The notes beneath the pieces were generated by a model. It was not told the origin of the DNA, made no database searches, and was given only the letters and a program-made list of their open reading frames with translations. A DNA stretch of 64,000 bases from an uncultured Lachnospiraceae bacterium (GTDB lineage: Bacteria; Bacillota; Clostridia; Lachnospirales; Lachnospiraceae), in assembly GCA_934352055.1 (NCBI GenBank), contig CAKRJY010000009.1, positions 34,207 to 98,206 of the forward strand. Direction: 5' to 3'. This document shows positions 1 to 64,000 of this stretch, one piece after another. The position numbers were made by a program, and so were the translations under genes. The number at the start of each line of letters is the position of its first letter. Within the stretch, counting starts at the first letter, position 1.

Positions 1-1943
1 TCATCTTTTCGAAGCAGTGATACGCTATTATCCCTCGCTACAACTTCTTTTCCATCCGGATTGTACATTGCAACATCCTCCGCATGCGAATAACAGGTAT
101 CACCAACAGCAAAATGCGGTCCTGTTTTTTCTGCAATTAAAATCGGAAGTTTATCTGCTATATCATAGTCCCTTGCCATGCGATATGCTGTTGTATTTGT
201 TCCAATTGCAAATTCTCCCAGCGGCAATGTCTTATGATGATATAACACGTTATCCTGAATATACTTTTTATTTTCTTCCTCTGTAGCAAAGTTTGCACAT
301 CGATATGCTGTGATTTTTCCATCGGTAAATGTGATTTCCAAATCCTTGTAGCAAAGTTCTCCCAGATAAACCTGGGTTACATGCAAGACGCCATTGGTAC
401 CCTCAAGCACCGGTGATGTAAATACTTCACCTACCGGAATATTCACATCGGCAACACAATTTTCAAAAATGGTCTCCTTAGACGGATCCTGTAATGGATG
501 CAGCTTTACCGTAATATCGGTATGGTTTGCACCACGTCCTGTCACATGGACACTTTCTCCCTTGTCTAAAGCATCAATGATATGCTGCTGTATGTTTTGA
601 TATTTTTCATAATCAAGTGTATTGAGTAATACCGTTTTTTCAAAAATCTCTTCGAACTGGTCTCCAATTGCGGGCACCGGATATGCGATAATGGTAAAAC
701 TGTAAGCTTCTCCCGGAATATACGTATTTGTGACTTTTCCGGATTCGATTGCACTATACACATTCAGTGAATTCTGCTTATCTGTATATTTTGCATTTGC
801 CTCTTTATTTTGGGGTGCAAATGGTTCTTCTCCAAAGACCTCAACGACTGCAGGACCTCCAAAAGCAAGTGCCTTATCCTTTTCTTTTTCAAAGGTATCG
901 CGCATGATTTCCAGACGTCTTTCCACAAATGATTTGTCAAAATAATACGCCTTGTCATCCTTATGATCATAATCAAACTGACGGTTCATAGAAACACTAT
1001 AATAGCCTCGCTTGCCGCCGCCTCTGCCATACAAAGAAATGGTAGCTTCCCGCAGAATAGTCGTCTGTAATCCCATCTCGGCAAACTGCTGTATTGCAGC
1101 TCTTACCATACGCTCCATACCAACAGGTGCCTCTATTTTTACTGTCTTTTTCGCCTTTAAGTCTTTTCCGGTAACTTCAAAGCCTTTGCGATAGCCCTCG
1201 GTAAAGGTGTGCGCCATGGCATCAATCTTCTCTTGTGGCATCTGTCGTAAATAATCTGCCATCAAAAGCTCATTACTTCCAATTGGTGCACCAATACGGT
1301 ATAAATAGCGATTATCCGACAAGTCTGCTTCTTCTATCCACTTTGTGAAAAAATCGTACGAAGCATCGATCATCGGATTTATGGTATCCGGCACAAAAAT
1401 CTCTGCATAATCATGGTAAAACCAATAAATCGCATCTTTTACATTGCCTGCAATCCACTGCTTTGAATCCTCGGAAAAGGCCACCAGCCCTTCTTCCTGC
1501 TCCTGTGTCTCTTCCACGAAAAATCCATGCATTTCTACAAATAATTCGCTCCAGATACAAAGCAGATCCAAGCGGCCTTCGTATGCATCCGGTATCGTCG
1601 ACAATAAATCGGCGTACAACATACTCAGCATGCCACCCAATTCTTTTCCCAAGATGCGCTGCGCATACGCCGGATTCAGATAACTTTTGTCGTATACTTC
1701 AGGTCGCAGGCGGTCATACAACGCATCATGCATCTGCTGACGCTGTTCTAATGCATATGTCTCATATGTTTTTTCTATGATACATGCATAACTTTTTTTC
1801 ACCAGACTAAGAAAGGCTGCCACTTCACGGAAATATGATGCAAATGGCTCTACAATCTCCGCATCCTGCTCCAATTGTTCTATTCGCTCACTCACAAGCG
1901 AAAAACGTTCTTCATATTCTTCCATCTGTTCCAACTGTCTCAT
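1..1943 (-). CDS. M29-like (aminopeptidase T/PepS-type) aminopeptidase, long form; 3' end runs off the left window edge
   Basis: Absent from the ORF track because it has no in-window stop. My reverse translation from ATG 1943-1941 (MRQLEQMEEYEERF...) stays open to base 1. The C-terminal half has NIPVGEVFTSP...LGEFAIGTN...GPHFAVGD, the pattern of M29 aminopeptidases. Confidence 0.6.
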   Translation of the reverse strand, partial: MRQLEQMEEYEERFSLVSERIEQLEQDAEIVEPFASYFREVAAFLSLVKKSYACIIEKTYETYALEQRQQMHDALYDRLRPEVYDKSYLNPAYAQRILGKELGGMLSMLYADLLSTIPDAYEGRLDLLCIWSELFVEMHGFFVEETQEQEEGLVAFSEDSKQWIAGNVKDAIYWFYHDYAEIFVPDTINPMIDASYDFFTKWIEEADLSDNRYLYRIGAPIGSNELLMADYLRQMPQEKIDAMAHTFTEGYRKGFEVTGKDLKAKKTVKIEAPVGMERMVRAAIQQFAEMGLQTTILREATISLYGRGGGKRGYYSVSMNRQFDYDHKDDKAYYFDKSFVERRLEIMRDTFEKEKDKALAFGGPAVVEVFGEEPFAPQNKEANAKYTDKQNSLNVYSAIESGKVTNTYIPGEAYSFTIIAYPVPAIGDQFEEIFEKTVLLNTLDYEKYQNIQQHIIDALDKGESVHVTGRGANHTDITVKLHPLQDPSKETIFENCVADVNIPVGEVFTSPVLEGTNGVLHVTQVYLGELCYKDLEITFTDGKITAYRCANFATEEENKKYIQDNVLYHHKTLPLGEFAIGTNTTAYRMARDYDIADKLPILIAEKTGPHFAVGDTCYSHAEDVAMYNPDGKEVVARDNSVSLLRKD

Positions 1944-1975
1944 TATTACTTCCTACTATTTTCTTTTTTGGATTC

Positions 1976-2302
1976 CTATCCGATTAAAATCCCAATGCAA
2001 TACAAGATAATCCAGCACGCTGTTGCAATAGCCGGTACAATCACGCCTACCATGCGGGATATTTTTTCAAAATTATCATTGCGCAGCATGCGCGTTCCTA
2101 CCACACATGCCGCAACAGAAAAAATCATAGCCAGCACGCAGATTCCACCTACGATATTTGCACTTGCTCCATCGGTACGTGAAGCTATTAACAGTGCCAA
2201 TGCCATAACAAGAAGCGATGCTACACCGCCAACAGCTGCGCCAATCGATGGTGTGGATAACGGTTTCTTTTGCCCGCTATATCTTCTATTTCTTCGATTC
2301 AT
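1976..2302 (-). CDS. small integral membrane protein (about 108 aa), unknown function
   Basis: Track ORF 1976..2350. The internal ATG at 2302 (MNRRNRRYSGQKKP...) is preceded by GGAGG. It has a basic N-terminus followed by three or four hydrophobic helices. Confidence 0.5.
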   Translation of the reverse strand: MNRRNRRYSGQKKPLSTPSIGAAVGGVASLLVMALALLIASRTDGASANIVGGICVLAMIFSVAACVVGTRMLRNDNFEKISRMVGVIVPAIATACWIILYCIGILIG

Positions 2303-2732
2303 GCTTATCTTTCCTCCAAATCCAGTAACACAAATAACCCAGCATGCCACCTAATGTATTTAAGATGACATCATCCACGTCACAACAGCCTACGCGCGTA
2401 ATTAGCTGAATCACTTCCACTGTAATCGAAAATTCCATGGAAAATAACGTCACTGCCCCAAAGTTTAATTTTCTGGTACTGATACAAGGTAAAAAGAACC
2501 CAAATGGTGCAAAACCAATGATATTGCCCAGCAAATTCAAGCATACTCTACCTATGCCAATCGAACGATAATAACGTAGGTAACGCATAATCTCCTGAAA
2601 CGGGATCAGATTATATCGATAATAATCCGGTGTACTTTCCCGAAATGACTCTGCAAAAAACAAAAAATATATTAATAATGCCAGATACAGTGCAAACAAC
2701 ACATGATATTTGCCCTTTTTTTCTTTTTTCAT
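2286..2732 (-). CDS. VanZ-family membrane protein
   Basis: LLGNIIGFAPFGFFLP...EVIQLITRVGCCDVDDVILNTLGGMLGY is the VanZ-like pattern. Start chosen at MKKEKKGKYHV (2732) to avoid overlapping pyrE; a start at 2759 is possible. Confidence 0.65.
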   Translation of the reverse strand: MKKEKKGKYHVLFALYLALLIYFLFFAESFRESTPDYYRYNLIPFQEIMRYLRYYRSIGIGRVCLNLLGNIIGFAPFGFFLPCISTRKLNFGAVTLFSMEFSITVEVIQLITRVGCCDVDDVILNTLGGMLGYLCYWIWRKDKHESKK

Positions 2733-2745
2733 ATAACCATCAGTT

Positions 2746-3432
2746 CTACTGTACGCCATATTCTGTGTAATATGCGTCAATAGACTCCTTCATAGAATCG
2801 TCAATAACTATTCTACCCTGATATTCGTGATTATATAAGTGCTCTACCACTTCATCCATAGATACAATGGCATTTGTTGCAAAACCATATGTCTCTGCCA
2901 CTTCATCCAATGCTGATTTGCTGCGATCTCCGGAAAGTCCGACTTCCTGACGATTCAGGCTAACCATAAGACCAACGATGGTAACATCTCCCTGTGCACG
3001 TACGATTGGAACGGTCTCTTCCATAGATTTGCCGGAAGTTGTCACATCTTCAATCATAACCACGCGGTCGCCATCTTTGATTTTATAGCCCAGAAGAGAA
3101 CCCATATCTGCGCCATGGTCTTTTGCTTCTTTACGGTCTGAGCAATATTTTACTTCCTTACCGTACAAACGATAGAATGCCTCTGCTGTAATAACAGCGA
3201 GCGGAATCCCCTTGTATGCCGGTCCAAACAGTACATCAAAATCCTCGCCATATGCATCGTGAATCGCGCGGGCATAATACTCACCCAGTCGCATCAGCTG
3301 TGAGCCACTAACATATGCACCGGCATTCATAAAAAATGGAGATTTACGACCACTCTTTAATGTGAAATCGCCAAATTTTAAAACATCACTCTCTACCATA
3401 AACTCAATGAATTCCTTCTTGTAACTTTCCAT
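2746..3432 (-). CDS. pyrE: orotate phosphoribosyltransferase
   Basis: 228 aa. Has FGDFTLKSGRKSPFFMNAG and the PRPP-binding loop VVMIEDVTTSGKS. AGGAGG RBS. Confidence 0.9.
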   Translation of the reverse strand: MESYKKEFIEFMVESDVLKFGDFTLKSGRKSPFFMNAGAYVSGSQLMRLGEYYARAIHDAYGEDFDVLFGPAYKGIPLAVITAEAFYRLYGKEVKYCSDRKEAKDHGADMGSLLGYKIKDGDRVVMIEDVTTSGKSMEETVPIVRAQGDVTIVGLMVSLNRQEVGLSGDRSKSALDEVAETYGFATNAIVSMDEVVEHLYNHEYQGRIVIDDSMKESIDAYYTEYGVQ

Positions 3433-3627
3433 ATAAATAAGACCTCCTGTTTATGCGGCTTTGCGCCGTTATTGTCATCACATTACTATACATCAAACCA
3501 CCTTTCTCCTATAGAGCAGAAAGGATTCCAAATTTCGTTCCCATTCTACCATAAAACCTCATGGGTTTCAATGTGTATTGGCATTAGCAGCAGCTTCTCC
3601 AGATATAAAAAACAGACATCATCACAG

Positions 3628-3666
3628 GCAAAAAGAACGCCCCCACAAGCGTTTCTGCCTGTGGGA
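3628..3666 (-). terminator. putative rho-independent terminator downstream of the GH78 gene
   Basis: On the minus strand, cccacagg/cttgtggg form an 8-bp stem (one G-U pair), followed by gcgttcttttt. Confidence 0.4.
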
Positions 3667-3812
3667 GCATTCTATCAAATCATCATGTATGGTTGTGGGT
3701 ATTTGGAACGTTTTTGATTGTGCCTTTACTTGTACTTGTATTATCAGTTGCTTTGGTATTTCTTTTTGATCAAGCCATTACAGAATAAGTGGTTGAATAA
3801 ATTCCCTACTTC

Positions 3813-6374
3813 CTACAAGTCATATTTTCCAGCGCATAAAACTCTTGTCTCCTCACCCGGTAAGGTAACCTCTGCCTCAGTATTCGCAGGAATAACAATA
3901 TGATATCTAACAGAACCATCCACTCGCTTCCAACCACTCACCACTTTACCATAAACAGAATCATATAACATTTCAATCTCATCTAGATCACTCACTAAAT
4001 GCGGTTTAATTATAAAATAATTTTTCTGTTCACTGAGTTTTATACCACATACAGTATCAAATATCCATTGGCAACAAGCTCCCTTAGAATAATGATTCAG
4101 TGATGCATCATCTGTCCAATTCTCCCAAACTGTAGTTGCTCCATTATTAATCTGTTGTACCCATCCCAATTCCGGATTTACAAGCATGCGATACGCATCG
4201 TCAGATTCACCTGCCTCAGATAAGCACTCAAATACAAATGGTGTCGTCAAAAATCCGGTACCAATCTTATAGTCACGCTCACGATTTAATTTTACGATTT
4301 TACTGAGTAATACGCTTCTAACCTTATCATCAACAAGTTTTAATCCGCATGGACGTACAAACTTGCACATTCTATTCGTCTCAATCTTTCCATCTTTTAC
4401 AAAATAATAGTTGTAGGATTCTTTTGTTTTTTCTGCAATCTTTTTATATTCATCCGCAAGATCATTCTCTTTCATATACATTGCCATCTCACTCATAAGA
4501 GCTGCATCATAGGAAAGATATGCCGTCGCCTCTTCCACCATAGGTATCATCATCTTATATTGTGACGGAGCGCAGTCCTCTGGTTCTGTCCATTCGCCAA
4601 AATCTCTTCCACAAGCACACAGATATTTGTCAAATTTAGTCCTTGGTGGATACAGCAATGAAAGAAGATTTCTCTTTCCCATTCTTCCCTTATAAAATTC
4701 AAAACACTTTTTCATTGGCTCCCAAAATTTTTTCATAAGAGAGTCATCTCCATATCGTTTCCAATAATAATATGGAATCATTATAAGAGCATCCCCCCAT
4801 CCGGCACCGCCTTCCACAGACAGCCACTCCAAAATCTGAGGATTATTTGGGTTTGATGGATTAATATTATAAATAAGTCCATTTTCTTTCTGTGAATCAA
4901 CTACATCCTGAAGCCATTTATGAAAAAAGCTTCTTTGATCCATCATATAATTTCCCGTATTAAAAAATAACTGTGCGTCTCCAGTCCATCCGGCACGTTC
5001 TCTGGTAGGGCAATCAGTTGGTACATCAAGAAAATTTCCCTTTACACTCCAGAATGTATTTTTTACAATTTGATTGAGCATATTATCAGATGATGCAAAT
5101 TCAAATGAAGTATCCATATCACTGTATACTGCAATTGCAGTAAAGTTTTCCGGTTTTATCTCTTCCGGCCATTCAAGCAACAATACGTATCTAAATCCCA
5201 TTACTGTAAATTTAGATTTATATACATGTTTATTACTATCACAGATTATGTCTACTGTCTGAAAATGGCACGTATCATACTCACCTTCCCAAGAGATGTT
5301 TTTATAAGTAAAGTTTCCATTTTCATCCAACTTCTCACCAAATACCATCTGGCACTTTTTACCATTTGCTCCACATAATGTCGTTTCCACATATCCAGCT
5401 ATATTCTGATGAAAATCCAGAACAGTATGACCATCCGGACATTTTATGATTGTCGGATTTGCAAACCTCTCCTGCTCTCTTACCGGGACATTATTAGATG
5501 CACAAAGTATTCCATCATATTGGGTCGTTCTTGCGTTCCCACTGTAGGATGGCGTACATGAATAATCTACAATTTCACCATCTTTCATATCCGCTAATCT
5601 GATTGGACCATCATTCGACCATTCAAATTTTTCATCCGTGCATACATCTTCCACAGTGCCATCTTCATATACAATTTCCAACTGCCCCATTACTTTTGGT
5701 TCATGCCCATAAGTCTTTGCCTTTCCAAATACCCCTGTCTTACTTGCATAAAACCCATCTGCAAGTTCTATTGTCCAAGAATTTGTCTTTTGTGAGAACA
5801 TTTCCGTCACGTCATACACCTGATAATGAGCCCTTTTCTGAAAAGCTGTCGCCCCCGGTGCAAAAACCTGATCACCAACCTTCTCTCCATTCAAATAGGT
5901 TTCATATAAGCCACATGCAGTCATGTACAATCGAGCGTGCTTTACTTTACCAGAAAGCGTAAATTTCTTTCTAAAGTAATCTACCGGATATCTTATTTTC
6001 GGATTTTTCTCATGGTCATAATCTCCCATGATAAACGTTGCTTTCCAATCAGATTTTTCCAATAAACCCATTTCAAATGTTGCGTACTCGCTCCACTCCC
6101 CCTGGATACCATTCTCGTTCGTAAGGCGAATGCAACAACGTACGATATCTCTACTTTTAAAATTATCCTCAAATCGAAACTCCATGATATCTGTATTTGC
6201 TCTGATAATCTTTGTTTCTCTGCATTCCGCTCCAAAACTTTGCACATTGTATTCAATCTCATATGCACTTTGCTTTATCGCATCTCGACATTTCCATGTC
6301 AATACTGGATTCTTTTCATCAATCCCTATCGGATTTTTCATATATGCGATTTTTAGATTTATTGCCTGAATCAT
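3813..6374 (-). CDS. alpha-L-rhamnosidase, glycoside hydrolase family 78
   Basis: 853 aa. DVPTDCPTRERAGWTGDAQLF is the GH78 six-hairpin catalytic-domain signature. Confidence 0.85.
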   Translation of the reverse strand: MIQAINLKIAYMKNPIGIDEKNPVLTWKCRDAIKQSAYEIEYNVQSFGAECRETKIIRANTDIMEFRFEDNFKSRDIVRCCIRLTNENGIQGEWSEYATFEMGLLEKSDWKATFIMGDYDHEKNPKIRYPVDYFRKKFTLSGKVKHARLYMTACGLYETYLNGEKVGDQVFAPGATAFQKRAHYQVYDVTEMFSQKTNSWTIELADGFYASKTGVFGKAKTYGHEPKVMGQLEIVYEDGTVEDVCTDEKFEWSNDGPIRLADMKDGEIVDYSCTPSYSGNARTTQYDGILCASNNVPVREQERFANPTIIKCPDGHTVLDFHQNIAGYVETTLCGANGKKCQMVFGEKLDENGNFTYKNISWEGEYDTCHFQTVDIICDSNKHVYKSKFTVMGFRYVLLLEWPEEIKPENFTAIAVYSDMDTSFEFASSDNMLNQIVKNTFWSVKGNFLDVPTDCPTRERAGWTGDAQLFFNTGNYMMDQRSFFHKWLQDVVDSQKENGLIYNINPSNPNNPQILEWLSVEGGAGWGDALIMIPYYYWKRYGDDSLMKKFWEPMKKCFEFYKGRMGKRNLLSLLYPPRTKFDKYLCACGRDFGEWTEPEDCAPSQYKMMIPMVEEATAYLSYDAALMSEMAMYMKENDLADEYKKIAEKTKESYNYYFVKDGKIETNRMCKFVRPCGLKLVDDKVRSVLLSKIVKLNRERDYKIGTGFLTTPFVFECLSEAGESDDAYRMLVNPELGWVQQINNGATTVWENWTDDASLNHYSKGACCQWIFDTVCGIKLSEQKNYFIIKPHLVSDLDEIEMLYDSVYGKVVSGWKRVDGSVRYHIVIPANTEAEVTLPGEETRVLCAGKYDL

Positions 6375-6523
6375 ATATTCTCCATTCCAAGTTCATTCGT
6401 CAATAACTCATATACCTGTCTGTATACCTTAAATGCCTCTGCATCCTTCAAAATCATTGCTTTTTTCGTTGCCCATGATTCCTGCTTCATAAAGTTTTCT
6501 CTGCCAGCACATACACGACTCAT
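6371..6523 (-). CDS. possible 50-aa ORF translationally coupled to the GH78 gene
   Basis: MSRVCAGRENFMKQESWATKKAMILKDAEAFKVYRQVYELLTNELGMENI. Its TGA overlaps the GH78 ATG (ATGA). Weak RBS and no recognisable family. Confidence 0.2.
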   Translation of the reverse strand: MSRVCAGRENFMKQESWATKKAMILKDAEAFKVYRQVYELLTNELGMENI

Positions 6524-6574
6524 CAAGTCATTATCCACTTTTCTCGTGCCTATTTATCCTCGAATTTTATACTC

Positions 6575-8062
6575 TTACCTCTTTTGACTTCCATCCTCAT
6601 TCAATCCATTCTCTACTCTAAGTTTCTTTAAATCTTTTTCAAGGTTAAAGAATGCAAATAAAATTACACATATTCCCAGAAAGATAAGTGGCATCCAGTT
6701 GAATGCAAAATTAATTCCCGCCATGGCAGAGTTTACAGTGTCCACTCCACCCTCAATATATTTATTAAATCCCGCTTCTCCAAGCGCTGCAAGTTCTGCC
6801 CAATCATCAAAACCATTGTCTACAACACCCTTCGTCAAATAATCAAAACTTGTCAGTGACAAAATAAGTCCGATGATTACTGAGCTCAATGAGGTAGCCA
6901 TCTTTTGTGCAAAACTTACAAATGAAGAATACATTGCCTCTGCTATAACACCAGTCTTATACCGTCCGTATTCCATACATTCATAATTTATCTGTGAGCC
7001 AACACATGCAACCAGAATATTAGGGAGACTCACAAATAAGTATCCTATCATCTGTATCGGAAGTAATGATGGCATAATTAGACGAAGTACCACCCCAATC
7101 ATCGCAAATACAATGGACATCTGTATCACTTTTGCAGTACCAAATTTCTTGCATAGCTTTGGTATAAAGAAAAATACCGGCATCTCTACCACAGACACAG
7201 CCATTACGATAGAAAACACACTCAAGTCTCCATATACATACTGGAAATAATACTGACCCGTTGTAAACGAACTCATCATAACAAGCATGTATAAGAAATT
7301 AATTACTGTGTACATCATAAGATATTTATTCTTAAGCACACTTTTTAAAAAGGTTCCAATAGGCACTTTCTCTATTGCTTCCTTCGCATCATATCCACCA
7401 AAAGAAGCGAGTTCTTCCTCTGTATATTCTTTGCATATCATAAACGAAATTAAAGATGTTACGATTCCAAATACTCCCACAATCAAAACAAGAATTACAA
7501 ATCCCTGTTGTGATCCGTGAAATGCATTGATAATTGCCGGAAGTGCCACTTGAAGCCCAAGTGAGCCAATAGCAAATACAACCCCTATAATCGTGAGTGT
7601 TTTAATTCTGTTTTCCTCTTTTACGATACTTCGTTTAATATTTGTTTCGTATGCAATATTGGTCATGGTAGAAAAGATTGCACTATGCAATGTTGCAAAC
7701 ACCGTAATATAAACTACCAACCCCATATCGCTCATCAACGCTCTTGGTGCCAGAAAAACGAGTATAAGTGTAATCCACATCGGGATTGACGCAAGTATCC
7801 ATGGCCTTGCCTTTCCCCATCTTGTATGTGTAGAGTCAACGATTGTTCCCATCACAAGATCCGTAAGCGCATCAATTGCTGTCTTAATAGCCACTCCAAT
7901 CGAAATCGCTGCTGCTGCAATGCCAAGACTATTGGTAGCGAAATACGTAACCTCTCCTATCATAAGTCCCGCTAAGATATTTCCTAATCTTAACAATGCA
8001 AATCCCAATGTCTTCTTTTTTGAAAATTTCTCATCTGCAATATTTAATTGCGTTGTCTCCAT
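6575..8062 (-). CDS. glycoside-pentoside-hexuronide (GPH):cation symporter, MFS superfamily
   Basis: 495 aa with about 12 TM segments. GPH signature DSTHTRWGKARPW. AGGAGG RBS. Confidence 0.8.
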   Translation of the reverse strand: METTQLNIADEKFSKKKTLGFALLRLGNILAGLMIGEVTYFATNSLGIAAAAISIGVAIKTAIDALTDLVMGTIVDSTHTRWGKARPWILASIPMWITLILVFLAPRALMSDMGLVVYITVFATLHSAIFSTMTNIAYETNIKRSIVKEENRIKTLTIIGVVFAIGSLGLQVALPAIINAFHGSQQGFVILVLIVGVFGIVTSLISFMICKEYTEEELASFGGYDAKEAIEKVPIGTFLKSVLKNKYLMMYTVINFLYMLVMMSSFTTGQYYFQYVYGDLSVFSIVMAVSVVEMPVFFFIPKLCKKFGTAKVIQMSIVFAMIGVVLRLIMPSLLPIQMIGYLFVSLPNILVACVGSQINYECMEYGRYKTGVIAEAMYSSFVSFAQKMATSLSSVIIGLILSLTSFDYLTKGVVDNGFDDWAELAALGEAGFNKYIEGGVDTVNSAMAGINFAFNWMPLIFLGICVILFAFFNLEKDLKKLRVENGLNEDGSQKR

Positions 8063-8346
8063 ATTTTCTCCTCCTAAATTCAGCGTTTTAATAGCATTGC
8101 CCTTAAAACTTTTTCCTTTGCGAGTTTAATCATACCTTCTGATTTCAAAATATAACATCTCACCGATTCATACATATTTCACTCCCATAAAAAAAACTTC
8201 CCACTTTTATCTGTGATGAAACTCATATTGAAATTTTCAAATTAACGTAATATAATTTCTATACTAACAGTTTCCACATGCCATTGTCATGTTTTACTGT
8301 ATTTTCAGCATTTCAAATGTTTTCATTTTCAAAGAGGAGTTTATCC

Positions 8347-9432
8347 ATGGAAATAAAAGGTACTGATCAGATTTATCATATTTTGCAAAACTTAAGTAAT
8401 CTGGAGATGGCATTTCTGGACTATTCGGATAATAATAAAGACTTCGTAGAGTATCATACTTATATCGAATACTTCAACAGCTATGCCATTAGAAATCATA
8501 ATCTTTCACGATTTTACTTTCCGATAGCTATTACTCCAGAACTCAATCTGCCAAAGTACATTACGGATATTGGCACTGTTCCAGAAAAGCTCAATATTCT
8601 ACCCGGATACGATTACGCTATGGCAAAACAGTTCAATTTTCCCGGCGGAGCACCTCACTCCTGCGAATACTACTCTTTATTCTATATCATTGAAGGCAAG
8701 GCGGAGGTTACGATCAAAAATTCACAGTTTGCCTTATTTCAGGGTGACTTTATTTTCATACCACCTCATGTTCAGTATATGATTACGTCTGTCCCTGAAA
8801 GTATTTGTATATGTTTTAACCTAAAACGCAGTTTTGTCACGGCACAGTACTCAGATATCTTTCATGACGACAAACGTCTAACCACATTTCTTATGGATAG
8901 TCTCAATGAAAATAATCAAATGAACTATTTGATTATCCGAACAAATGCCAACGAAATCATTAAAGATTTAGCACTTAACTGCTTTGCTGAATATATCAAT
9001 CAAAATAAATATGCAAATAATATTATGAAAAACTGTTTATCGCTTATTTTCACCTATGTGCTTAGAGACGAAAATACCCAGATAGAATCATCTATCCGGG
9101 TAAGTCAGAATGATCTCCAATATCAGAGAATCATCGATTATTTAAAACAAAATTATCAATTTGCATCTTTGAATTCCACAGCTGAATATGTCCATTACAC
9201 CAAGCAATATGTCTGCAAAATTGTAAAAGAAGCTACCGGAAAAACATTTAATACCGTTCTTATAGAAATACGTCTTGCCATCGTCTGCCAGTATCTAGAA
9301 AACAGTGATTTCTCTCTGGAATACATTTCAGAACTATGCGGTTTCTCTGTAAGTTCTCATCTTAGCCGCGTCTTCAAAGAACACTATGGCATGACACCTA
9401 GTGCTTACCGCAAAGCACACAATCCGCATTAA
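8347..9432 (+). CDS. AraC-family transcriptional regulator (cupin-like sensor plus C-terminal HTH)
   Basis: Start at MEIKGTDQ with a GAGGAG RBS. C-terminus is ...ISELCGFSVSSHLSRVFKEHYGMTPSAYRK. Divergent from the GPH/GH78 genes. Confidence 0.85.
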   Translation: MEIKGTDQIYHILQNLSNLEMAFLDYSDNNKDFVEYHTYIEYFNSYAIRNHNLSRFYFPIAITPELNLPKYITDIGTVPEKLNILPGYDYAMAKQFNFPGGAPHSCEYYSLFYIIEGKAEVTIKNSQFALFQGDFIFIPPHVQYMITSVPESICICFNLKRSFVTAQYSDIFHDDKRLTTFLMDSLNENNQMNYLIIRTNANEIIKDLALNCFAEYINQNKYANNIMKNCLSLIFTYVLRDENTQIESSIRVSQNDLQYQRIIDYLKQNYQFASLNSTAEYVHYTKQYVCKIVKEATGKTFNTVLIEIRLAIVCQYLENSDFSLEYISELCGFSVSSHLSRVFKEHYGMTPSAYRKAHNPH

Positions 9433-9540
9433 GTCCGCTATACGTTCCGCCATCCTATCTGCTCCAAGCGCATTCGGATGGATTCCATCTGCTACGAACC
9501 ATTCCGGGTGAGTAGCGGTAAATATATGTAGATCAAGCCA
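9433..9540 (-). pseudogene. relic of the C-terminus of an SGNH/GDSL esterase
   Basis: The minus-strand frame reads LDLHIFTATHPEWFVADGIHPNALGADRMAERIAD, i.e. SGNH block V (DGxHPN..G...MA). There is no start codon, an upstream in-frame stop, and only about 36 recognisable codons. Confidence 0.55.
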
Positions 9541-9565
9541 AAAATATATTTACCTTTCATGAACT

Positions 9566-11989
9566 CTAGCCTCTTTTCGTACAACATTGAATTTTTCTTA
9601 TTTCTACTGCATCTAGCCCCTCAGCAGATACTGAGATAATAGCTTCACCTTCTTCTCCTGTTGAGCGAACATAAAATCCCAGTGTTCCATTGGATGTAGT
9701 AAAACAATTTCCCGTATATCGTTCCTCAGTAATCGGTTCTCTGCTTCCAATTGCAATAATCTCGGCAGGACCTGTAACATCAACAATTACCTTTCTATCT
9801 TCCAACAGTTTTACGATACCATTATGATCAGTAAGTTTGACCAATACAAAAGTGACATCCTCTCCATCTGCATACAGTTCCGTCTTTTCAGGAATCACTC
9901 TGATTACATCCTCCTTGCCAGCTGTCTTAATTGTCTCTTCCGCAATTACATTCCCCAATTCATCGTAACTTACTGCTTTTAATTCTCCCTGCTTATAAAC
10001 TGTCTCAAAGCAGGCTTTTGTGTCAACCAATTCTTTTCTTCCTATCGATACTCCATCTTGAAACAGTTCTATGTACTTTCCAATGCTATATACCTCAATT
10101 TCAGCCTTTCGACCTTCACATCCTTTAAAACTCCAGCTTGATACAGCGTCTGTATCTCTCCACATTCCAAAAAAATGTTTTTCTCCCGAATGATTAACTG
10201 GACGAACCGCTATGTAAGGTTTCTTATACAATACCCATGCTATATTTGCAGCATATCCTTCCGTCTCCATCTCTCCAAGGAGGTTTATAACGCCACATCC
10301 GGCGCTGACGCAAGGATATGGTCTATTAAATCCTCCCCGTGTAGTGCCATAAATCGGCACACCTACTCCTGCCTCGCCCAGATAATCTATAGCGGTCCAC
10401 ATGAAATCTCCTATCAGATAAGAATTTTTTTCAATTAGCGGCCAGCGCTTTGCCATGGAATGAGGATATGTCTCCGACCCCACCATAATCCTCATCGGGT
10501 CGTGTTTGTGATGTGGTTCATAACAATCCTCAGCATAATTAAGTCCTACAATATCCAGTTCATCAAAACATGGCCTAAGAAGTTTCTCGACTTTTTCCGG
10601 TTTACCCATTATCTTTTTAATAAATGGAACCACTGTGACAATAATATTCGCTAGCAAACTTGCTGCTGCCTGAGAATTTTTCGTCTCTTCATAAGGATTC
10701 ACCTCATCCAGAGATGTACACTTTGACTTAGAGCCCCCCATACTGGATACAACCGGATTGATGCAATTCACAACAGGTCGCGTGTTATCCTCTTCATGAC
10801 ATATTCTAACCAATTCGCGGCTAATTTCTACACCACTTTGTTTTCCTGTGTCTCCAATCTCATTTCCAATAGAATACATAATTACAGATGGGTGACTTAT
10901 ATCCTTTCTAATCATAGCGCGAAGGTCAGCTTCATGCTGCTCATCAAAATAGATTGAATAATCATATTCTACCTTCATAAACTGCCATTGATCAAAAGCT
11001 TCATCCATCACATACATTCCATACTTATCACAAGCTGAAAGCAAAGCTTTGCTGGCAGGATTATGAGCCGAACGGATGGCATTGAACCCCGCATCTTTTA
11101 GAATTTTAACCTTCCTCTCTTCCGCATAATCAATGGCTCTACTTCCAAGTATTCCATTATCATGGTGAATACAACCACCGCGAAGCTTTACATACTTATT
11201 ATTTATTTTAAGTCCGTGCTCTGCACTCCATGCCAAAAGTCGAATACCGGTCTTAATCTCTTGCCTATCAATCACCTCTCCTACATTATTCACAAGATTG
11301 CACTCTACTCTATACAGATGTGGCGCTTCATCACTCCATAACTTTGCATCCTTGATCGTAAGTTTTGCATTTAATCCTACACTGCTCACCACAAGTGTAT
11401 CACCATCATAAACCTTGATTGTCACATCACATTCTTCCGTAGCTTCAATCTCTGTCTTAACACAAATTACAGCAGGGTCAATACTCTTTGTAGTAACATG
11501 AATCCCATCAACTGCAATATGGTTCTTATTGCCCACATATAGATTTACATTTCTGTAAATTCCACTTCCTGTATACCAACGGCTGTTAGGCGTCCTGGTA
11601 TTATCCGCTATGACTCTTATCTCGTTATCTTCGCCATAGTTCAATTGTTCTGACAGTTCAAGAACGAAGCCCGTATAGCCGTATATCCAGCCCCCAATGT
11701 ACTTTCCATTCACATAGACAGAGGAATTCTGATAAATTCCCTCGAACTCAATCAAAATACATTTACCATCCCACTCATGTGGTGCATAAAAATTTTTGAG
11801 ATATACATACCTTCCACCGGGAAAGAATCCCGCCGCTGCACCGTTCTTCATGTTTTGAAGGCGTTTCTCTGTCTGCATTGCGTCATGAGGAAGCGTCACT
11901 TTTATTTCATCTCCCCCCGTTATATCATTTTTAAATGTCCAGTCTTTGTTGAATCTAATCCTTTCCATATTTTTGTGTTTCTTGCTCAT
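9566..11989 (-). CDS. glycoside hydrolase family 2 (beta-galactosidase/beta-glucuronidase-like)
   Basis: 807 aa. GH2 TIM-barrel motifs NAIRSAHNP...CDKYGMYVMDE and VIMYSIGNE. Confidence 0.8.
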   Translation of the reverse strand: MSKKHKNMERIRFNKDWTFKNDITGGDEIKVTLPHDAMQTEKRLQNMKNGAAAGFFPGGRYVYLKNFYAPHEWDGKCILIEFEGIYQNSSVYVNGKYIGGWIYGYTGFVLELSEQLNYGEDNEIRVIADNTRTPNSRWYTGSGIYRNVNLYVGNKNHIAVDGIHVTTKSIDPAVICVKTEIEATEECDVTIKVYDGDTLVVSSVGLNAKLTIKDAKLWSDEAPHLYRVECNLVNNVGEVIDRQEIKTGIRLLAWSAEHGLKINNKYVKLRGGCIHHDNGILGSRAIDYAEERKVKILKDAGFNAIRSAHNPASKALLSACDKYGMYVMDEAFDQWQFMKVEYDYSIYFDEQHEADLRAMIRKDISHPSVIMYSIGNEIGDTGKQSGVEISRELVRICHEEDNTRPVVNCINPVVSSMGGSKSKCTSLDEVNPYEETKNSQAAASLLANIIVTVVPFIKKIMGKPEKVEKLLRPCFDELDIVGLNYAEDCYEPHHKHDPMRIMVGSETYPHSMAKRWPLIEKNSYLIGDFMWTAIDYLGEAGVGVPIYGTTRGGFNRPYPCVSAGCGVINLLGEMETEGYAANIAWVLYKKPYIAVRPVNHSGEKHFFGMWRDTDAVSSWSFKGCEGRKAEIEVYSIGKYIELFQDGVSIGRKELVDTKACFETVYKQGELKAVSYDELGNVIAEETIKTAGKEDVIRVIPEKTELYADGEDVTFVLVKLTDHNGIVKLLEDRKVIVDVTGPAEIIAIGSREPITEERYTGNCFTTSNGTLGFYVRSTGEEGEAIISVSAEGLDAVEIRKIQCCTKRG

Positions 11990-12318
11990 CTACATTCATT
12001 TTTCTTAGTTCTTGTAGATAAAGCAAGATATCATGTCCCCTTTCTAAAGTTGTATCTTTGCAGATTATAATTTGTAATTTAATTATAATAAGTCTCCTCG
12101 CTTTAGATAACTCACAGTATATTTTATTACTATGCATATTATGAAAATAAACTTATCTAATATATCTGTGATGAAACACTCTTTATCATCTACTCCAATC
12201 AACTCAAGACTCACTACTGTTGATTGGCTAAACCTTAAGCAGACCGGATTTCCACCTGTTAGATTAATTGGCTGGGCGCACAATTCAACTTTTCCAATAC
12301 GTTCTCCCCTATTGCCTC

Positions 12319-12350
12319 AAAAAACACTCTCGAGTATCTACCCGAGAGTG
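12319..12350 (-). terminator. rho-independent terminator after the 730-aa surface protein gene
   Basis: Minus strand: cactctcg-N10-cgagagtg (8-bp stem) followed by tttttt. Confidence 0.65.
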
Positions 12351-12429
12351 CCATTCTTTAATCACTATTCAATTACCCAAACAACCTTCCTCTTCTTCCG
12401 TTCTATATTGTTACAACCATATGTACTTT

Positions 12430-14622
12430 TTATTTCGTTTTCTTTTTTACGAGCGTTACTGCCATGCATCCGCAAAGACCGGCACCTAAAAGCAGAAGCC
12501 ATGCGATAGGTAATGAAGTATCGTTTGTCTTTGGCGATGTCGTCGCTGTAGTTGCAGCCACATCTTCATATACCAATGCATAGGTAGAAAATCCATCCGT
12601 TGCAAATGTAAATTGTTTTGTATTCGCATCAAACGTTCCGTCAATGACCGTTGCTTTTCCATCATGAATACGAACCATACGATAAACTCTCTTCACACTG
12701 GTATCTGTGTTAATAAATTTATCCGGAATTGTGATGGTAATACCGATTGCACCGCTTGGATCTGTGATATTCCGATCCGCTAAGCCTGCAATCTGAAGCA
12801 AAAGATTGATGTCATATGTTTCTGCCATCTTATTCTTACCAATGACACTTTCGATTAATTTTGCTTCTTTCTCTGTCAGCGTCTTAACATTTACATTTAA
12901 CACAACATTTGCATTGGCGCCATTTGCAATTGCTTTCTTTTCTGCCGCGGTCAGACCAATAGCATCTAACAGTTCCTTTGTCGTCTGCGAAAATGTTGTC
13001 TGTGGTGCACCTGCGCCGGCATTAGCCTGTGTACTATAAACCGGTGTCTTACTCTTTTCTTTCTTTACAATAACATAGGTAGAGAACTGATTGGTTGCAA
13101 AAGAAACCGTTCCGTTGATTGCTGTTGTATCAAGTGCTGTCAATTTTCCATTGTGGTTTCTCACTACCGTATAATCATAATTGGCATCATAATCCTTCAA
13201 TGCCAAAGATAATGTGATTGGTTTTTCAAATTCCGTAATTCTAGTTTCCCAATTGGTGCCATTTCCTTTGCTGACAACCTGGTTCAAAGAAAGGTCTACT
13301 GCCTCTGCTGCTACAGCATCAGAAACAAGAGCTGTGGCTGCTGCTGTGTTATACTCTGTGTTATCCGAAACCTTCAACTCCAGATTTCCACTGTTTGCAG
13401 CATTGGCACCATTTGCAATTGCTGCATTTTTGACTGTATTTCCAGTCGTTACTACGGCGTCTTCTGATTTTGTAAAAATACCTTTGAAGTGAACGCTCGT
13501 ATCCGGCATGGTAAATGTAAACGTAGATACATCTTTTTGTGCCTCTAACGTAGCGCCGCCATTTAACTGCACACCCGATAACTGATAACCATAATCCGGT
13601 GTCAGCTTAATGGTGATTTTAGCACCAGGGGCTGCTGCAAAATGTCCACCATCTTTATTTCCTGCATTTGCTGCAAAATTATCCGGATCCTTTGGAAGTT
13701 TTTCAACTGGTGTTCCATCTACTGCAATGATTTCCGCTGTTCCATGCTCCAAATAGGCATCTTTACCATAGCGCACATCGTCATACGCCCATGTAATCGT
13801 GTTGACCTTTTTATCAATCTGGATATGCTGTGAACTAGAGCCATCCAAAACAAGCGGTGCATTTTCGCTAAATCCCATGCCCGCTGCATTTGGCGTAAAC
13901 TGTACCATATAGTTCGCATCATATTTTACATAGAGAGAAACCTTTTTTACAGTATTTGCAAACTGATAACGTCCATCCGGTGATACGGTAACCAGAGGTG
14001 TGCTGCCTGTACTATCCTTTGTCAAATCACTGATTTTCTGATAAGGCGCTTCTTCATTCACCTTTACATAAATATTGTTGGCATCATTTCCTGTTGCAAT
14101 CAAGTTATCAAATTCATCTTTTGCATTGCCTTCTAAGACAAATCCAATCCCCTGTGATGCTGGAGGCTGCGGTTGCTGTTCTCCGCCGCCAGAACCACCT
14201 GCTGCGATAAAAGCAATATGTTGAAATTCATAATTCTTATCTGTTTCCAAGGTAAGTCCATTTTCTGATTCCAACGCTGTTTTGTTTGCTTCGTCTTTCA
14301 AAATATCTTTTCCATCCAGATACAGACCTGCTCCAGGTTCTAATTGTCCACCATGGTCATACTTTATTCTTACCGCAGTCGCTGTTACTGTGTCATTCTT
14401 TTGCTGCGTATGCCAAGTTCCCGCATTGTCTTTCCACTGTATATAACCAAATTCCAGTGCCGTATCTTCATATTGAAACGTCAGATTCCCCGTACTTTCC
14501 GCCGTACTTCCTGACGTACCATCTTCCGCCAATACTTTTTGTGCCGGAATCATCGTTACCGTCAAAAGCATCGCTAAGACCAGTGATAAAATTCCACGCA
14601 TCCTTCCTTTTGTTTTTTTCAT
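12430..14622 (-). CDS. secreted cell-surface protein with a degenerate sorting signal (SPKTN plus TM plus KKKTK)
   Basis: 730 aa. Signal peptide MKKTKGRMRGILSLVLAMLLTV...AEDG. Internal duplicated module ending ...F(A/S)T(N/D)(Q/G)FSTY(V/A)(I/L)V. C-terminal SPKTN-DTSLPIAWLLLLGAGLCGCMAVTLV-KKKTK. AGGAGG RBS. Confidence 0.75.
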   Translation of the reverse strand: MKKTKGRMRGILSLVLAMLLTVTMIPAQKVLAEDGTSGSTAESTGNLTFQYEDTALEFGYIQWKDNAGTWHTQQKNDTVTATAVRIKYDHGGQLEPGAGLYLDGKDILKDEANKTALESENGLTLETDKNYEFQHIAFIAAGGSGGGEQQPQPPASQGIGFVLEGNAKDEFDNLIATGNDANNIYVKVNEEAPYQKISDLTKDSTGSTPLVTVSPDGRYQFANTVKKVSLYVKYDANYMVQFTPNAAGMGFSENAPLVLDGSSSQHIQIDKKVNTITWAYDDVRYGKDAYLEHGTAEIIAVDGTPVEKLPKDPDNFAANAGNKDGGHFAAAPGAKITIKLTPDYGYQLSGVQLNGGATLEAQKDVSTFTFTMPDTSVHFKGIFTKSEDAVVTTGNTVKNAAIANGANAANSGNLELKVSDNTEYNTAAATALVSDAVAAEAVDLSLNQVVSKGNGTNWETRITEFEKPITLSLALKDYDANYDYTVVRNHNGKLTALDTTAINGTVSFATNQFSTYVIVKKEKSKTPVYSTQANAGAGAPQTTFSQTTKELLDAIGLTAAEKKAIANGANANVVLNVNVKTLTEKEAKLIESVIGKNKMAETYDINLLLQIAGLADRNITDPSGAIGITITIPDKFINTDTSVKRVYRMVRIHDGKATVIDGTFDANTKQFTFATDGFSTYALVYEDVAATTATTSPKTNDTSLPIAWLLLLGAGLCGCMAVTLVKKKTK

Positions 14623-14685
14623 GTTGTCTTCCTCCTTTTGTCGCTTTTTATCTATGTACTATTATCTTCTTACATACATCCCACT

Positions 14686-15519
14686 TTAAAGTGTACCGCT
14701 GCCACCACAGACAACGCACTTAAAACTGCCACCGCACACAGGACAATCCATCGCTGTGCCAACACCACCGCAATGTGTACAGGTGTGTGTCTTTGCGCCA
14801 CCGCAAAAAGTACATGTATTTCCATGATCCAATCCGGTACCAAAGCAGTTACCACACTCCTCAATACCATCACCGCCACAGGCAGGACACGTCATACGAC
14901 CGCCATCACAATCCGGACATTCTCCGGTGCCGTTACAGTTTGAACATACTTGTTTGATCAATCCCGCCTCTTTTTGTGCTGTCCTGACTTCTTCACTCAT
15001 ATCCATCGCTGTCGTGATTGTGATGTCCTGTTCCTTTGCCGCTTCCATTACGACGCTATCCATTTTGGTTTGTAACTCGGTAGCATTCAAATCAGTCGTA
15101 CATTCTGTGATGGTAAGTGCTACCGTCTGATCTTCTTTCATATAGCCTTCCTCTGCTGCAATAGAAACCACAGTCTGTAACGTCTCATCCAGTGATTTCC
15201 CGGCAAACGATTTCTTGCTATATGCATCCTTTGCATCTGCATTCAGGCATTCCAATGCCACGACATTTTCATCTTTATCAAGATAAATGTTAAATTCAGG
15301 ATTAATTTTTATATGAATCACAGCCACATACTTCGCATTTTTTAAAATTGCTGCTACATCATCTCCTGTTTCTTCCGGTTCAACCGTCTTTTCCGTTTTC
15401 TTTTCTGTCGAGCTCTTTTGTTCTTCCTGTTTGGTTTTGCCGCATCCAAACAACATGGTAGAACATGCCAGTACAAGGCAGAGTAAACAACAAAAAACTC
15501 CCACATTACGTCGTCGCAT
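14686..15519 (-). CDS. lipoprotein with a C-terminal cluster of eight CxxC (DnaJ-type CxxCxGxG-like) motifs
   Basis: Start at MRRRNVGVF (GGAGG RBS). Lipobox LFGC. The last 86 aa are CSNCNGTGECPDCDGGRMTCPACGGDG..CGNCFGTG..CTFCGG..CTHCGGVG..CPVCGG..CVVCGGSG. Confidence 0.7.
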   Translation of the reverse strand: MRRRNVGVFCCLLCLVLACSTMLFGCGKTKQEEQKSSTEKKTEKTVEPEETGDDVAAILKNAKYVAVIHIKINPEFNIYLDKDENVVALECLNADAKDAYSKKSFAGKSLDETLQTVVSIAAEEGYMKEDQTVALTITECTTDLNATELQTKMDSVVMEAAKEQDITITTAMDMSEEVRTAQKEAGLIKQVCSNCNGTGECPDCDGGRMTCPACGGDGIEECGNCFGTGLDHGNTCTFCGGAKTHTCTHCGGVGTAMDCPVCGGSFKCVVCGGSGTL

Positions 15520-15624
15520 ATGCTCACCCTCCAACATCGTATTTACTACTTAATGATGGGTAAAATTTTAACATATGCGGTCGTAATATGGGAGTTGACA
15601 TATGTCTCAAATCGTCAAAATCCT

Positions 15625-17061
15625 TTATTTTTCCTGCATCCAGGCATAATAAAATTGGAGCAAACCAATTCTTGCCTTGGTATTTGTTTTCTCATTCATA
15701 TTCGAAATATGACGGTACAATGCTGCTCGTGAAATAGCAAGCTGCGTCGCCATCTCTGTCACATTATCTTCAGAATGAAGCATGCACGCAAGTACTTCCA
15801 CTTCGCGTGGTGTTAAGGAAAACTCCTGTGCAAAAAGTGCAAGCCATTCCTCTTCGTTTTTCTTATGTGTTTCTAATATTTTTTCTGTTTTTTGTGCTTC
15901 CTGCGATAAAATTGCATTTTCCTGTTTCCATCGCATTTGATCCCCAGATCTCTGGTACACAAAAATCAAAACACTTGTAATGGCAAATAGCACAAGCGCA
16001 ATTACAATGGTGACATAACTTGGCGAATGTAACAGTGTCAGTGACATCGAAGCCGTTCCCACCACACACAGATTGTTGACAGCACGCCCCAATCCAGCCC
16101 ACAGCTTTCCCTCTTTCATTGCATACGAAAGACGCATAAAACTGCTGGCAAAATAGATAGAAAAGAAGCCGGCTGACAGATAAAATACAACAAGTCCCAA
16201 TAGAAATGGACCACCGCACGTGATTACAACCACGCAAATCGTTGAAAGCATCATCACACAATACATGATGATGTTCTGGTAAGCACCTTTTTTGATATCA
16301 TATAAAAATCCTGCAAGCAAACCACTGCACGCAAGTAAAAGTCTCGGCCATTGTCCGATATCCGCACCTCCACCAGCATGTATCAATGTCACCGCGTTAT
16401 CTAATGTTGCAAAAATAAATGTCATGAGCGCAACAATAAAAATCAACAGCATACCCGTCTTTCGCGCAGCACCATCAGCTTCTATGACCGGATGTGTTTC
16501 TCCTTGCGTTTCGATCTGCTGTGCTTTTACCATAAATAAGCCTTCCATAACAGCAAAAGCCAGACATAAGAAAACCACCTGTACTGCTACTGATGAAATA
16601 CAATTGTTATTGATAAACTGCAATAAAATCCCAAATGCATAGGCACAGCCTACCGTTCGCGCCAAATGTGATTGTTCTGTCTCGATTTCTGCCGCAAAAG
16701 TCTGCGCAACCAAATAATGCACACCACTTCCAAAATACCCAAGCAACAAAAATAAAAACAAACCGGCGCGCAATGTGTGTCCATATCCGCTATGAATCTT
16801 GATAAAAAAGAACATCAGAATCACGGCTGCACTGCTCACGCTCCAAAACAGCCGCTTTATCTTTGCCGGTAACATTTTTTCCATTGGTGCATACAGCAGA
16901 AAACCCAGCACACTACTACCTAAAACATAACTCTGTGCTAAGACCACGCCATCTGCATCTGTCACAAAGGCCATCATATTATCAAAATAATACTCTGCAC
17001 CGAGAAATACAAAGTAAAAAATTCCAAGCATTAAAATTGATCTCACAGTACCTTTTCTCAT
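15625..17061 (-). CDS. polytopic membrane protein fused to a C-terminal LuxR/GerE-type HTH
   Basis: About 11-12 predicted TM helices, then LTPREVEVLACMLHSEDNVTEMATQLAISRAALYRHISNMNEKT. Start moved to MRKGTVRS (17061) because the track's upstream extension lies inside the ALDH relic. Confidence 0.7.
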   Translation of the reverse strand: MRKGTVRSILMLGIFYFVFLGAEYYFDNMMAFVTDADGVVLAQSYVLGSSVLGFLLYAPMEKMLPAKIKRLFWSVSSAAVILMFFFIKIHSGYGHTLRAGLFLFLLLGYFGSGVHYLVAQTFAAEIETEQSHLARTVGCAYAFGILLQFINNNCISSVAVQVVFLCLAFAVMEGLFMVKAQQIETQGETHPVIEADGAARKTGMLLIFIVALMTFIFATLDNAVTLIHAGGGADIGQWPRLLLACSGLLAGFLYDIKKGAYQNIIMYCVMMLSTICVVVITCGGPFLLGLVVFYLSAGFFSIYFASSFMRLSYAMKEGKLWAGLGRAVNNLCVVGTASMSLTLLHSPSYVTIVIALVLFAITSVLIFVYQRSGDQMRWKQENAILSQEAQKTEKILETHKKNEEEWLALFAQEFSLTPREVEVLACMLHSEDNVTEMATQLAISRAALYRHISNMNEKTNTKARIGLLQFYYAWMQEK

Positions 17062-17270
17062 ATCTTTCTTCCTACTAGTGATCCTTTCTTTTCTGTATAT
17101 TTCTGATAACGAACCGGTAAATCCATCCATGTCTTCTTATCCACGATACTTCTGTTATGGCTGAAAGTCTCGAAACCTGCTTCTCCATGGTAACCGCCCA
17201 TACCACTCTCACCAATACCGCCAAATGGCATCTCACTTGTCGCAAGATGAATAATGGTATCATTGATACA
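17058..17270 (-). pseudogene. C-terminal relic (about 70 codons) of an NAD(P)-dependent aldehyde dehydrogenase
   Basis: The frame reads CINDTIIHLATSEMPFGGIGESGMGGYHGEAGFETFSHNRSIVDKKTWMDLPVRYQKY... (ALDH PFGG(V/I)GxSGxGxYHG motif). An in-frame stop lies immediately upstream and there is no N-terminal part. Its TGA overlaps the LuxR-gene ATG (ATGA). Confidence 0.7.
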
Positions 17271-17334
17271 TCATAACGCAGTTTCCAAAGATACTAAAGG
17301 GATTTTTTCTAAAGAAAAGTTTAGAATTATGAAA

Positions 17335-18114
17335 TTATGGTTCGAAATCATAGGCTTCGTAAGCTGTTGTATCGGAATAGTCCCACCATTCTCCTGCGTA
17401 ACCACGAAAGCCACATTCTGCCATCACGCTTTCCATCATTCTGGCGTTTTCTGCCGCCGTTTCCGATACATCACTGTAATCGCGATCTGCCATGAGCGAA
17501 AAATCATCAAATGCCGTCGGCATTTCTACTTCATTTCCATCAAACGTCACCAGTGTCATATCAATCGTTCCACCCAGATTATGTGCTTTCATACCATTCG
17601 CCGGGTTGGCAACATAGCGTGGATTTGGACATACCTGCCATAACTTTTCCTGTGCCGCAAATGGGCGATATGCATCCCAGATTTTTATGTAATATCCCAT
17701 AGATTTGAATTTTTCCTGCGCCACTGCAAGTTTTTTTACTGTTCCATAGCGCAAATAAGCATCCTTAAAATCATAGATAACGGTTCCGGTAAAATTATCT
17801 GTTGTCGCATACTTGAGGTCTATGACGATATCCGGAATATAATCTGTAATTTTCACAAAGTCTGTATCTGCAGGTTCTTCCACTGTCTGTTCTTTTTCTG
17901 TTGTCGCTGGTTCCTCTATATCGTCTTGATCTGCATTCTTTTCCGCTGCTTTTGCATTTTCTTTGTATTCCTGTGTTTCCTTTTCCTTCTCTATTTTTTC
18001 GGCTTCTTTCTTTTGGCTGGTGTAATACCTGCCATAGGAAACACCGCCGATTAAGAGCACCGCGAAAGCAATTATAATGATGATAGATAGAAGTTTTATT
18101 TTCTTTTTTTGCAT
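17335..18114 (-). CDS. membrane-anchored M15-family D-alanyl-D-alanine dipeptidase/carboxypeptidase (VanX/VanY-like)
   Basis: N-terminal TM helix, an E/K-rich linker, then YRPFAAQ...AHNLGGTIDMTL...GEWWDY (VanX-type SxHxxGxAxD and EWW[H] motifs, with D in place of the final H). Confidence 0.7.
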   Translation of the reverse strand: MQKKKIKLLSIIIIIAFAVLLIGGVSYGRYYTSQKKEAEKIEKEKETQEYKENAKAAEKNADQDDIEEPATTEKEQTVEEPADTDFVKITDYIPDIVIDLKYATTDNFTGTVIYDFKDAYLRYGTVKKLAVAQEKFKSMGYYIKIWDAYRPFAAQEKLWQVCPNPRYVANPANGMKAHNLGGTIDMTLVTFDGNEVEMPTAFDDFSLMADRDYSDVSETAAENARMMESVMAECGFRGYAGEWWDYSDTTAYEAYDFEP

Positions 18115-18116
18115 AC

Positions 18117-19361
18117 TCAATATCCTTTCACCCCATCTGCCGTATCAATAACAATCAAACATCCCGGCTGTATTGTCTGCATGATCTGCACCATCGCACT
18201 CTGTGGAACTGACACACAACCTGCCGTCGGTCTTCCATTAAAAAATGCTGATCCGTTTCCCGGCACACATGCCGCGTTATAATCCAATGCCAGAACATAA
18301 TTATAAACACTTCCGCAAGCACTGATATGTTCTGCCGAATTCCAATCCGGCACCACCTCATTGGTACTTACAAATTGATTATAATAAACCGAATTCACAT
18401 CATCAACCCAATAATAAGAATCGTCGACCTGTGTATAGACTAGGGCAGTTCCCGGATTTGGCATATTGCCAAAAGCACGGCTAAAACCCCAAACACCTCT
18501 TGGCGAGCAGGATGCGTATTCTGATGCCTGCCCCACACCGCCACTTCCCACCAAACCGGATGTTTCCAAATTCTGCTGCCAAATACCATTTACATCCTTT
18601 GTATGCATAGAGATGGTTGCTGAGGTTCCACGAGCTGCAACTACGATCAATTGGTTTGTCTGTTGTGCCACGGATAACTCTGCAACCCAATCTCCGGCAT
18701 TTGTCTTCTGACTAATGCTACTATTATTCTCTGCTTGCCTTTTTTGTTGTTCTTCTGACAATCTTTGCGCCTCCTCTGCCGCCTTTTGTGCCTGACTTTT
18801 CTCCACGTTCACCGTAAAACTATATTCCTTTTTATTCCCCTGGGCATCGTTTACTGTCAGACTTTCCTCATATGTCCCCTCGGTATCAAATTGCAACACT
18901 TCTGCCTGCACAAATACACCGGATATTTTCTTCTTTTCATTTTTTATCACATGCTCTTGGTCTGAATATTTTACATTTACCTCTTTGCTTTTTTCTGTTA
19001 CCTTGGCGATAACATCTGTGATTTCCAGTGCCTCTCCCGCCTGTATCTGAATATCCTTTTTCAATGTTATCTTTGGTGCTGTCGTATCTTTTACCTCTAG
19101 CATAAATTCCTTTGACTTTTTCTTTAACTTAGCAGTTGCCTGATACTCTCCAACCTTATCTGTATTTACTTTTGAAAAATCAAAGTTTACATCCTCTAAA
19201 TCCGCACCTTTGACTGATACATATTGGCTTTCATAGTCTGCCGGATCTTCTCCTAACTCTAAGGTAAAACGGTCTGCCTTTAAGTCCATCTTTGCACAGC
19301 CGGTAAAAATACTGGCACAAGCAAGTAATAGACTTAACATTGTCTTTCTCTGTAATTTCAT
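18117..19361 (-). CDS. lipoprotein L,D-transpeptidase (YkuD-like)
   Basis: Start at MKLQRKTMLSLLLACASIFTGC (lipobox). C-terminus GSAFFNGRPTAGCVSVPQSAMVQIM resembles the LDT catalytic-Cys loop. Its stop lies 2 nt before the M15 gene ATG. Confidence 0.65.
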   Translation of the reverse strand: MKLQRKTMLSLLLACASIFTGCAKMDLKADRFTLELGEDPADYESQYVSVKGADLEDVNFDFSKVNTDKVGEYQATAKLKKKSKEFMLEVKDTTAPKITLKKDIQIQAGEALEITDVIAKVTEKSKEVNVKYSDQEHVIKNEKKKISGVFVQAEVLQFDTEGTYEESLTVNDAQGNKKEYSFTVNVEKSQAQKAAEEAQRLSEEQQKRQAENNSSISQKTNAGDWVAELSVAQQTNQLIVVAARGTSATISMHTKDVNGIWQQNLETSGLVGSGGVGQASEYASCSPRGVWGFSRAFGNMPNPGTALVYTQVDDSYYWVDDVNSVYYNQFVSTNEVVPDWNSAEHISACGSVYNYVLALDYNAACVPGNGSAFFNGRPTAGCVSVPQSAMVQIMQTIQPGCLIVIDTADGVKGY

Positions 19362-19447
19362 GCTATTTATCCTTTTCTTCTTTTGTTTTTGCCAAAATAA
19401 AAGGGCATGTACTACTGCACACACCCTTTCTCTTGATTTATTCGTTT

Positions 19448-21019
19448 CTAATTTTTCTTTTCTCTTACTACCCCATAGGTAACTATGCCAAATGCTACTG
19501 CACCCACCATAAACATCATCAATAAGAAATAATTCATTCCGAATTCCCCTGTCTTTGGAGAAGAAAGACTTTGTGCATCTTCTTCTACAATAACATAGGT
19601 TGAGAAATGATTTGTAATAAAGGAAATGTTTCCCTCATTTACAGTTGTTTGACACTTCACTAATTGATCGCCATCTACACGATAAACCTGCAATGTCTTA
19701 CCGGATGTTTTCAAATTCTCTGGGATGGGCATCGTAATCTGAACATTTCCATTCAATTCATGAATACTGGTTCCTGCTGCATCCAACAGATCAAACTCAT
19801 ATACCGCATAATTTCCGGTAAAAGCAGATACTGTCTTGCTAATCAAGGATTTTACGCTGTTCAGTGTCGTCTTATTATCAATCTTTGCTACTTTCAGCGT
19901 ATTGTCCTTTGCTAAAACAGCATCCGTTCCGCTCAAGGAAACATTTGCCTCACCCGTGGCAGAAATAATGATCTGCTTTGTAGTTTCTGTAGCAGGCGTA
20001 GTATTCTTATCACTTGCTCCTGTGTTGGTGCCTGTAGATACATTGTCCTCTGTCTTCTTTGGATATACATCCGACGGCTTGATATTACCATTTGCACTTA
20101 CATAATAATCTGCCGCACTCAAATCTGCTTTTTCACATTTTTCATAAGTGTTGTCTTCAACGAGTTCATAATAACTACTTACCTTAATATCACTGACAGA
20201 TGCATTGGCATTGTAGACAATGGTTCTGTTCAACTGATTATCATATGCTTCTACCCAGAGTAATTGATAGAGTCCCTTTTCTGTTTCTGATGTAATCTGA
20301 CCGCTTGTCTGTGACCATTCCCGCATAAGTTCTGTATATACACCATCACCATCATAGTCAGACATTTCGATATATTCATCACCATCTGGTGTCTTATATA
20401 CCATGACCATGTGACTAATTCTACTTTCCCTGTCTGTTGCAGATGCTTGAACCAATCTCTCATCCCCTGGTTTCAGATTCTGTTTCTTTACTTTTACAGA
20501 AGAAACCGTAATTATTGGCGCATTGTACTCGCGCTCCACTCCGCCTTGCGTTGTGATCGTATATTTATCCTTATGTTGCTCCAAATACCCTGCATCATCG
20601 TCTGTTGAATTTCCTGCTTTGTCACTTGCATATACATATAACAAATAATGCTGTGTGTTGTATGTTTCCTTGCTAACAGAACTTGACGTTCCCTCCCAAT
20701 ATCCAGTCTGTTCATTATAGGCTAATTCCGTCATAAAAGTTTCCTGCCCAATGATCCACTCAAAATCTTTTGGCCAGTATCGTATATAAACACGTTCCAC
20801 TCCGCTTTGATCATCCGTAACCTTTACCTTGATATGAACACGATCTCCAACATTGATCGTCGTTCCACCCTCTGCAACTTCCAGCGAGTCATAGTCTATG
20901 ACCGGACCTGTTGTGTCCGCGCTTTCTTCCGCATGAACCAAATTCACCGATCCAAGTGATACAAATGCCATCACAGCACATGTCATTCCACAAAGAATTT
21001 TCTTACCAATACCTCTCAT
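19448..21019 (-). CDS. SPKTG-anchored cell-wall surface protein with Ig-like repeats
   Basis: Start at the second ATG, 7 nt after AAGGAGG. Signal peptide ...LVHAEE. C-terminal SPKTG (19547-19561) plus hydrophobic helix plus REKKN. Confidence 0.8.
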   Translation of the reverse strand: MRGIGKKILCGMTCAVMAFVSLGSVNLVHAEESADTTGPVIDYDSLEVAEGGTTINVGDRVHIKVKVTDDQSGVERVYIRYWPKDFEWIIGQETFMTELAYNEQTGYWEGTSSSVSKETYNTQHYLLYVYASDKAGNSTDDDAGYLEQHKDKYTITTQGGVEREYNAPIITVSSVKVKKQNLKPGDERLVQASATDRESRISHMVMVYKTPDGDEYIEMSDYDGDGVYTELMREWSQTSGQITSETEKGLYQLLWVEAYDNQLNRTIVYNANASVSDIKVSSYYELVEDNTYEKCEKADLSAADYYVSANGNIKPSDVYPKKTEDNVSTGTNTGASDKNTTPATETTKQIIISATGEANVSLSGTDAVLAKDNTLKVAKIDNKTTLNSVKSLISKTVSAFTGNYAVYEFDLLDAAGTSIHELNGNVQITMPIPENLKTSGKTLQVYRVDGDQLVKCQTTVNEGNISFITNHFSTYVIVEEDAQSLSSPKTGEFGMNYFLLMMFMVGAVAFGIVTYGVVREKKN

Positions 21020-21039
21020 GTTTTTCCTCCTTATCATAT

Positions 21040-23682
21040 TTACTTAGCACTTGTTCTATCCTTCATAAGACCATATACAAGCATCGCAAACATTGCAGTT
21101 CCTGCTAACATCATCATAATATACAGGTAGTTTACAGAAGTATCTCCCGTCTTCGGTGATGAAAGATTCTGTCCTGTTTGGGCGTGTCCATCACTCTGAT
21201 TTTGTGATGCCGGAACATCTGTAATGACAATGGCATACTCAGATGCATGGCTAAATCCTAAGGTCACATTTCCATCCTTATCAATAGTTCCCGCATTCAT
21301 CAGTACCATCTTGCCATCACTGTCATAGTAATAAAGATTGCCATATTTTCCGTAATACTGTTTTCCAACATTGATTGTAAGCTCTGCCTTGAAGCCAAAG
21401 TTTCCATTGTAAGTCAGCGAAATCTGCTCTACAGGATTATTGCCTGCAATAGCTGATACGATGCCGCTTGGAATATAATTTGTATTACGTGTCACCTCAA
21501 GGTTGATGTCCTGTAAATCAGATGCTGCAATATTTTTGCCGTTAATCGTCCATGTATAACCGTTCATTTCCAGCACAACATTAACATCTTTGCCCTGTGC
21601 CTGTTTTAAAATTTCTTTTGGAACCACAGTCGCATCATCCATATCAACTTTAATGGTCACACCTGTTTTTGCTGATTTAATCTCAGTAACAGTTTCTGCG
21701 ATCTTTGTTTCCGGTAACGTTACGGCTGGTTTTGCCGGTGTTATCGCACTATCACTACCATTACCATTTGAGCCGCTGTTGTTTGTATTATTGTTGTTTC
21801 CACTGTTATTTGTGTTGCCAGAATTGCTACCATTGGTATTTCCATTATTACCAGTGTTATTGTTGTCTCCGGTATTATCCTTGTTATCCGTGGAAATGTT
21901 AGCATCTGTTACCTTCGCGTAATACTCATTCCACGTATTCGGTCCATAATTCTCTGGTGTTTTCTTAATGATAATGGAGTCTGTTCCTGCAAACTCTTCT
22001 GCTGCAATATCTCCTTTCGGATCCATCTCTCCCCAATACCATTGTAAATTTTTATATCCATCAAAAATTGGTGTTTTCAGTGTTTCTCCTGCTGTTCCCC
22101 ACATACCTTTTGTTGCAATAATATTAGTACCACTCTCATCTTCACTATATATAGTAAATAAGACTCTTTCTTTATCATATTGCGCTTCGCAATTTCCCTC
22201 ACCTAATACTAATTTTCCAGATGATGAACCGTAACCCCAAAATGTCCATCCGTCCAAATTGACACCATGTATTTCCGGCAATGAGAAGTTATTCTTGACA
22301 TAATCTGCGAGTTCACTTACCTTCGTTCTTCGAGGAATCTGGATTGTTTCTACCTGCATAGTTGCATCTGGCTGACAATAAAAAAGCCTGACACTATAAG
22401 ACGGCAACACAAAGTTTCCGTTTTGATTAACATTAACGTAATATTTTTCCTCCAGCGAAAATCCACTGTCTAATACACTGTTCAAAGAATTCGTATAGGC
22501 TTTTCCATCAAAACCACGGGCTGAAAGGAAATTGTTTGATGTATCAGATACTTCGACACTATCCATATACCATTCTGTAGCATACCATGATGAATCCACT
22601 TTTATCGTCGTTGTATACACATCAGAATTTCCATTCTTACTCAAATAAAGAGTCTTCCTATCGAAATAATTTGCACTTTTTGCCGGACAAAGTGCTACTG
22701 TAACAGAAGACACACCGACATTATCTGTTGCTTCTACAGAAAATGTAATCTCATCACCTACACCAACCGTTTCTCCTACATGTGTCATACTGATATTCTT
22801 TATTACCGGCGCTTTTATATCAGCATTTGGATTATCTACTGTAAACCATGCATTTGGGAAATCAGTAACAGTACTAGAATTCACATTGCCTGACGTATCA
22901 TATATATCATCGACCCATCCACAATGATAAGTCCCTTGGGCTGTTTTATTTGTAATAGTTATTTCACCATAGAAACCTTGTCTGCTGTCATCCCAATGCA
23001 AGTATGTATTAATTTGTTTATATGCAGATGTATCATTACAGAATTGAATACTAGGATTTCTTTTCTTATCAATTGCAACATCGTCTGATGCCTTTACTAG
23101 AATCTCCACCTTATCACCTACTGTAACAGTACCTCCTGCAGGTGTAACTTCTATAGAATCTATCGTAGGCTTTACCATGTCATCCGTCTGATAATTGAAC
23201 CAATATAAAGCATCATCCTTATCCGATGCGTATATTCCTGATCCTACCGTACCATATACACTATTTCCATTAGCATCCGTTACACATACGCTTTGAAGGT
23301 AGGTCTTCCCATTAAATGCACAAGAATTTATCTGCGCATTCAAGATAGTGTACTCATAACATTTAGTAACGTCATTATAAGATGCACTTACCTGATAAGA
23401 TGTATTAGACGCTTCAGATGCCACACCTATCTTCACATTCTTAATCCCGCTTCCCAGATCATACGCCTTCACTGAAATCTTTACCGGGGTATCTTTGCTT
23501 ATGGTCTGTCCCTGCTTATCAATCGAAATGGATTCGATTACAGGTTTATCAACATCATACCCACTCTCTTGCTCACTGGTCGCTTCTTCCGCATATACAC
23601 TATTCAATCCACCCACGCCACTCAGTAGAAGCGAACATGCCATTGCACCTACCAGCAATCTTTTACATAACTTGCTTTTCAT
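21040..23682 (-). CDS. SPKTG-anchored cell-wall surface protein with repeated Ig-like modules and an Asn-rich linker
   Basis: The track ORF starts with GTG at 23748; MKSKLCKRLLVGAMACSLLL...VYAEE is the likely signal peptide, so the start is uncertain (23682-23748). Three P(V/T)I(E/D/K)S/N-I...GD...D..G modules. C-terminal SPKTG (21145-21159) plus TM plus KDRTSAK. Confidence 0.8.
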   Translation of the reverse strand: MKSKLCKRLLVGAMACSLLLSGVGGLNSVYAEEATSEQESGYDVDKPVIESISIDKQGQTISKDTPVKISVKAYDLGSGIKNVKIGVASEASNTSYQVSASYNDVTKCYEYTILNAQINSCAFNGKTYLQSVCVTDANGNSVYGTVGSGIYASDKDDALYWFNYQTDDMVKPTIDSIEVTPAGGTVTVGDKVEILVKASDDVAIDKKRNPSIQFCNDTSAYKQINTYLHWDDSRQGFYGEITITNKTAQGTYHCGWVDDIYDTSGNVNSSTVTDFPNAWFTVDNPNADIKAPVIKNISMTHVGETVGVGDEITFSVEATDNVGVSSVTVALCPAKSANYFDRKTLYLSKNGNSDVYTTTIKVDSSWYATEWYMDSVEVSDTSNNFLSARGFDGKAYTNSLNSVLDSGFSLEEKYYVNVNQNGNFVLPSYSVRLFYCQPDATMQVETIQIPRRTKVSELADYVKNNFSLPEIHGVNLDGWTFWGYGSSSGKLVLGEGNCEAQYDKERVLFTIYSEDESGTNIIATKGMWGTAGETLKTPIFDGYKNLQWYWGEMDPKGDIAAEEFAGTDSIIIKKTPENYGPNTWNEYYAKVTDANISTDNKDNTGDNNNTGNNGNTNGSNSGNTNNSGNNNNTNNSGSNGNGSDSAITPAKPAVTLPETKIAETVTEIKSAKTGVTIKVDMDDATVVPKEILKQAQGKDVNVVLEMNGYTWTINGKNIAASDLQDINLEVTRNTNYIPSGIVSAIAGNNPVEQISLTYNGNFGFKAELTINVGKQYYGKYGNLYYYDSDGKMVLMNAGTIDKDGNVTLGFSHASEYAIVITDVPASQNQSDGHAQTGQNLSSPKTGDTSVNYLYIMMMLAGTAMFAMLVYGLMKDRTSAK
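21750..21905 (-). repeat. in-frame Asn/Gly/Thr/Ser-rich low-complexity linker
   Basis: Translates to DNKDNTGDNNNTGNNGNTNGSNSGNTNNSGNNNNTNNSGSNGNGS. It produces spurious antisense ORFs in the track. Confidence 0.7.
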
Positions 23683-23996
23683 GCCTCTCATCCTCTGTTT
23701 CTCGAAAACTACATATCTTCCTACTTGGTATCGTTTCCGTTTTTTCACACATCATCCTATTTGTGTAATTGCGTTATATACAGTTTAGTACATATATTTA
23801 CTAAAGTCAACGAAAACTACACATATGCCTGATAAAAGATAACCGTACAGATAATCATGCCGCAACACATCAAGCCTTGCTTTCCGTCAACAATTATTAT
23901 AAGAATACCACCTGATCTGATTACCGACATATACATCAGTTTCATACCACATAAGAATGATGTGCAACATCCACCCCCTTCTATCATTACAAATTT

Positions 23997-25130
23997 CTAT
24001 ATTTCTAAATATCCTATCTTGCGAAAATAATCTATATATCCACTAATATACTTTATATCTGTTTCATTCCATTCAAAACCAACTTTTCTTAGGAACCACA
24101 GTGTAAATTTATTTTCTATACGGATATTACTGTCATATACCAACCTGCCTTGTTCATCCATATCATTCTGAAATGCTTCAAAGATATACTCTGTATTACT
24201 TTGTTTCATCGTCTCCTGAAGTGCGCAATTGAACTCTGCTCCACTTACCACTTTCATAGGTATTCCAAGTTCGTGCACCACCTCTAGGAATCGGTTAAAA
24301 TGTATGACTTTATCACTATTCAGATGAAATACACATTGCTTATCTGCATACTGCGCAATCTTAACGATACCCTCTGCTGTCTTATCAATCGGTGAAAATT
24401 CTGCATACAATGGTATCAGATAATTAGGGAATAAAGAAAATTCCAAGATTGCTTTTACTCTGGTAAGAAAGGCATTCGATGTATAGTTTGGTTGGAACTT
24501 ATAATCACTTGCACGATTCGTCAAATTTCCTACACGAATGACCTTTGCATTTAAACCATCTAACATGGCATCATATACTTTTCGTTCCGCTTCAAATTTG
24601 CTACGAATATATACATTATCCAAAGGCTGCCCAATATAAAATGATGTCTCACAAAAGAATTTTTCCTCATCAGAACGATAGACGGTAAAATCATCTGCCA
24701 TACTATTTCCACTCACACTAAGTGTTGAAATATGTATCAGTTTTGCTCTCATCTTTTTGGCATACTCTATGACATGTGATGTTCCCTCTGTATTTACTCT
24801 GTGAAAATAACTATATGATCCATAATGCTTTACACTGGCTGCTGTATGTATTACAGTCTGCACATCTGAAGGCATTTCATCAGATAATCCTTCTTTTTCA
24901 ATATCACCAATGATAGGAATAATCCTCTTATTTATCTCAGATACATACCTATCTCCAAAATAATATTGAAGAATTTCTTTTAAACGCCCGCGTCTGTCAT
25001 CCGCCTGATCACCTCTGATAAGACAATATATCTTTCCGTTTTCCTTCTGCATCAACTCATTAAGCACATGTGCCCCAAGAAATCCTGTTGCCCCTGTAAG
25101 AAGTACATTTCCCAAACTTTGCTTCTCAAA
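23997..25130 (-). other. NRPS domain R (NAD(P)H-dependent thioester reductase), approximate bounds
   Basis: Rossmann motif TGATGFLG and YxxxK (YIRSK). It is the last domain of the protein. Confidence 0.7.
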
Positions 25131-28100
25131 GATAGCATCTTCTTCCACAACATTCTTATGAAAGAAATCTTTGTATTTATCAAAATCTGATTCTTTATAT
25201 CGTACTTTTTCTTTCTTTTCTCCTTTCAAGAAATTGCATAAAGTTCTGACTGTCGGATAATCAAAAACGTTCTGCAATGACATTTCGATGCCTTTTCCAT
25301 GTGCCTTAGCAACATACTCGATCGCAGCTAGGCTATCTCCGCCATATGCAAAGAAATCATCCTCCACACCGACTTTTTCTATATGCAGGATTTCACCTAG
25401 TAATTGACATAAATCACGCTCCATTTCTGTCTCGGGTGCCACATATTCATTTGCTAAAAATGTAAAATCAGGAACTGGCAGATTCTTCCTATCTGTTTTT
25501 CCACTGGCTGTCATAGGCATGGCATCCAAATGCATAAAATAATTTGGCACCATATACTTTGGCAGTTTAGATGACAGATGACTTCTCAATTCCTTTTCAT
25601 CAATCTCGTTTTGCGCTGTATAATATCCAACCAGATACTGTCGGTTATTCTCATCACGCTTATCTGCGACTGCTGTAAGTTGGATTCCCGAAAAAGCACT
25701 CATCACATTTTCGATCTCTCCCAGTTCAATGCGCAGTCCTCTTATCTTTACCTGCGTATCTATTCTTCCCAGATAGGCAATCTCTCCATCCGCTCTCCAG
25801 CAAGCCAGATCCCCCGTGTGATACATGATTTTTCCATGATGATTTTCCGGTGTCGCAAATGAATTTGGCACAAACTTTTCCGCTGTGAGTTCCGGTCGGT
25901 TTAGATACCCCTTACCAACTCCTGCTCCTGCAATGCAAAGTTCTCCCGCAACACCTATTGGCAGTGGTTTGTTGTCCCTATCGAGAATGTAGATTTGTGT
26001 GTTGGCTATTGGGGAACCGATGGTGATGTCAGACTTGAAATCACCTCCTACATTCCAGACACTACATTCACTTGGTCCTAGTGGATTAAAGACTTTCGCG
26101 CTACTAATGCCCCTTATCTTCTGGAAAAGTACGTCTGTAAGTGCTTCTCCAGAAGATACGACTAGTTGTATCTGTTGAAAATAACTATCCGTTCCTGCTT
26201 CATCTTTTATGTATAGTTCTAACCTGGTCGGCGTTGTCTCGATAATATTTACCTTATTATCCACGACCAATTTTCGAAACAACTCCTTATTATTACTTGC
26301 CTCCTCACTTGCAAGAACTACAGTCCATCCATGTACCAATGGCAGAAGGGTTTCTGCAATAAAAAAATCAAACGATATTGTGTTTACACTAACAACTATC
26401 TGATTTTCTAAAGATTGTGCATCTGAAACAATATTGTTATTTAAACAGAAATTCGCTATACCTTTATGCTTCAACACACATCCTTTGGGTCTTCCCGTAC
26501 TACCGGACGTATAGATAATGTAGCAAGAATCCTCTGATAAATATCTTACATTTGTATGTAGTGTATCCCTAAAATCATATTCTCTCAAATTAAGATACTT
26601 AACGTGCCACCCATCTGTTAATTCTCTATCTGTAAGAATCAATGAGACATTGCAATCATTTAGCATATAATCTATTCGGTCTTTAGGATATCTGTGATCG
26701 ATTGGTAAAAATATGCCGCCTACTTTCAATACTGCCAACTGACTGATAACTGTTAATTCTGTTCTATCCAGATATGCACCTACAATATTACCTATCTTAA
26801 TTCCAACATCAATCATCTTTTGCGCCAATGCATCTGACATTTCATCTAATTGTTTATATGTAAACTTCTTATCCTCAAATACCAATGCCACCTTTTCCGG
26901 TGTCTTTTTTGACTGCTCCGTAAAGAGTTCGTGAACGCACTTTTCCCTTGGATATTCCACATAGGTATCATTAAATCCTTCTATAACCTGATGATACTCC
27001 TCAGGCGACATTACCTCTATTTCTGATACATCCTCTTTATCCAACTGTTCTAAAATTCTTGTATATGCAATTATCAGCCTATCTATTAAGTTTTCATCAT
27101 ACTTTGCACCATTAAATTCCATTCTGGCTTTCAATCCATCTTTGACAGGAGTCAACTCCATCATGAGGTCGAACTTTGATGTATTCGTAGGTATCGGCTC
27201 CGGCACAACTATTTCTTCTCCAAGAGCAAACCTCTTATCACCCTCTGCCTGATATACAAAGGATGTATTGATCACCCTCTTATCCTCCATGCCTACAGCA
27301 TCTGCCATCCATGCAAATGGTAATTCCTGATGTTCAAATAACCCCAAGACCTGTTGCTTTACCCTCTGCATATATTCCTTTACAGCACCAGAAACATCCA
27401 TATGTGCAGGGAGTGTATTTACAAACATTCCTGCCATATCCTTTGTATCTGCATAGATACGGTTTTTAAGAACAATACTACTCAATACACTGCTGTTTCC
27501 GCTATATTTCGATAAAAGGATTCCATATGCTCCCCAGCATACCATGGTATCTGTCATATTATACTTTCTTGCATAATTTCTAACTGCAAGACTCGCACCT
27601 TCCGGTATCTGATATACTTTTGAGTAGCCTCCTTCTACCGGTTTCTTTGTCGCAGGAAGTATCACCGGTTCAAAATCACACTTTAATTGTTCAACAAAAT
27701 AATCTTGATGCCTTGTCATATCCTGCTTGTAGAAAAAGTCCGCATAATCTCCATATGTTATCGGCTCATCACACATCATTTTTCCCTCATATTCTCCGAG
27801 TATATCTCTTAAAAGAATATGCAGTGTCTCTCCATCTGAAACAATATGGTGCATATCAAAAAGTATGTCATGTTCCGTCATTCCCACCCTGACTAAAGGA
27901 GTTTTTGCCAGATCAAAAGGTCTTACAAATTGGCTAGCGTCCTTTTCCTCATATTGTTCAAATACCAGTTCCACGTTATTATCATATACGCCGACTAATT
28001 CCTGCCCGTCTGATTCTATGTGGCTCAATAAAATTTTATGATGTCGGATTGCCCGAATCATACTTTCTTTCAACCTATTTCTATCAATTCCACTTGGTAT

Positions 28101-31100
28101 GCGTATTCTTGCCGGCATATTATATACTAGGGATTTTGGTTCTCTACTATAGGCAGCATAAATTGCTTTTTGCTGCGGTAAAAGTTTATATGTATTTTTC
28201 TTATTGGCTTTTATCCTCACAATATGATCAGCACCTTCAATACACTTTGCAAGATTTTCCAGAACTGAATTTTCCATGATATCTTTTATTGATATTTGCA
28301 CGTCAAATTCTTTTTCTATCTCAGTGATCATCGAAATAGCAATCAAACTATCACCGCCACATGCGAAGAAATCATCCGTTTTACCAATTTGATCTAACTG
28401 CAAATATTGTTGCCATATATTTGCAAGTTTTTTCTCGATCAAACTTTCAGGTTCCACATATTCTCTTTCCGACATTGTAAAATCCGGAACCGGAAGATTC
28501 TTTCTATCCGTTTTACCACTGGCTGTCATAGGCATAGCATCCAAACGCATAAAATAATTTGGCACCATATACTTTGGCAGTTTAGATGACAGATGACTTC
28601 TCAATTCCTTTTCATCAATCTCGTTTTGCGCTGTATAATATCCAACCAGATACTGTCGGTTATTCTCATCACGCTTATCTGCGACTGCTGTAAGTTGGAT
28701 TCCCGAAAAAGCACTCATCACATTTTCGATCTCTCCCAGTTCAATGCGCAGTCCTCTTATCTTTACCTGCGTATCTATTCTTCCCAGATAGGCAATCTCT
28801 CCATCCGCTCTCCAGCAAGCCAGATCCCCCGTGTGATACATGATTTTTCCATGATGATTTTCCGGTGTCGCAAATGAATTTGGCACAAACTTTTCCGCTG
28901 TGAGTTCCGGTCGGTTTAGATACCCCTTACCAACTCCTGCTCCTGCAATGCAAAGTTCTCCCGCAACACCTATTGGCAGTGGTTTGTTGTCCCTATCGAG
29001 AATGTAGATTTGTGTGTTGGCTATTGGGGAACCGATGGTGATGTCAGACTTGAAATCACCTCCTACATTCCAGACACTACATTCACTTGGTCCAAGTGGA
29101 TTAAATACTTTTGCTCTGCTAATTCCCCTAATCTTCTGGAGAAGTACTTCCGAAAGTGCTTCTCCAGAAGATACAATTAATTGCATCTGCTGGAAATAAC
29201 TATCTTCTTCCTCGTCTTTTGTATACAGTTCAAGCCGAGTTGGCGTTGTTTCTATAATATTTACATTATTATCTTCTACCAATTTACGGAATAATTCCTT
29301 ATTGTTACTTTCCTCCTCACTTGCCATAACTACTGTCCACCCCTGTACCAAAGGGAGTAATGTCTCCGCAATAAAGAAGTCAAAGGAGATTGTATTTACA
29401 CTAATGACTATCTGGTTTTCTAAAGATTGTGCATACGGAACAATATTGTTATTTAAACAGAAGTTGCTTAATCCCTTGTGTTTTAACATACATCCCTTAG
29501 GCTTGCCCGTGCTTCCGGATGTGTAAATAATATAGCAGGGATCGTCCGCTTCAACTGTTACTGTCTTATTCCATATATCATCAAACTGATAATGGCTCAG
29601 ATTTAGATAATTTGCATCCCACTCGTCGGGAAGTTCCTTATCTGTTATTACCAATCGTACTGTACAATCCATCAGCATATAATCTATTCGGTCTTTTGGA
29701 TAACGATGATCGATCGGCAGGAAAATACCACCTGCCTTTAAAACAGCAAGTTGTGAAATCACAGTATAACTTGTTCTATCCAAATATGCTCCAACTACTT
29801 CTCCTTTGCTCACTCCTAATGCGTGCAATCGTTGTGCCAATGCACTTGATCTTTCATCCAGCACTTTATAAGTCAAATATTCTTCTCCCGACACCAATGC
29901 CACCTTTTCCGGGGTCTTTTTTGCCTGCTTCATAAAGAGTTCGTGAACACACTTTTCCCTTGGATATTCCACATAGGTATCATTAAAGTTTTCTAGCAGT
30001 ATTGTTCTTTCTTCATAAGGAACAATTTCTATGTCCTTGAGCATCGTTACCTTTTCTTCCGAGATCTGCCACAATACATATTCTATACGTTTCAAAATAT
30101 ATGCAATTTCTGCCGCATCCTGAAAGACCGAGGTCTGATAATCTATGGTTATGGTATGTGTACCATTACCATCCCGGTTATCCACGTGCATAACAAAAGG
30201 CACTTCACTATATCCATTGGAATACCATTCTGTTCTGGCATCTATATCTGTTGTTGCGTTTTGATAACTCATCATCACATCATATAGATTATCTGAAAAT
30301 TGATATTTTTTCCGCAGAGATTCCACAATTTCAGCATATGGATATTTCTGATGGCGAAAAATTTCCATATGTCCTTTCGTGATCTGTTTACTGATATCCA
30401 AAATACTTACATCATTTTCTATATCAATCGTGAAGGGCATTGTGGATATAAACATTCCAGCAATTTTCTTTTCCTTCGCATTACAGCGATTTAGGATAGG
30501 TACACCTATAGTAATGCGCCGATTTTCCGGGTTGATCTTTGCCAGATAGATCATCAGGGCTGTTTCAAATAACACAGCAGGGGTTATTTGATACTTCTTT
30601 CCATAATTGATGATTGCATGATCTAATTCCACAGGTAACTGCCTGATGTATCTGCTTGCCTCAATAGCATGATTTTGCCTGATACCTGTTTTCATAACCG
30701 TTTTTTCGGGTTGCTGCATATATTTATTATTCCAATATAGAGCATCCTTCTGATATTTGTCCGATGTCAGATACGTCTTTTCATTTTCTATATAGTCTCT
30801 ATAATCCACCTCCTCACACATGTCCTTCTGACCTGTTTTTAAGGCATTATATATCTGCTCTACCTGCTTTGCCATAATACTGAAGGTCCATGCATCAGAA
30901 ATCAAATGACTCAAATTTACAAGGATTCCACTGTGATTTTCCACCTCGATTACCATAAATCTATACATTGCTTTCTCGGTAAGACCAATAGGTTCTTTTG
31001 CAAATTGCTTAGCATAAGTTTCATATTCTTGCATGGTAGCAAAAGACAAATCCGGTATTTCTTCTACGATATCAGAAACATATTGCATAGGCTGTGTTTT

Positions 31101-31289
31101 TTCCACAAAGCGAAGGCGCATACCACTCTGACTCTTTACAAACTCATATAGTGCCTGTTTCAATAATGCACAATCTCTTTTTTCCTCATAAAAAATTGCT
31201 CCGCATTGATTGCTAATCGCGGTATCTGAATAATATTTCTGCAAATTCCATATATTACGCTGTGGTGTTGTCAGTTTAAAATAGTCCAT
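23997..31289 (-). CDS. bimodular non-ribosomal peptide synthetase, C-A-T-C-A-T-R (terminal thioester reductase)
   Basis: 2430 aa. Contains SHLISDAW (C1), YIIYTSGSTGKPKG/...RPKG (A3, twice), GGDSL (twice), MHHIVSDGE (C2), LLTGATGFLGAHVL plus YIRSK (SDR-type R domain). AAGGAG RBS. Confidence 0.9.
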   Translation of the reverse strand: MDYFKLTTPQRNIWNLQKYYSDTAISNQCGAIFYEEKRDCALLKQALYEFVKSQSGMRLRFVEKTQPMQYVSDIVEEIPDLSFATMQEYETYAKQFAKEPIGLTEKAMYRFMVIEVENHSGILVNLSHLISDAWTFSIMAKQVEQIYNALKTGQKDMCEEVDYRDYIENEKTYLTSDKYQKDALYWNNKYMQQPEKTVMKTGIRQNHAIEASRYIRQLPVELDHAIINYGKKYQITPAVLFETALMIYLAKINPENRRITIGVPILNRCNAKEKKIAGMFISTMPFTIDIENDVSILDISKQITKGHMEIFRHQKYPYAEIVESLRKKYQFSDNLYDVMMSYQNATTDIDARTEWYSNGYSEVPFVMHVDNRDGNGTHTITIDYQTSVFQDAAEIAYILKRIEYVLWQISEEKVTMLKDIEIVPYEERTILLENFNDTYVEYPREKCVHELFMKQAKKTPEKVALVSGEEYLTYKVLDERSSALAQRLHALGVSKGEVVGAYLDRTSYTVISQLAVLKAGGIFLPIDHRYPKDRIDYMLMDCTVRLVITDKELPDEWDANYLNLSHYQFDDIWNKTVTVEADDPCYIIYTSGSTGKPKGCMLKHKGLSNFCLNNNIVPYAQSLENQIVISVNTISFDFFIAETLLPLVQGWTVVMASEEESNNKELFRKLVEDNNVNIIETTPTRLELYTKDEEEDSYFQQMQLIVSSGEALSEVLLQKIRGISRAKVFNPLGPSECSVWNVGGDFKSDITIGSPIANTQIYILDRDNKPLPIGVAGELCIAGAGVGKGYLNRPELTAEKFVPNSFATPENHHGKIMYHTGDLACWRADGEIAYLGRIDTQVKIRGLRIELGEIENVMSAFSGIQLTAVADKRDENNRQYLVGYYTAQNEIDEKELRSHLSSKLPKYMVPNYFMRLDAMPMTASGKTDRKNLPVPDFTMSEREYVEPESLIEKKLANIWQQYLQLDQIGKTDDFFACGGDSLIAISMITEIEKEFDVQISIKDIMENSVLENLAKCIEGADHIVRIKANKKNTYKLLPQQKAIYAAYSREPKSLVYNMPARIRIPSGIDRNRLKESMIRAIRHHKILLSHIESDGQELVGVYDNNVELVFEQYEEKDASQFVRPFDLAKTPLVRVGMTEHDILFDMHHIVSDGETLHILLRDILGEYEGKMMCDEPITYGDYADFFYKQDMTRHQDYFVEQLKCDFEPVILPATKKPVEGGYSKVYQIPEGASLAVRNYARKYNMTDTMVCWGAYGILLSKYSGNSSVLSSIVLKNRIYADTKDMAGMFVNTLPAHMDVSGAVKEYMQRVKQQVLGLFEHQELPFAWMADAVGMEDKRVINTSFVYQAEGDKRFALGEEIVVPEPIPTNTSKFDLMMELTPVKDGLKARMEFNGAKYDENLIDRLIIAYTRILEQLDKEDVSEIEVMSPEEYHQVIEGFNDTYVEYPREKCVHELFTEQSKKTPEKVALVFEDKKFTYKQLDEMSDALAQKMIDVGIKIGNIVGAYLDRTELTVISQLAVLKVGGIFLPIDHRYPKDRIDYMLNDCNVSLILTDRELTDGWHVKYLNLREYDFRDTLHTNVRYLSEDSCYIIYTSGSTGRPKGCVLKHKGIANFCLNNNIVSDAQSLENQIVVSVNTISFDFFIAETLLPLVHGWTVVLASEEASNNKELFRKLVVDNKVNIIETTPTRLELYIKDEAGTDSYFQQIQLVVSSGEALTDVLFQKIRGISSAKVFNPLGPSECSVWNVGGDFKSDITIGSPIANTQIYILDRDNKPLPIGVAGELCIAGAGVGKGYLNRPELTAEKFVPNSFATPENHHGKIMYHTGDLACWRADGEIAYLGRIDTQVKIRGLRIELGEIENVMSAFSGIQLTAVADKRDENNRQYLVGYYTAQNEIDEKELRSHLSSKLPKYMVPNYFMHLDAMPMTASGKTDRKNLPVPDFTFLANEYVAPETEMERDLCQLLGEILHIEKVGVEDDFFAYGGDSLAAIEYVAKAHGKGIEMSLQNVFDYPTVRTLCNFLKGEKKEKVRYKESDFDKYKDFFHKNVVEEDAIFEKQSLGNVLLTGATGFLGAHVLNELMQKENGKIYCLIRGDQADDRRGRLKEILQYYFGDRYVSEINKRIIPIIGDIEKEGLSDEMPSDVQTVIHTAASVKHYGSYSYFHRVNTEGTSHVIEYAKKMRAKLIHISTLSVSGNSMADDFTVYRSDEEKFFCETSFYIGQPLDNVYIRSKFEAERKVYDAMLDGLNAKVIRVGNLTNRASDYKFQPNYTSNAFLTRVKAILEFSLFPNYLIPLYAEFSPIDKTAEGIVKIAQYADKQCVFHLNSDKVIHFNRFLEVVHELGIPMKVVSGAEFNCALQETMKQSNTEYIFEAFQNDMDEQGRLVYDSNIRIENKFTLWFLRKVGFEWNETDIKYISGYIDYFRKIGYLEI
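25230..25440 (-). other. NRPS domain T2 (peptidyl carrier), approximate bounds
   Basis: DDFFAYGGDSLAAIEY, with the Ser codon at 25332-25334. Confidence 0.7.
25465..26975 (-). other. NRPS domain A2 (adenylation), approximate bounds
   Basis: Second copy of NDTYVEYPREKCVHELF ... GKTDRKNLPVPDF. Confidence 0.7.
25532..26078. repeat. 547-bp tract identical to 28547..29093 (direct repeat inside the NRPS gene, A2 copy)
   Basis: I compared the two stretches base by base and found no mismatches. The offset is 3015 nt. Flanking A-domain DNA is only about 80-90% identical by eye. Confidence 0.85.
27010..28230 (-). other. NRPS domain C2 (condensation), approximate bounds
   Basis: Canonical MHHIVSDGETL near 27,846. 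Confidence 0.7.
28250..28450 (-). other. NRPS domain T1 (peptidyl carrier), approximate bounds
   Basis: DDFFACGGDSLIAISM, with the Ser codon at 28347-28349. Confidence 0.7.
28480..29990 (-). other. NRPS domain A1 (adenylation), approximate bounds
   Basis: Runs from NDTYVEYPREKCVHELF to GKTDRKNLPVPDF. Core motifs SGSTGKPKG, NPLGPSEC, YHTGDL, GRIDTQVKIRG. Confidence 0.7.
28547..29093. repeat. 547-bp tract identical to 25532..26078 (A1 copy)
   Basis: As above. Also reflected in the identical antisense track ORFs 25578..25862 and 28593..28877. Confidence 0.85.
30020..31289 (-). other. NRPS domain C1 (N-terminal, starter-type condensation domain), approximate bounds
   Basis: The active-site region reads LSHLISDAWTF (second His and Asp of HHxxxDG retained). 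It sits before any A/T domain. Confidence 0.6.
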
Positions 31290-31328
31290 TTTCTTCTCCT
31301 TTATCCTGCCTGATCCTCAAAAATTATT

Positions 31329-31348
31329 TTGCAATGAATACATTGCAA
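31329..31348. promoter_or_regulatory. perfect palindrome TTGCAATG-aata-CATTGCAA (candidate XRE operator)
   Basis: 8-bp arms. It abuts the NRPS -10 element and contains the -35 (TTGCAA) of a plus-strand TTGCAA-17-TATGAT promoter facing the XRE genes. Confidence 0.45.
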
Positions 31349-31376
31349 TTATATGATGAAAAAATTCTAAAATCAA
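31348..31376 (-). promoter_or_regulatory. putative sigma-A promoter of the NRPS gene
   Basis: Minus strand: TTGATT, 17 nt spacer, TATAAT. About 60 nt upstream of the NRPS ATG. Confidence 0.45.
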
Positions 31377-31379
31377 TGC

Positions 31380-31403
31380 AAATGCAACTCATATATTGCA
31401 TTT
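31380..31403. promoter_or_regulatory. second palindrome AAATGCAA-N8-TTGCATTT with a related half-site
   Basis: 8-bp arms, just upstream of the NRPS -35. Shares the TTGCA(A/T)T half-site with the first palindrome. Confidence 0.4.
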
Positions 31404-31424
31404 ATTGGATTGGAGTTTTATTAC

Positions 31425-31661
31425 ATGGCGCAAAAAATCAAACAAGATATTTCTATCGGAAATAACATTCGCGCATTGCGAAAACAATCTCATTTGACCC
31501 AAGAACAGATCGTTGCCCGCTTGCAACTGGAAGGATTGGAAATTTCCAGGAGCAGTTATTCCCAGATTGAATGTGGTACTTATAACATTCGTGTATCCGA
31601 ACTGATCGCTCTTGCCAAGATTTTTAACGTTGATTACAACGCCTTTTTTGAGAATTTATAA
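31425..31661 (+). CDS. XRE-family HTH transcriptional regulator (78 aa)
   Basis: IGNNIRALRKQSHLTQEQIVARL...SSYSQIECGTYNIRVSELIALAKIF is a Cro/C1-type HTH. Divergent from the NRPS gene. Confidence 0.8.
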   Translation: MAQKIKQDISIGNNIRALRKQSHLTQEQIVARLQLEGLEISRSSYSQIECGTYNIRVSELIALAKIFNVDYNAFFENL

Positions 31662-31686
31662 ATTTTCCAGATATGGAGTATCTACT

Positions 31687-31896
31687 ATGACAAAGCCATA
31701 CTACACAAAGACAATCAAAGAATTACGTGAAAACCGGGGAATGACCCAACAAGAAGTTGCAGACTATCTTGGCACATCGCAGACCATGTATGCAAGATAT
31801 GAACGCGGTGCAAATGAAATGCCGATCCGCCATCTCATTGCGTTATGCCATCTATACAAAGTTTCCGCCGATAGTATTCTGGGCATTAACCTATAA
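31687..31896 (+). CDS. XRE-family HTH transcriptional regulator (69 aa)
   Basis: IKELRENRGMTQQEVADYLGTSQTMYARYERGANEMPIRHLIALCHLY. Start at MTKPYY after GGAG. Confidence 0.8.
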   Translation: MTKPYYTKTIKELRENRGMTQQEVADYLGTSQTMYARYERGANEMPIRHLIALCHLYKVSADSILGINL

Positions 31897-31971
31897 AAAT
31901 GCCAATCATTTCTCACCTGTCCCTTTAACTGTTCCACATAATAATCCACTCTCATCACCGCCTTTTCAGTT

Positions 31972-32005
31972 CGTTCTTTAACTTCAACATTTTAAAGAAC
32001 GTTTG
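31972..32005 (+). terminator. possible terminator after the XRE pair
   Basis: cgttctttaa-N10-ttaaagaacg (10-bp AT-rich stem) followed by tttg. The T-run is weak. Confidence 0.35.
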
Positions 32006-32041
32006 TAAATATGATTCATCCATATTCTAGTGGTAAGTAAT

Positions 32042-32085
32042 AAAAAAGACATCTGCATCTGGTATTTCTACCAAACACAGATGTC
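32042..32085 (-). terminator. rho-independent terminator after the GNAT gene
   Basis: Minus strand: gacatctg...cagatgtc stem followed by tttttt. Confidence 0.5.
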
Positions 32086-32165
32086 ATATCATCCACACCT
32101 TCAACGTCCATAACACGCGCGTTCTCCCCATACTTTTCGCTGGAAACCGGTGCATTGTACTCCGG

Positions 32166-32738
32166 TTATCTGACCGCCTTATAAGGCTTGATGGCTTCCA
32201 TTTTGGATCCATGATCGCCCAAAAATTTTTCCAGCGTTGTCATATGATACCAACGGTTAAACTTATAACCGCTAAAACGAAGCGTACCAGCAGCGGTATA
32301 CCCCATTTTTTCATGGAAACGAATACTATCCCGCGTCAGATACTCATCTTCCTGCTCCGGTTCTGCCACAAGGGCATAACAATTTACAACGCCTTGCTTT
32401 TTTAATGCAGTTTCGAGTGCTTCGTACAAAAGGTTTCCCAAGCCTGCTCTTTTTTTATCCTGGCGGACATAAATCGTGGTCTCCACATCCCAGCCAAACG
32501 CAGCTCTTTCGTGATACCGATGCGCATATGCATATCCTAAAATTTCACCCTGGCATTCTGCCACAAAATAAGGATACCACTCCTGAATCTGACAGATGCG
32601 CTCCGTAAATTCTGCTACCGAAGGCGCCTGCGTTTCAAATGTGATTGCTGTATGTTCCACATAATATGCATAGATTTCACAGAGAGTCTCTGCATCTGCA
32701 ACGGTTGCTTCCCGTATTATGATTTCCTGTTGTTTCAT
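32166..32738 (-). CDS. GNAT N-acetyltransferase, phosphinothricin/methionine-sulfoximine acetyltransferase-like
   Basis: 190 aa. IREATVADAETLCEIYAYYVEHTAITFE...RQDKKRAGLGNLLYEALE (acetyl-CoA loop R/Q-x-x-G-x-G). Confidence 0.7.
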   Translation of the reverse strand: MKQQEIIIREATVADAETLCEIYAYYVEHTAITFETQAPSVAEFTERICQIQEWYPYFVAECQGEILGYAYAHRYHERAAFGWDVETTIYVRQDKKRAGLGNLLYEALETALKKQGVVNCYALVAEPEQEDEYLTRDSIRFHEKMGYTAAGTLRFSGYKFNRWYHMTTLEKFLGDHGSKMEAIKPYKAVR

Positions 32739-33766
32739 TATCGTACCACCTGATTTCCACCATTATATTTTGCAAGGTGTAATTTTTGTTCTGCAGATTC
32801 GATAAACTGTTCTAATTCCATGCCGTCTTCATACGTTGCCACACCACCGGATATCTGTAGTGAAGCATCTACTATCAGTTCTTTGACATGAATTTTTTGC
32901 ATGGCATCCATAAGTCTCAATTCCTGATTTTGCTCATTCTGCAGATTTCTTCCCGCCAGCACAAATACATTACTATCCCATCTGGCGCACCGGCAATTTG
33001 GCATTTCCTTTTGCAGGCAGTTTGCCATTTCAATCAATGCCTGATCGGAAGCCACATGACCATAGGTTTCCCGGATTTCCTCATAATTATCCAATGTAAG
33101 TAACAAAATCCAACGCCCTGCTGCATGCTTCTCTCTGATTTCTGTCCGAAGATGATCCTGCATACCATACCGATCCATAAGCCCTGTCAATGCATCTGTC
33201 TGCGCGAGTTCCCGCAGATTCTTTTCCATGGTATACGCATATCTGGTCATAACATAAGCTAATAATATCGCACTTGCAAATGTCATAATAAGTACAGATA
33301 ATCTGGTGTAAAAATTAACCCATTCCGGCAACTGATAAATCGGCATATGATATCTCGCAAAAAGTTCAATGCAGATATAACTTATCATATAAATGATGCT
33401 ATATACTGTACCATGCGCTCCTCGTGCGCGCAATTTCAGTGAAAAATAATCTGTATAAAAAAATACAATTGGCATACCTAACAACGTAAATTGCAGCCCG
33501 CACTCGATGCCTATATAATACGTCGAAATCAACATGTGCACCAGAACTTCCGTTCCAACAATACCGATAAACCAGTCAATTTTTTCTCTCCGAATAATCC
33601 AAAAGCAACAGGTATAAACCAGCACACTTATAACGTTTAAATCACGCATCTGCCATACACCAAGTGCACCAAAGTAAAAAAAAAACCACGCATGCACTAT
33701 CAAGAGAACTATACTAAGGATTCTTGCAGATTGCACCGCTACTTTTATGTTAAAAAAACGATCCAT
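32738..33766 (-). CDS. membrane-anchored GGDEF-domain protein with a degenerate active site
   Basis: About 6 TM helices, then QTDALTGLMDRYG. The GGDEF position reads R-W-DSNVF (32963-32977). Confidence 0.7.
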   Translation of the reverse strand: MDRFFNIKVAVQSARILSIVLLIVHAWFFFYFGALGVWQMRDLNVISVLVYTCCFWIIRREKIDWFIGIVGTEVLVHMLISTYYIGIECGLQFTLLGMPIVFFYTDYFSLKLRARGAHGTVYSIIYMISYICIELFARYHMPIYQLPEWVNFYTRLSVLIMTFASAILLAYVMTRYAYTMEKNLRELAQTDALTGLMDRYGMQDHLRTEIREKHAAGRWILLLTLDNYEEIRETYGHVASDQALIEMANCLQKEMPNCRCARWDSNVFVLAGRNLQNEQNQELRLMDAMQKIHVKELIVDASLQISGGVATYEDGMELEQFIESAEQKLHLAKYNGGNQVVR

Positions 33767-33781
33767 AAATACTCTGGCTCC

Positions 33782-34687
33782 CTAATGCACTGCTCCAATC
33801 AAATCGGTGATTTCTGCAACGTGCATACGCTCCATATACTTTTCAATGCCTTTTGCAATGTCCATTGTTGCTGTCGGATGGTAGAAGTTTGCCGTACCAA
33901 CAGAAACAGCGCTTGCTCCTGCCAAAATCATCTCAATTGCATCTTCTGCGGTCTCAATACCACCCATACCAATCAATGGTACTTTTACTGCCTGTGCCAC
34001 CTGATACACCATGCGCACAGCAATCGGATGTACTGCCGGACCAGACATACCGCCAGTCTTATTTGCAAGAGCAAATGTCTGGCGATTGATATCAATTTTC
34101 ATTCCTGTCAACGTATTAATCAAAGATAACACGTCCGCGCCACCTTGTTCTGCCGCGCGCGCCATCTCCGTAATATCCGTCACATTTGGACTGAGTTTCA
34201 TGATTACCGGCTGTTTTGCAACCTTTTTTATCTCGCGTGTAATAGTCTCTACTGCTTTTGGATCCTGACCAAAAGCAATTCCGCCTTCTTTTACATTCGG
34301 GCAGGAAATATTGATTTCAAGCATATCAACACGCTTTTCGTCTGAAAGACGTTCCACAACATCAAGGTAATCTGCTGTTGTTTTTCCACAGACATTGACA
34401 ATTACCTTTGTATCGTATTGTTCCAGAAATGGCAGATCGCGCTCGCAAAATACATCAATTCCCGGATTCTGCAGACCAATGGCATTTAACATACCACTTC
34501 TTACTTCTGCTACACGTGGCGTAGGATTTCCCGGCCATGGCACATTTGCCACACCTTTCGTTACAACTGCGCCCAAACGGTTCAAATCTACGAATTCGCT
34601 ATATTCTTCCCCGGAACCGAATGTACCAGAGGCTACCATCACTGGATTTTTTAATGTAACGCCTGCTAATGTTACCTGTGTATTCAT
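33782..34687 (-). CDS. pyrD: dihydroorotate dehydrogenase B, catalytic subunit
   Basis: 301 aa. LKNPVMVASGTFG...NISCPNVK..GG. Class 1B, adjacent to pyrK. Confidence 0.9.
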   Translation of the reverse strand: MNTQVTLAGVTLKNPVMVASGTFGSGEEYSEFVDLNRLGAVVTKGVANVPWPGNPTPRVAEVRSGMLNAIGLQNPGIDVFCERDLPFLEQYDTKVIVNVCGKTTADYLDVVERLSDEKRVDMLEINISCPNVKEGGIAFGQDPKAVETITREIKKVAKQPVIMKLSPNVTDITEMARAAEQGGADVLSLINTLTGMKIDINRQTFALANKTGGMSGPAVHPIAVRMVYQVAQAVKVPLIGMGGIETAEDAIEMILAGASAVSVGTANFYHPTATMDIAKGIEKYMERMHVAEITDLIGAVH

Positions 34688-35451
34688 TAGAGTTCCACCT
34701 CCTCTGCCAAAAAGACCGGACCGTCCTTACATACTCTTGTGTTGTGCACATGGGAATGCGCATCTTCCTTTTTTGTCTGGCATACACATCCAAGACATGC
34801 CCCAATACCGCATGCCATGCGTTCTTCCATAGAAACATAGCATTTGATGTCATGTTCCATTGCATAGCGCTTCACTGCTGCAAGCATCGGTTTCGGTCCA
34901 CAAGCATAAATCACATCACCAGTAATCTGCTTCTGCTCTAAAACATCCACTACCGTTCCATGCACACCAACAGCCCCATTATCTGTGGCGATTTCCACCT
35001 GACCATAATCTTCAAACTGTTCCTTTAAAAATAGTTGCTCATCACGATAGCCTAAAACAATCGTTGCCTTTGCAGATAAAGATTTTGCCAATTCTAACAT
35101 TGGAGGCACGCCAATACCACCTCCAATGACAATTGGGTGTTCTCCCTCTAACGGAAAGCCATTTCCCAAAGGTCCTAAAACCTTCACCTCATCATCTGTC
35201 TGTAAAGCAGAAAATTCCTTTGTTCCCTCTCCTGCCAAACGATATACCAGACGAATTGCACTACGTTCTTTATCAATCTCACAAATACTGATTGGTCTTG
35301 GAAGCAGACGACTATGTTCTTCACAATAAAGTGATACAAATTGTCCCGGAACTGCTTCCTTTGCGATGCTCGTTGACAGCCACATGCTGTAAACGCCTTC
35401 TGCCAAAATTCTTTGTTCTAATACAATTGCCATTTCCTGCACTTTTGCCAT
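34687..35451 (-). CDS. pyrK: dihydroorotate dehydrogenase B, electron-transfer (FAD/2Fe-2S) subunit
   Basis: 254 aa. C-terminal CGIGACLGCVC cluster motif. Its stop overlaps the pyrD start. Confidence 0.9.
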   Translation of the reverse strand: MAKVQEMAIVLEQRILAEGVYSMWLSTSIAKEAVPGQFVSLYCEEHSRLLPRPISICEIDKERSAIRLVYRLAGEGTKEFSALQTDDEVKVLGPLGNGFPLEGEHPIVIGGGIGVPPMLELAKSLSAKATIVLGYRDEQLFLKEQFEDYGQVEIATDNGAVGVHGTVVDVLEQKQITGDVIYACGPKPMLAAVKRYAMEHDIKCYVSMEERMACGIGACLGCVCQTKKEDAHSHVHNTRVCKDGPVFLAEEVEL

Positions 35452-35466
35452 CGTTTCATCCCCTTG

Positions 35467-36408
35467 TTAGTTTAATGCTGTTTTAATATCTTCAATCATT
35501 GCTTCAACTGCCATACGGCTTGCATCCGCAAAGTTTTCTTCTGTGATACCCTTTGCCTGATATTGTTCCTGCTTATATGCTGCAATAATGCCGCGTGAAG
35601 AATTCACGATTGCACCTAAACCATCCTTGTCAAAGAAGTGTACCAAATCAGCGCCCTTACCACCTTGTGCGCCATAACCCGGTACTAAAATGTATGATTT
35701 TGGCATCAATTCACGTAAAACTTTACCCATTTTTGGATATGTTGCACCTACAACGGCACCTACATAGCTGTAGTCATCACCCATGCAATCACTACCCCAT
35801 TTATCCACCATCTGACCTACGAATTCATACAGTGGTCTTTGCTTTCCATTGTCATCTGTAATGACGCGATCCTGGAATTCTCCACTTGATGGATTTGATG
35901 TCTTAACAAGTACAAAAATACCCTTCTTTTCTTCCTTACAAACCTTAACAAACGGGTCAATTCCGTCACTGCCAAGGTATGGGTTTACGGTCGCAAAGTC
36001 CTCATCAAATGGTGTGAGCATTTTGCTTCCCACAGCTACCTTTCCAAGATGTGCGGTAGCGTATGCTGCGGATGTTGAACCAATATCTCCACGCTTCACA
36101 TCGCCAATAACCACAAGGTCTTTTTCATGACAGTAATCTACGGTCTTTTTGAATGCTTCCAATCCCGGCAAGCCAAACTGTTCATACATAGCAATCTGTG
36201 GCTTTACTGCTGGAATCAGATCATAAGTAGCATCTACGATTGCCTTGTTATATGCAAAAATAGCATCTGCAACAGCTTCCAGGCTTTCTCCTTTTTCTGC
36301 AACAGCAGCACTAAGAAGCTGGCTTGGCAAATAAGAAAGCATCGGGTCTAATCCTACAACAATCGGTGCTCCTGTTTTTTTGATTTTTTCATTTAACTTG
36401 TTAATCAT
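35467..36408 (-). CDS. pyrF: orotidine-5'-phosphate decarboxylase (long, type 2)
   Basis: 313 aa. PIVVGLDP...GDVKRGDIGST motifs. Confidence 0.85.
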   Translation of the reverse strand: MINKLNEKIKKTGAPIVVGLDPMLSYLPSQLLSAAVAEKGESLEAVADAIFAYNKAIVDATYDLIPAVKPQIAMYEQFGLPGLEAFKKTVDYCHEKDLVVIGDVKRGDIGSTSAAYATAHLGKVAVGSKMLTPFDEDFATVNPYLGSDGIDPFVKVCKEEKKGIFVLVKTSNPSSGEFQDRVITDDNGKQRPLYEFVGQMVDKWGSDCMGDDYSYVGAVVGATYPKMGKVLRELMPKSYILVPGYGAQGGKGADLVHFFDKDGLGAIVNSSRGIIAAYKQEQYQAKGITEENFADASRMAVEAMIEDIKTALN

Positions 36409-36452
36409 ATCGTTACCCTCACTCGTTTTTTTCTTTTTTTATCATAAACTAC

Positions 36453-37730
36453 CTACGCGCGATATACAACCTGTCCGTCTAAAATTGTTGTCACAACACG
36501 TCCGGTAACTTTTCTGCCCTCAAATGGCATATTTTTTCCCTTGCTTGCAAAATCTTTTGCATGAATCTCATAAGATGCTCTCGGATCAAAAATTACGATA
36601 TCTGCAATATGACCTTCGCTGATATCTCCCTTATCAATACCAAGAATCCGCGCTGGATTCGTACTCATTTTTTCAGCCATTCCCATCGGATCGAGATATC
36701 CTTTTTGCACCAGTTCTGTATACGTAAGTGCTGCTGCTGTTTCCGTTCCCACAATACCAAATGGCGCATGGTTTAAATCTTTTTTCTTTTCCTCTGCCGT
36801 ATGTGGTGCATGGTCTGTGGAAATCACTTCCATAATACCATCGCGCAATCCTATTTTTAATGCTTCCACATCTTCTTTAGCGCGAAGTGGTGGATTCATC
36901 TTATAATTTGCATCTCCTGCAACAATATCGTCTTCTGTCAAAGTAAAATGATGCGGACATACTTCGCCACTGACTTTGATTCCTTTTTTCTTTGCATCAC
37001 GAACCAGCTCAACCGATTCTTTTGTCGAACAATGGCACAAATGAAGCGTAGCACCTGTCTCTTCCGCTAACATAATATCTCTGGCAACAATCACGTTTTC
37101 CACAGCGTTAGAGATACCATTTACACCCAATTCTTTCGAACGATTTCCCTGATTGATAACGCCGCCCTGCACAAGATTGATGTCTTCACAATGCGCAAGC
37201 ACCGGAATTCCTGCTTTTGCTACAATTTTCATAGCCTCACGATATAAACCGGAATCCATGACACTCTTTCCATCTTCTGAAATAGCCGGAATTCCTGCCT
37301 CAATCATACCGGTAAGATCAGAGAGTTCTTTTCCCTCCATTCCTTTTGTGACACTTCCCACCTGCAGCACATGCGTCAATCCAACTTCTTTTGCTTTATC
37401 GTGTACATAGCGAATCACTTCCGGACGGTCTGCTACCGGTTTTGTATTCGGCATGGCAACAATCGTCGTATAGCCGCCATGTGCAGCTGCGCGTGAGCCC
37501 GTCTCAATATCCTCTTTTTCCGTCAGTCCCGGATCACGCAGATGCACGTGTAAGTCAATAAATCCCGGAAATACATAACATCCTGTCGCATCAATCACCT
37601 GATCTTCTGCAGCTGCTGTCAGTTCTTTTCCTATTTTTTCTATACGATCCTCTTTTACATACAAATCCATGACTTCATCCGTCTTTGTCGGCGGATTTAC
37701 AAGATGTCCATTTTTAATTAAAATTCCCAT
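36453..37730 (-). CDS. pyrC: dihydroorotase
   Basis: 425 aa. PGFIDLHVHLRDPG metal-binding motif and ...VISTDHAPH. Confidence 0.9.
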   Translation of the reverse strand: MGILIKNGHLVNPPTKTDEVMDLYVKEDRIEKIGKELTAAAEDQVIDATGCYVFPGFIDLHVHLRDPGLTEKEDIETGSRAAAHGGYTTIVAMPNTKPVADRPEVIRYVHDKAKEVGLTHVLQVGSVTKGMEGKELSDLTGMIEAGIPAISEDGKSVMDSGLYREAMKIVAKAGIPVLAHCEDINLVQGGVINQGNRSKELGVNGISNAVENVIVARDIMLAEETGATLHLCHCSTKESVELVRDAKKKGIKVSGEVCPHHFTLTEDDIVAGDANYKMNPPLRAKEDVEALKIGLRDGIMEVISTDHAPHTAEEKKKDLNHAPFGIVGTETAAALTYTELVQKGYLDPMGMAEKMSTNPARILGIDKGDISEGHIADIVIFDPRASYEIHAKDFASKGKNMPFEGRKVTGRVVTTILDGQVVYRA

Positions 37731-37851
37731 TCTCGTCTCCTTTTCCTATATACATACAGAAACGTTGCTTCCATCCAAAGCAATGTCTCTCTGTCATAAA
37801 TCCCATGACAGGGGCACTCCTTATGACAAAAGCAACGTCCCTAATGCACGA

Positions 37852-38151
37852 TTATTTTACCAGTGCATCATTCACAAATTTTTGAATATTCGATGCATTC
37901 ACATATTTTTTCGTGTGATCGCCATCTACTACAACCAGCGTTGGTGCCTGCATAACACCATACTGTCTTGTTAACTCTTCATTTTCTTCTGCGTCAATTA
38001 CAATATATTCCTGTCCCTTTAAGATTTCTTTTGCCATAGCACAATTTGGACATGTTTTTGTTGTAAACAGATACTTTACGCTATGAAGTGGTTCAATCTT
38101 TACATCATCTTCTGTGATGGTCACAAGACTCTTTGCAGGTTTTTTCAAAAC
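37852..38151 (-). other. redoxin (CPNC) domain fused to the NrdD C-terminus
   Basis: The CPNC codons are at 38041-38052. beta-alpha-beta thioredoxin-fold pattern (YLFTTKTCPNC...VMQAPTLVV). Confidence 0.65.
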
Positions 38152-40224
38152 AGAATGCTTGATATCATACAGCTTTCTGTTCTTATATTCCTGTGTTTTA
38201 CCTTCGTTCCAGTTCTGTACCGGACGATAGTAACCGGTAATTCTGGAGTAAACTTCTGCCTTAGCGCCACAATGTGGACAGGTGAAATGTTCTCCTGCAA
38301 TATATCCATGTTCCTTACATACAGAATATGTCGGAGATAATGTGTAGTAAGGTAATTTGTAATTCTGAGCAATGGTACGAACCAGTTTTGCTGCTGATTC
38401 CCAACCATCCAGCTTCTCACCTAAGAACGCATGGAATACCGTTCCTGATGTATATAATGTCTGTAAATCATCCTGAATATCCAAAGCATCAAAAATATCT
38501 GATGTATATTCCACTGGCAGATGTGAGCTATTGGTATAAAATGGGGTATCACCTTCATATCCGGCAGTCTTGATATCCGGGAACTGTGCCACATCATGTT
38601 TTGCCAGACGATATGTGGTAGACTCTGCAGGTGTTGCCTCAAGGTTATACAAATCACCATATGCTTCCTGATAATCAGAAAGACGTTCACGCATATGATT
38701 TAAGACATCCTTTGTAAACTGCTGTGTCTCTTCGTGTGTCAAATCCATGCCAAGCCATTTTGCATTTAATCCCACTTCATTCATACCAATCAGACCGATG
38801 GTTGAGAAATGGTTATCAAAGGTTCCAAGATAACGCTTTGTGTATGGGTACAAACCTTCATCCAAAAGCTTTGTAATAACGCCACGCTTGATTTTTAAGG
38901 ATCTTGCTGCAATATCCATCATGCGGTCCAGACGTGCATAAAAGTCTGCTTCATCTTTTGCAAGATATGCAATACGTGGCATATTGATAGTAACAACACC
39001 CACAGATCCTGTGCTTTCACCGGCGCCAAAGAATCCACCGGATTTCTTACGGAGTTCACGTAAGTCAAGACGCAATCTACAGCACATAGAACGTACATCA
39101 CTTGGCTCCATATCACTATTGATATAGTTAGAGAAATATGGCGTACCATATTTTGCTGTCATTTCAAAGAGCAGACGGTTGTTTTCTGTATCTGACCAGT
39201 CAAAGTCTCTTGTAATCGAATAGGTAGGAATCGGATACTGGAATCCACGGCCATTGGCATCGCCCTCAATCATGATCTCTAAGAATGCACGATTGACCAT
39301 ATCCATCTCTTTCTTACAATCTTTATATTTGAAATCCATTTCCTTACCGCCAACGATAGCAGGAAGTTCTGCAAGATCGGCAGGTACGGTCCAATCCAAA
39401 GTGATATTAGAAAATGGTGCCTGTGTTCCCCAACGGCTTGGTGTATTGACACCATAGATAAATGCTTCGATGCACTTCTTCACTTCACGATAAGATAAGT
39501 TATCTACCTTTACAAAAGGTGCTAAATATGTGTCAAATGATGAAAATGCCTGTGCACCAGCCCATTCATTCTGCATAATACCGAGGAAGTTTACCATCTG
39601 GTTGCAAAGAACTGACAAATGTGCTGCCGGAGCAGATGTAATCTTTCCTGCGATACCACCAAGTCCTTCTTTGATCAACTGTTTCAAAGACCATCCTGCA
39701 CAATATCCGGTCAACATAGACAAATCATGAATATGAATATCTGCGTTGCGATGTGCTTCTGCAATTTCTTCATCGTAAATTTCAGACAACCAGTAATTTG
39801 CTGTCACTGCACCGGAATTGCTAAGAATCAGACCACCAACAGAATACGTTACCGTAGAGTTCTCCTTCACACGCCAGTCTTCTACCTTTACATAACTATT
39901 GATTACATCCTTATAATCTAAGATTGTAGATTTCATATTACGCATTTTTTCGCGCTGCTTACGATATAAAATATAAGCCTTGGCAACTTCTGTATAACCT
40001 GTCTGTTCCAAAACAGTCTCCACGCTATCCTGAATTGCTTCTACTGATATTTTGCCATCTTTAATTTTTTCCTGAAAATGTGCTGATACACGCAAAGATA
40101 ACAATCCAATAATGTCATCATTATAAGCCATCTGTGTCGCATCAAATGCCTTAGCGATTGCATCATTAATTTTCCCCAAATTGAACTCTGTTACTTGTCC
40201 ATCCCTTTTCACAACTTCAAACAT
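37852..40224 (-). CDS. nrdD: anaerobic ribonucleoside-triphosphate reductase (class III) with a C-terminal thioredoxin/glutaredoxin-like domain
   Basis: 790 aa. Zn ribbon CPHCG and glycyl-radical motif SRITGYYRPV..WNEGK. About 99 extra residues follow, containing TKTCPNCAMAKEIL...MQAPTLVV. Confidence 0.9.
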   Translation of the reverse strand: MFEVVKRDGQVTEFNLGKINDAIAKAFDATQMAYNDDIIGLLSLRVSAHFQEKIKDGKISVEAIQDSVETVLEQTGYTEVAKAYILYRKQREKMRNMKSTILDYKDVINSYVKVEDWRVKENSTVTYSVGGLILSNSGAVTANYWLSEIYDEEIAEAHRNADIHIHDLSMLTGYCAGWSLKQLIKEGLGGIAGKITSAPAAHLSVLCNQMVNFLGIMQNEWAGAQAFSSFDTYLAPFVKVDNLSYREVKKCIEAFIYGVNTPSRWGTQAPFSNITLDWTVPADLAELPAIVGGKEMDFKYKDCKKEMDMVNRAFLEIMIEGDANGRGFQYPIPTYSITRDFDWSDTENNRLLFEMTAKYGTPYFSNYINSDMEPSDVRSMCCRLRLDLRELRKKSGGFFGAGESTGSVGVVTINMPRIAYLAKDEADFYARLDRMMDIAARSLKIKRGVITKLLDEGLYPYTKRYLGTFDNHFSTIGLIGMNEVGLNAKWLGMDLTHEETQQFTKDVLNHMRERLSDYQEAYGDLYNLEATPAESTTYRLAKHDVAQFPDIKTAGYEGDTPFYTNSSHLPVEYTSDIFDALDIQDDLQTLYTSGTVFHAFLGEKLDGWESAAKLVRTIAQNYKLPYYTLSPTYSVCKEHGYIAGEHFTCPHCGAKAEVYSRITGYYRPVQNWNEGKTQEYKNRKLYDIKHSVLKKPAKSLVTITEDDVKIEPLHSVKYLFTTKTCPNCAMAKEILKGQEYIVIDAEENEELTRQYGVMQAPTLVVVDGDHTKKYVNASNIQKFVNDALVK

Positions 40225-40310
40225 TTCAAATCCACCTTTCCCAAAAACCTAACGATAAAAACTCTTATGTATAGCGACACATACTCCGTTCAAACGCCAT
40301 TTATGAACAA

Positions 40311-40339
40311 ATTGTATCAAAATATGGTGCATAGGTCAA
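40311..40339 (-). promoter_or_regulatory. putative sigma-A promoter of nrdD
   Basis: Minus strand: TTGACC, 17 nt spacer, TACAAT. About 85 nt upstream of the ATG. Confidence 0.5.
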
Positions 40340-40361
40340 TGTCATTTCACTATATATAGTA
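40316..40361. promoter_or_regulatory. tandem NrdR-box-like palindromes
   Basis: CACCATATTTTGAT (40316-40329, inside the promoter spacer) and CACTATATATAGTA (40348-40361). The centres are 32 bp apart. Both resemble the acaCwAtATaTwGtgt NrdR box. Confidence 0.5.
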
Positions 40362-40386
40362 TTTTCGTCATTTTTACCACAAACAT

Positions 40387-40423
40387 AAAAAAATCCCCTT
40401 GGAACGCCGATTCCATGGGGATT
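40387..40423 (-). terminator. rho-independent terminator after the TPR lipoprotein gene
   Basis: Minus strand: aatccccatgg-N10-ccaaggggatt (11-bp stem, one mismatch) followed by ttttttt. Confidence 0.6.
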
Positions 40424-40465
40424 CTATTACTTATTCAGTTTACATTTAATAAATCCTATGTCTTT

Positions 40466-41425
40466 TTATCTGGTTTGTAAAAAAATCTGTTCCCGGAGTG
40501 CTGCCTGGTCTGTCGGATATTTTGCCAGATATTCTGCCATTTTTTCCTTTGCTGTGGCAAAATCACCGGTATATTCAAGAGCAACAATTTCTCCTTTTAA
40601 CAAATCCTGCATAGAAGCCTCATCCGCCTTCTCGATTCCCTTCTGGTAATAGGTCAGGGCTTTGTCGTAATTGCCGGATTTCACTTCCATATTACCGAGC
40701 AATGCCATTGCTTCTGCGGATGGTTTTTCTTCTTTCACATAATCTGCTAATAAAGACGATGCCTTATCACCATCTCCTGAAACTTCATAAGCTTCTGCCA
40801 GATATACCTTTGCCTCACTTGCTTTTTTGTCTACCGCTGTCTGTAATGTCTCGATTGCCTGCTTATAGTCGCCTCGCTCCAGATAAATGCGTCCTTTTCC
40901 CAGATAGTCTTCTGCTGCATCACCTTTTAACACCAATGCTTCGTCCAAAAACGTATTTCCATCTTCTTCCATACCCGATGCTTTCAAATTTTCATAAATC
41001 AGAATATACAGCTCATATTGTTTGCCGGCACGACTGACAGCTTCCTGATAATCTTTTAACGCCTTTTCTTTTTCGCCTTCATTCAGATAAACACTGCCTC
41101 GTAAAAAGCATGGGCGATAATCTGTCTCATCATAGTCAACGATGGAATCATAAACAGCAATTGCTTCTTTTAAATTCCCTTGTGCATATTCTGCTGCAGC
41201 TTTGTAGAAACATATATCAACTACATTGGCATTGACTTTTCCACCGGATAAAGACAATGCTGCATCAAATGATTCCACTGCTGTCTTATAATCTGCTGAC
41301 TGCATTGCTGTGATGCCGGCTTCTTTTTTTTCTGCCATCTGCTGCGCTGCTTTATTACCACATCCTGTCAATAGACTCATACAAAGAAGGATGCTAAGTG
41401 TGATCGATACTACTCTTTTTTTCAT
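40466..41425 (-). CDS. TPR-repeat lipoprotein
   Basis: 319 aa. Signal plus lipobox LLTGC. Repeated A..Y..G.Y..A...F..A TPR-like units. Confidence 0.7.
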   Translation of the reverse strand: MKKRVVSITLSILLCMSLLTGCGNKAAQQMAEKKEAGITAMQSADYKTAVESFDAALSLSGGKVNANVVDICFYKAAAEYAQGNLKEAIAVYDSIVDYDETDYRPCFLRGSVYLNEGEKEKALKDYQEAVSRAGKQYELYILIYENLKASGMEEDGNTFLDEALVLKGDAAEDYLGKGRIYLERGDYKQAIETLQTAVDKKASEAKVYLAEAYEVSGDGDKASSLLADYVKEEKPSAEAMALLGNMEVKSGNYDKALTYYQKGIEKADEASMQDLLKGEIVALEYTGDFATAKEKMAEYLAKYPTDQAALREQIFLQTR

Positions 41426-41565
41426 TACAATTTCTTCTTTCTTTTTTGTTTCCTATTCATTTTCGCAACTTTAATCATACCAAAAATCTCATTCTTTGTA
41501 TAGAAGCGGTTCACATTTATGCATGCTTTGCATAGGCTATTAAAAACATGTGCAAAGGATTTCTC

Positions 41566-42630
41566 ATGTCAAAAACCATCATTATAGATCCTGGTCACGG
41601 CGGTTTTGACCCCGGTGCCGTCTATGAAAACCGAAAAGAAAAAGACGATAACTTGAGATTAGCCCTGGCTGTCGGTCAGGAATTACAAAACGCAGGATAC
41701 CAGATTATCTACACACGTACCGATGACCGCTATGATTCGCCTTACGATAAAGCGCAGATTGCAAATTCTGCCGGTGGAGACCTGTTCCTATCCTTCCACC
41801 GTAACTTTGCAGAGACGCCAGATCTTTATCGGGGCGTGCAGGCTCTTGTGTATGACAAGAATCCATTGGCGCTGCGCGTTGCTAAAAATGTCAACGAAGA
41901 ATTGGAATCCATCGGTTTTAAAAATCTTGGCATCGAATCCCGCAAAGAACTTGTCGTATTGCGCCGTACATCCATGCCCGCTGTTTTACTGGAAGTAAGT
42001 TTTATTAATTCCGTGGATGACAACCGGTTGTTTGACGAAAAATTTGATGCAATTGCAAATGCCATCGCCACAGGCGTAGAACGTGCACTTCCTATTACCA
42101 AATCCAAAGAGACATCTGCATCTTCTATGCCACCAGACGATACCATGGCTTCTACGCCTATGCAGCAAAATGATACCACGGCTTCTATGTCCATGCAGCA
42201 AAACGATGCCACGGCTTCTATGTCCATGCAGCAAATTGATGCCACGGCTTCTATGTCCATGCAACCGGACGATACCATGGAATCTATGCGCACATCGCAA
42301 AGTTCTGATGCAAACCCTCTCGCTTCTATGCGCCGCTGCTTAACCGATCATCCATGCGATCTGGATCCGCTGCCAAAACCGGAAGACGCTCCACGTTTCT
42401 TATATTATGTACAGGTTGGTCTGTTCCGTTATCCTGAAAATGCCGTTTATCTTATGCAACAGCTTAACGCCCAGGGATACTCTACTGTCTGGAAACGCAT
42501 AGGCGGTCTGATTGCCATCTGGGTCGGTCCGGTTGACAATTTGGATGAAGCGGTTCGTTTACAACGCAAACTGCAAAACGACGGTTACGAGACCTTAATC
42601 GTAACCGATGACTATATTGCACGTAAATAA
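41566..42630 (+). CDS. N-acetylmuramoyl-L-alanine amidase (Amidase_3) with an 11-aa tandem-repeat linker and a C-terminal SPOR domain
   Basis: IIIDPGHGGFDPGA...LSFHRN...AVLLEVSFINS, then a repeat linker, then YYVQVGLFRYPENAVYLMQQLNAQGY...IWVGP...EAVRLQRKLQNDGY (SPOR-like). Confidence 0.8.
   Translation: MSKTIIIDPGHGGFDPGAVYENRKEKDDNLRLALAVGQELQNAGYQIIYTRTDDRYDSPYDKAQIANSAGGDLFLSFHRNFAETPDLYRGVQALVYDKNPLALRVAKNVNEELESIGFKNLGIESRKELVVLRRTSMPAVLLEVSFINSVDDNRLFDEKFDAIANAIATGVERALPITKSKETSASSMPPDDTMASTPMQQNDTTASMSMQQNDATASMSMQQIDATASMSMQPDDTMESMRTSQSSDANPLASMRRCLTDHPCDLDPLPKPEDAPRFLYYVQVGLFRYPENAVYLMQQLNAQGYSTVWKRIGGLIAIWVGPVDNLDEAVRLQRKLQNDGYETLIVTDDYIARK
42118..42279 (+). repeat. five tandem 30-33-bp units encoding A-S-M-S-M-Q-Q-N-D-A-T-like repeats
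   Basis: Units fall at 42118, 42148, 42181, 42214 and 42247. Units 2-4 are nearly identical (gcttctatgtccatgcagcaaaacgatgccacg). Confidence 0.85.
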
Positions 42631-42675
42631 AAAAGAAAGCCGGTACACCACTTATTCGTACCGGCCTTCTCCTTT
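42631..42675. terminator. bidirectional terminator between the amidase and CNNM genes
   Basis: gccggtac-N11-gtaccggc, flanked by an A-run on the left and a T-rich run on the right. Confidence 0.6.
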
Positions 42676-43952
42676 TATTCTGTTTCTGTCATTTCTTCTG
42701 CCTTTGGCAATTTGATGTGCACTTTCGTAATTCTCTTTTTATCTACCTGTTCTACCCGAAGCATAATACCATCTCCGGTGACATAGACTTCCCCTTCCTG
42801 CGGAAAATGGTCAAATAGTCCTGTCAAATATCCGCCAATGGTATCATAATCTTCTGATATAAAGTCCAGATGCAGTGCATCACATAAATCTTCTAAATTC
42901 ATGGAACCCAAAACGTCATATTCCCGGTCACTCACCTGGATCAGATCGTCTTCTTCGTTTCCATCAAATTCATCACGAATTTCACCCACAAGCTCTTCCA
43001 ACAAGTCTTCTAACGTCACCAAACCGGCAACTGCACCATACTCATCCAAAACAATGGCAAGACTTAATCTCTCTTTTCGCATTTCCTCAAATAATTCAGA
43101 AGTGTTTTTCTGTTCGTAAGTAAAATAAACCTTGCGCAGGTAATCGCGAATCGAAAACGCCTCATTCTTTGGCGCTAAAATCATATCTTTCATATTGATC
43201 AGACCGATAATATTGTCTGTATCATCCTCATACACCGGCAATCTGGTAAACATATCCTCTTTAAATGTCTCCACCAGCTTTTCATAGGACCAATTGACGT
43301 TGACCATCGTCATATCAATACGTGGAATCATAATCTCTTTTGCCGTTGCATCTGTAAAATCAAAGATGTTATGGATATACTCTCGCTCTTCTCCTTCGAT
43401 TTCGCCGCTTTCATGACTGGCGTCCACCATAATACGCAATTCTTCTTCTGTAATCGCACCCTCATTCTGATTCGGGTCTACACGAAGCAAGCGTAAAAAT
43501 ACCAAAGATAATTTATTTACCAAAAAGATAGCCGGCGTCAGAATAACCATCAATGCCCAAATACACTTTGCATATGACAAAGAAATTTTTGTTGCATTTA
43601 ACGTTGCAAGTGTCTTTGGCGAAATCTCACCAAATATCAGGATCAATAAAGTCAGCACACCCGTCGCAATTCCCGCTCCTACACTGCCAAGCAATCGTAT
43701 CGCAAGTGTCGTTGCAAGAGAAGACGCGGATAGATTCACCACATTATTCCCAATCAATATCGCAGACAGCATTTTTGCTGAATCATCTGTCACACGAAGA
43801 ACGCACTGTGCACGCGTATCGCCCTCATCTGCCATCGTTTTCATCTTAATCTTATTAACTGTTGTAAGCGCCGTTTCCGCTGACGAAAAGAATGCTGACA
43901 AAAGCAATAAAACCACCAAAATCACTACCTGAAGTATCGAGACCGTATCCAA
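42675..43952 (-). CDS. CNNM/HlyC-CorC-family transporter (DUF21, CBS pair, CorC_HlyC)
   Basis: 425 aa. N-terminal 4-TM DUF21, then a CBS pair, then a C-terminal ...GDGIMLRVEQVDKKRITKVHI transporter-associated domain. Confidence 0.8.
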   Translation of the reverse strand: MDTVSILQVVILVVLLLLSAFFSSAETALTTVNKIKMKTMADEGDTRAQCVLRVTDDSAKMLSAILIGNNVVNLSASSLATTLAIRLLGSVGAGIATGVLTLLILIFGEISPKTLATLNATKISLSYAKCIWALMVILTPAIFLVNKLSLVFLRLLRVDPNQNEGAITEEELRIMVDASHESGEIEGEEREYIHNIFDFTDATAKEIMIPRIDMTMVNVNWSYEKLVETFKEDMFTRLPVYEDDTDNIIGLINMKDMILAPKNEAFSIRDYLRKVYFTYEQKNTSELFEEMRKERLSLAIVLDEYGAVAGLVTLEDLLEELVGEIRDEFDGNEEDDLIQVSDREYDVLGSMNLEDLCDALHLDFISEDYDTIGGYLTGLFDHFPQEGEVYVTGDGIMLRVEQVDKKRITKVHIKLPKAEEMTETE

Positions 43953-44105
43953 AAAAACATCACTCCTTTATTATTTTATATCTCGCTATTTCATATTATT
44001 ATATAATTTTTCCCATAGAAATCAAGCATTCTTATCATAGCTTTTCTCTGCGTTGCATCATAATTTTTCTCTGCGTGGCATGTAATTCTAAATTTTACTT
44101 TTGAT

Positions 44106-46970
44106 TTATAGGGTAAATTTATCGATAAAGACTGCTTTTTCCTGTTTTATATTGTTAAAAGTCTGTTGTATTTTCTGCCGACAGATAGGCTCTTCATACC
44201 AAAGAGACTGTTCCATCAAACCACCTTCCTGCTCCGTTTTTTTGTGATAATTTTCCTCGTCAATGCGCCGGATCACAATTGCGTTGGTATCACAATACTT
44301 TCCCTGGTAGATGCCGCCTTCTGTAATGCCAATCTTAATCAAACGCTCTGTGCGATTTCCAACACCATCTTGTGCAATGTAACGCGCCGTAATATACCCC
44401 ATATCACCCAATTGCAGAAGTACCTCTTTTGCAGGAAGTTCCACCTTCTTTATAAGCGATTCCCCATCTTCTGCATCTGTCATTTTTGCTGTTCGAAGCA
44501 ATTCTTCCTCCATCACACAACCATTTTCTACTTCTTCCTTGGAAAAATAGCGATTATGTGCTTCTATCTGCGGCGGCGCATCCCAGACACTGTAAAAGAC
44601 TACATCTGCGAACTTTCCATTACTGCCGACTTCTTCTTTTCCTTCCCGAAGTAAAGTCATTTCCCACTGCGTAAGGTCAAAAGCTGCGCCGCAGCCTCGT
44701 ACATCTGCATCCCGATAAATTGCATCCGGGCGCATTGCCCAACCCGTATGCGTATATATCTTTTTCTGCTGTTCTTCTTTTTCAAAATTAGCATCGTAGA
44801 CCGTATTTACTTCCTGCCGTTCAAACGTATTTTGCGGCAAAATAACACTTCCCACGCAATCACGCAGCACATAATCCTCGCCTGCACTTTGTGCGTTACC
44901 ACAGATTTGCACATCGCCAACCACCTCATATTGTGCATAGAAACGGTAGTCCCGCACACTTTCTGCGCCTGTAAATGTCCGTTCTGTTCCCACATTCCAC
45001 TCACTTGGATGCGCAAGTGCTTCTCTACTCCATCCCACTTGTCGCAGGGCATAAAAATCCTTGCCGTCATAATAGACTTTTACCGCCGGTGCATACAGTG
45101 CCTGCGTTTCTTTCCAGAATAGCTGCTGTACCTCCGGCAAAGAAAAGGTCACGTGCGCATTGACGATATTCCCATCAAATGTCACATTATAATATTCCGA
45201 TGCTACAATCTGACCAACCGGTGCATTTTCTCCCGTTCCTGCACGCAGAACTGCCGCACGATATCCCTGCCCTTGATTCGTTACCGTCGTTGTATACGCA
45301 TTGGTTAGTCGAAATCTGCTTTTCATCTGATCTGCAGCGTCGCGCGTCGGATGATAAGCACACCATACCACCAATCGCCCCGGCTGCGGTTTTTCTTCTT
45401 CTAACGTAATGGGAATTGCCGTATAATTTCCAGTCAATTCTCCTACCAGTGTCAACTGACGGTCTTTTGCCAGCCAGATTCCACTTCCTGAAATATTAAC
45501 ATCTCCGCTGCATTGATACTCGCCTTTTTGTTCCACATCATACTTTGTGTTTTTCCGGATAACGCCTCCTTTTTGTATTATGCACGCGCCGTCCCCATTT
45601 TCAATGCCTACTTCATTATCCAAAACCTCATTCTCTGACATTGTAATGGTACCGCTATTTATAATCCCGGTTTTGTTGTTTCGAATGTGTGATGTGCGCA
45701 CTTCTCCCACTGGTCGATTAAAAAATCCATTACTGATTCCTGTCGTATTTTCATAAATATCACAATCCTCGAGCAGATAAGCCTTTGCTGCCTGCCCTGT
45801 TGTCACAAATACACCTGCTAAACTCTTCATTAACTTTGTATTTTTTATCTCAATACAATTATTTGCATTTGCCCACAGACCACAGTTTGCTCCCTGACTC
45901 ACACAATCCGCAGCGCTTCCACTTGCACTTCCCATATAGGATATGCCTGCGCCTCCGTACATAAATTTATTTTGATCGTATCGATTGGCATTCGCATCAC
46001 AATGATTCAGATACATAGCCGCATCTATTGTCATAAATCCCCAGGAAGAGTCATACGCCTTGCAATTATCGCAGGAAATCGTAGCTCCGCATCCATCCGT
46101 GTTGCGTACAAAAAAAGCTGCGCCATCGCAATTAAAAGCCACACAATTTCGAAAAACGCCCTTGGCAGAACGTCCCGAGCCATCTTCAGAAACTATATTA
46201 AATCCAGTTCCACCACCTAAATGATCTACACCACTATATCCCACATTCCAGTTATTGCATACGGTCGTATCCGTTCCATACCATGTGGAGTTGATACAAT
46301 CCACCACAGAAGAGCCACCCTCCTGCGCTGTACCATTGTTTCTATGACAGTTTCCATTCAATGTAAGGTTTCCTTCGGTAATTAACGTCGAACCATTTTG
46401 TACCACAATCATAGGTCCGGGATTTTCCATGTCATTGATGAGCTGATGTCCGTTCCCACGGATTGTATAGCTTCCCCCATCTGTAATCATCCAATTCGAT
46501 TTCATCGCAACATCACTTACAAGGATCAACTTTCTTGCGTGATATTGAAACACACCGATAATCATATCCCATTGGGAAGCACATCTCCAGTAGTCTCCAT
46601 CCCAGCCACCACCAGATCGTGCCGCTTGTCTGCTGAGTAAAGCATTCTCTTCTACTTCCAACATACATGCTTCTATCTCTGATTCGCTGTCTTCTTCCTT
46701 TTCTGTCTCATCTTCTCCCAAAGTCACCTTCTCCGACTCATTTTTCTCGGTTTCTGTGTTTTCATTGTTTCCCTTCTCTTTTTCTTGCTTCTTTTCTTCT
46801 ATCTTTTTCTCTTCTTTTTCCTGCACCTCTTCTATGTCTGCATGCCCGCTTTCCTCTATATTATCTATATTCTCAACAGCATTGACCGTAACTGTCTGCC
46901 CTAAAATCATGATGATCATGAAAATTGCTGTTGTCATCTTCTTTATTTTATTTATGTAGTTTCTCTTCAT
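44106..46970 (-). CDS. secreted 954-aa Cys-rich protein with a predicted right-handed beta-helix and C-terminal Ig-like (DUF5011-type) domain; last gene of the filament operon
   Basis: Sec signal (...TVNA/VEN) and an E/K-rich acidic tract. Repetitive N/G/C-rich turns (NGNCHRNNG, NCVAFNCDGAAFFVRNTDGCGATISCDNCKAYD, CDANANRY, ANANNCIEIKNT). C-terminal DAPPQIEAHNRYF...TDAEDG...IAQDGVGN. No sorting signal. GGAGGG RBS. Confidence 0.6.
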   Translation of the reverse strand: MKRNYINKIKKMTTAIFMIIMILGQTVTVNAVENIDNIEESGHADIEEVQEKEEKKIEEKKQEKEKGNNENTETEKNESEKVTLGEDETEKEEDSESEIEACMLEVEENALLSRQAARSGGGWDGDYWRCASQWDMIIGVFQYHARKLILVSDVAMKSNWMITDGGSYTIRGNGHQLINDMENPGPMIVVQNGSTLITEGNLTLNGNCHRNNGTAQEGGSSVVDCINSTWYGTDTTVCNNWNVGYSGVDHLGGGTGFNIVSEDGSGRSAKGVFRNCVAFNCDGAAFFVRNTDGCGATISCDNCKAYDSSWGFMTIDAAMYLNHCDANANRYDQNKFMYGGAGISYMGSASGSAADCVSQGANCGLWANANNCIEIKNTKLMKSLAGVFVTTGQAAKAYLLEDCDIYENTTGISNGFFNRPVGEVRTSHIRNNKTGIINSGTITMSENEVLDNEVGIENGDGACIIQKGGVIRKNTKYDVEQKGEYQCSGDVNISGSGIWLAKDRQLTLVGELTGNYTAIPITLEEEKPQPGRLVVWCAYHPTRDAADQMKSRFRLTNAYTTTVTNQGQGYRAAVLRAGTGENAPVGQIVASEYYNVTFDGNIVNAHVTFSLPEVQQLFWKETQALYAPAVKVYYDGKDFYALRQVGWSREALAHPSEWNVGTERTFTGAESVRDYRFYAQYEVVGDVQICGNAQSAGEDYVLRDCVGSVILPQNTFERQEVNTVYDANFEKEEQQKKIYTHTGWAMRPDAIYRDADVRGCGAAFDLTQWEMTLLREGKEEVGSNGKFADVVFYSVWDAPPQIEAHNRYFSKEEVENGCVMEEELLRTAKMTDAEDGESLIKKVELPAKEVLLQLGDMGYITARYIAQDGVGNRTERLIKIGITEGGIYQGKYCDTNAIVIRRIDEENYHKKTEQEGGLMEQSLWYEEPICRQKIQQTFNNIKQEKAVFIDKFTL

Positions 46971-46985
46971 ATGCCCTCCCCTCGT

Positions 46986-47579
46986 TTACTTAAAAAAAGC
47001 ATAGTAATCTTGTGTCGTCACAACATTTTTGGGAAAAGCTGCCTCTTTCCATTCCGCTTCTGTCATCGACCATCCCACAAACGTCTGACCTTGTTTCACC
47101 GGTGTATCCGGAAGCAAAAAGGAGCTTCCCTCTGCCACCTCATATGCCTGCCATAGCTTTCCATCCACAAAAAAGGATACGGTACAATTCTCTTTTTCCT
47201 TTTTTTGATCAATCACTGCCGTCTGTGTCACACTGCAGGTTCCCTTTTTCCCATTCGGATGTAAAAAGGTCTCCGTCACACGCACGGACAACAGACCTTT
47301 TTCCATATCCATTCCGTAAATCTCCACCTGAATACCTCCAGATGTTTTCATTCCCTTTAGCTGTTTCTTCAAACGTGCACAAAATTGTTTTTGCCATTTG
47401 GCTTCATCCACGTTTTCCTGTCCCTTTTCCCATGTTTCTTTCATCGTTGCATCTACTGCCAATGTCACTGCTTCTCTAAGCGTATGCTCCCTGTCAACAC
47501 GCCCTTCCACCGTCAAAACCATCACAACAGACAATACCAGCAGCGCACAACTTACGATTCCATAGATAATGTATTTCAT
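46986..47579 (-). CDS. pilin-like protein (197 aa) with an N-terminal hydrophobic helix and a C-terminal Listeria-Bacteroides (Flg_new) repeat
   Basis: MKYIIYG-IVSCALLVLSVVMVLTV. C-terminal VSFFVDGKLWQAYEVAEGSSFLLPDTPVKQGQTFVGWS...DYYAFF. Confidence 0.55.
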   Translation of the reverse strand: MKYIIYGIVSCALLVLSVVMVLTVEGRVDREHTLREAVTLAVDATMKETWEKGQENVDEAKWQKQFCARLKKQLKGMKTSGGIQVEIYGMDMEKGLLSVRVTETFLHPNGKKGTCSVTQTAVIDQKKEKENCTVSFFVDGKLWQAYEVAEGSSFLLPDTPVKQGQTFVGWSMTEAEWKEAAFPKNVVTTQDYYAFFK

Positions 47580-47596
47580 AGCTCATTTTCCTCCCC

Positions 47597-48076
47597 TCAG
47601 TCTTCGACGCGTATGTATAAATAGCCGTATTCTGTCGCCCCAGACGCATCCCACAGTTCTACCTTAGCGCGATACACACCGCTATGTGAAAACACATACA
47701 TTTCCTGTTGTTCTTCTGTTATAATCTTATCCACACTGGTGCCGTCTTTCCTATCCTCCATGTCAAGAATCCTGACAAACGCTTCTTGTCCGTCTGCGTC
47801 CGTCACCACAAGCATATCTTTTATGCTGTATGCTTTGTTCGTATGCAGCGTATGACTGCACACCGTTGGAACGGCACGCCGCTTAATTGCATGTAATACA
47901 TCTGTAGACTGCAACACAGGTTCTGTTACATCCATCTGCTGTTTTATGTGTCTGCTTAATACTTCCCGCATTTCTCGTGCATCTGCATGTTGCATGTAGT
48001 AAAATGCTGCAAGCAGCATGCCACAAATCATAACTGCCAGACATGTTTTCCCATAGTTTCTGATAACCTCCGTCAT
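47597..48076 (-). CDS. pilin-like protein (159 aa)
   Basis: MTEVIRNYG-KTCLAVMICGMLLAAFYY shares the N-terminal signature of the small ORFs. It is followed by a soluble domain. Confidence 0.55.
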   Translation of the reverse strand: MTEVIRNYGKTCLAVMICGMLLAAFYYMQHADAREMREVLSRHIKQQMDVTEPVLQSTDVLHAIKRRAVPTVCSHTLHTNKAYSIKDMLVVTDADGQEAFVRILDMEDRKDGTSVDKIITEEQQEMYVFSHSGVYRAKVELWDASGATEYGYLYIRVED

Positions 48077-48085
48077 GTATCCCCC

Positions 48086-48226
48086 TTATCCCATCATCTG
48101 TAATAGTGCCAACATTAAACTTTCTCCCATCAGCCCCCGCAAATCCCCCCAGAACAAACCCACCAAAAGAACGGCTGTTACAACTGCAAATAACATTTCT
48201 CCATATTCTTCCAACACATCTTTCAT
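48086..48226 (-). CDS. small Flp-like pilin candidate P3 (46 aa), not in the ORF track
   Basis: MKDVLEEYGEMLFAVVTAVLLVGLFWGDLRGLMGESLMLALLQMMG. AAGGGGG RBS. 9-nt gap to the next gene. Confidence 0.55.
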   Translation of the reverse strand: MKDVLEEYGEMLFAVVTAVLLVGLFWGDLRGLMGESLMLALLQMMG

Positions 48227-48247
48227 GTCTTTTCTGCCCCCTTTTTC

Positions 48248-48352
48248 TTATATACTAAGCATCCCAATAGTTCTCAAAAAGATGCCACAGATTCCGCCGC
48301 CAACCACGGCATAAAATAATGCCATTCCATAATCCTGCATAATTTCCTTCAT
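48248..48352 (-). CDS. small Flp-like pilin candidate P2 (34 aa)
   Basis: MKEIMQDYGMALFYAVVGGGICGIFLRTIGMLSI. These are the last 34 codons of track ORF 48248..48520. An AAAGGAA RBS follows directly after the stop of the 111-aa gene. Confidence 0.5.
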   Translation of the reverse strand: MKEIMQDYGMALFYAVVGGGICGIFLRTIGMLSI

Positions 48353-48365
48353 AACATTTCCTTTC

Positions 48366-48701
48366 TCACCATAATTCTGCATGGAGCACTCTCGTATTTT
48401 CCAAATCAAAAAATGGCATTCCATATACATACGTGAGCGCAACATTTCCGTATGCAGCCCTCTCTTTTCCTGCAGGTGTACTCCATTCCACCTGCAAATC
48501 ATAATTTTGTGTTTTTGCATCCGCCTGACACGCCTCTACCACATTCTTGGCATAATGCGATGCTTCCATGCGTTCCACACAGGAAGATAAAAAAGAATCT
48601 GCATTACGCGATGCAACCGATGCCGACGTAATTCCAATCCCGGTTACCGTCAAAAGCAGCAAACAAAATATTCCAATAAAAGACTTTACAATAACTTCCA
48701 T
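48366..48701 (-). CDS. pilin-like / TadE-like protein (111 aa)
   Basis: MEVIVKSFIG-IFCLLLLTVTGIGI, then a soluble domain. GGGAGG RBS. Confidence 0.5.
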   Translation of the reverse strand: MEVIVKSFIGIFCLLLLTVTGIGITSASVASRNADSFLSSCVERMEASHYAKNVVEACQADAKTQNYDLQVEWSTPAGKERAAYGNVALTYVYGMPFFDLENTRVLHAELW

Positions 48702-48713
48702 AATCCTCCCTTT

Positions 48714-50051
48714 CTATACACCAAGCGCACTTGTTGCCATCATGGCATAAAAGAGCATTCCCATATCCACAAGCATCTTCGCGCCACCCGTCAGCTGCGG
48801 TGCTAAAAACAGCGCATAGAGTCCTCCGAGCGCATCCTCATTTTTCATCTTTTGCGCCTGGTCTAACAGTAATTGATTTCGCCGTATAATGTCACTGATC
48901 TGATTATTCGCATTTCCTCCCGTTCCTTCTGATAATGCATAAAGCATTTTCATCGACGATTGCACCTCCGGCAAAGCATATTCCTGTAAAAATTCCAGAT
49001 ATGGCTCCATATCGGTAGGTCGCAGCTGCAGCTTTTGTATCAATTCACGCAAAGCCGGCTTCATCAATACCGGTGCCTCATCATAGGATTCCATAATCGC
49101 CACCTGTACATTTTCACTCTGTAACAGTAAAGACACTTCCAGTAACCACTGTGGAAACATCTTTTGCAGAGCACGCGATACATTTTTCTTTGCAATTCGC
49201 GTACCTAACTCTGCATGTTTTTTCTCTTCACTACGTTTTACTTTTTCATATTGGCGCAGCAGTTCTTTTTCATCGTATGTTTCATCCATACTTTCCATAG
49301 AAAGTTTGCGATCAGCTACATAAAAAATCCAAATATCTAATAGCAACGTTAAAAGCGTCACCACCTTTACAATCGTAAATCCAGTAATCGATAATGATAC
49401 GCGTTCTGCCACATAGACAAAGACGGAACACAGCAAAAGCGAAACCAGCACAGAAATCAAAATCTGTGTTCGTTTTCGTTTCTTTTCTTTTAACAGCTCA
49501 TACGAGCGGTCTGCCCACATTCGTCTGGCATCTAGCATCAAGCGGATTGCCTCTCCATATTCGCCACCTTTCTCCTCTACCTGCAGCGCAAAACGATGTA
49601 TCATTGCCACATGATGTATCGGATATTCCTGCTCAATCATTGCCAATGCCTTTTTCTCAACATGATCTTCATCATAGGTATCCTCAATATAGGCAATGGC
49701 TTCCTGAATGCGCGTATGCATCATACCGTCTGCAAACAATTTCTCTACATCTTTTAATGTCACAAGAATTTTTCCTGATTTCTGAAAAGAATATAAAAAT
49801 TGTTCCATGTAACTATTGATTTCCACAAACTGTCTCTGCCCATAGCGATTGCGGTACAAATTGCGCAGAAAAAACGGAAATAAACATGCGCACCACAGAC
49901 AAAGAATGAGCAGATACATGCGTTCTAATCGGAAAAACTTTCCGCACAATAAGGCAAATGCTACCGCCATCCCATACATCAAAATGCTTCTTTTTACCGA
50001 AAAGACATAGCCATATCTTTTCAATTCATCCCACAGCAACTTTGGTTTCAT
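48714..50051 (-). CDS. polytopic platform protein with two T2SSF-like halves (TadB-TadC-fusion / FlaJ-like)
   Basis: 445 aa. Two repeats of a cytoplasmic helical bundle plus TM pair. The second half reads FPQWLLEVSLLLQSENVQVAIMES, like the T2SSF LPxxLxxLxxxLxAG..L..A motif. The start overlaps the ATPase gene by 26 nt. Confidence 0.55.
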   Translation of the reverse strand: MKPKLLWDELKRYGYVFSVKRSILMYGMAVAFALLCGKFFRLERMYLLILCLWCACLFPFFLRNLYRNRYGQRQFVEINSYMEQFLYSFQKSGKILVTLKDVEKLFADGMMHTRIQEAIAYIEDTYDEDHVEKKALAMIEQEYPIHHVAMIHRFALQVEEKGGEYGEAIRLMLDARRMWADRSYELLKEKKRKRTQILISVLVSLLLCSVFVYVAERVSLSITGFTIVKVVTLLTLLLDIWIFYVADRKLSMESMDETYDEKELLRQYEKVKRSEEKKHAELGTRIAKKNVSRALQKMFPQWLLEVSLLLQSENVQVAIMESYDEAPVLMKPALRELIQKLQLRPTDMEPYLEFLQEYALPEVQSSMKMLYALSEGTGGNANNQISDIIRRNQLLLDQAQKMKNEDALGGLYALFLAPQLTGGAKMLVDMGMLFYAMMATSALGV

Positions 50052-51063
50052 AATACGTTCCCCTCCTTTGCTCCAAATTATCTCCGATCAGTTCTCCGTC
50101 CTCGACAATACTCTCTACACGGTTAATGCCATCTTCTCGCGTAAAGAAACACACCTGATCAATAAAACGACGTATGTGCTGTCGTCCCGCAGTATCCGTT
50201 TCACTCCGCCGCCTCACCATAATCCCCACATCAATAAAGGAATAAATATCATTTTCCATGCGTCCGGCATCTCGTTCCGAGCCTGCCATATTAAGCATCC
50301 GATCTGGAATTTTTCTCACATCCGAAGTATGCAGTGTCGTGATACCATGTACGCCTGTACTTAGACATTCCATCAGATAAACTACTTCTTTCGAACGTGT
50401 CTCCGACAGCATAATCCACTTTGGATTCAAACGCAGACACGTCTTAATTGCCTGTGTGTAATCCATCTGCCGATTCACACGCAATTCTAAGCAATCATGC
50501 GACGGATGTAAGCTTTTAAAATGCCATTCCATCGTATCTTCAATCGTAATCACACGTTCGTCCCTAGGAATAAATCCGGACAAGAACTTGCATAATTCGG
50601 TTTTGCCCGCTCCCGGTTCTCCCACTACAACGATATTTTTGTGTTCTTCTACGCAATGCAATAACAGGTCTAACACTTCTTTACTGCAATAGGCATCTGC
50701 AATCATCTGTCTTTCATCCAGTCGCACATATGGAAGCGATTTACGGATACAAATGCTGCGCCCACTCATACAGACAGACTCATGTACAATCGTAATACGC
50801 AGACTTGCTGTCTCCGCTTCTAATATGGGATTCTGGCGGTTAAATGCTTTACTGACACCATTTGCTACACGTCCTGTAAACTGATCAATAAAACTTTCCG
50901 TCAACTGTAAATCCGGACATACATGGCGACAATTGTTACTATCTGTAAGCCACACCTCCCGCCCGTTATAATCCACATCTGTAATATCATCATCAATGAT
51001 GTACGGATATAATGGCCCGAAAAAATCACCTGTTTTATCTAAAAAAAGCATCTGTTCTGCCAT
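50026..51063 (-). CDS. TadA/CpaF/VirB11-type secretion ATPase (T2SSE superfamily), short form
   Basis: 345 aa. Walker A VVGEPGAGKT. Also ERVITIEDTMEW, LRLNPKWIMLSETRSKE (Walker B/Asp box region) and STGVHGITTLHTSD (His box). Confidence 0.75.
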   Translation of the reverse strand: MAEQMLFLDKTGDFFGPLYPYIIDDDITDVDYNGREVWLTDSNNCRHVCPDLQLTESFIDQFTGRVANGVSKAFNRQNPILEAETASLRITIVHESVCMSGRSICIRKSLPYVRLDERQMIADAYCSKEVLDLLLHCVEEHKNIVVVGEPGAGKTELCKFLSGFIPRDERVITIEDTMEWHFKSLHPSHDCLELRVNRQMDYTQAIKTCLRLNPKWIMLSETRSKEVVYLMECLSTGVHGITTLHTSDVRKIPDRMLNMAGSERDAGRMENDIYSFIDVGIMVRRRSETDTAGRQHIRRFIDQVCFFTREDGINRVESIVEDGELIGDNLEQRRGTYYETKVAVG

Positions 51064-51072
51064 ATTTCCCCC

Positions 51073-51237
51073 TTATAGTGCATTTTTTGTAAAGAAATAC
51101 GTTAGTAACTGTGCAAATGCCTTTCCCACAACACTGTTTTGATCACTACCAATCAGTGTCGAAACCAAAATCAACATCGCTCCAATCACAACGACGGTAA
51201 TCATTGCCGGTCCATATTCTTTTATAATATCTTGCAT
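51073..51237 (-). CDS. small Flp-like pilin candidate P1 (54 aa), first gene of the operon; not in the ORF track
   Basis: MQDIIKEYGPAMITVVVIGAMLILVSTLIGSDQNSVVGKAFAQLLTYFFTKNAL. Its stop lies 9 nt before the ATPase ATG, inside that gene's GGGGGA RBS. Confidence 0.55.
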   Translation of the reverse strand: MQDIIKEYGPAMITVVVIGAMLILVSTLIGSDQNSVVGKAFAQLLTYFFTKNAL

Positions 51238-51345
51238 AATTTGTTATCCTTTCTTTTCCTGCAAAAGGACATAAAGCAAATATCTGCGGAATAAGTAGGC
51301 GAATCGCCTTTGAAAAAAGATGCCATCCAAAAGATGGTGAGATTG

Positions 51346-51374
51346 ATACTAACAGCACTGCTAACATTTTGCAA
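51346..51374 (-). promoter_or_regulatory. possible promoter of the filament operon
   Basis: Minus strand: TTGCAA, 17 nt spacer, TAGTAT. About 110 nt upstream of P1. Confidence 0.3.
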
Positions 51375-51425
51375 GTACTTTTTGAATTGTTTTAAAAGTT
51401 CGAAAACTATGAATTTTTATTTCCC

Positions 51426-51454
51426 TTTACAGAGCTTAGCATATCGCCTATAAT
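51426..51454 (+). promoter_or_regulatory. sigma-A promoter of ppiB
   Basis: TTTACA, 17 nt spacer, TATAAT. About 40 nt upstream of the ATG. Confidence 0.55.
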
Positions 51455-51495
51455 ACGTTTCACAGAGATTTTTTAGAAAGACGAGGTATTTTCAT

Positions 51496-52017
51496 ATGGC
51501 ACAGAATCCAATTGTAACCATAGAAATGGAAAACGGCGACATCATGAAGGCAGAATTATATCCTGAAATTGCGCCAAACACAGTAAACAACTTTATTTCA
51601 TTGATTCAGAAGGGCTACTACGATGGCATCATCTTCCATCGTGTTATCCGCGGTTTTATGTTACAGGGCGGTGATCCAACCGGTACAGGCACAGGCGGTC
51701 CTGGTTACTCTATCGCAGGTGAATTTTCACACAATGGTTTCCAGAATGATTTAAAGCACACACCGGGTGTTCTTTCCATGGCACGTACCATGATTCCTGA
51801 CTCTGCGGGAAGCCAGTTCTTTATTATGCACCAGACAAGCCCACATCTTGACGGCGAATATGCAGCTTTCGGTCAGGTAATCGAAGGCATGGATGTGGTA
51901 AACAAGATTGCCGAGACACCAACCGATTATTCGGATCGTCCGGTTGCAGAACAGAAAATGAAAAAAGTTACCGTTGATACTTTCGGTGTAGATTATCCAG
52001 AACCAGAAAAGTGTTAA
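51496..52017 (+). CDS. ppiB: peptidyl-prolyl cis-trans isomerase, cyclophilin type
   Basis: 173 aa. FHRVIRGFMLQGGDP..GTGTGGPGY...GVLSMAR....SAGSQFFI. Confidence 0.9.
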   Translation: MAQNPIVTIEMENGDIMKAELYPEIAPNTVNNFISLIQKGYYDGIIFHRVIRGFMLQGGDPTGTGTGGPGYSIAGEFSHNGFQNDLKHTPGVLSMARTMIPDSAGSQFFIMHQTSPHLDGEYAAFGQVIEGMDVVNKIAETPTDYSDRPVAEQKMKKVTVDTFGVDYPEPEKC

Positions 52018-52023
52018 CATGTA

Positions 52024-52090
52024 AAAAGAGAGCGTATCGCTGCATAGAACTGAGGCAAACCCTCAAGTCTTCAACGATACCCTCTCTTTT
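52024..52090. terminator. bidirectional terminator
   Basis: agagagcgtatcg...cgataccctctct long stem with T-runs on both strands, between convergent genes. Confidence 0.5.
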
Positions 52091-53275
52091 TTAATCATCC
52101 ATAAATACAGAAAATGATGTCTTCCCTAATACTTCGTTGACAAATCCTTCCGTATCATCACGCACGGTTTTCCAGTCAATCTCTTCTAAGTTGTGTATGT
52201 AATCTGTCTTTTCTCCAAATAAATCCGGCAATGGTTCTTTGACTTTCTTTACCTCGCCCTTAAAGTAGCCCTTTGCCAGCTGATCCATATCGCAGCTCAT
52301 ACGCATATCGGTCGCCTTCAGACTAAATCCGTCTTCCGTTTCCTGCCAGCTTAAATGCGTTGTCATCCTATATGTTTTGCTATTATTGGCAAAATAATCC
52401 ACTTCCACATCCATCCAACGGGAATACTTTGGATTTCGCGTCATGGTCATTTCTACGCGTTCATTCTCCGGCAGTTCATAATAAAAATATGCGGTACCGA
52501 TATCTTCACCATCAATTGTCAAAGAAGCACCTTCTAACACATCCGACAAATCAATCGACAAACGACGCAAATGGTTCTGTTTGGTCAAATACACGGAATA
52601 GACAACATCATAATCCGGCGGCTCCATACCGATCAAATCCCAAAGAAACTGGCCTGTTCCTTGCGGAATGGTGACAACAAACTCTTCACTTACCGTACCA
52701 TCCTCATCCTTTAGTGTCTTTCCCGTCTTTTCTATGTCGATCTGCTTCGTCAGTTCTGCAATGTCTCCCAGATGATCTTTGAACCATTCCTTATCAATAT
52801 CCGATGTCGGATCCGGCATTTTCAGAAAAAGATTCTGACCTGTTGGAAAGGCATACCCGATATCTTCACCCAACAACGGCGCATCCATATATACCGTCTG
52901 ATCTTCCGCATAAAAATCCAGTTCTCCCATCTCTATCCACACCAGATTCATATCTGTTTTTGCAGAGATTCGTTTTTGTGCAAAAGAACGCTTTGCATCC
53001 ACATCAAAATAAATGGATGATTTTGCCTGCTGCATGCCGGATAAACCGACTTTTCCTGTCAATGTTGTATCACCATTTCCATATTCCCGGCACATCTCCA
53101 TAATGTCGATATTATGGAGCAGATACCCCGGATTTTTTAATGTTACTTCCATGAAATAAATGGTAGATAACAACATACGTGAGCTTGGCTTCTGTGCCCA
53201 TGCATAAAACATCCCACCAAAAACAGCAAGAAGGATCACCAGCACACTACATACAATTTTGCCTCTTTTTTTCAT
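52091..53275 (-). CDS. membrane-anchored hypothetical protein (394 aa)
   Basis: N-terminal TM helix (IVCSVLVILLAVFGGMFYAWA), then a large extracytoplasmic domain with no family I recognise. ATG at 53275 after AAGGTGGG. Confidence 0.5.
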   Translation of the reverse strand: MKKRGKIVCSVLVILLAVFGGMFYAWAQKPSSRMLLSTIYFMEVTLKNPGYLLHNIDIMEMCREYGNGDTTLTGKVGLSGMQQAKSSIYFDVDAKRSFAQKRISAKTDMNLVWIEMGELDFYAEDQTVYMDAPLLGEDIGYAFPTGQNLFLKMPDPTSDIDKEWFKDHLGDIAELTKQIDIEKTGKTLKDEDGTVSEEFVVTIPQGTGQFLWDLIGMEPPDYDVVYSVYLTKQNHLRRLSIDLSDVLEGASLTIDGEDIGTAYFYYELPENERVEMTMTRNPKYSRWMDVEVDYFANNSKTYRMTTHLSWQETEDGFSLKATDMRMSCDMDQLAKGYFKGEVKKVKEPLPDLFGEKTDYIHNLEEIDWKTVRDDTEGFVNEVLGKTSFSVFMDD

Positions 53276-53293
53276 AGGCTTACCCACCTTGTC

Positions 53294-54121
53294 TTAAATA
53301 AATGGATTATAAAATCTACTTCCATCATGATATGTAATCACAAGTGCTATTATCATAAAAATCACCGTAACAGCCATCACCACATAATCCGCTGCAGCCA
53401 GCTTACGTCCCATATACCAGGTCCGTTTTTTGTGTTTTCCATAGCCCCGCAACTCCATGGCATTACTAACCGTATCAATACGATCCATACTCGTAAATAC
53501 CAATGGGAAAATAATCGCTGTCACACTCTTGATACGATCCATCAGTTTTGCTTTCCCTGACATCTCAATACCTCGTGCTTCCTGCGCGTTTTTAATCTTA
53601 TGGTAATCGTCCTGCACATCCGGAATATAACGGAGGGCAAGTGAGATTGCATATCCAATATTATAGCTTATACCAAGCTGATTCAAAGATGCCGCAAGTT
53701 CTGACGGATTTGTCGTAATGATAAACATAAAAACTGACGGTACAATTGTAAAGTACTTGATTACCACATTCAGTTCATAAAAAAGCTGCTCCTGGGTAAT
53801 CACCCATCTGCCACCAAAGTCATAAAGGATATGCTCCGTGCCATAAATTTGTGCGCCCTGATATGGTGCAAAAATAAAAATAGCAAAAACGTTAATCAGC
53901 ATAAATACCATAATCACTTTAAAGACAGAGCCAATCTGTTTCCAGCTGGTCTTGGAAAGTTTAAATAGGATCAGACTGATCACGAGCATCGTCGCAAGCA
54001 CTCTGGTATCATAAGTCAGCATACAGGTAATCGTCCAGGCAAGGAAAAAGATCATCTTTGTCACACCGCAAAGTTGTTCCATCCATGTGCCTTTTTCTTC
54101 ATAACTAAGTAATTTTGCCAT
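53294..54121 (-). CDS. ecfT: ECF transporter transmembrane (T) component
   Basis: 275 aa, multi-TM. Conserved IKNAQEARGIE (Ala-Arg-Gly coupling motif). Confidence 0.8.
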   Translation of the reverse strand: MAKLLSYEEKGTWMEQLCGVTKMIFFLAWTITCMLTYDTRVLATMLVISLILFKLSKTSWKQIGSVFKVIMVFMLINVFAIFIFAPYQGAQIYGTEHILYDFGGRWVITQEQLFYELNVVIKYFTIVPSVFMFIITTNPSELAASLNQLGISYNIGYAISLALRYIPDVQDDYHKIKNAQEARGIEMSGKAKLMDRIKSVTAIIFPLVFTSMDRIDTVSNAMELRGYGKHKKRTWYMGRKLAAADYVVMAVTVIFMIIALVITYHDGSRFYNPFI

Positions 54122-55827
54122 TAGCGCACCGTCCTTTCATAGTTGATAAAACATTCAACAAACTCAGAAGGTGCCAAAATGCCGCATTTTTCCGCCATAT
54201 CATAAAGTGATGTCTGCTTCAGATATGCGCGGTCTGAAATCTCACGATTCGTTAAAATATTTGCCGGTGTATCGTCTGAAATCATATGACCATCTGCAAT
54301 AACAATCGCACGATCTGTATATTCTAACATCAGGTGCATATCATGTGTAATCATGATAATTGTCGTACCATACTCTTCATTGACACGTTTCAAAAATTCC
54401 ATAATCTCCGTATAATGATGATAGTCCTGTCCCGCTGTCGGTTCATCTAAAATCATAATTTCTGGATTCATGACAAGAATAGACGCAATGGAAACACGTT
54501 TCTTCTGTCCAAAACTGAGTGCAGAAATCGGCCAGTTACGGAATGGATATAATCCGCAAATCTTTAACGTCTCATACACACGTTCTTTGATTTCTTCTTC
54601 CGGAACATCACGAACCGTCAAGCCTAACGCTACTTCTTCATAAATCATAGCCTTAGAAATCATCTGGTTTGGATTTTGCATCACAAGCCCAATGCGCTCT
54701 CCACGCTCCTTAATGGAAAGTGGCGAAATATCCTGCCCATCCAGTAAAATCCGTCCCTCACTCGGCTCATAGAATCCACAAATCAAGTTGGAAAGTGTTG
54801 TTTTTCCAGCACCATTTTTACCAACGATACTTAGCATTTCTCCTTTTTGCACTGAAAAATCAATATCATGCAAAATCGGATGCTTATCATCATATGCAAA
54901 ACTCAGATGCTCTACTGCGAGCACCTGCTCTTTTCTTTTTTCTTTCAAAGGATGTGCCGCACTTGCAAACCAATCCTGTACTTTTGCCTGATATGGTGCA
55001 AAATCCATCGTCTCCACATGCGCCGGGCGATCTTTTGCAGCAATCTCACAGCCTGCATGCTTCAGCGCTGTCACATAAAGCGGTTCTCGAATTCCCTGCT
55101 GCTTTAAAATATCACTGGAAAGCAGCTCATCCGGGGTCATATCTGCCACAATCGTGCCATCACCAACAACCACGATACGATCTACGTCTTTGTACAGTGC
55201 ATCTTCCAAACGATGTTCAATGATTAAGATGGTCTTATTCTGTTCTTTTTGGATGGAATCAATCAATGCAATGGCACGCTTTCCCGTTGCCGGATCCAAA
55301 TTGGCAAGTGGCTCGTCAAAAAGCAGAATATCCACGTCATCAATCATGACGCCTGCCATGGACACACGTTGCTTCTGTCCACCTGACAACTCTCCCGGTG
55401 CATGATGAAGTAAATTCTTCACATCCACAATCTCAGCTATGGCATCTACACGTTTGCGCATCTTTTCTTCTTCCATACAGTCATTTTCCAGGACAAAAGC
55501 GATATCTTCTGCCACAGTCAGACCGATAAACTGTCCGTCGGTATCCTGCAATACCGTACCGACCGTTTTGGAAAGACCAAAAATGCCCAAATCTTCTGGT
55601 TTTTTTCCTCCAATATATAATTCACCGGTACTATCTCCTGCATATGAAAAAGGAACCAGTCCGTTGATGCAGTTAGCAAGTGTTGACTTTCCTGATCCGG
55701 ATGGTCCTATGATGAGAATTTTTTCTCCGGGATAGACGGTAAGGTCAATATCCCGGAGTGTTGGTTCTACCTGTGAATTGTACTTAAACGAATAATTTTT
55801 AAACTCGATAATAGGTTCCACAATCAC
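54121..55827 (-). CDS. fused ECF-transporter ATPase (two ABC domains, EcfA1-EcfA2 type)
   Basis: 568 aa. Two Walker A motifs (GPSGSGKST, GKNGAGKTT), two LSGGQ-type signatures (LSGGQKQR, LSFGQKKR) and two Walker B motifs (LLFDEP, MILDEP). GTG start. Confidence 0.85.
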   Translation of the reverse strand: MIVEPIIEFKNYSFKYNSQVEPTLRDIDLTVYPGEKILIIGPSGSGKSTLANCINGLVPFSYAGDSTGELYIGGKKPEDLGIFGLSKTVGTVLQDTDGQFIGLTVAEDIAFVLENDCMEEEKMRKRVDAIAEIVDVKNLLHHAPGELSGGQKQRVSMAGVMIDDVDILLFDEPLANLDPATGKRAIALIDSIQKEQNKTILIIEHRLEDALYKDVDRIVVVGDGTIVADMTPDELLSSDILKQQGIREPLYVTALKHAGCEIAAKDRPAHVETMDFAPYQAKVQDWFASAAHPLKEKRKEQVLAVEHLSFAYDDKHPILHDIDFSVQKGEMLSIVGKNGAGKTTLSNLICGFYEPSEGRILLDGQDISPLSIKERGERIGLVMQNPNQMISKAMIYEEVALGLTVRDVPEEEIKERVYETLKICGLYPFRNWPISALSFGQKKRVSIASILVMNPEIMILDEPTAGQDYHHYTEIMEFLKRVNEEYGTTIIMITHDMHLMLEYTDRAIVIADGHMISDDTPANILTNREISDRAYLKQTSLYDMAEKCGILAPSEFVECFINYERTVR

Positions 55828-55842
55828 ATTTCCTTTAAATAA

Positions 55843-56394
55843 TTAGTCTTCTTTTGTAAGGCTTGATGACTTCGCGCCAATCTTAGTATAACCCATGCCA
55901 AGCAGAGTTCCAAGAATTGCTGTAATAATAATATTTGCTACAAATGCACATGCACCCTGTGCAAATACCTTATCAGTAGGTTCTGAATAGATAACGATGT
56001 CCAGTACCGGAGCAACCAGAATCCATGCAACCGCATTTGTTACAATCTGTACTATATTAAAAAGTACAATTGCTTTGCGGTCAAATCCGCCTTCTTTAAT
56101 CTGATACTTCTTAGCGAAAAGACCAACACCGATACCAATCACAGCTTCCGGAATAACCCAGCTCCACCAGATACTTCCATAAAACATAGCATCGCCAAGT
56201 GCATGACCAAGAATACCTACAATACCACCAACAACCGGTCCAAATACTGCTGCTAAGAATGCAAGGACTGCTGCTCTTGGCTGTAAGGAAGTGTTAGGAA
56301 TAATTCCCAATGGAATCTGCACCTCTGTAAGCACGATAAAAAGCGCTGTACCGATTGCTGTTGCAACGACTTCTTTAATACCAAACTTTTTCAT
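55843..56394 (-). CDS. ECF transporter substrate-specific (S) component, substrate unknown
   Basis: 183 aa, about 6 TM helices. First gene of an S-A-T unit. AAGGAGG RBS. Confidence 0.7.
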   Translation of the reverse strand: MKKFGIKEVVATAIGTALFIVLTEVQIPLGIIPNTSLQPRAAVLAFLAAVFGPVVGGIVGILGHALGDAMFYGSIWWSWVIPEAVIGIGVGLFAKKYQIKEGGFDRKAIVLFNIVQIVTNAVAWILVAPVLDIVIYSEPTDKVFAQGACAFVANIIITAILGTLLGMGYTKIGAKSSSLTKED

Positions 56395-56428
56395 TGTTTT
56401 TTCCTCCTTGTTTGTATAATACTGCCTT

Positions 56429-56457
56429 ATTATATGTTATCTTGACATTTTTCTCAA
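56429..56457 (-). promoter_or_regulatory. sigma-A promoter of the ECF operon
   Basis: Minus strand: TTGAGA, 17 nt spacer, TATAAT. The leader is short (about 30 nt), so there is no room for a riboswitch. Confidence 0.5.
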
Positions 56458-56470
56458 TGTCCATTTACAC

Positions 56471-56506
56471 AAAAAATGCCGCAAATCCGTTGGATTTTTG
56501 GCATTT
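56471..56506 (-). terminator. rho-independent terminator
   Basis: Minus strand: aatgcc..aaatcc-aac-ggattt..ggcatt composite stem followed by tttttt. Confidence 0.55.
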
Positions 56507-56523
56507 TATGTGGTTCTGTTTTC

Positions 56524-56916
56524 TTATGAATACAATTCCTTATAAATAGCATCCAGATCATAGTCTGGTGCATATTTCTTGCCAACATCATAAACTCTTT
56601 GGACTTCGGCAACATCCATATCAAAGAAATCTGCTATCTGACTCGTACTTTTTCCTCGGTTCATCTGTTGCATGATTACAGAAATCACATTCTGTCTGCG
56701 CCCTGCTTTGAGTCCCTCTGCTCGTCCTTCTTCGCGTCCTTCCGCACGTCCTTCTTCCAGACCCTGATTATGGTATATTCTCTTCAGTAGTTCTTTTTCT
56801 TCATATGCTCTCATATAACTCAGCCCTACCTTTCTGTTATCCTTTATCTGAGATACCATGCTCTGTAATTCCCGCAAGTCTTCCGTCACTGCGTTTTCGT
56901 CTGTGGATTCTTCAAA
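56524..56916 (-). pseudogene. 5'-truncated tandem duplicate of the adjacent Rpn-like gene (C-terminal third only)
   Basis: Encodes FEESTDENAVTEDLRELQSMVSQIKDNRKV...YDLDAIYKELYS, near-identical to residues about 200-321 of the 56945..57910 product, plus an extra EGRAEGREEGRAEG insertion. No upstream coding sequence. Confidence 0.7.
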
Positions 56917-56944
56917 TCCCTACGGCATCTACTTACTGCATGTC

Positions 56945-57910
56945 TTATGAATACAATTCCTTATAAATGGCATCCAGATCATAGTCTGGTGCATATTTCT
57001 TGCCAACATCATAAACTCTTTGGACTTCAGCAACATCCATATCAAAGAATTCCGCTATCTGACTCGTACTTTTTCCTCGGTTCATCTGTTGCATAATCAC
57101 AGAAATCATCTGCTGTCTGCGTCCTGCTTTGAGTCCTGCTTCGCGTCCTTCTTCCAGACCCTGATTATGGTATATTCTCTTCAGTAGTTCTTTTTCTTCA
57201 TATGCTCTCATATAACTCAGCCCTACCTTTCTATTATCCTTTATCTGAGATACCATGCTCTGTAATTCCCGCAAGTCTTCCGTCACTGCGTTCTCGTCTG
57301 TGGACTCTTCAAAATATGTAAGAAATTTCCGTAAATCTTCAGAGTAATTCCCAACACTACCCTTCGTATATAAGAAAATCGTCATTGCTCCATCCTCATA
57401 TTCCATATCCGGTTGCTCGACACAGTAATTCTTAATTGTGTAAACCATCCGGTTATATCCAAAGGGATCAAATGGGGTAATGAAAATCACATATACTTTT
57501 TTTAGTTTCCGATAATCCTCTCCACTGGGAAGCGCTGCATTATCAATCTTCGCATGGTAAAATCGAACTCGCTTTGGGAGTCCTTCTACTGATATTGTAT
57601 CATGATTTTTCTCAGGTTCAATATCAAAAATCGAAGAATCATCCTCGATAATCTGCGCCATTTCTTCTGTTTTTCCATCTGGGCTCACCGTCTCTTCAAT
57701 ATACACATCCAATCTGGCGCCGTGCATATCGGTGTCCACTCCATAAAACACCTTTTGCGGTGTGATCTGAATGTCTGCTATTTCTTTTCCTAAAATAAGT
57801 TTAATCAACTTCCTTGAAAAAGGAATACCTACGTCTGGGTCCGTCATCATTGCACCAAATAAAAAGTTGTCAATCAGACTTAAGTCCTGCAAAGTTTTCT
57901 TTTGCTTCAT
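56945..57910 (-). CDS. Rpn-family (PD-(D/E)xK, TIGR01784-like) recombination-promoting nuclease / putative transposase
   Basis: 321 aa. N-terminus LIDNFLFGAMM... and GARLDVYIEE...IFDIEPEK nuclease-like motif. C-terminal EEGREAG repeats typical of this family. Confidence 0.65.
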   Translation of the reverse strand: MKQKKTLQDLSLIDNFLFGAMMTDPDVGIPFSRKLIKLILGKEIADIQITPQKVFYGVDTDMHGARLDVYIEETVSPDGKTEEMAQIIEDDSSIFDIEPEKNHDTISVEGLPKRVRFYHAKIDNAALPSGEDYRKLKKVYVIFITPFDPFGYNRMVYTIKNYCVEQPDMEYEDGAMTIFLYTKGSVGNYSEDLRKFLTYFEESTDENAVTEDLRELQSMVSQIKDNRKVGLSYMRAYEEKELLKRIYHNQGLEEGREAGLKAGRRQQMISVIMQQMNRGKSTSQIAEFFDMDVAEVQRVYDVGKKYAPDYDLDAIYKELYS

Positions 57911-58085
57911 AATGCCTCTCTTTCCGGCAGTACAAGATAATAGAATCGACCTGTCTGCCTAAATATAAAATTGTGTGTATACATTCATGGAAACATTGGT
58001 CGAACTGACCGGAGAATTCCTAGAAAGTGCATCTAGCATAACAAAGTGGCTCGTAAATTGCAAGTCACCTGAAAAAAAATCTCAA

Positions 58086-58131
58086 CAAAAAGAGGTCGCA
58101 GGGAAATGATTTCTCAATTCCCTACGACCTC
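58086..58131 (-). terminator. terminator of the left flagellin gene (member of the GAGGTCGCAGGGA hairpin family)
   Basis: Minus strand: gaggtcgtaggga-N14-tccctgcgacctc followed by tttttgtt. Confidence 0.65.
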
Positions 58132-58200
58132 ATAAGTTTGTGCTCATTTATTACAAATCAGCATCGCAAATCATCAATAGATATTTACGAAAAACCTAGA

Positions 58201-59586
58201 TTACTGAAGTAATGAAAGAACACCCTGTGTAGACTGGTTAGCCTGAGCAAGCATTGACTGTCCTGCCTGTGTAAGAATGTTATTCTTAGAGTACTTAACC
58301 ATTTCATCAGCCATATCTGTATCGCGGATACGTGATTCAGCAGATGTTGTGTTTTCAACAACGTTATCCAAGTTGTCGATTGTGTGCTCAAGACGGTTCT
58401 GGATAGCACCAAGGCTAGATCTCTGATCTGAAACCTTCTGTAATGCATCGCTGATAGCATCGATTGCATATGTTGCAGCCTTACCTGAATCATCAGATAC
58501 GTTTAATCCCTGAATTCCTAAGTATGCAGAATTCATTGTCTCGATATTTACATTAATCTTATTTGTCATGTCTGCATCAGAACCTACATGAAGATTGAAG
58601 GACAACTGCTGTGCTGCATCTGCTTTTCCTTTAGTGATTTCAAATGTTACACCCGTATCCTTTGCATAAGTTCCAGCTTGAATTGTTGCTGCTGTTTTTG
58701 TTGCACCAATGTTGTTAGCTGCTGTCAGCTCAGCTGTCATAAGTCCAACTGCCTTCGCTGCAGAAATAACAGATGAATCTGACTTATCAACACCTGTTGC
58801 ATCAAAATCTGCTACTGTCATAGATTTTCCGCCAACTTCTACTGTTGCACCAGCTTTAACAAGCTTTTCTAATTCAGATTTTTTATACTTGAAATCAGCT
58901 TCGCTATGATTAGCATCTTCCACCAAGGTGTATTCTTGTCCATTAATCTTTGCTTTTACTGTTCCATCATAAGTATTTCCAAGTAATGCCTTTGCATCTG
59001 CTTCTGTTGCACCAATTGTATAGTTCTTTCCACCAATTGTAACAGCTTTTCCTGGATCAAGTGCACCAGCAGCAACCTTGAATGTTCCTGTTGTTTCGCC
59101 ATCTGTTAAAGTTCCCTTTAATCCAGCATCATGAGCCTTCATGTACACTTCTTTTGTTGCAGCATTATCATCACCCTTCAACAAGTATGTCTCGTTGAAC
59201 TTTGTTGTTTCAGCAACACGATCGATTTCTGTTGTTAACTGCTCAATCTCTGACTGGATAGCATCTCTATCTGTCTGTGAGTTTGTTCCGTTAGAAGCCT
59301 GTACTGAAAGTTCGTTCATTCTCTGAAGCATTGAGTGAACTTCTGTCAAAGCACCTTCAGCTGTCTGTACTGCAGATACACCATCCTGTGCGTTTGTAGA
59401 AGCCTGATCAAGACCACGAATCTGCTTACGCATCTTTTCAGAAATAGAAAGACCTGCTGCATCATCTGCTGCGCGGTTAATTCTATAACCTGAAGAAAGT
59501 TTCTCTGTTGACTTAGCCTGCTGACCTGCTGTAATGTTAAGCATTCTTGAGGCATTTGCTGCCTGCATATTGTGTTGAACAACCAT
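58201..59586 (-). CDS. flagellin (461 aa)
   Basis: MVVQHNMQAANASRMLNITAGQQAKSTEKLSSGYRINRAADDAAGLSISEKMR... N-terminal D0/D1 region and C-terminal ...LGAIQNRLEHTIDNL...SMLAQANQSTQGVLSLLQ. Confidence 0.95.
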   Translation of the reverse strand: MVVQHNMQAANASRMLNITAGQQAKSTEKLSSGYRINRAADDAAGLSISEKMRKQIRGLDQASTNAQDGVSAVQTAEGALTEVHSMLQRMNELSVQASNGTNSQTDRDAIQSEIEQLTTEIDRVAETTKFNETYLLKGDDNAATKEVYMKAHDAGLKGTLTDGETTGTFKVAAGALDPGKAVTIGGKNYTIGATEADAKALLGNTYDGTVKAKINGQEYTLVEDANHSEADFKYKKSELEKLVKAGATVEVGGKSMTVADFDATGVDKSDSSVISAAKAVGLMTAELTAANNIGATKTAATIQAGTYAKDTGVTFEITKGKADAAQQLSFNLHVGSDADMTNKINVNIETMNSAYLGIQGLNVSDDSGKAATYAIDAISDALQKVSDQRSSLGAIQNRLEHTIDNLDNVVENTTSAESRIRDTDMADEMVKYSKNNILTQAGQSMLAQANQSTQGVLSLLQ

Positions 59587-59594
59587 AATATTTA

Positions 59595-59644
59595 CCTCCG
59601 TGTGTTTGTTTGGTTTGTCCCCATGAAAAATCCTTTTTTCATGG
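59595..59644 (-). promoter_or_regulatory. flagellin 5' leader: 10-bp hairpin with a GGA loop plus a GGA-containing SD (CsrA-type sites)
   Basis: Minus strand: ccatgaaaaa-AGGA-tttttcatgg (59621-59644) and acaCGGAGGt SD (59595-59600). Confidence 0.45.
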
Positions 59645-59695
59645 TTTTGATTAATAGTTCCTTTATAATCAACCCGCGCCTAGGTTCGCAGGTAA

Positions 59696-59725
59696 ATTAT
59701 CTTTTTTGTTGGGGATTGTTGTGAA
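59696..59725 (-). promoter_or_regulatory. candidate promoter inside the left repeat arm
   Basis: Minus strand: TTCACA, 18 nt spacer, GATAAT. The base before the -10 is A here and C in the right copy (aaaAGATAAT vs aaaCGATAAT). Confidence 0.25.
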
Positions 59726-59729
59726 CCAC

Positions 59730-59753
59730 GTAACAAAATAGATATTGTGTTTC
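59730..59753. promoter_or_regulatory. degenerate 24-bp palindrome at the inner end of the left arm (candidate recombinase site)
   Basis: gtaacaaaata-ga-tattgtgtttc. Nine of eleven arm positions are complementary. Homologous to the perfect site at 60758-60781. Confidence 0.4.
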
Positions 59754-59920
59754 ATCCCTTACACCATATATTTCGGACATTACTCTAAATACTTAACCCC
59801 CAAAATATAAATATTTTTCCAAAAGTTGAATGTATTTCTAAATGCTGCTTCTAAATTTTACTTTTTCACTCAACCGTTAATTATGCAAACAAATATATAC
59901 CTGCTATCTAGGATTCCTTA

Positions 59921-59929
59921 ATTATAGCA
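59921..59929 (-). promoter_or_regulatory. extended -10 promoter element (TGCTATAAT) in the unique core, facing the left flagellin gene
   Basis: Minus strand reads catGcTATAAT. No good -35, which is usual for TGn promoters. The surrounding DNA is AT-rich, so a chance match is possible. Confidence 0.3.
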
Positions 59930-60169
59930 TGATATTTGAATTTGAATATCCATTATTAGGGCTTTATTTGACCTCAGAACAGAATCTTGATTGTTAGACG
60001 TATTTTCAGTTGGATTTTAGTTTTTCATTCAATGATTCGGGCATGCGAACGAAATCTTGCGAACATTCCGTTTCTATTTTCTGAAATACTTTGCAAGAGC
60101 ATGTGGCAGAAGCGCGGGGAACCGCCATGGTGGAGTATAATAGCCTGCAAAAACCAGGAGGTTATTACC

Positions 60170-60748
60170 ATGAATAAAGCACAACCCATAAAAAATGCTA
60201 TGCAATTAGAAACTTTTAAAAATTATTACTATAGAGTGCATTATCATCCCAGAAATCACATGTTTATCACGATGGGATTAAATACAGCACTGCGCGTATC
60301 AGACTTGCTTCGCCTCAAATGGTGTGATGTGTTCGATTATGACAATGTATGTTATCGAGAGCATGTGTTTTTGGTTGAACAAAAGACGCAGAAGAAATCC
60401 TATATTTATATAAATGAAAGGGTGGCAGAGACACTTCTATGGTATCAAAATACTTATGCGTATATGCCGCAACCGCAGGAATACTTGTTTTCAAACGAAA
60501 ACGGGACTGCTATTTCGCGTGTAAGCGCATACCGCATTGTGCGTCTGGCAGCAGAAAACTGTCATATTGAGGGCGTAATCAGTCCACATTCTCTTCGTAA
60601 AACTTTTGGCTATCAAGCCTGGATAAAAGGCGTTTCGCCGGTTCTATTAATGGATATTTATCAACATTCCTCATTTGAAATCACAAAACGATACCTAGGT
60701 ATTGAGCAGGATGAACGAGATTCTGTTTTCCGTGAAGTCATTATCTAG
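60170..60748 (+). CDS. small (192 aa) tyrosine site-specific recombinase, catalytic domain only (FimB/FimE-sized)
   Basis: Start at MNKAQPIK, 7 nt after AGGAGG. Catalytic set present: LRVSDLLRL (Arg I), EQKTQKK (Lys), HSLRKTF (His-x-x-Arg), HSSFEITKRYL (His...Tyr). Confidence 0.85.
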   Translation: MNKAQPIKNAMQLETFKNYYYRVHYHPRNHMFITMGLNTALRVSDLLRLKWCDVFDYDNVCYREHVFLVEQKTQKKSYIYINERVAETLLWYQNTYAYMPQPQEYLFSNENGTAISRVSAYRIVRLAAENCHIEGVISPHSLRKTFGYQAWIKGVSPVLLMDIYQHSSFEITKRYLGIEQDERDSVFREVII

Positions 60749-60757
60749 CAGACATGT

Positions 60758-60781
60758 GTAACACAATATCTATTGTGTTAC
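60758..60781. promoter_or_regulatory. perfect 24-bp palindrome at the inner end of the right arm (candidate recombinase site)
   Basis: GTAACACAATA-tc-TATTGTGTTAC, with 11-bp perfect arms. It begins 10 nt after the recombinase stop codon. Confidence 0.45.
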
Positions 60782-60785
60782 GCGG

Positions 60786-60815
60786 TTCACAGCAATTCCC
60801 TACAAAAACGATAAT
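60786..60815 (+). promoter_or_regulatory. candidate promoter inside the right repeat arm
   Basis: TTCACA, 18 nt spacer, GATAAT. The extended sequence aaaCGATAAt also resembles a sigma-28 -10 (CGATAA), but I see no TAAA -35. Confidence 0.25.
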
Positions 60816-60868
60816 TTACCTGCGAACCTAGGCGCAGGCTAATTATAAAGACACTTTATTAATCAAAA

Positions 60869-60919
60869 CCATGAAAAACGGATTTTTCATGGGGACAAAC
60901 CAAAACAAACACACGGAGG
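60869..60919 (+). promoter_or_regulatory. flagellin 5' leader: 10-bp hairpin with a GGA loop plus a GGA-containing SD (CsrA-type sites)
   Basis: ccatgaaaaa-CGGA-tttttcatgg (60869-60892) and acaCGGAGGt (60914-60919). Confidence 0.45.
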
Positions 60920-60927
60920 TAAATATT

Positions 60928-62439
60928 ATGGTTGTTCAACACAATATGCAGGCAGCAAATGCCTCAAGAATGCTTAACATTACAGCAGGTCAGCAGGCTA
61001 AGTCAACAGAGAAACTTTCTTCAGGTTATAGAATTAACCGCGCAGCAGATGATGCAGCAGGTCTTTCTATTTCTGAAAAGATGCGTAAGCAGATTCGTGG
61101 TCTTGATCAGGCTTCTACAAACGCACAGGATGGTGTATCTGCAGTACAGACAGCTGAAGGTGCTTTGACAGAAGTTCACTCAATGCTTCAGAGAATGAAC
61201 GAACTTTCAGTACAGGCTTCTAATGGAACAAACTCAAAGACAGATAGAGATGCTATCCAGTCAGAAATTGAACAGTTAACAACAGAAATCGATCGTGTTG
61301 CTGAAACAACAAAGTTCAACGAAACATACCTTTTGAAGGGTGATGCTGATGGCAAAAAGTCTTCTACAACAATCAATGCACATGATGCCGGCTTAAAGGG
61401 AACTTTAACAAATGTTGGTACAGGAACAGCTACTTTCAAGCTTGATAAAGAATTAGCAAATGATGACAAGGTAACGATTGGTGGTAAGGAATATACGATT
61501 GATACTACTAAGGCAGATACAGCTGTTGTAAAGCAGCCAACAAGTGCTGCAATCACACAAGAAACTGCAGGTGCAGCTGGCGCTAAAGCCAAATACAAAC
61601 TTGATTTGGCTGGTATGACAAGTACAGCCGGTGATGTAACCTTTAATATTGGCGGCAAAGATTATAAAGTAACTGTTGCTGCCGGAGATGATGCTGCTGC
61701 AATCGCAGGAAAATTAAAAGCAGCATATGCCGCTGATGAAATTACCGCTAATGCAACTGCCGGCAAATACAAGGCAACTGCTACTGGCACTGCTATCACA
61801 TTTGAAGCGGAAAATAATGGTGTCATTGCAGCTGGTGAAGCATTAACAGGAACAGCTACAATCGCTGCAGTAGAAAATGGCACAAATGAAATCAGTATAA
61901 ATGATGCTTACAACATGATGGCTAAAGAGTTGGAAACAGCTAGCAGCCTTGGAGCAGATACTGGTGCTACCGTAACTAATAACGGCAATGGTTCTTTCAC
62001 CATCGCTGAAGGAAGTGCTGCTATCACAGCTTCCTTGTCTTTCAACTTGCATGTTGGTTCTGATGCAGATATGACAAACAAGATTAATGTTGATATCAAC
62101 ACAATGAATTCTTCATATCTTGGAATCAAAGGATTAGATGTTTCTGATAAGACAGGTACAGCTGCAACATATGCAATTGATGCTATTGCTGATGCTTTAC
62201 AGAAGGTTTCTGATCAGAGATCTAGTCTTGGTGCTATCCAGAACCGTCTTGAGCACACAATCGACAACTTGGATAACGTTGTTGAAAACACAACCTCTGC
62301 TGAATCACGTATCCGCGATACAGATATGGCTGATGAAATGGTTAAGTACTCTAAGAATAACATTCTTCAGCAGGCAGGACAGTCAATGCTTGCTCAGGCT
62401 AACCAGTCTACACAGGGTGTTCTTTCATTACTTCAGTAA
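60928..62439 (+). CDS. flagellin (503 aa)
   Basis: True start is MVVQHNMQ at 60928; the track ORF begins upstream at 60871. The first ~120 and last ~95 residues are near-identical to the left flagellin. The central ~290 residues are unrelated and A/T/G-rich. Confidence 0.95.
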   Translation: MVVQHNMQAANASRMLNITAGQQAKSTEKLSSGYRINRAADDAAGLSISEKMRKQIRGLDQASTNAQDGVSAVQTAEGALTEVHSMLQRMNELSVQASNGTNSKTDRDAIQSEIEQLTTEIDRVAETTKFNETYLLKGDADGKKSSTTINAHDAGLKGTLTNVGTGTATFKLDKELANDDKVTIGGKEYTIDTTKADTAVVKQPTSAAITQETAGAAGAKAKYKLDLAGMTSTAGDVTFNIGGKDYKVTVAAGDDAAAIAGKLKAAYAADEITANATAGKYKATATGTAITFEAENNGVIAAGEALTGTATIAAVENGTNEISINDAYNMMAKELETASSLGADTGATVTNNGNGSFTIAEGSAAITASLSFNLHVGSDADMTNKINVDINTMNSSYLGIKGLDVSDKTGTAATYAIDAIADALQKVSDQRSSLGAIQNRLEHTIDNLDNVVENTTSAESRIRDTDMADEMVKYSKNNILQQAGQSMLAQANQSTQGVLSLLQ

Positions 62440-62507
62440 TCTAGGTTTTTCGTAAATATCTTTTGATGATTTGCGATGCTGATTTGTAATAAATGAGCAC
62501 AAAACAA

Positions 62508-62550
62508 GAGGTCGCAGGGATTTAAAAATCAAATCCCTGCGACCTCTTTT
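62508..62550 (+). terminator. terminator of the right flagellin gene (GAGGTCGCAGGGATTT hairpin family)
   Basis: gaggtcgcagggattt-N7-aaatccctgcgacctc followed by tttt. Confidence 0.7.
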
Positions 62551-62564
62551 AATTGGTATGAAAG

Positions 62565-62664
62565 CAAGTTGGTATGGGTATGAAGTCAAGAAAAACAAGC
62601 CTAATACCCATAGAATCAAGTTGGCATGGGTATGAAGTTAAGAAAACCAAGTCTAATACCCATA
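62565..62664 (+). repeat. two tandem 52-bp-period units, each a hairpin (tatgggtat-N21-atacccata)
   Basis: caagttggtatgggtatgaagtcaagaaaaacaagcctaatacccata / caagttggcatgggtatgaagttaagaaaaccaagtctaatacccata. Present only in the right arm. Confidence 0.75.
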
Positions 62665-62843
62665 CAAACATATTTTTCTCCAAGTGACTTGCAATTTACA
62701 AGCCATTTTGTTATGCTAGATGCACTTTCTAGGAATTCTCCGGTCAGTTCGACCAATGTTTCCATGAATGTATACATACAAATTTATATTTTTAGGCAGA
62801 CAGGTCGATTTTACTATCTGGTACTGCCGGAAAGAGAGGCATT

Positions 62844-63797
62844 ATGAAGCAAAAGAAAACTTTGCAGGACTTAAGTCTGATTGACAACTTTTTATTTGGT
62901 GCCATGATGACGGACCCAGATGTTGGCATTCCCTTTTCAAGGAAGTTGATTAAACTTATTTTAGGGAAAGAAATAGCAGACATTCAGATCACACCGCAAA
63001 AGGTATTTTATGGAGTGGACACCGATATGCACGGCGCCAGATTAGATGTGTATATTGAAGAGACGGTGAACCCGGATGGGCAAACAGAGGAAATGGCGCA
63101 GATTATCGAGGATGATTCTTCGATTTTTGATATTGAACCTGAGAAAAATCATGATACAATATCAATAGAAGGACTTCCTAAGCGAGTCCGGTTTTACCAT
63201 GCGAAGATAGATAATGCAGCACTTCCTAGCGGAGAGGATTATCGGAAACTCAAAAAGGTATATGTGATTTTCATCACACCATTTGATCCCTTTGGATATA
63301 ATCGGATGGTTTACACAATCAAAAATTATTGTGTCGAGCAACCGGATATGGAATATGAGGATGGAGCAATGACAATTTTTTTATATACGAAGGGAAGCGT
63401 TGGGAATTATTCTGAGGATTTACAGAAATTTCTCACATACTTTGAAGAGTCCACAGACGAAAACGCAGTGACAGATGACTTGCGGGAATTACAGAGCATG
63501 GTATCTCAGATAAAAGATAACAGAAAGGTAGGACTGAGTTATATGAGAGCATATGAAGAAAAAGAACTACTGAAGAGAATATACCATAATCAAGGACTGG
63601 AAGAAGGACTCGAAGCAGGGCGCAGACAGCAGATGATTTCTGTGATCATGCAACAGATAAACCGAGGAAAAAGTACGGGTCAGATAGCAGAACTCTTTGA
63701 TATGGATGTTGCTGAAGTTCAAAGAGTTTATGATGTTGGCAAGAAATATGCACCGGATTATGATTTAGATGCCATTTATAAGGAATTGTGTTCATAA
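62844..63797 (+). CDS. Rpn-family (PD-(D/E)xK, TIGR01784-like) recombination-promoting nuclease / putative transposase
   Basis: 317 aa. More than 95% identical by eye to the 56945..57910 product. Confidence 0.65.
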   Translation: MKQKKTLQDLSLIDNFLFGAMMTDPDVGIPFSRKLIKLILGKEIADIQITPQKVFYGVDTDMHGARLDVYIEETVNPDGQTEEMAQIIEDDSSIFDIEPEKNHDTISIEGLPKRVRFYHAKIDNAALPSGEDYRKLKKVYVIFITPFDPFGYNRMVYTIKNYCVEQPDMEYEDGAMTIFLYTKGSVGNYSEDLQKFLTYFEESTDENAVTDDLRELQSMVSQIKDNRKVGLSYMRAYEEKELLKRIYHNQGLEEGLEAGRRQQMISVIMQQINRGKSTGQIAELFDMDVAEVQRVYDVGKKYAPDYDLDAIYKELCS

Positions 63798-63813
63798 GAC
63801 ATGCAATAAATTA

Positions 63814-63862
63814 GAGGTCGCAGGGATTTACAAATCCCCACGACCTCTTTCTTTCTCTTTTT
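63814..63862 (+). terminator. terminator (third full copy of the GAGGTCGCAGGGATTT hairpin)
   Basis: gaggtcgcagggattt-ac-aaatccccacgacctc followed by tttctttctcttttt. Confidence 0.6.
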
Positions 63863-63913
63863 CTTTATACGCTTATGCCCTATACTGGCTTATTCTTAGC
63901 ACCCACGACCATC

Positions 63914-64000
63914 CTACATATCCCAGTCTGCCTGTCTTGTATGTAAGAGTTCGTGCGATTTATGAGACAATGGTTCTCCTAAGAATTTATCATAAATCTG
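63914..64000 (-). CDS. possible 3' end of a minus-strand gene entering from the right edge
   Basis: Only one reverse frame is open to base 64000 (...QIYDKFLGEPLSHKSHELLHTRQADWDM*). Too short to identify. Confidence 0.25.
   Translation of the reverse strand, partial: QIYDKFLGEPLSHKSHELLHTRQADWDM

Follow-up and report, generated by a model that had tools for sequence, protein, structure and literature searches.

A conserved Lachnospiraceae operon related to a conjugative-plasmid module and possibly encoding a divergent type IV filament system

Between positions 44106 and 51237 of the window, by which we mean the whole 64-kb stretch of Lachnospiraceae DNA analyzed here, an ATPase gene and a gene for a polytopic membrane protein are packed together with several very small genes and one very large one. 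The question raised by this locus is whether these genes specify a type IV filament (TFF) machine and, if so, how such a machine would manage with no prepilin peptidase encoded nearby. A preliminary description had read the locus as an undescribed TFF variant, and no description of this operon was found in the literature that we searched. We hold, with about even confidence, that the operon encodes a very divergent member of the TFF superfamily with leaderless subunits. Its closest outside relative is an uncharacterized module of Gram-positive conjugative plasmids such as pLS20 and pXO2.

Organization and conservation of the operon

The operon comprises nine ORFs, all on the minus strand, co-directional and tightly packed. 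The spacing between the genes is 9, 12, 13, 21, 9, 17, and 15 nt, the ATPase and platform genes share a 26-nt overlap that is the only one in the operon, and a GGAGG-like ribosome binding site (RBS) lies upstream of all nine starts; the nine ORFs of the preliminary description were all borne out at the coordinates given. The 258 nt between the first gene and a divergent PPIase gene (51238–51495, minus strand) presumably hold the promoter and leader, judging by position only. A sigma-70 scan of this interval gave no convincing minus-strand promoter and no Rfam family matched it; a terminator-like hairpin lies inside it at 51337–51323.

In the synteny survey proposed in the preliminary description, ∼70 of 78 Lachnospiraceae genomes, from the gut and rumen, had the gene order P1-ATPase-platform-g111-small ORFs-g197-large protein. 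The operon usually lies between a PPIase gene on one side and a CNNM gene on the other, and is therefore chromosomal. A P1 homologue was found 5′ of the ATPase gene in 61 of 78 loci by phmmer, and a strict search for its N-terminal motif placed P1 there in 49 of the 64 loci with enough upstream sequence. The g111 gene directly follows the platform gene in 73 of 78 loci and g197 was found in 64 of 78. In many loci g197 is followed by the gene for a large secreted protein, recognizable as a g954 homologue in only 24 of the 78.

An ATPase of the VirB11/TadA/FlaI group and a candidate fused platform

The ATPase gene (50026–51063, minus strand) encodes 345 residues with Walker A, Asp box, Walker B, and His box, and every motif listed earlier (GEPGAGKT, ITIEDT, LRLNPKWIMLSETRSKE, and TGVHGITTLHTSD) was found in the sequence. 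The protein matched Pfam T2SSE with an E value of 9.9e-21. Among the NCBIfam models it scored best against VirB11 (123 bits, cutoff 250), followed by the TadA-type model (100 bits), FlaI (78 bits, cutoff 550), TrbB (75 bits), ComGA (52 bits, cutoff 300), PilT (43 bits), and GspE (35 bits), all below the model cutoffs, and SpoIIIAA gave an E value of 1e-3, far below its cutoff. Matches in the PDB were to VirB11 HP0525 (78 bits) and CpaF (71 bits). These comparisons place the ATPase in the T2SSE family, within the VirB11/TadA/FlaI group and with no curated family cutoff reached. Its length, earlier called very short and atypical, is normal for a VirB11-type protein, the type that gave the best curated-model score.

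The adjoining gene (48714–50051, minus strand) encodes a polytopic membrane protein of 445 residues, the candidate assembly platform. The protein itself had no Pfam match. Across its family, T2SSF was matched by 18 of 71 members (best E value 1.3e-4); it was the commonest Pfam family among the diverse members, the matches spanned nearly the whole domain model, and all those inspected fell in the N-half. In hhalign comparisons the N-half aligned with TadB/TadC over 201 columns (P 2.9e-7, probability 93%), compared with P 9e-4 for a reversed-sequence control. The matches of the C-half (P 0.009, and P 0.005 for an internal repeat) were weaker than the control. Profile comparison thus supports likeness to T2SSF for the N-half only, and of the two T2SSF-like halves originally described the C-half could not be upheld. 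The AF2 model (pLDDT 81.7) is all-helical, with TM helices flanking two cytoplasmic helical domains, and Foldseek matched it to nothing in the PDB.

The fused platform had also been taken for an archaeal layout. It is not an archaeal peculiarity: PilC, GspF, and ComGB are likewise single-gene two-half platforms, and in the platform family HMM positions 1–218 match plasmid p38 and positions 286–405 match p39, collinearly. By this alignment the platform equals a fusion of p38 and p39, which are split genes in the plasmid relatives.

Relationship to conjugative plasmid modules

The best outside relatives of the operon were genes 37–40 of pLS20 and their counterparts on pXO2 and pZB18. The best plasmid matches of the ATPase were pLS20-family "CpaF/VirB11" proteins (30–35% identity, E value 3e-40), and the closest ATPases outside Lachnospiraceae are those of the plasmid modules (pLS20 genes 36–41; pXO2/pAW63, pZB18, and Listeria). 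The pLS20 genes and their counterparts were published as a "putative VirB11" plus unknown proteins (PMC8557374). As in the window, a single-TM protein of 111–120 residues follows the platform gene(s) and a large gene for a surface adhesin, or in the window a candidate adhesin, lies nearby, pLS20-type modules adjoining adhesin genes such as those for Tie and a SpaA-like protein. On pXO2 and pZB18 a small gene also sits 5′ of the ATPase gene, as P1 does.

The modules and the operon also differ. The plasmid modules sit in transfer operons with VirD4, VirB4, VirB6/8, and relaxase genes. None of these genes occurs in the window operon, which is chromosomal and keeps its synteny from genus to genus. 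Moreover, the plasmid single-TM proteins of 47–50 residues do not begin with M-x5-EYG but with a conserved polar octapeptide (MLDQNTDR...), identical between Bacillus and Enterococcus plasmids. No Gly precedes their helix and they carry no class III signal, and hence they cannot be class III substrates; P1 and plasmid p41 showed no detectable sequence similarity. From the matches above we infer that the operon shares ancestry with the plasmid ATPase-p38-p39-p40-small-TM-protein module. The Lachnospiraceae version is a stable chromosomal operon without DNA-transfer genes. The preliminary description had missed these conjugative relatives while allowing that the ATPase and platform might fall in a known family with another role; since the plasmid module is uncharacterized and T2SSF-associated, it assigns no different known role.

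Six small proteins with a common N-terminal signature

In six of the nine proteins (P1, g111, P2, P3, g159, and g197) the N-terminus is M-x5-[E/Q]-Y-G, or nearly so, and leads into a hydrophobic helix. This makes six proteins with the signature, not three. The 78 loci contain 194 motif-bearing ORFs, with the exact M-x5-[EDNQST]-[YF]-G spacing in 183 (Y in 171, G in all 183). The motif is strongly enriched in the operon zone, where 191 of 1613 ORFs carry it, compared with 8 of 8671 ORFs in the remainder of these loci. In 135 of the 194 ORFs no start codon is possible ahead of this Met, which leaves no room for a leader. Residues I4, E7, and Y8, ahead of the Gly, are conserved; positions +1 to +5, beyond it, vary and have no Glu.

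P1 (51073–51237, minus strand, 54 aa), by its motif and architecture the candidate major filament subunit, consists of MQDIIKEYG, a ∼20-residue hydrophobic helix, and an amphipathic tail; its ORF is maximal, so no upstream start is possible. Residues Y8, G9, F41, L44, and F48 are invariant among 26 diverse homologues. None of these 26 matched Pfam Flp_Fap, one matched DUF4244 (E value 0.005), and the family matched no pilin in the PDB. The candidate minor subunit g111 (48366–48701, minus strand, 111 aa), a candidate counterpart of plasmid p40, has an N-terminal MEVIVKSFIG, a TM helix, and a small domain. With E values computed among the ORFs of two plasmid loci, the top match of its family HMM was the 120-aa p40 of pZB18 (6e-4) and pDSYZ (0.09), over the full length. 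DUF4320 was marginal for g111 (E value 0.07) and for pXO2 p40 (0.028), and was not reproduced by the family.

P2 (48248–48352, minus strand, 34 aa) is MKEIMQDYG followed by a hydrophobic helix. In the window it is enclosed in a maximal ORF of 90 aa, for which gene callers give 44 aa; its RBS is 5 nt upstream, orthologues of 32–37 aa occupy the same position in many loci, and in one of them (L008) no ORF longer than the 34-aa form is available. P3 (48086–48226, minus strand, 46 aa; MKDVLEEYG, then a hydrophobic helix) and g159 (47597–48076, minus strand, 159 aa) are both maximal ORFs. Orthologues of P3 (45–50 aa) occur at the same position, many with a C-terminal WGNGGC. The g159 protein, a candidate minor subunit with a globular head, comprises MTEVIRNYG, a TM helix, and a ∼120-aa domain with no Pfam family; orthologues of 140–190 aa keep its motif and position in many loci. 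Finally, g197 (46986–47579, minus strand, 197 aa) has MKYIIYG, a TM helix, and the C-terminal Flg_new repeat reported earlier (residues 133–191, E value 5.6e-6, 26.8 bits, just below the 27.0 cutoff). Flg_new is the Listeria-Bacteroides repeat.

Compared with orthologues 60–84% identical, P1 gave dN/dS values of 0.05–0.14 and P2, P3, and g111 values of ∼0.2–0.27, indicating purifying selection on the motif-bearing small ORFs that is strongest on P1. The small ORFs are real genes, as shown by position and sequence kept over the 78 loci, motif enrichment, and dN/dS; the preliminary description had allowed that they might not be conserved in syntenic loci.

No prepilin peptidase at the locus and the proposed leaderless reading

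The multi-TM ORFs scanned in the 64-kb window gave no Peptidase_A24 match, and none of the other multi-TM ORFs of at least 100 aa is of A24-like size. There was no A24 mark within ±10 kb of locus L001, and neither a peptidase nor TadZ adjoined the ∼70 syntenic loci. TadZ and PilMNO were not found in a shallower check, by gene-caller Pfam marks (±10 kb) and single-sequence phmmer, and TadE was not found in the window. The absences recorded in the preliminary description therefore hold, on the lighter check for TadZ and PilMNO, and the canonical Tad system with an adjoining peptidase and TadZ, for which it had allowed, did not appear.

In the reading that we favor, a VirB11/TadA-like hexameric ATPase would drive the polytopic fused platform, and the two would assemble a filament or short pseudopilus by drawing small subunits embedded in the membrane out of the bilayer and stacking them. 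P1 would be the major subunit, with g111, P2, P3, g159, and g197 as minor or initiating subunits; the usual TFF complement is one major and five minor subunits. Mature Flp pilins have E-Y-G as their N-terminal consensus. The subunits would be made without a class III leader, by translation from the Met of M-x5-[E/Q]-Y-G, which resembles the mature Flp pilin N-terminus (xxxxEYG; Flp motif in PMC3244431). Such leaderless subunits would explain why no prepilin peptidase is encoded at the locus. The earlier TFF reading is supported by the T2SSE ATPase, the T2SSF-like N-half, and the small N-terminal-helix proteins, though not by the C-half as a T2SSF domain.

As originally described, the locus does not fit the canonical Tad, Com, and T4P systems, and it scores neither as one of these nor as an archaeal system. 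With Tad/Flp systems (type IVc; Aggregatibacter tad, Caulobacter cpa, and Clostridial examples such as Alkaliphilus pB6464, L089) it shares an ATPase of the VirB11/TadA group that lacks the N-terminal extensions of the PilB type, a T2SSF-type membrane partner, ∼50-aa two-helix subunits with E-Y-G at the start of the hydrophobic helix, and several more subunits with the same type of N-terminus. It differs from them in lacking a leader peptide before the motif, TadV/A24, TadZ/CpaE, CpaB/RcpC, TadE/F/G (Pfam), and any Flp_Fap match, in its fused rather than split TadB and TadC equivalents, in an ATPase below the TadA and CpaF model cutoffs, and in having the gene for a large secreted beta-helix protein within the operon. 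The ComG operon of Bacillota is similar in its monoderm host, its peptidase outside the operon, and its order of ATPase, single-gene two-half platform, and one major and several minor subunits. However, the window ATPase is not ComGA-like, the subunits lack a class III leader, and the operon, to which ComEA, ComEC, and ComC are not linked, also contains the gene for a large secreted protein. Archaeal adhesive pili and archaellum cores (FlaI/FlaJ, EppA-dependent pili) share the broad ATPase group, a single-gene polytopic platform, and, provided that cleavage occurs at Gly9, subunits without a conserved Glu5. Unlike these, the operon has a FlaI score far under cutoff, no FlaK/PibD/EppA peptidase, FlaH, FlaG, or FlaF, and bacterial plasmid genes as closest relatives.

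The Tad/Flp resemblance raises the alternative, which we consider unlikely, of a pilus with ordinary biochemistry, MQDIIKEYG being a short class III leader cut after Gly9 by an A24 peptidase encoded elsewhere (PilD, ComC, or TadV) and the mature subunits simply lacking Glu5. The invariance of Gly9 agrees with this, as does the sole profile alignment of P1 with an authentic Flp (Alkaliphilus, 10 bits), in which KEYG falls on the leader ...KEEKG and Gly9 on the −1 cleavage Gly, favoring processing by a peptidase encoded elsewhere. In addition, Com and some T4P peptidases are encoded away from the pilin operon (PMC3244431 table), and a related conjugative element has an A24-like gene beside its T2SSE ATPase. 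Against it, the conserved I4, E7, and Y8 precede the Gly and variable positions follow, the opposite of what normal prepilins show; the boundary in the plasmid counterparts (MLDQNTDRSWWMIG...) lacks a Gly; no A24 was found in the window or adjoining the syntenic loci; and E-Y-G matches the mature Flp N-terminus.

The terminal beta-helix protein and remaining alternatives

The last gene, g954 (44106–46970, minus strand), encodes 954 residues comprising a Sec signal peptide, an acidic disordered linker (∼35–118), a right-handed beta-helix (∼120–540), and beta-sandwich domains (∼560–880). The AF2 model (pLDDT 77.4 overall, mostly >90 in the beta-helix) matched AlgG (3e-6), AlgE6, polygalacturonases, phage tailspikes, and the L. 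reuteri SRRP adhesin in Foldseek, and no LPXTG-like motif was found, in agreement with the secreted, unanchored beta-helix protein originally described. No more than 16 homologues were found; in some of them an N-terminal Peptidase_S8 is combined with Flg_new and Big domains, and one (P0404) adjoins another T2SSE ATPase in a conjugative element. Under the leaderless filament reading, this Sec-exported beta-helix and Ig-like protein, having no wall anchor, would most likely be held at the filament, perhaps tethered by the Flg_new domain of g197, and would act as a carbohydrate-binding adhesin or enzyme. The preliminary description had proposed display or secretion of this protein, or a novel pilus. 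That proposal is partly supported: seen from the genes, the operon probably displays an adhesin.

Secretion would instead imply a type II secretion-like pseudopilus, a short piston kept in the wall that pushes folded g954 through peptidoglycan into the medium. The Sec signal without a wall anchor, the terminal position of the gene with a large secreted protein after g197 in many loci, and the fold match to polysaccharide-active enzymes (AlgG, polygalacturonase, tailspike depolymerases) are consistent with this, and the subtilase domain in some homologues suggests enzymes rather than adhesins. We nevertheless regard it as distinctly improbable. To our knowledge there is no TFF-type secretion system in monoderms, the large gene is poorly conserved or different between loci, as would be more usual for an adhesin or variable tip, and the plasmid relatives adjoin adhesins.

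Least credible is a membrane complex with another role (a mating-pair remnant, DNA uptake, or an envelope process) and stable membrane subunits: although the nearest relatives lie in conjugative transfer regions and are annotated VirB11, P1 has no sequence-level proof of being a pilin, and the platform model has no structural match, VirB4, VirD4, relaxase, and VirB6/8 are missing from the operon and its syntenic loci, the SpoIIIAA, ComGA, and VirB11 scores fall far short of their cutoffs, T2SSF-like partners characterize TFF and not T4SS machines, and the chromosomal position, kept from genus to genus, speaks against a mobile element in decay.

Organization and Conservation of the Operon

The nine ORFs of the operon, which occupies 44106-51237 on the minus strand, were found where the preliminary description had placed them, with spacings of 9 to 21 nt, a 26-nt overlap between the ATPase and platform genes, and a GGAGG-like ribosome-binding site 5′ of every start codon. 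In order, they encode P1 (54 aa), the ATPase (345 aa), the platform protein (445 aa), g111, P2 (34 aa), P3 (46 aa), g159, g197, and g954, where the g-numbers give protein length in amino acids. Because P1, P3, and g159 are maximal ORFs, an upstream start codon is impossible for them. P2 is nested in a 90-aa ORF, and gene callers assign it 44 aa; the ribosome-binding site and orthologs support the 34-aa form, which is itself the maximal ORF in one comparison locus (L008). The G+C content of the window is ∼40%, and its remaining genes are the housekeeping set of flagellated Lachnospiraceae. A scan for promoters and terminators gave no enrichment over shuffled sequences and no clear promoter or terminator for the operon, and an Rfam search of the window and the P1 leader was negative for riboswitches and all other families. 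At 51323-51337 (minus strand), ∼90 nt 5′ of the P1 start and within the presumed operon leader, there is a terminator-like hairpin, CCATCTTTTGGATGG with a T-run after it.

We scanned for conservation using one genome per species, which yielded 78 loci, nearly all labeled Lachnospiraceae or its genera (Roseburia, Agathobacter, Pseudobutyrivibrio, Lachnobacterium, and Pullilachnospira) and a few carrying only an order-level or "bacterium" label. Searches with the window proteins by phmmer recovered the platform protein in 77 of the 78 loci, g111 in 73, the ATPase in 71, g197 in 64, P1 in 61, and a g954 homolog in 24. The platform protein is 96% identical to that of the closest genome, MAG UMGS881 (labeled uncultured Pseudobutyrivibrio), and 76% identical to that of Roseburia lenta NSJ-9, and an exhaustive profile search placed 844 clusters at 50% identity in its family (E < 1e-3). 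Gene order is constant across the 78 loci scanned, and many have a PPIase gene upstream of the operon and a CNNM/CorC gene downstream, indicating that the operon is a stably inherited chromosomal feature and not a mobile island. The operon is real and conserved. In a Lachnobacterium MAG (L067, 6616-16662), the ATPase-platform-g111-g197 set occurs twice in tandem, the second copy being more divergent (platform E of 3e-36).

The ATPase and Platform Proteins

All four motifs quoted earlier for the ATPase (GEPGAGKT, ITIEDT, WIMLSETR, and GITTLHTSD) are present, and the protein matches the Pfam ATPase family T2SSE (E of 9.9e-21); the Walker A, Walker B, Asp, and His boxes that mark the PilB/GspE/TadA/VirB11-type ATPases of type IV filament systems are all in place. 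Among NCBIfam models it scored highest with VirB11 (TIGR02788, 123.5 bits), followed by the TadA-type model TIGR03819 (99.7), FlaI (78), TrbB (75), ComGA (52), PilT (43), GspE (35), PilB (30), and SpoIIIAA (18), and every score was far under the curated cutoff (250 for VirB11, 373 for TIGR03819, 300 for ComGA, and 281 for SpoIIIAA). On these scores, membership in the SpoIIIA, ComG, PilB/PilT, GspE, or FlaI families was rejected. Against structures in the PDB, the best matches were the VirB11 protein HP0525 (78 bits), CpaF (71), Archaeoglobus GspE (64.5), and FlaI (41.5). Profile comparison thus places the ATPase within the VirB11/TadA/FlaI group and outside each named family of that group. Its supposed oddity, a very short chain, disappears in this company, as 345 aa is the normal length for VirB11-type enzymes.

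The platform protein itself matched no Pfam or NCBIfam model, and its profiles matched nothing in the PDB. The AlphaFold2 model (pLDDT 81.7) is all-helical, its predicted transmembrane (TM) helices being arranged as an N-terminal pair, a central pair, and a single C-terminal helix, with a helical cytoplasmic domain between the two pairs and another cytoplasmic domain between the central pair and the last helix; a Foldseek search of the PDB with this model returned only nonsense helical matches (TM-score of about 0.18). Two halves resembling the Pfam platform family T2SSF had been proposed, and only the N-half stood up. When 71 diverse members of the family were scanned singly, T2SSF was by far the commonest match (18/71, best E of 1.3e-4), with near-full model coverage in the N-half in the members inspected. 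Aligned by hhalign with four canonical TadB/TadC proteins from Alkaliphilus and Rhizobium tad loci, the N-half gave a probability of 93% and a P of 2.9e-7 over 201 columns, compared to a P of 9e-4 for the reversed-alignment control, whereas the C-half (P of 0.009) was weaker than that control. As only the N-half beat the control, we treat it as probably T2SSF-like, remotely, and the C-half as alike in architecture only. An internal duplication was considered as well, and the alignment of the two halves with each other (P of 0.005) was also weaker than the control.

Comparison with Known Systems

No Peptidase_A24 (the prepilin peptidase family), TadZ/CpaE, TadE, Flp_Fap, PilM/N/O, or secretin model matched any of the nine proteins. 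Nor did any Peptidase_A24 match come from the multi-TM ORFs that were scanned across the 64 kb; they resolved to VanZ, MFS, GGDEF, a GerE-type regulator, and others, the remainder being the operon platform, gene-caller-annotated CNNM, CbiQ, and ECF-S, one antisense ORF, and a 2430-aa ORF. Gene-caller Pfam marks within ±10 kb included no A24 peptidase and no TadZ, TadE, PilM/N/O, or secretin function, and phmmer searches with Alkaliphilus A24, TadZ, and TadE queries, which have low sensitivity, had no hits in either the window or any of the 78 loci. The absence claimed at the outset holds for a peptidase among the multi-TM ORFs scanned in the 64 kb, and for TadZ and PilMNO among the nine proteins and the gene-caller marks within ±10 kb.

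In a Clostridial tad locus, a TadZ-like ATPase, CpaF, two T2SSF genes, Flp, an A24 peptidase, and TadE are all encoded in a row. The window operon differs in having one 445-aa gene where Tad has separate TadB and TadC genes, and none of its nine proteins matched a TadV peptidase, a TadZ/CpaE ATPase, or TadE/F pseudopilins in Pfam and NCBIfam. The "no-Flp" Clostridial tad loci keep tadV, tadZ, and rcpC (Imam et al. 2011) and are therefore not the same thing as the operon. A conjugative type IV secretion system (T4SS) is not indicated either: the VirB11 score is about half its cutoff, VirB4, VirD4, and relaxase domains are absent from the operon and the flanking ±10 kb, and in many genera the operon is bordered by housekeeping genes. 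A ComG assignment would have to accommodate the low ComGA score and the absence of class III leaders; for SpoIIIA, the ATPase matched spore_III_AA with an E of just 1.2e-3, and the other proteins showed no SpoIIIA-family match.

Relationship to a Module of Conjugative Plasmids

When the ATPase was searched by tblastn against 72,556 plasmids, "CpaF/VirB11 family" proteins of conjugative plasmids ranked first (30 to 35% identity, E down to 3e-40), the top-ranked hosts being Bacillus (the pLS20 family and pXO2), Enterococcus (pZB18), and Listeria; proteobacterial CpaF and VirB11 reached only 1e-16 to 1e-9. An HMM of the Lachnospiraceae ATPase family scored 216 bits against p37, the ATPase of pDSYZ (pLS20 gene numbering). 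Downstream of the ATPase gene, these plasmids encode two membrane proteins (p38 and p39; 267 to 277 and 235 to 249 aa), a 120-aa single-TM protein (p40), and one to three single-TM proteins of 47 to 50 aa, and in pXO2 and pZB18 a gene of 49 to 50 aa also lies 5′ of the ATPase gene. The module spans 8382-12407 of the pDSYZ locus (L085), with three tandem small-gene copies, and 7579-12688 and 4631-9768 of the pZB18 (L086) and pXO2 (L091) loci, in both of which a TrbC/VirB2-family gene follows.

The platform HMM matched p38 over positions 1 to 218 and p39 over positions 286 to 405 (26.6 bits each), with weaker collinear matches in pZB18, and hhalign of the platform N-half with p38 gave a P of 2e-7. 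The 445-aa platform thus corresponds to p38 and p39 fused into one protein. The best match of the g111 profile was p40, over its full length and weak (E of 6e-4 and 0.09). The P1 profile did not match the p41-type plasmid proteins, which are alike in size and architecture only. Those proteins begin with MLDQNTDR(S/M)(W/Y)W.IGAV, the octapeptide being identical in Bacillus and Enterococcus plasmids, and have no Gly before the helix. Homology to the pLS20 p36-p41 genes thus covers the ATPase and p38 + p39, and weakly p40; for the small proteins the likeness is one of size and architecture. The transfer-operon setting typical of the pLS20 module is absent, the window operon being chromosomal, between PPIase and CNNM and without transfer genes. 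Judged by these comparisons, the operon falls outside the Tad, Com, T4SS, SpoIIIA, and archaeal systems and within the homology range of the pLS20 p37-p40 module.

In the pLS20 family paper, genes 36 to 41 are annotated "putative VirB11" and "unknown," and Gram-positive conjugative elements are stated to form no conjugative pili (PMC8557374); a review of the Bacillus cereus group names merely a VirB11 homolog (PMC9673590). In the literature searched, we found neither the operon nor the plasmid module described as a type IV filament (TFF)-like or filament system.

Small Proteins with a Shared N-Terminal Signature

Across the 78 loci, 194 ORFs of the operon zone fit the pattern M-x(3-7)-[EDNQST]-[YFW]-G with a hydrophobic run after it. 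In 183 of them the x stretch is exactly five residues long, and the N-terminal consensus is M-[KQ]-[ED]-I-[IMFL]-x-[EQ]-Y-G (Tyr in 171/183 and Gly in 183/183). In 135 of the 194, no possible ORF start precedes the motif Met, so that upstream extension is impossible there. Within the same loci the motif was found in 191 of 1613 operon-zone ORFs, compared to 8 of 8671 ORFs elsewhere. Typically, P1 lies 5′ of the ATPase gene and two or three more motif ORFs, of about 33, 47, and 150 to 165 aa, follow g111. Related starts are present in g111 (MEVIVKSFIG...) and g197 (MKYIIYG...), and with these, six operon proteins have the same kind of N terminus; conservation among the six is highest in P1. Comparison with orthologs of 60 to 84% nucleotide identity gave dN/dS values of 0.05 to 0.14 for P1 and about 0.2 to 0.27 for P2, P3, and g111. 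The positional and sequence conservation, the motif enrichment, and the dN/dS values together bear out the view that the small ORFs are genes.

Their family assignment was less productive. P1 had no pilin match in Pfam or the PDB, where its top match, SecG, reflects a hydrophobic helix; none of 26 P1 homologs matched Flp_Fap (motif G/XXXXEY), and one of the 26 matched DUF4244 with an E of 0.005. A match of g111 to DUF4320 was marginal (E of 0.07) and recurred in 1 of 26 family members, the match of pXO2 p40 being similarly marginal, and it was therefore not adopted. A class III signal peptide (charged leader, Gly/Ala at −1, Glu5) was not found in the small subunits, whose ORFs begin at the motif Met: with Gly9 as −1 there would be a nine-residue leader of negative net charge and no Glu5, and without processing there would be no leader at all.

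Mature Flp begins xxxxEYG, with Glu5 and Tyr6, and the motif may correspond to this mature N terminus with two extra residues, in proteins that are not processed. The EYG of the small proteins has six residues ahead of it and no preceding Gly, unlike the Flp G/XXXXEY. Consistent with such leaderless subunits, the conserved I4, E7, and Y8 precede the Gly and positions +1 to +5 are variable and lack Glu, the Gly at the helix boundary is absent from the plasmid counterparts, and the locus has no linked peptidase. The data also fit a reading in which MQDIIKEYG is a nine-residue leader cleaved after Gly9, as Gly9 is invariant and falls on the −1 Gly in the sole profile alignment that involves a genuine Flp (10 bits). 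We give more weight to the absence of processing.

g954 and Its Association with ATPase Modules

g954 carries a Sec-type signal peptide, lacks LPXTG, and has 27 Glu in an 84-residue disordered segment rich in Glu and Lys. The AlphaFold2 model (pLDDT 77.4) predicts a right-handed β-helix at residues ∼120 to 540 followed by β-sandwich domains, and its Foldseek matches were AlgG (3e-6), AlgE6, polygalacturonases, phage tailspikes, the Lactobacillus reuteri SRRP adhesin, and pertactin. Only 16 homologs were found, some with an N-terminal subtilase and Flg_new and Ig-like domains. One homolog (P0404) is encoded in a conjugative element on a metagenome contig (L087, SHIW14-1 scaffold_43, 4255-21582), together with a T2SSE ATPase and an A24-like protein. 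The gene order there is relaxase, a 77-aa protein, the T2SSE ATPase (424 aa), a 154-aa Peptidase_A24-like protein (E of 3e-4, below cutoff), a 308-aa protein, the 1193-aa g954 homolog (subtilase + β-helix), YdjM, a 71-aa TM protein, VirB3/4-like, VirB4, NlpC/P60, and VirD4. This transfer region thus offers another, more distant case in which a T2SSE ATPase is paired with a protein of the g954 type. Adhesin genes also adjoin the pLS20-type modules, and with the P0404 pairing this points to a recurring link of such ATPase modules with a large surface protein.

A Possible Divergent Filament Machine

On the reading with the best support, the operon could encode a highly divergent TFF-type machine. 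The ATPase and platform would use P1 and five minor subunits to build a filament or pseudopilus, with no peptidase encoded at the locus, and g954 would be displayed as an adhesin or enzyme; we put the chances of this proposal at about even. A canonical system served by a distant peptidase would suit cleavage after Gly9, and appears unlikely beside the concentration of conserved residues ahead of the Gly and the lack of a linked peptidase. That the structure is a secretion pseudopilus for g954 is distinctly improbable, as g954 homologs occur in a minority of the loci and the plasmid relatives adjoin adhesin genes. A membrane complex that forms no filament would accord with the lack of pilin matches in P1 and seems very improbable alongside the T2SSF-like N-half and the absence of VirB4, VirD4, and relaxase domains from the operon and the flanking ±10 kb.

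If the divergent-machine proposal is followed further, a TFF branch with leaderless subunits and no peptidase might comprise both the conserved chromosomal operon, present in Lachnospiraceae that are dominant in the gut and rumen, and the "orphan VirB11" module carried by pLS20-, pXO2-, and pMG1-like plasmids, a wider idea that we advance tentatively. Gram-positive conjugative plasmids, said to make no pili, would then assemble a pilus-like structure after all. The homology suggests a role for the "putative VirB11" and "unknown" genes of pLS20 and pXO2, bears on liquid mating by Gram-positive plasmids, and, through pLS20 genes 37 to 40, offers tractable genetics in Bacillus subtilis. To our knowledge, class III signal-peptide processing by an A24 peptidase is held to define every TFF system. 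Were a conserved system to skip the A24 step, this definition would have to change, and one would need to ask what orients the subunits and readies them for assembly. Carriers of the widespread operon include Roseburia, Agathobacter, Pseudobutyrivibrio, and Lachnobacterium, which are abundant producers of butyrate and about whose machinery for surface adhesion little is known. The operon may do without a step of TFF biogenesis that is supposed to be universal, and it ties abundant gut commensals to an unexplained plasmid module.

Other Features of the Window

A large inverted duplication at 56522-63809 has arms of about 3.2 kb with 88 to 95% complementarity. Each arm carries a gene of 317 to 321 aa (MKQKKTLQDLSLIDNFLFGAMM...) and a flagellin gene (58201-59586, minus strand; 60871-62439, plus strand), the center of ∼1 kb contains an integrase-like ORF (59987-60748), and the sign of the GC skew switches at about 60 kb. 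One possible reading is a flagellin locus that is duplicated or invertible and associated with a recombinase. On the minus strand at 23997-31289, the 2430-aa ORF, which starts MDYFKLTTPQRNIWNLQKYY..., looks like a nonribosomal peptide synthetase; after it come several genes for large proteins that are secreted or membrane-bound (12430-23748). Finally, an Amidase_3/SPOR-domain protein encoded at 41548-42630 (plus strand) has a linker with a degenerate tandem peptide repeat (ASMSMQQNDATASMSMQQ...).

Follow-up and report, generated by a model that had tools for sequence, protein, structure and literature searches.

The window, that is, the whole 64-kb stretch of DNA analyzed here, carries a tight nine-gene operon on the minus strand (51237-44106), whose genes overlap or are separated by gaps of 9-21 nt. 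The operon encodes, in order, the small protein P1, a CpaF/VirB11-type ATPase, a 445-aa membrane protein, a 111-aa protein, the small proteins P2 and P3, and proteins of 159, 197, and 954 aa. The features of the locus are listed below in the direction of the operon.

51238 to 51495, no strand: intergenic region between the operon and a divergently transcribed cyclophilin gene, defined by the gene layout
51073 to 51237, minus strand: P1, 54 aa, the first operon gene and candidate major subunit
50026 to 51063, minus strand: ATPase, 345 aa, T2SSE superfamily, CpaF/VirB11/archaeal clade, assigned from Pfam and NCBIfam matches
48714 to 50051, minus strand: 445-aa all-helical polytopic membrane protein, candidate fused TadB/TadC-type platform with weak T2SSF-like matches
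48366 to 48701, minus strand: 111-aa protein found in 25 of 30 loci, a candidate for a minor subunit, whose N-terminus follows the variant M-x-x-[IV]-x-K-x-[FY]-x-(G)
48248 to 48352, minus strand: P2, 34 aa, the motif MKEIMQDYG and a transmembrane helix only
48086 to 48226, minus strand: P3, 46 aa, in which the motif MKDVLEEYG precedes a transmembrane helix and a short tail
47597 to 48076, minus strand: 159-aa protein, MTEVIRNYG, a transmembrane helix, and a C-terminal domain of ~110 aa, with the same N-terminal module
46986 to 47579, minus strand: 197-aa protein, MKYIIYG, a transmembrane helix, and a Listeria-Bacteroides-repeat-like C-terminal domain, present in 22 loci
44106 to 46970, minus strand: 954-aa secreted protein with a Sec-type signal peptide, the last operon gene, candidate cargo or adhesin

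The first 26 nt of the 445-aa gene are shared with the end of the ATPase gene, and the 954-aa gene begins 15 nt past the 197-aa gene. Judged from the layout of the genes alone, the operon promoter presumably lies within the intergenic region, in which a simple consensus scan revealed no strong promoter on the minus strand. The operon is flanked by housekeeping genes for cyclophilin, an ECF transporter, a CNNM/CorC protein, and an amidase, as well as by an anaerobic ribonucleotide-reductase-like housekeeping gene. About 30 related loci were found in Lachnospiraceae, with ATPases 97-47% identical to that of the window; the locus is syntenic across genera and has the same chromosomal surroundings in other genera. 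VirB4, VirD4/T4CP, VirB6/8, and relaxase genes, the co-location of which is the context feature of VirB/D4-type T4SSs, and other conjugation genes were not found near the operon. A conjugative T4SS was therefore rejected.

All three small ORFs were found at the coordinates given in the original prediction, on the minus strand, and each is preceded by a ribosome-binding site of the AGGA/GGGGG type 7-10 nt upstream. P1 consists of MQDIIKEYG, a transmembrane helix of ~22 residues, and a short conserved tail (IG..D..VG.AF..L...FF), and P2 corresponds to the last 34 codons of a 90-aa ORF (48520-48248), which in turn overlaps the 111-aa gene in a different frame. The reading frames are conserved in the ~30 Lachnospiraceae loci: a P1-like ORF lies directly upstream of the ATPase gene in 28 of the 29 homologous loci having upstream DNA and is kept in the minimal three-gene loci L016 and L028, and P2/P3-like ORFs of 32-51 aa occur downstream in ~24 loci. 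P1, P2, and P3 are real genes under purifying selection, with dN/dS values of 0.02-0.06, 0.009-0.27, and 0.19-0.54, respectively, compared with 0.03-0.13 for the ATPase; P1 is the most conserved. An HMM search of 1.84 billion proteins yielded 183 representatives of the P1 family at E <= 1e-3. No Pfam or NCBIfam family matched P1, P2, or P3. The small ORFs had been called unannotated, which does not hold for public data, where exact P1 and P3 and a 44-aa version of P2 are already predicted on many contigs (the exact P3 sequence on 70), either nameless or as 'hypothetical'. The conserved start of P2 is the motif Met, whereas the 44-aa gene calls use an upstream ATG instead.

When the six reading frames of the window were searched for the strict motif M-x-[DE]-[IV]-φ-x-x-Y-G with a hydrophobic stretch after it, four matches were obtained, namely P1, P2, P3, and the 159-aa protein, and none was obtained in 100 dinucleotide-preserving shuffles. 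A looser pattern added the 197-aa protein and one 24-aa chance ORF. The claim that six operon proteins share one signature accordingly stands for the four strict matches, whereas the 111-aa and 197-aa proteins carry looser variants: in the 111-aa family, K6 was present in 32/35 and F/Y8 in 35/35 sequences with Gly10 in just 18/35, and the 197-aa family kept Y-G in 9/21 sequences only. The motif was confined to the operon within the window, and the idea of a generic feature of the small membrane proteins of this genome was rejected.

In the P1 family, motif position 1 was a start codon in all 135 motif-bearing representatives (M 131, L 3, and V 1). The gene calls started exactly at the motif in 110 of them, and in the remainder, M, L, or V stood in frame at this position after extensions that were not conserved. 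Y8 and G9 were each present in 131/135 sequences at a fixed spacing from the start, and the non-Gly residues at position 9 were Ala or Ser. Position 7 was E in 77 and Q in 48 of the 135 sequences, and Pro occupied position 10 in 28, including P1 of the window. The N-terminal stub had a net charge of -1 and no basic n-region in 116/136 sequences, a median of 22 uncharged residues followed the EYG-type motif, and a Gly-ending leader was not present in any P1 relative. Across the family, this one N-terminal module was joined to C-terminal parts of 0 to >500 residues, and in three relatives these parts included LRR_5 domains, which are leucine-rich repeats of the BspA type (best E 2.4e-33). A double-glycine bacteriocin leader, which the Y-G-G present in approximately half of the family might suggest, was rejected on the basis of a misfit at position -4, the lack of a C39/ABC transporter, the G-P in P1 of the window, and the occurrence of the same N-terminus on proteins of 159-531 aa.

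The ATPase matched Pfam T2SSE with 74.2 bits (cut-off 24.9), placing it among the PilB/GspE/TadA/FlaI-family ATPases of the TFF superfamily; the class III signal peptide of that superfamily, with its basic leader, was not found on the candidate subunits of the operon, which have either no leader at all or an acidic one of 9 residues with Tyr at -2. The best NCBIfam matches of the ATPase were VirB11, TadA-type, and FlaI, and the NCBI label of a member of its cluster is 'CpaF/VirB11 family protein'. Against solved structures, the ATPase scored 78 bits with VirB11, 71 with CpaF, 64 with archaeal GspE, and 32 with PilB. By these sequence scores, it is equally close to VirB11 and CpaF and more distant from PilB/GspE.

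The identity of the 445-aa protein as a platform is suggested by several partial likenesses. Its homologues matched T2SSF below the threshold (best 16.1 bits, cut-off 25.2; best E 0.011), in some cases across nearly the whole domain (profile 14-124 of 125), and hhalign aligned it with the platform-position protein of the pXO1 Tad locus over 188 columns (E 2.8e-4, probability 41%). No homology was detected by hhalign with E. coli HofC. The AF2 model of the protein had a pLDDT of 82, and its sole Foldseek match with a probability >0.9 was PilC (3jc8_Ca), which was not significant. All 281 of its sequence homologues are named 'hypothetical'. Foldseek returned nothing below E 0.06 for the models of the platform and the 111-aa protein; therefore, no pilin or PilC fold is claimed for them, and only their secondary-structure plan is used. 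When the P1, 111-aa, and platform families were used as profiles against sequences from the PDB, the searches found no pilin and gave noise only (SecG, AnkX, and K+ channels).

The AF2 model of the 111-aa protein (pLDDT 79.5) comprises a helix at 2-47, a helix at 52-64, and a three-stranded sheet, and it had no significant pilin match in Foldseek. DUF4320 (PF14208) was rejected for this protein as a weak and nonrecurrent match (13.6 bits versus a cut-off of 25, in 1/16 members). Analogues of the 159-aa protein, 139-374 aa in length and alike at the N-terminus, occur in most loci, and a weak PKD match was the only one of the 159-aa protein in Pfam. The 197-aa protein matched Flg_new, an extracellular-type repeat, with an E value of 5.6e-6 and 26.8 bits (cut-off 27). 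The 954-aa protein had no Pfam match; conserved counterparts of its C-terminal part occur in the large proteins encoded downstream in 13 loci, and in one locus (L008), a 197-like module is fused to a C-terminus like that of the 954-aa protein.

In line with the original prediction that the peptidase is missing, the G-x-G-D-x-K peptidase signature was absent from ~0.5 Mb comprising the window and 30 loci, Peptidase_A24 was not found among the multi-pass membrane ORFs of the window, and no A24 peptidase lay beside three further loci. An A24 peptidase could be encoded elsewhere in the genome, outside the window. Every curated pilin model failed on P1, P2, and P3. PF04964 (Flp_Fap) did not match these proteins of the window at E <= 1 and was missing from the 25 families that recurred most often in a scan of 102 P1 relatives. 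Among the same relatives, 6/102 had weak, sub-threshold matches to DUF4244, the Tad prepilin family of bifidobacteria and actinobacteria (best E 6.5e-4), and 3/102 had sub-threshold Flp1_like matches (best E 0.56).

Flp pilins carry a class III leader that ends with Gly at -1 and is cut by TadV/FppA/CpaA (G/XXXXEY); their mature N-terminus has Glu5-Tyr6 and then ~20 hydrophobic residues. The operon is like the Tad/Flp (type IVc) systems in having a candidate major subunit within 45-60 residues with one hydrophobic helix and a short tail, in the [E]-Y-G/A directly before the hydrophobic stretch (Flp motif taken from PMC10710030 and PMC3244431), in putative minor subunits that carry the N-terminal module, in an ATPase of the CpaF/VirB11/archaeal clade with the candidate platform gene next after it, and in the DUF4244 matches. 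However, the operon subunits are without a leader and without Gly at -1, E/Q-Y-G occupies positions 7-9 of the primary product rather than 5-7 of the processed Flp, and the acid is often Gln, so the likeness to Flp is one of [E/Q]-Y-G plus helix only. The locus is also without TadV, TadZ, and CpaB/RcpC, and it has a single candidate platform of 445 aa, probably fused, instead of separate TadB and TadC.

Clostridial 'tad-like' loci without a recognizable prepilin motif have been described in C. kluyveri, C. cellulolyticum, C. bolteae, C. sp. L2-50, and D. hafniense (Imam et al. 2011, PMC3244431). Compared by description, these loci are like the operon in that they have a Tad-type ATPase and no class III signal peptide protein was found. 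In contrast, tadV, tadZ, and rcpC homologues are reported there and none is present in the operon, and neither leaderless pilin candidates nor the N-terminal motif were described for them.

Genes 36-41 of the pLS20 family of Bacillus plasmids (PMC8557374) have the same order as the operon: a 126-aa N-terminal-TM protein, an ATPase, two membrane proteins, a 120-aa N-terminal-TM protein, and TM proteins of ~47 aa. Their ATPases were the closest among 72,556 plasmids (34.5% identity), and their 47-48-aa TM proteins (three tandem copies in pDSYZ) are likewise without a Gly-ending leader. Unlike the operon, this module lies inside a T4SS operon with VirB4, VirD4, and VirB6, its platform is split over two genes, and the EYG motif is lacking. 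No homology was detected by hhalign between the platform and 111-aa families and their pLS20-family counterparts. The operon system may be evolutionarily linked to the uncharacterized genes 36-41 of the Gram-positive pLS20-type conjugation operons.

Archaeal class III leaders are basic, have K/R (or D/E) at -2, and depend on FlaK/PibD. Archaeal type IV pili, from whose Epd-like members the Tad systems are thought to be derived (PMC6668835), are like the operon in their short leaders, in not requiring Glu5, and in the small residues after the cleavage site. They are unlike it with respect to the invariant Tyr at the would-be -2, the acidic stub, and the lack of a linked peptidase.

These results support the general idea that the small proteins belong, as pilin-like subunits, to a TFF/Tad-like system that has no prepilin peptidase linked to it. 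As the best, still tentative explanation, with slightly less than an even chance of being right, we propose that the products of the nine genes make up a minimal and divergent type IV filament machine of the Tad-like kind, with leaderless subunits. Small bitopic proteins would be pulled out of the membrane by the CpaF/VirB11-clade ATPase and the fused TadB/C-like platform, which would polymerize them via their common N-terminal helix. P1 would be the major subunit, P2, P3, and the proteins of 159, 111, and 197 aa would serve as minor or tip subunits, and the 954-aa secreted protein would be presented via the 197-aa protein. The subunits would be made without a class III leader, and their mature N-terminus would be the initiator Met of M-[KQ]-[ED]-[IV]-φ-x-[EQ]-Y-G; a prepilin peptidase would therefore be unnecessary.

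The role of P1 as the major subunit is suggested by its position as the first gene, its conservation, its retention in the two minimal loci, its Flp-type size and plan, and the weak DUF4244 matches in 6/102 relatives, and a pilin-like design is suggested by the shared N-terminal module with variable, extracellular-type C-domains. The modeled plan of the 111-aa protein, in which a small sheet comes after a long N-terminal helix, also speaks for the proposal. The leaderless reading is supported by the motif at the start codon, the fixed Y8-G9 spacing, the lack of a conserved Gly in the 111-aa and 197-aa classes, and the absence of a peptidase signature from the window and the loci. Filament assembly and the N-terminus of P1 are predicted from the genes alone. 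Several features count against this proposal: the acid is at position 7 and often Gln, several charges of the stub would need to be accommodated inside the filament core, and Gly9 is as invariant as a cleavage-site Gly. The failure of the curated pilin models on P1, P2, and P3, the PDB profile searches without a pilin, and the lack of significant pilin or platform matches in Foldseek also count against it. Glu5 is reported to be absolutely conserved in bacterial T4P (PMC10710030). With regard to leaderless Flp-like pilins, the first of two readings offered originally, the motif at the start codon and the lack of a Gly-ending leader speak for it, whereas the unmatched PF04964 and the acid at position 7 do not. 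Literature searches yielded no published account of such proteins, and no curated family describing them was found; the original statement had been that, to its author's knowledge, neither reading had been described for bacterial TFF systems.

The small proteins might instead be membrane-embedded parts of an ATPase-driven envelope complex rather than filament subunits, for example, of a secretion or anchoring device for the 954-aa protein or of a channel module like pLS20-family genes 36-41, with the shared N-terminus as a motif that docks onto the ATPase or the platform. We consider this unlikely, although VirB11 scored as high as CpaF, P2 is hardly more than a transmembrane helix, no pilin family matched, and the closest plasmid-borne ATPases belong to conjugative plasmids with the same gene order. 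The absence of VirB4, VirD4, and relaxase nearby, the housekeeping flanks, and the synteny across genera argue against such a complex, as does the lack of detectable homology between the non-ATPase proteins and those of the pLS20 family; moreover, one N-terminal helix combined with variable extracellular-type C-domains is a hallmark of pilins.

The second original reading keeps the Tad-like machine and takes residues 1-9 as a short acidic class III leader that is cut after Gly9 by an unlinked A24 peptidase. A leader of 9 residues would fall among the lengths known for type IVa and archaeal leaders. Gly9 is followed by G/P/S, then V/A/I, I/L, I, and T, a succession that presumably resembles the N-termini of mature archaeal pilins. 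Gly9 itself, present in 131/135 sequences and otherwise replaced by Ala/Ser, is typical of the prepilin position -1. Prepilin peptidases are often shared and encoded elsewhere, as is that of the MSH pili (PMC6668835). Nevertheless, this reading is disfavored, and we regard it as distinctly improbable. The leader would be exactly 9 residues long in all paralogues and genomes, its sequence would be more conserved than the supposed mature part, unlike in known leaders, and it would be negatively charged without a basic n-region in 116/136 sequences. Tyr would be invariant at -2, outside the [KRDE] that the archaeal class III pattern (FlaFind) allows there, and Pro would stand at +1 in 28/135 sequences, P1 of the window included. 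Furthermore, no Gly is conserved in the 111-aa and 197-aa classes, and the A24 signature was absent from the window and the 30 loci. Leaderless Flp-like subunits fit the data better than cleavage after Gly9, and even with such cleavage, the leader would be atypical in its acidity, fixed length, and Tyr at -2. The notion that the small ORFs are chance reading frames with coincidentally similar N-termini, which their very small size and the position of P2 inside a longer overlapping ORF might invite, is refuted to near certainty by the frames kept intact across loci whose ATPases are only 47% identical, the dN/dS values of P1 and P2 well below 1, the absence of the motif from the shuffles, and the P1-family representatives found among 1.84 billion proteins.

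To our knowledge, every described type IV pilin has a cleavable leader. FlaFind relies on the N-terminal class III signature. PilFind also relies on an N-terminal signature (PMC3244431), and in reviews and surveys of type IV filaments, the superfamily is defined by the class III signal peptide and the A24 peptidase (PMC6668835 and PMC3244431). At least 183 sequence clusters of signature-less pilin-like proteins would escape such pilin finders. That gut and rumen Lachnospiraceae harbor a widespread filament lineage that assembles its subunits without a class III signal peptide or a prepilin peptidase is a possibility that we hold with some doubt; if true, it would break the rule that A24 leader cleavage is universal and obligatory in the TFF superfamily. 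If filaments form, they would represent an unrecognized class of surface appendage relevant to mucosal or fiber adhesion and a natural test case for why other systems need leader removal. The family is found in abundant butyrate producers of the human gut and rumen; its carriers among gut and rumen Lachnospiraceae include Roseburia, Agathobacter, Pseudobutyrivibrio, and Robinsoniella, with Roseburia lenta NSJ-9 and Robinsoniella peoriensis CCUG 48729 as cultured carriers.

P1, P2 and P3 lie in a compact string of minus-strand genes with intergenic gaps of 9-21 nt and a 26-nt overlap between the ATPase gene and that of the 445-aa membrane protein:

51237-51073 (-), P1, 54 aa
51063-50026 (-), ATPase, 345 aa
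50051-48714 (-), membrane protein, 445 aa
48701-48366 (-), p111, 111 aa
48352-48248 (-), P2, 34 aa
48226-48086 (-), P3, 46 aa
48076-47597 (-), p159, 159 aa
47579-46986 (-), p197, 197 aa
46970-44106 (-), p954, 954 aa

Shine-Dalgarno-like sequences were present for all three small ORFs, and P2 was indeed hidden in a longer frame: it is the last part of a 90-aa ORF that shares DNA with the 111-aa gene in a different reading frame. In a six-frame scan of the window, the strict motif M-x-[DE]-[VI]-[ILMV]-x-x-[YF]-(x)-G followed by a hydrophobic run matched P1, P2, P3 and p159 and nothing else, and it was absent from 100 dinucleotide shuffles. The N-termini of p111 (MEVIVKSFIG) and p197 (MKYIIYG) showed only a loose likeness, and their Gly was not conserved within their own families (18/35 and 9/21 sequences, respectively). 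The original observation is thus right in essence, but the signature described for six operon proteins holds strictly for P1, P2, P3 and p159 and only loosely for p111 and p197.

A genome scan with the window ATPase as the query retrieved 30 Lachnospiraceae loci (identity 97-47%), including Pseudobutyrivibrio, Roseburia lenta, Robinsoniella peoriensis, and rumen and gut MAGs. Motif ORFs did occur beside the T2SSE gene: of the 29 loci with upstream DNA, 28 had a P1-like ORF (MQDI[IL]KEYGPA...) immediately 5' of the ATPase. In the sole exception, L010 (1-800), the ATPase was preceded by non-coding DNA of about 460 nt in place of P1; small motif ORFs were missing downstream as well, and the locus may be decaying. 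Downstream ORFs of 32-51 aa with a P1-type N-terminus were found in about 24 loci, and proteins of 139-374 aa in related loci also began with this motif. In Nei-Gojobori comparisons of the window with five loci, dN/dS was 0.02-0.06 for P1, 0.009-0.27 for P2 and 0.19-0.54 for P3, compared with 0.03-0.13 for the ATPase; the ratios of the small ORFs were thus all below 1, as expected under purifying selection. Their exact sequences were already in public gene calls, every one unnamed or "hypothetical", with P2 mostly given as 44 aa from a non-conserved upstream ATG. Conservation, dN/dS and these calls together indicate that P1, P2 and P3 are real genes; the description "unannotated" applies to their lack of characterisation, not to their prediction.

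Two loci were minimal, comprising only P1, the ATPase and the 445-aa protein (L016, 7733-10419; L028, 7020-9782) directly followed by an unrelated housekeeping gene; the "minor" proteins are all dispensable or encoded elsewhere in these two. A Lachnobacterium contig (L029) carried two complete systems in tandem (2777-8506 and 8525-11854), with more divergent N-terminal motifs in the second.

The ATPase was a T2SSE protein (74 bits; cut-off 24.9), with VirB11, TadA-type and FlaI as the nearest models. Against solved structures, it scored 78 bits with VirB11, 71 with CpaF and 64 with archaeal GspE, PilB/PilT being far at about 32. The 445-aa protein matched no family above threshold, and its database relatives were all hypothetical (281/281). 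T2SSF matches in some homologues were sub-threshold yet covered almost the whole domain, and the family aligned with the protein after CpaF in the pXO1 Tad locus (hhalign E 2.8e-4, 188 columns). Its AF2 model was all-helical (pLDDT 82), and PilC was the sole Foldseek match with a probability above 0.9, although not a significant one. It is treated here as a putative fused platform of the TadB/C type, an assignment that is probable rather than proven. The predicted model of p111 comprised a 46-residue N-terminal helix followed by a short helix and a three-stranded sheet, a plan that is pilin-like as modelled; Foldseek found no pilin among structures. The C-terminal end of p197 carried a near-threshold Listeria-Bacteroides repeat. 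A single 1451-aa ORF in L008 (4683-9038) combined an N-terminal region resembling p197 (E 1e-13) with the conserved C-terminal region of p954 (E 1e-10) in a gene fusion, suggesting that p197 and p954 are functionally linked. None of P1, P2, P3, the platform and p111 is represented by a model in Pfam (2025) or NCBIfam (June 2026).

From 1.84 billion proteins, a profile built from P1 relatives, P2, P3 and the p159 N-terminus recovered 183 representatives at E <= 1e-3. The gene call started exactly at the motif in 110 of 135 motif-bearing representatives; in the other 25, non-conserved extensions preceded a motif whose first position was M, L or V, indicating over-called starts. The consensus of the 135 was M-[K/Q]-[E/D]-[I/V]-[F/I/L/M]-x-[E/Q]-Y-G-[G/P/S], with Y8 and G9 each in 131, and none had a Gly-ending leader. 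The stub before the helix had a net charge of -1 in 116 of 136 sequences, and the hydrophobic part after it had a median of 22 uncharged residues. Tails ranged from zero to >500 residues, and three relatives carried LRR_5 (BspA-type leucine-rich repeat) domains. No curated family model matched the P1 family; DUF4244, annotated as a bifidobacterial Tad prepilin, was weakly matched by 6/102 relatives (best E 6.5e-4).

In its parts, the operon is built like a type IV filament system, with a Tad-clade ATPase, a platform-like membrane protein, one small, abundant-looking subunit encoded first, and several further proteins that have nothing in common but the N-terminal helix module and of which some bear domains of an extracellular type. 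The hydrophobic helix preceded by [E/Q]-Y-G has a parallel in the Flp motif, E5-Y6-G7 (PMC10710030, PMC3244431). A leaderless, unprocessed subunit is favoured over a cleaved 9-residue leader because the motif begins with the start codon and keeps its spacing in all paralogues and genomes, the stub carries an acidic charge, and the co-operonic p111 and p197 classes lack a conserved Gly. Cleavage after Gly9 by a peptidase encoded elsewhere in the genome is a less likely possibility, which the near-invariance of this residue speaks for and which the scope of the peptidase searches, covering the window and related loci, allows. Within that scope, Peptidase_A24 was not found among the window's multi-pass membrane ORFs, the G-x-G-D-x-K active-site signature was in no real ORF of the window and the 30 loci, and three further loci, in which T2SSE was the sole Pfam match inside the operon, had no peptidase in the 10-kb flanks on each side. 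The original interpretation is partly supported, with the leaderless reading favoured; Flp family membership was rejected, as neither the defining leader nor a family-model match was found when both were tested.

A third option, a non-filament membrane complex, is suggested by a similar organisation in pLS20-family conjugation operons, where genes 36-41 are unexplained and the ATPases were the closest among plasmids. The conjugation operon of pDSYZ, a pLS20-family plasmid (L031, 6367-10407), matched the window in gene order: an N-terminal-TM protein, a CpaF/VirB11 ATPase, two membrane proteins, a 120-aa N-terminal-TM protein and small ORFs, the last being three in tandem of 47-48 aa (MLDQNTDRMYWVIGAVLVVG...) and, as in the window, without a Gly-ending leader. 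The pLS20-family counterparts of these genes are all "unknown" (PMC8557374). However, the remaining operon proteins had no detectable homology to these counterparts, and conjugation genes are absent here. In contrast, the pXO1 Tad-like locus, with CpaB, a TadZ-like protein and CpaF, encoded two proteins of 67-68 aa that have a classical leader (L032, 9827-10309; ...SSENG|MLIALAV). The operon of the window fits best among Tad/TFF systems, as a variant of them.

Imam et al. described clostridial tad-like loci in which no protein has a prepilin motif; these have tadV, tadZ and rcpC, and candidate subunits were not proposed (PMC3244431). Even the "generic" model of Denise et al. needs a recognisable pilin (PMC6668835). 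In full-text literature searches, neither leaderless pilins nor the M-x-[DE]...Y-G motif turned up.

Elsewhere in the window, two divergently oriented flagellin genes (58201-59586, -; 60871-62439, +; Flagellin_N and Flagellin_C, E 1e-45) indicate that the organism is flagellated besides having the putative filament system. Around them lie two near-identical 317-321-aa genes (56945-57910, -; 62844-63797, +) without a Pfam match and a truncated third copy corresponding to the C-terminal part (56524-56889, -), a set suggestive of a repeated element that is mobile or prone to recombination. A 2430-aa non-ribosomal peptide synthetase (23997-31289, -), with two each of condensation, adenylation and carrier domains plus a terminal reductase, is encoded upstream of several large secreted Ig-domain proteins, and an Amidase_3/SPOR cell-wall amidase (41548-42630, +) contains internal near-identical "MQQNDxTASMS" repeats.

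Follow-up and report, generated by a model that had tools for sequence, protein, structure and literature searches.

Organization of the locus

We analysed a 64,000-nt stretch of DNA from an uncultured Lachnospiraceae bacterium (GCA_934352055.1, contig CAKRJY010000009.1, positions 34,207–98,206, forward strand), hereafter the window. It contains two inverted-repeat arms (left, 56914–59754; right, 60757–63829), each carrying an Rpn-family gene, a terminator, a flagellin gene and its leader, and between the arms a unique core that encodes a tyrosine recombinase (Table 1). The arms align in three blocks, namely 59754–59100 with 60757–61414 (93.5% identity), 58605–58088 with 62035–62550 (91.4%) and 58080–56914 with 62672–63829 (92.4%), and the gaps between these blocks correspond to the unrelated middle regions of the two flagellin genes. 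As determined by exact-repeat search and a table of arm-discriminating SNPs, the arms are perfectly identical over 321 bp, a stretch that includes the Shine-Dalgarno sequence together with flagellin codons 1 to ~98.

Table 1 Features of the flagellin locus, with coordinates in the window
Feature	Position	Strand	Basis
Truncated third Rpn-family copy, C-terminal 121 aa	56524..56889	-	ORF list; direct repeats D1/D2, 93–95%
Left-arm Rpn-family (PD-(D/E)XK) gene, 321 aa	56945..57910	-	TIGR01784; weak Pfam PDDEXK_2 match
Hairpin terminator 3' of the 461-aa flagellin gene	58085..58130	-	Sequence; inverted-repeat partner of right terminator
Flagellin A, 461 aa (predicted target of the invertible promoter in the window)	58201..59586	-	Pfam Flagellin_N, Flagellin_C
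Left copy of 321-bp perfect inverted repeat	59291..59611		Exact-repeat search; SNP table
Left flagellin leader	59587..59729	-	Sequence; hairpin 59621–59644, loop AGGA; Shine-Dalgarno GGAGG
Invertible segment, 1,052 bp including both sites	59730..60781		Equal in length and content to the element in both orientations, L116 versus L119/L121/L123
Left recombination site, GTAACAaAAT-AGAT-ATTGTGTTtC	59730..59753		Pattern search; family conservation; breakpoints in relatives
Predicted sigma-28/SigD-type promoter, outward	59770..59796	-	Motif scan; clade conservation; family-wide position
Tyrosine recombinase, 192 aa, catalytic domain only	60170..60748	+	PF00589, E = 3.7e-19; RBS AGGAGG upstream
Right recombination site, GTAACACAAT-ATCT-ATTGTGTTAC	60758..60781		Sequence, pattern search; breakpoints in relatives
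Right flagellin leader	60782..60927	+	Hairpin 60869–60892 and Shine-Dalgarno sequence
Right copy of 321-bp perfect inverted repeat	60903..61223		Exact-repeat search; SNP table
Flagellin B, 503 aa (downstream of the recombinase gene; predicted promoter directed away in the window)	60928..62439	+	Pfam
Hairpin terminator 3' of the 503-aa flagellin gene, 20-bp stem	62506..62548		Terminator scan; sequence
Right-arm Rpn-family gene, 317 aa	62844..63797	+	ORF list, Pfam; 92% inverted repeat with left copy

Both flagellins belong to the FliC/Hag family (PF00669, Flagellin_N, E ~1e-45; PF00700, Flagellin_C, E ~1e-28). Residues 1–139 and the last ~135 residues are nearly identical in A and B, and the regions between these ends are essentially unrelated. 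The terminator behind flagellin A reads AGGTCGTAGGGAA...TTCCCTGCGACCT, followed by CTTTTTGTT. The left Rpn copy scores 74.7 bits against NCBIfam TIGR01784 (cut-off 52.1), the right copy is 92% identical to the left arm at the nucleotide level, and the truncated third copy is a tandem duplicate of the left-arm gene. The hairpin of the left leader folds with z = -2.4; by analogy to Bacillus subtilis hag, from which this reading is taken, its GGA loop and the GGA-containing Shine-Dalgarno sequence may be CsrA-like sites. An Rfam scan of 56000–64000 assigned neither the core nor the leaders to a riboswitch or another known RNA, the only two matches being sub-threshold and attributable to chance.

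The recombinase is a member of the tyrosine recombinase superfamily (PF00589, 69.6 bits, cut-off 27.1), and an alignment of 18 homologues shows no variation at R42, K72, H140-x-x-R143, H166 or Y175. Its Pfam domain covers residues 28–176 of 192, the N-terminal core-binding domain is absent, and the nearest solved structures, XerH and XerA, match at only E ~1e-4. As the tyrosine-recombinase domain is its sole Pfam match, the protein is not a serine invertase of the Hin/Gin/Cin type. In its size (~200 aa) and single domain it resembles FimB and FimE, but the likeness ends there, with scores of 36.6 and 35.3 bits against PRK09870 and PRK09871 (cut-offs 221 and 222). The initial annotation had described two inverted arms around a unique core with a 192-aa tyrosine recombinase, a complete R-K-HxxR-H-Y catalytic set, a hairpin terminator behind each flagellin gene and flagellins with near-identical ends and wholly different centres; inverted-repeat alignment and domain matches, the homologue alignment, terminator scan and sequence, and protein comparison, respectively, bear out each of these points.

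Inversion at paired palindromic sites

Two palindromic sites of 24 bp mark the edges of the core, and in each of them an asymmetric centre of 4 bp separates half-sites of 10 bp; the centres, AGAT on the left and ATCT on the right, are reverse complements of each other. The site pattern matches only twice in the 64 kb, at both core edges, with 0 matches expected by chance. Compared with the right site, the left site has two mismatches, including an exchange of C to A that turns the consensus half-site GTAACACAAT into the variant GTAACAAAAT in the window. Like the inverted repeats of an inverton, the pair is unique in the window and recurs in relatives (66 of 80, see below).

Metagenome contigs of the same species that carry the recombinase variant P0122 (same 90% cluster) contain the 1,052-bp element in both orientations: L116, L117, L118 and L124 are opposite to L119, L121 and L123, and these contigs stem from different samples and assemblers. 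The element itself is 99.7–100% identical among them, both flanks are exchanged and reverse-complemented, and the overlap corresponds exactly to the sites. In L116 and L117, both contigs of 59 kb, the promoter end is directed toward the hydrogenase-side flagellin, opposite to the window. Inversion at the sites likewise distinguishes L109, L111 and L112 from L110 and L113 in a sister species, and, among related genomes, L072 from L086 and L050, L052 from L074, and L023 from L028. Natural variants in the same and in the sister species hence show inversion at the 24-bp sites, and the occurrence of both orientations with breakpoints at the repeats, as in an inverton, extends to related genomes. 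The true ends of the mobile segment are the 24-bp sites.

Within the window's own sub-lineage, ~12 contigs display a single core orientation relative to the leaders and none is inverted at the sites; the sub-lineage may have a strong orientation bias or be locked. The ten contigs listed for the P0017 relative (67% identical) also share one orientation, without polymorphism, and a scan of JGI metagenome contigs for the core-left junction gave 0 matches.

A second type of rearrangement involves the 321-bp repeat. In L006, L007, L008 and L010, short contigs that each come from a different sample, a right-type leader is joined to a 461-type gene body, and similar joins occur in L119 and L111. We rejected the four contigs as proof of inversion, as SNP mapping reveals that the leaders stay with the core and that the crossover falls within the 321-bp identical stretch. 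Such joins would fit a mechanism like that of the Campylobacter fetus sap locus, in which RecA-dependent crossing-over at the flagellin 5' ends brings about inversion and the recombinase is incidental. The arms do recombine, since they are mosaics (for example, in L005) and the length of the exact repeat differs among strains. However, the contigs with these joins are all short and of low coverage, and are unsafe as evidence because the perfect repeat exceeds assembler k-mers, so that some may be chimeras; the joins reflect either homologous recombination or assembly chimerism. Crossing-over in the repeat also leaves unexplained the 24-bp sites, their family-wide conservation and the precise site-to-site inversions. 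As the sole basis of switching it is therefore unlikely, and it is best seen as a possible second route and not as an alternative. The initial annotation had placed the switch point either in the core or anywhere between the identical flagellin 5' ends; inversion of the core holds, whereas the 24-bp sites and the breakpoints in relatives speak against the 5' ends as the main crossover.

A predicted sigma-28 promoter directed outward

The core contains a candidate sigma-28/SigD-type promoter consisting of TTAAG, a spacer of 14–15 nt and TCCGAAAT. This promoter is found ~25 nt inward from the recombinase-upstream site and has the opposite strand orientation to the recombinase gene. The implied transcription start lies at ~59763, just inside the left site. 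With TCCGAAAT as the -10 element, the promoter scores 9/12 against the consensus, a value that also arises by chance elsewhere in the window, and credence in it therefore derives from position and conservation. In a clade alignment, GGGTTAAG and TCCGAA(A/G)TAT are conserved and the spacer is variable. Motif scanning upstream of the flagellin genes in the arms detected no sigma-28 promoter, just a weak CGATAA fragment in one arm, and single-flagellin relatives such as L015 lack a sigma-28 promoter between site and flagellin gene. These observations agree with the promoter-bearing core that had been postulated initially, and clade and family conservation now point to a promoter of sigma-28 type at the recombinase-upstream end, directed outward.

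Alternatively, both flagellin genes might be constitutively expressed from promoters in their own arms, in which case inversion of the core would affect expression of the recombinase alone, or nothing in flagellin. Each gene does have its own leader, Shine-Dalgarno sequence and terminator, and both leaders contain a sigma-70-like motif, TTCACA-18-GATAAT (10/12), which, if active, would give switch-independent expression. Yet sigma-70-like matches are not enriched in the region (9 seen, 14.1 expected), and in leaders of the L005/L116 type the -35 element and the spacing have been destroyed while the flagellin gene is intact. Moreover, the arms are devoid of a sigma-28 promoter, and the cassette promoter is the one conserved across the family. 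Constitutive expression from the arms is thus quite improbable. The terminator scan found no terminator between the recombinase gene and the downstream flagellin gene, so that read-through could express the 'OFF' flagellin.

A large recombinase family beside flagellin genes

The recombinase family comprises at least 591 loci in species-representative genomes of Lachnospiraceae. Among the best 80 of these, a flagellin gene directly adjoins ~63, and paired palindromic sites bracket the recombinase gene in 66. For the sigma-28 promoter, we required a match of at least 9/12 on the outward strand within 80 nt inside a site; one site of the pair is accompanied by such a match in 64 of the 66 site-bearing loci, compared with 3.75% of control windows. 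Nearly all family loci are adjacent to a flagellin gene and follow a common site–promoter–recombinase design. Most members would be ON/OFF switches of a single flagellin, with a strong bias towards the predicted OFF orientation in these one-flagellin relatives (51 of 54 genomes), and the locus in the window is one member of this very large family. The same type of putative switch occurs beside flagellin genes in hundreds of Lachnospiraceae species. In the window's clade, at least three species have kept the layout with two flagellins at the same chromosomal position.

We rejected the reading in which a small integrative or mobile element, with integrase and attachment sites, landed by chance between duplicated flagellin genes and formed the core: public records do label the recombinase 'phage integrase family protein' and Rpn-family 'putative transposase' genes lie nearby, but the sites are inverted instead of direct, the core measures only ~1 kb with no further genes, three species carry it at the same chromosomal position, and the variants seen are inversions and not presence or absence, which makes this origin exceedingly improbable.

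Proposed switch mechanism

Taken together, these data lead us to propose, with a probability of roughly 80%, that two alternative flagellin genes here flank a self-contained cassette with an invertible promoter. According to this model, the 192-aa recombinase would bind both 24-bp sites and catalyse inversion of the 1,052-bp segment. The single cassette promoter is predicted to fire outward across the recombinase-upstream site, and the transcript would cross the ~150-nt leader into the flagellin gene on that side and stop at the hairpin behind it. In the state captured in the window, the 461-aa flagellin would be ON and the 503-aa flagellin OFF, and a flip would reverse this assignment. The resulting filaments would retain identical D0/D1 assembly domains and differ in their surface-exposed centre. 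Gene conversion between the arms would keep the 5' and 3' coding ends nearly identical, and crossing-over in the 321-bp perfect repeat could provide a second, recombinase-independent route to the same exchange. The earlier suggestion that recombinase-driven inversion reassigns expression between the flagellins is thereby supported by the sites, the promoter, natural inversion and the conserved architecture, from which we infer the effect of orientation on flagellin expression.

Extending the model to the family, we lean towards a scenario in which hundreds of Lachnospiraceae species carry self-contained flagellin cassettes, built from a recombinase gene, a sigma-28 promoter and two palindromic sites and often adjoining a dedicated csrA paralogue, that render single flagellins phase-variable and keep most of these switched OFF in a majority of cells. 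In the clade of the window, such a cassette would have evolved into a toggle between two antigens, perhaps with a second, homologous route in which the 321-bp repeat re-pairs leaders and gene bodies.

Implications

Flagellin antigens in the human gut come mainly from Lachnospiraceae, which encode several flagellins each and whose flagellins are major targets there of TLR5, antibody and T-cell responses, as exemplified by the Crohn's-associated CBir1 and Fla2-type antigens. If the proposed switch is real, it predicts heterogeneous flagellin expression within a strain and offers a mechanism of escape from antibodies or flagellum-binding phages. Orientation-specific junctions are simple markers that can be read from existing metagenomes, and the two-flagellin version, as a clean natural toggle, could serve as a compact genetic part. 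A promoter survey could assign no promoter to some flagellins of these bacteria (PMC3720852); a widespread recombinase-driven switch, if true, would account for such promoter-less genes. In full-text literature searches, we found no published description of flagellin invertons in Lachnospiraceae, and the PhaseFinder supplementary lists or other inverton catalogues might include such loci.

Comparison with known switches

The proposed mechanism places the locus in a known kind of system, the invertible promoter switch. Like the Hin/hix H-segment of Salmonella enterica (fljBA–fliC), it comprises a ~1-kb invertible segment that encodes its own recombinase and has an outward promoter, here a predicted one, and it would alternate two antigenically different flagellins with conserved termini. 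In contrast to the tyrosine recombinase of the window, Hin belongs to the serine invertases and depends on Fis and an enhancer. Furthermore, the Salmonella promoter drives one flagellin together with FljA, the repressor of a distant second gene, whereas the predicted promoter of the window, unlike its Salmonella counterpart of sigma-28 type, physically faces one or the other flanking gene.

With the Escherichia coli fimS switch the locus shares a tyrosine recombinase of ~200 aa that consists of the catalytic domain only, short inverted repeats around a promoter (predicted in the window) and, at the level of the family, a bias of reference genomes towards the OFF orientation. However, the window recombinase is not an orthologue of FimB or FimE, as judged from the scores given above. 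The 314-bp fim switch does not include fimB and fimE, whereas the recombinase gene of the window is located within the invertible segment; the repeats are 24-bp palindromes instead of 9 bp, and the target is flagellin instead of fimbriae.

Like the switch proposed here, the RecV switch of Clostridioides difficile relies on a tyrosine recombinase of Clostridia that inverts DNA and renders flagella phase-variable. The C. difficile flagellar switch is 154 bp long and located in the 5' UTR of the flgB operon; RecV acts on it in trans and serves several switches, and the switch operates after transcription initiation, so that the flagellar and toxin regulon as a whole is either ON or OFF. In contrast, the cassette of the window has its own recombinase and a predicted sigma-28 promoter and would control individual flagellin genes.

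In the C. fetus sapA system, as proposed for the window, one promoter resides on an invertible segment between opposed homologues with conserved 5' ends, and one surface protein is replaced by another. At sap, inversion requires RecA, results from homologous recombination of the conserved 5' regions and is not known to involve a dedicated recombinase, whereas the window features dedicated sites and a recombinase, with 5'-end recombination at most a secondary route. The ivr locus of Streptococcus pneumoniae (SpnD39III hsdS, CreX/PsrA) parallels the window in that a tyrosine recombinase gene lies amid inverted repeats of very unequal length; its short repeats recombine site-specifically, and recombination at its long repeat of ~300 bp can do without the enzyme. 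While ivr shuffles coding segments of a restriction specificity gene, the locus described here would alternate whole genes, each with its own start codon, under one promoter.

Architecture of the duplicated flagellin locus

The architecture read by the initial annotation, with inverted arms carrying an Rpn-family gene, a terminator, a flagellin gene and a leader around a unique core, is confirmed, because inverted blocks, domain matches, catalytic residues, flagellin comparison and terminators agree. The ORF list, a repeat search and BLAST of the reverse-complemented left arm against the right arm delimit three inverted blocks of 91-94% identity, spanning 56914-59754 and 60757-63829, which in the arm-to-arm alignment are interrupted solely by the central parts of both flagellin genes. 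As had been described, the two flagellins combine near-identical ends with wholly different centres: residues 1-139 and the last ~135 are almost identical and the middle parts are unrelated. A strong hairpin terminator ends the flagellin gene in each arm. The 192-aa tyrosine recombinase of the core indeed has a complete catalytic set, with R42, K72, H140, R143, H166 and Y175 invariant in an alignment of 18 homologues; among solved structures, XerH and XerA come nearest to it, at a weak E of about 1e-4.

The interval that separates the right terminator from the Rpn gene of that arm holds two 52-nt tandem units, 88% identical to each other and both containing a hairpin (TATGGGTAT...ATACCCATA); they have no counterpart in the left arm. 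Rpn-family (recombination-promoting nuclease) genes recur just downstream of cassette-associated flagellin genes (the window and loci L021, L042, L083, L084, L108 and L116); those of the window are part of the duplicated arm.

Features of the flagellin locus and the largest gene of the window
Feature	Position	Strand or direction	Sequence or basis
Largest gene in the window, 2,430-aa ORF	23997-31289	minus	
Rpn copy no. 3, truncated	56524-56889		extra tandem copy on the left
Rpn-family gene, left arm	56945-57910	minus	TIGR01784 above cut-off
Flagellin, 461 aa	58201-59586	minus	domain search
Left site, 24-bp palindromic	59730-59753		GTAACAaAAT-AGAT-ATTGTGTTtC
Putative sigma-28/SigD promoter	59796-59770	outward, towards 461-aa flagellin	TTAAG, 14-15 nt spacer, TCCGAAAT
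Tyrosine recombinase, 192 aa	60170-60748	plus	domain search; AGGAGG just upstream
Right site, 24-bp palindromic	60758-60781		GTAACACAAT-ATCT-ATTGTGTTAC
Flagellin, 503 aa	60928-62439	plus	domain search
Two 52-nt tandem units	62562-62665		
Rpn-family gene, right arm	62844-63797	plus	TIGR01784 above cut-off

Paired sites and a conserved promoter motif

The 24-bp site pattern matches twice in the 64-kb window, both times at the core edges, with 0 chance matches expected. The 4-bp centres of the left and right sites are mutual reverse complements; in sequence terms, this is the hallmark of paired recombinase core sites lying in inverted orientation. The putative promoter, which is located about 25 nt inward of the left site, resembles the consensus TAAA-N15-GCCGATAT that has been applied to Lachnospiraceae flagellin promoters (PMC3720852); its match of 9/12, taken alone, is non-significant within the window. 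A motif scan of both arms found no sigma-28 promoter there. The sigma-70-like element TTCACA-18-GATAAT is present in both leaders, and the region holds no excess of such matches (9 observed versus 14.1 expected). Each leader, of ~150 nt, also has a 10-bp hairpin with the loop AGGA (left) or CGGA (right), followed by the SD sequence GGAGG; by analogy with Bacillus subtilis hag, the GGA loop and SD may be CsrA-type sites. The non-coding stretch from promoter to recombinase start (59757-60169) measures ~414 nt in the window versus 73-250 nt in most relatives, and its extra ~290 nt have no Rfam match.

Relatives of the recombinase with lengths of 189-196 aa number more than 3,000, and a genome scan located at least 591 family loci in species-representative genomes, almost all of them Lachnospiraceae; hosts include Roseburia, Anaerocolumna, Waltera, Jutongia, Agathobacter and Eubacterium xylanophilum. 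Among the best 80 of these at least 591 loci, a flagellin gene directly adjoins ~63, and paired palindromic sites bracket the recombinase gene in 66. In subfamily 1, to which the window belongs, the sites read GTAACACAAT-n4-ATTGTGTTAC and the promoter motif, with consensus TAAAGTwTT...nCCGATAT, is found on the strand opposite the recombinase gene, immediately inside the recombinase-upstream site; in subfamily 2 the sites read ATGCAACATT...AATGTTGCAT and the motif lies just inside the recombinase-downstream site. In both, it reads outward across a site. A sigma-28 match of at least 9/12 occurs at that position in 64 of 66 loci, compared with 3.75% of random 80-nt control windows. Within the window's clade (the window and contigs L116, L109, L114 and L011), GGGTTAAG and TCCGAA(A/G)TAT are conserved and the spacer is variable, a sequence pattern expected from a functional promoter.

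In most relatives, a small csrA paralogue (Pfam CsrA) and then the flagellin gene lie beyond the other site, so that the switch would turn on both together. This paralogue (PF02599, 83-85 aa) sits between site and flagellin gene in contigs L098-L115 (for example L098:4671-4925, L109:1900-2154 and L109:3088-3342); the window's arms are without csrA and have only the GGA motifs of the leader. Locus L015 shows no sigma-28 promoter between site and flagellin gene.

In 51 of 54 single-flagellin genomes, drawn from both subfamilies (tally of GTDB loci L012-L090), the promoter is directed away from its flagellin gene, which places the great majority of reference genomes in the presumed OFF state; most such flagellin genes therefore appear OFF in the majority of cells. 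In one well-sampled relative the promoter has that direction in 10 of 10 contigs among the matches listed. The bias is common to both subfamilies despite the promoter lying at opposite cassette ends. Single-flagellin cassettes have no conserved gene on their far side. Flagellins on both sides occur only in the clade of the window, where three species share the layout, and in E. xylanophilum (L083), and one flagellin would therefore always be ON.

Natural inversion at the sites

The proposed invertibility of the core is supported by natural inversions at the sites in related genomes, in a sister species and in a variant of the window's own species. Between loci L072 and L086, the element aligns forward and the flanks are reversed and swapped (identity 80% for the left one, 96% for the right one), with element and flank alignments overlapping exactly at the sites; L072 versus L050, L052 versus L074 and L023 versus L028 likewise differ by inversion at the sites. 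With 71% identity, the cassette of the L072-L086 pair has diverged further than its flanks, which may reflect cassette replacement or a faster-evolving recombinase and sites. In the sister species (recombinase 78% identical; arms of csrA and flagellin), the cassette occupies the same chromosomal position, between ECF-transporter and hydrogenase genes; one orientation is seen in contigs L109, L111 and L112 and the opposite one in L110 and L113, with the exchange point inside the site. Tandem arrays of two to three sites ~40 bp apart are seen at one cassette end in sister species (L114:3958-4751; L115:2340-2443 and 3150-3173; L109:2214-2279), and the number of sites per end varies among contigs encoding the same recombinase, which suggests nested inversions between alternative site pairs.

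The recombinase variant P0122 belongs to the window's own species (same 90% protein cluster; core DNA 97.5% identical to the window's). Contigs L116, L117, L118 and L124 have one orientation and L119, L121 and L123 the opposite, and the two sets derive from different samples and assemblers. Across both orientations the 1,052-bp element is 99.7-100% identical, and the flanks, themselves 98-100% identical, have changed places as reverse complements, with the 24-bp sites as the stretches of alignment overlap. Since a 24-bp repeat is shorter than assembler k-mers, these junctions must have read support. The promoter end is turned towards the 503/516-aa flagellin, on the hydrogenase side, in the 59-kb contigs L116 and L117; the window shows the opposite arrangement, with this end towards the 461-aa flagellin on the ECF side. 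For many recombinase clusters, the sole records are contigs of about 0.8-1.1 kb, and L125 (1,059 bp) matches the invertible segment from site to site nearly exactly; such contigs are expected if both orientations coexist in a sample and assembly graphs branch at the sites, which is suggestive only.

Possible orientation bias, and exchange between the arms

The opposite core orientation relative to the leaders is absent from all ~12 contigs with window-type leaders. The left site of the window has two consensus differences, including a C to A change in a half-site where the P0122 lineage is consensus. This sub-lineage may have a strong orientation bias or be locked; its contrast with the P0122 lineage (0/12 versus 3/8) is marginal only.

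Four short contigs (L006, L007, L008 and L010) join a right-type leader to a 461-type gene body, the crossover falling inside 321 bp of perfect identity (59291-59611 and 60903-61223), and L119 and L111 contain similar joins. Such joins could stem from homologous recombination of one arm with the other, or from chimeric assembly, which is conceivable because the 321-bp repeat exceeds k-mer length; in the former case, the leader-core-leader block would flip with the same regulatory effect. Sequence exchange between the arms is apparent from other comparisons. The exact repeat spans 110 bp in L001 and L003, and in the window as in L002 and L004 it reaches 321 bp; L002 has further exact repeats of 456 bp and 235 bp elsewhere in its arms, and the right leader of L005 is a mosaic. 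A second strain of the window's species (L116/L117, positions 4794-7265) has a pair of flagellin genes in tandem (397/410 aa and 383 aa) in place of the 461-aa gene, in the arm that lies opposite its 503/516-aa flagellin; which flagellins the arms carry thus varies among strains.

Proposed mechanism and relation to known systems

We propose that the recombinase inverts 59730-60781, and that the lone sigma-28 promoter would then read through site and leader into either flagellin gene, with the terminators bounding the transcript. Expression would be mutually exclusive, possibly modulated by CsrA, and the filament would swap its exposed centre and retain its assembly domains. The OFF state could be leaky, as a terminator scan found none in the interval from the recombinase gene to the flagellin gene that follows it, or through the sigma-70-like leader motifs; the latter argument is weakened because the motif is destroyed in the L005/L116-type leader with the flagellin gene intact.

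Our full-text literature search found no published description of this flagellin switch, and inverton catalogues may already list such loci; in general inverton surveys, flagellar genes appear merely as an enriched category. A 2013 study of flagellin promoters in Roseburia and Eubacterium reported some genes without an identifiable promoter and did not mention a recombinase (PMC3720852). The cassette is most probably an invertible promoter switch, an already known kind, and belongs to a large family for which the search found no characterization. Like the Salmonella Hin H-segment, it places recombinase and promoter on the flipping segment, with two flagellins as outcome, but it employs a tyrosine recombinase and aims the promoter directly at either gene, with no repressor. 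The recombinase resembles FimB/FimE of the fimS switch in size and build, yet scores far below the FimB/FimE family cut-offs. Compared with the Clostridioides difficile flagellar switch, it differs in position, has its own recombinase and targets individual flagellin genes. With the Campylobacter fetus sap system it shares a single promoter between opposed homologues, whereas here the inversion has dedicated sites.
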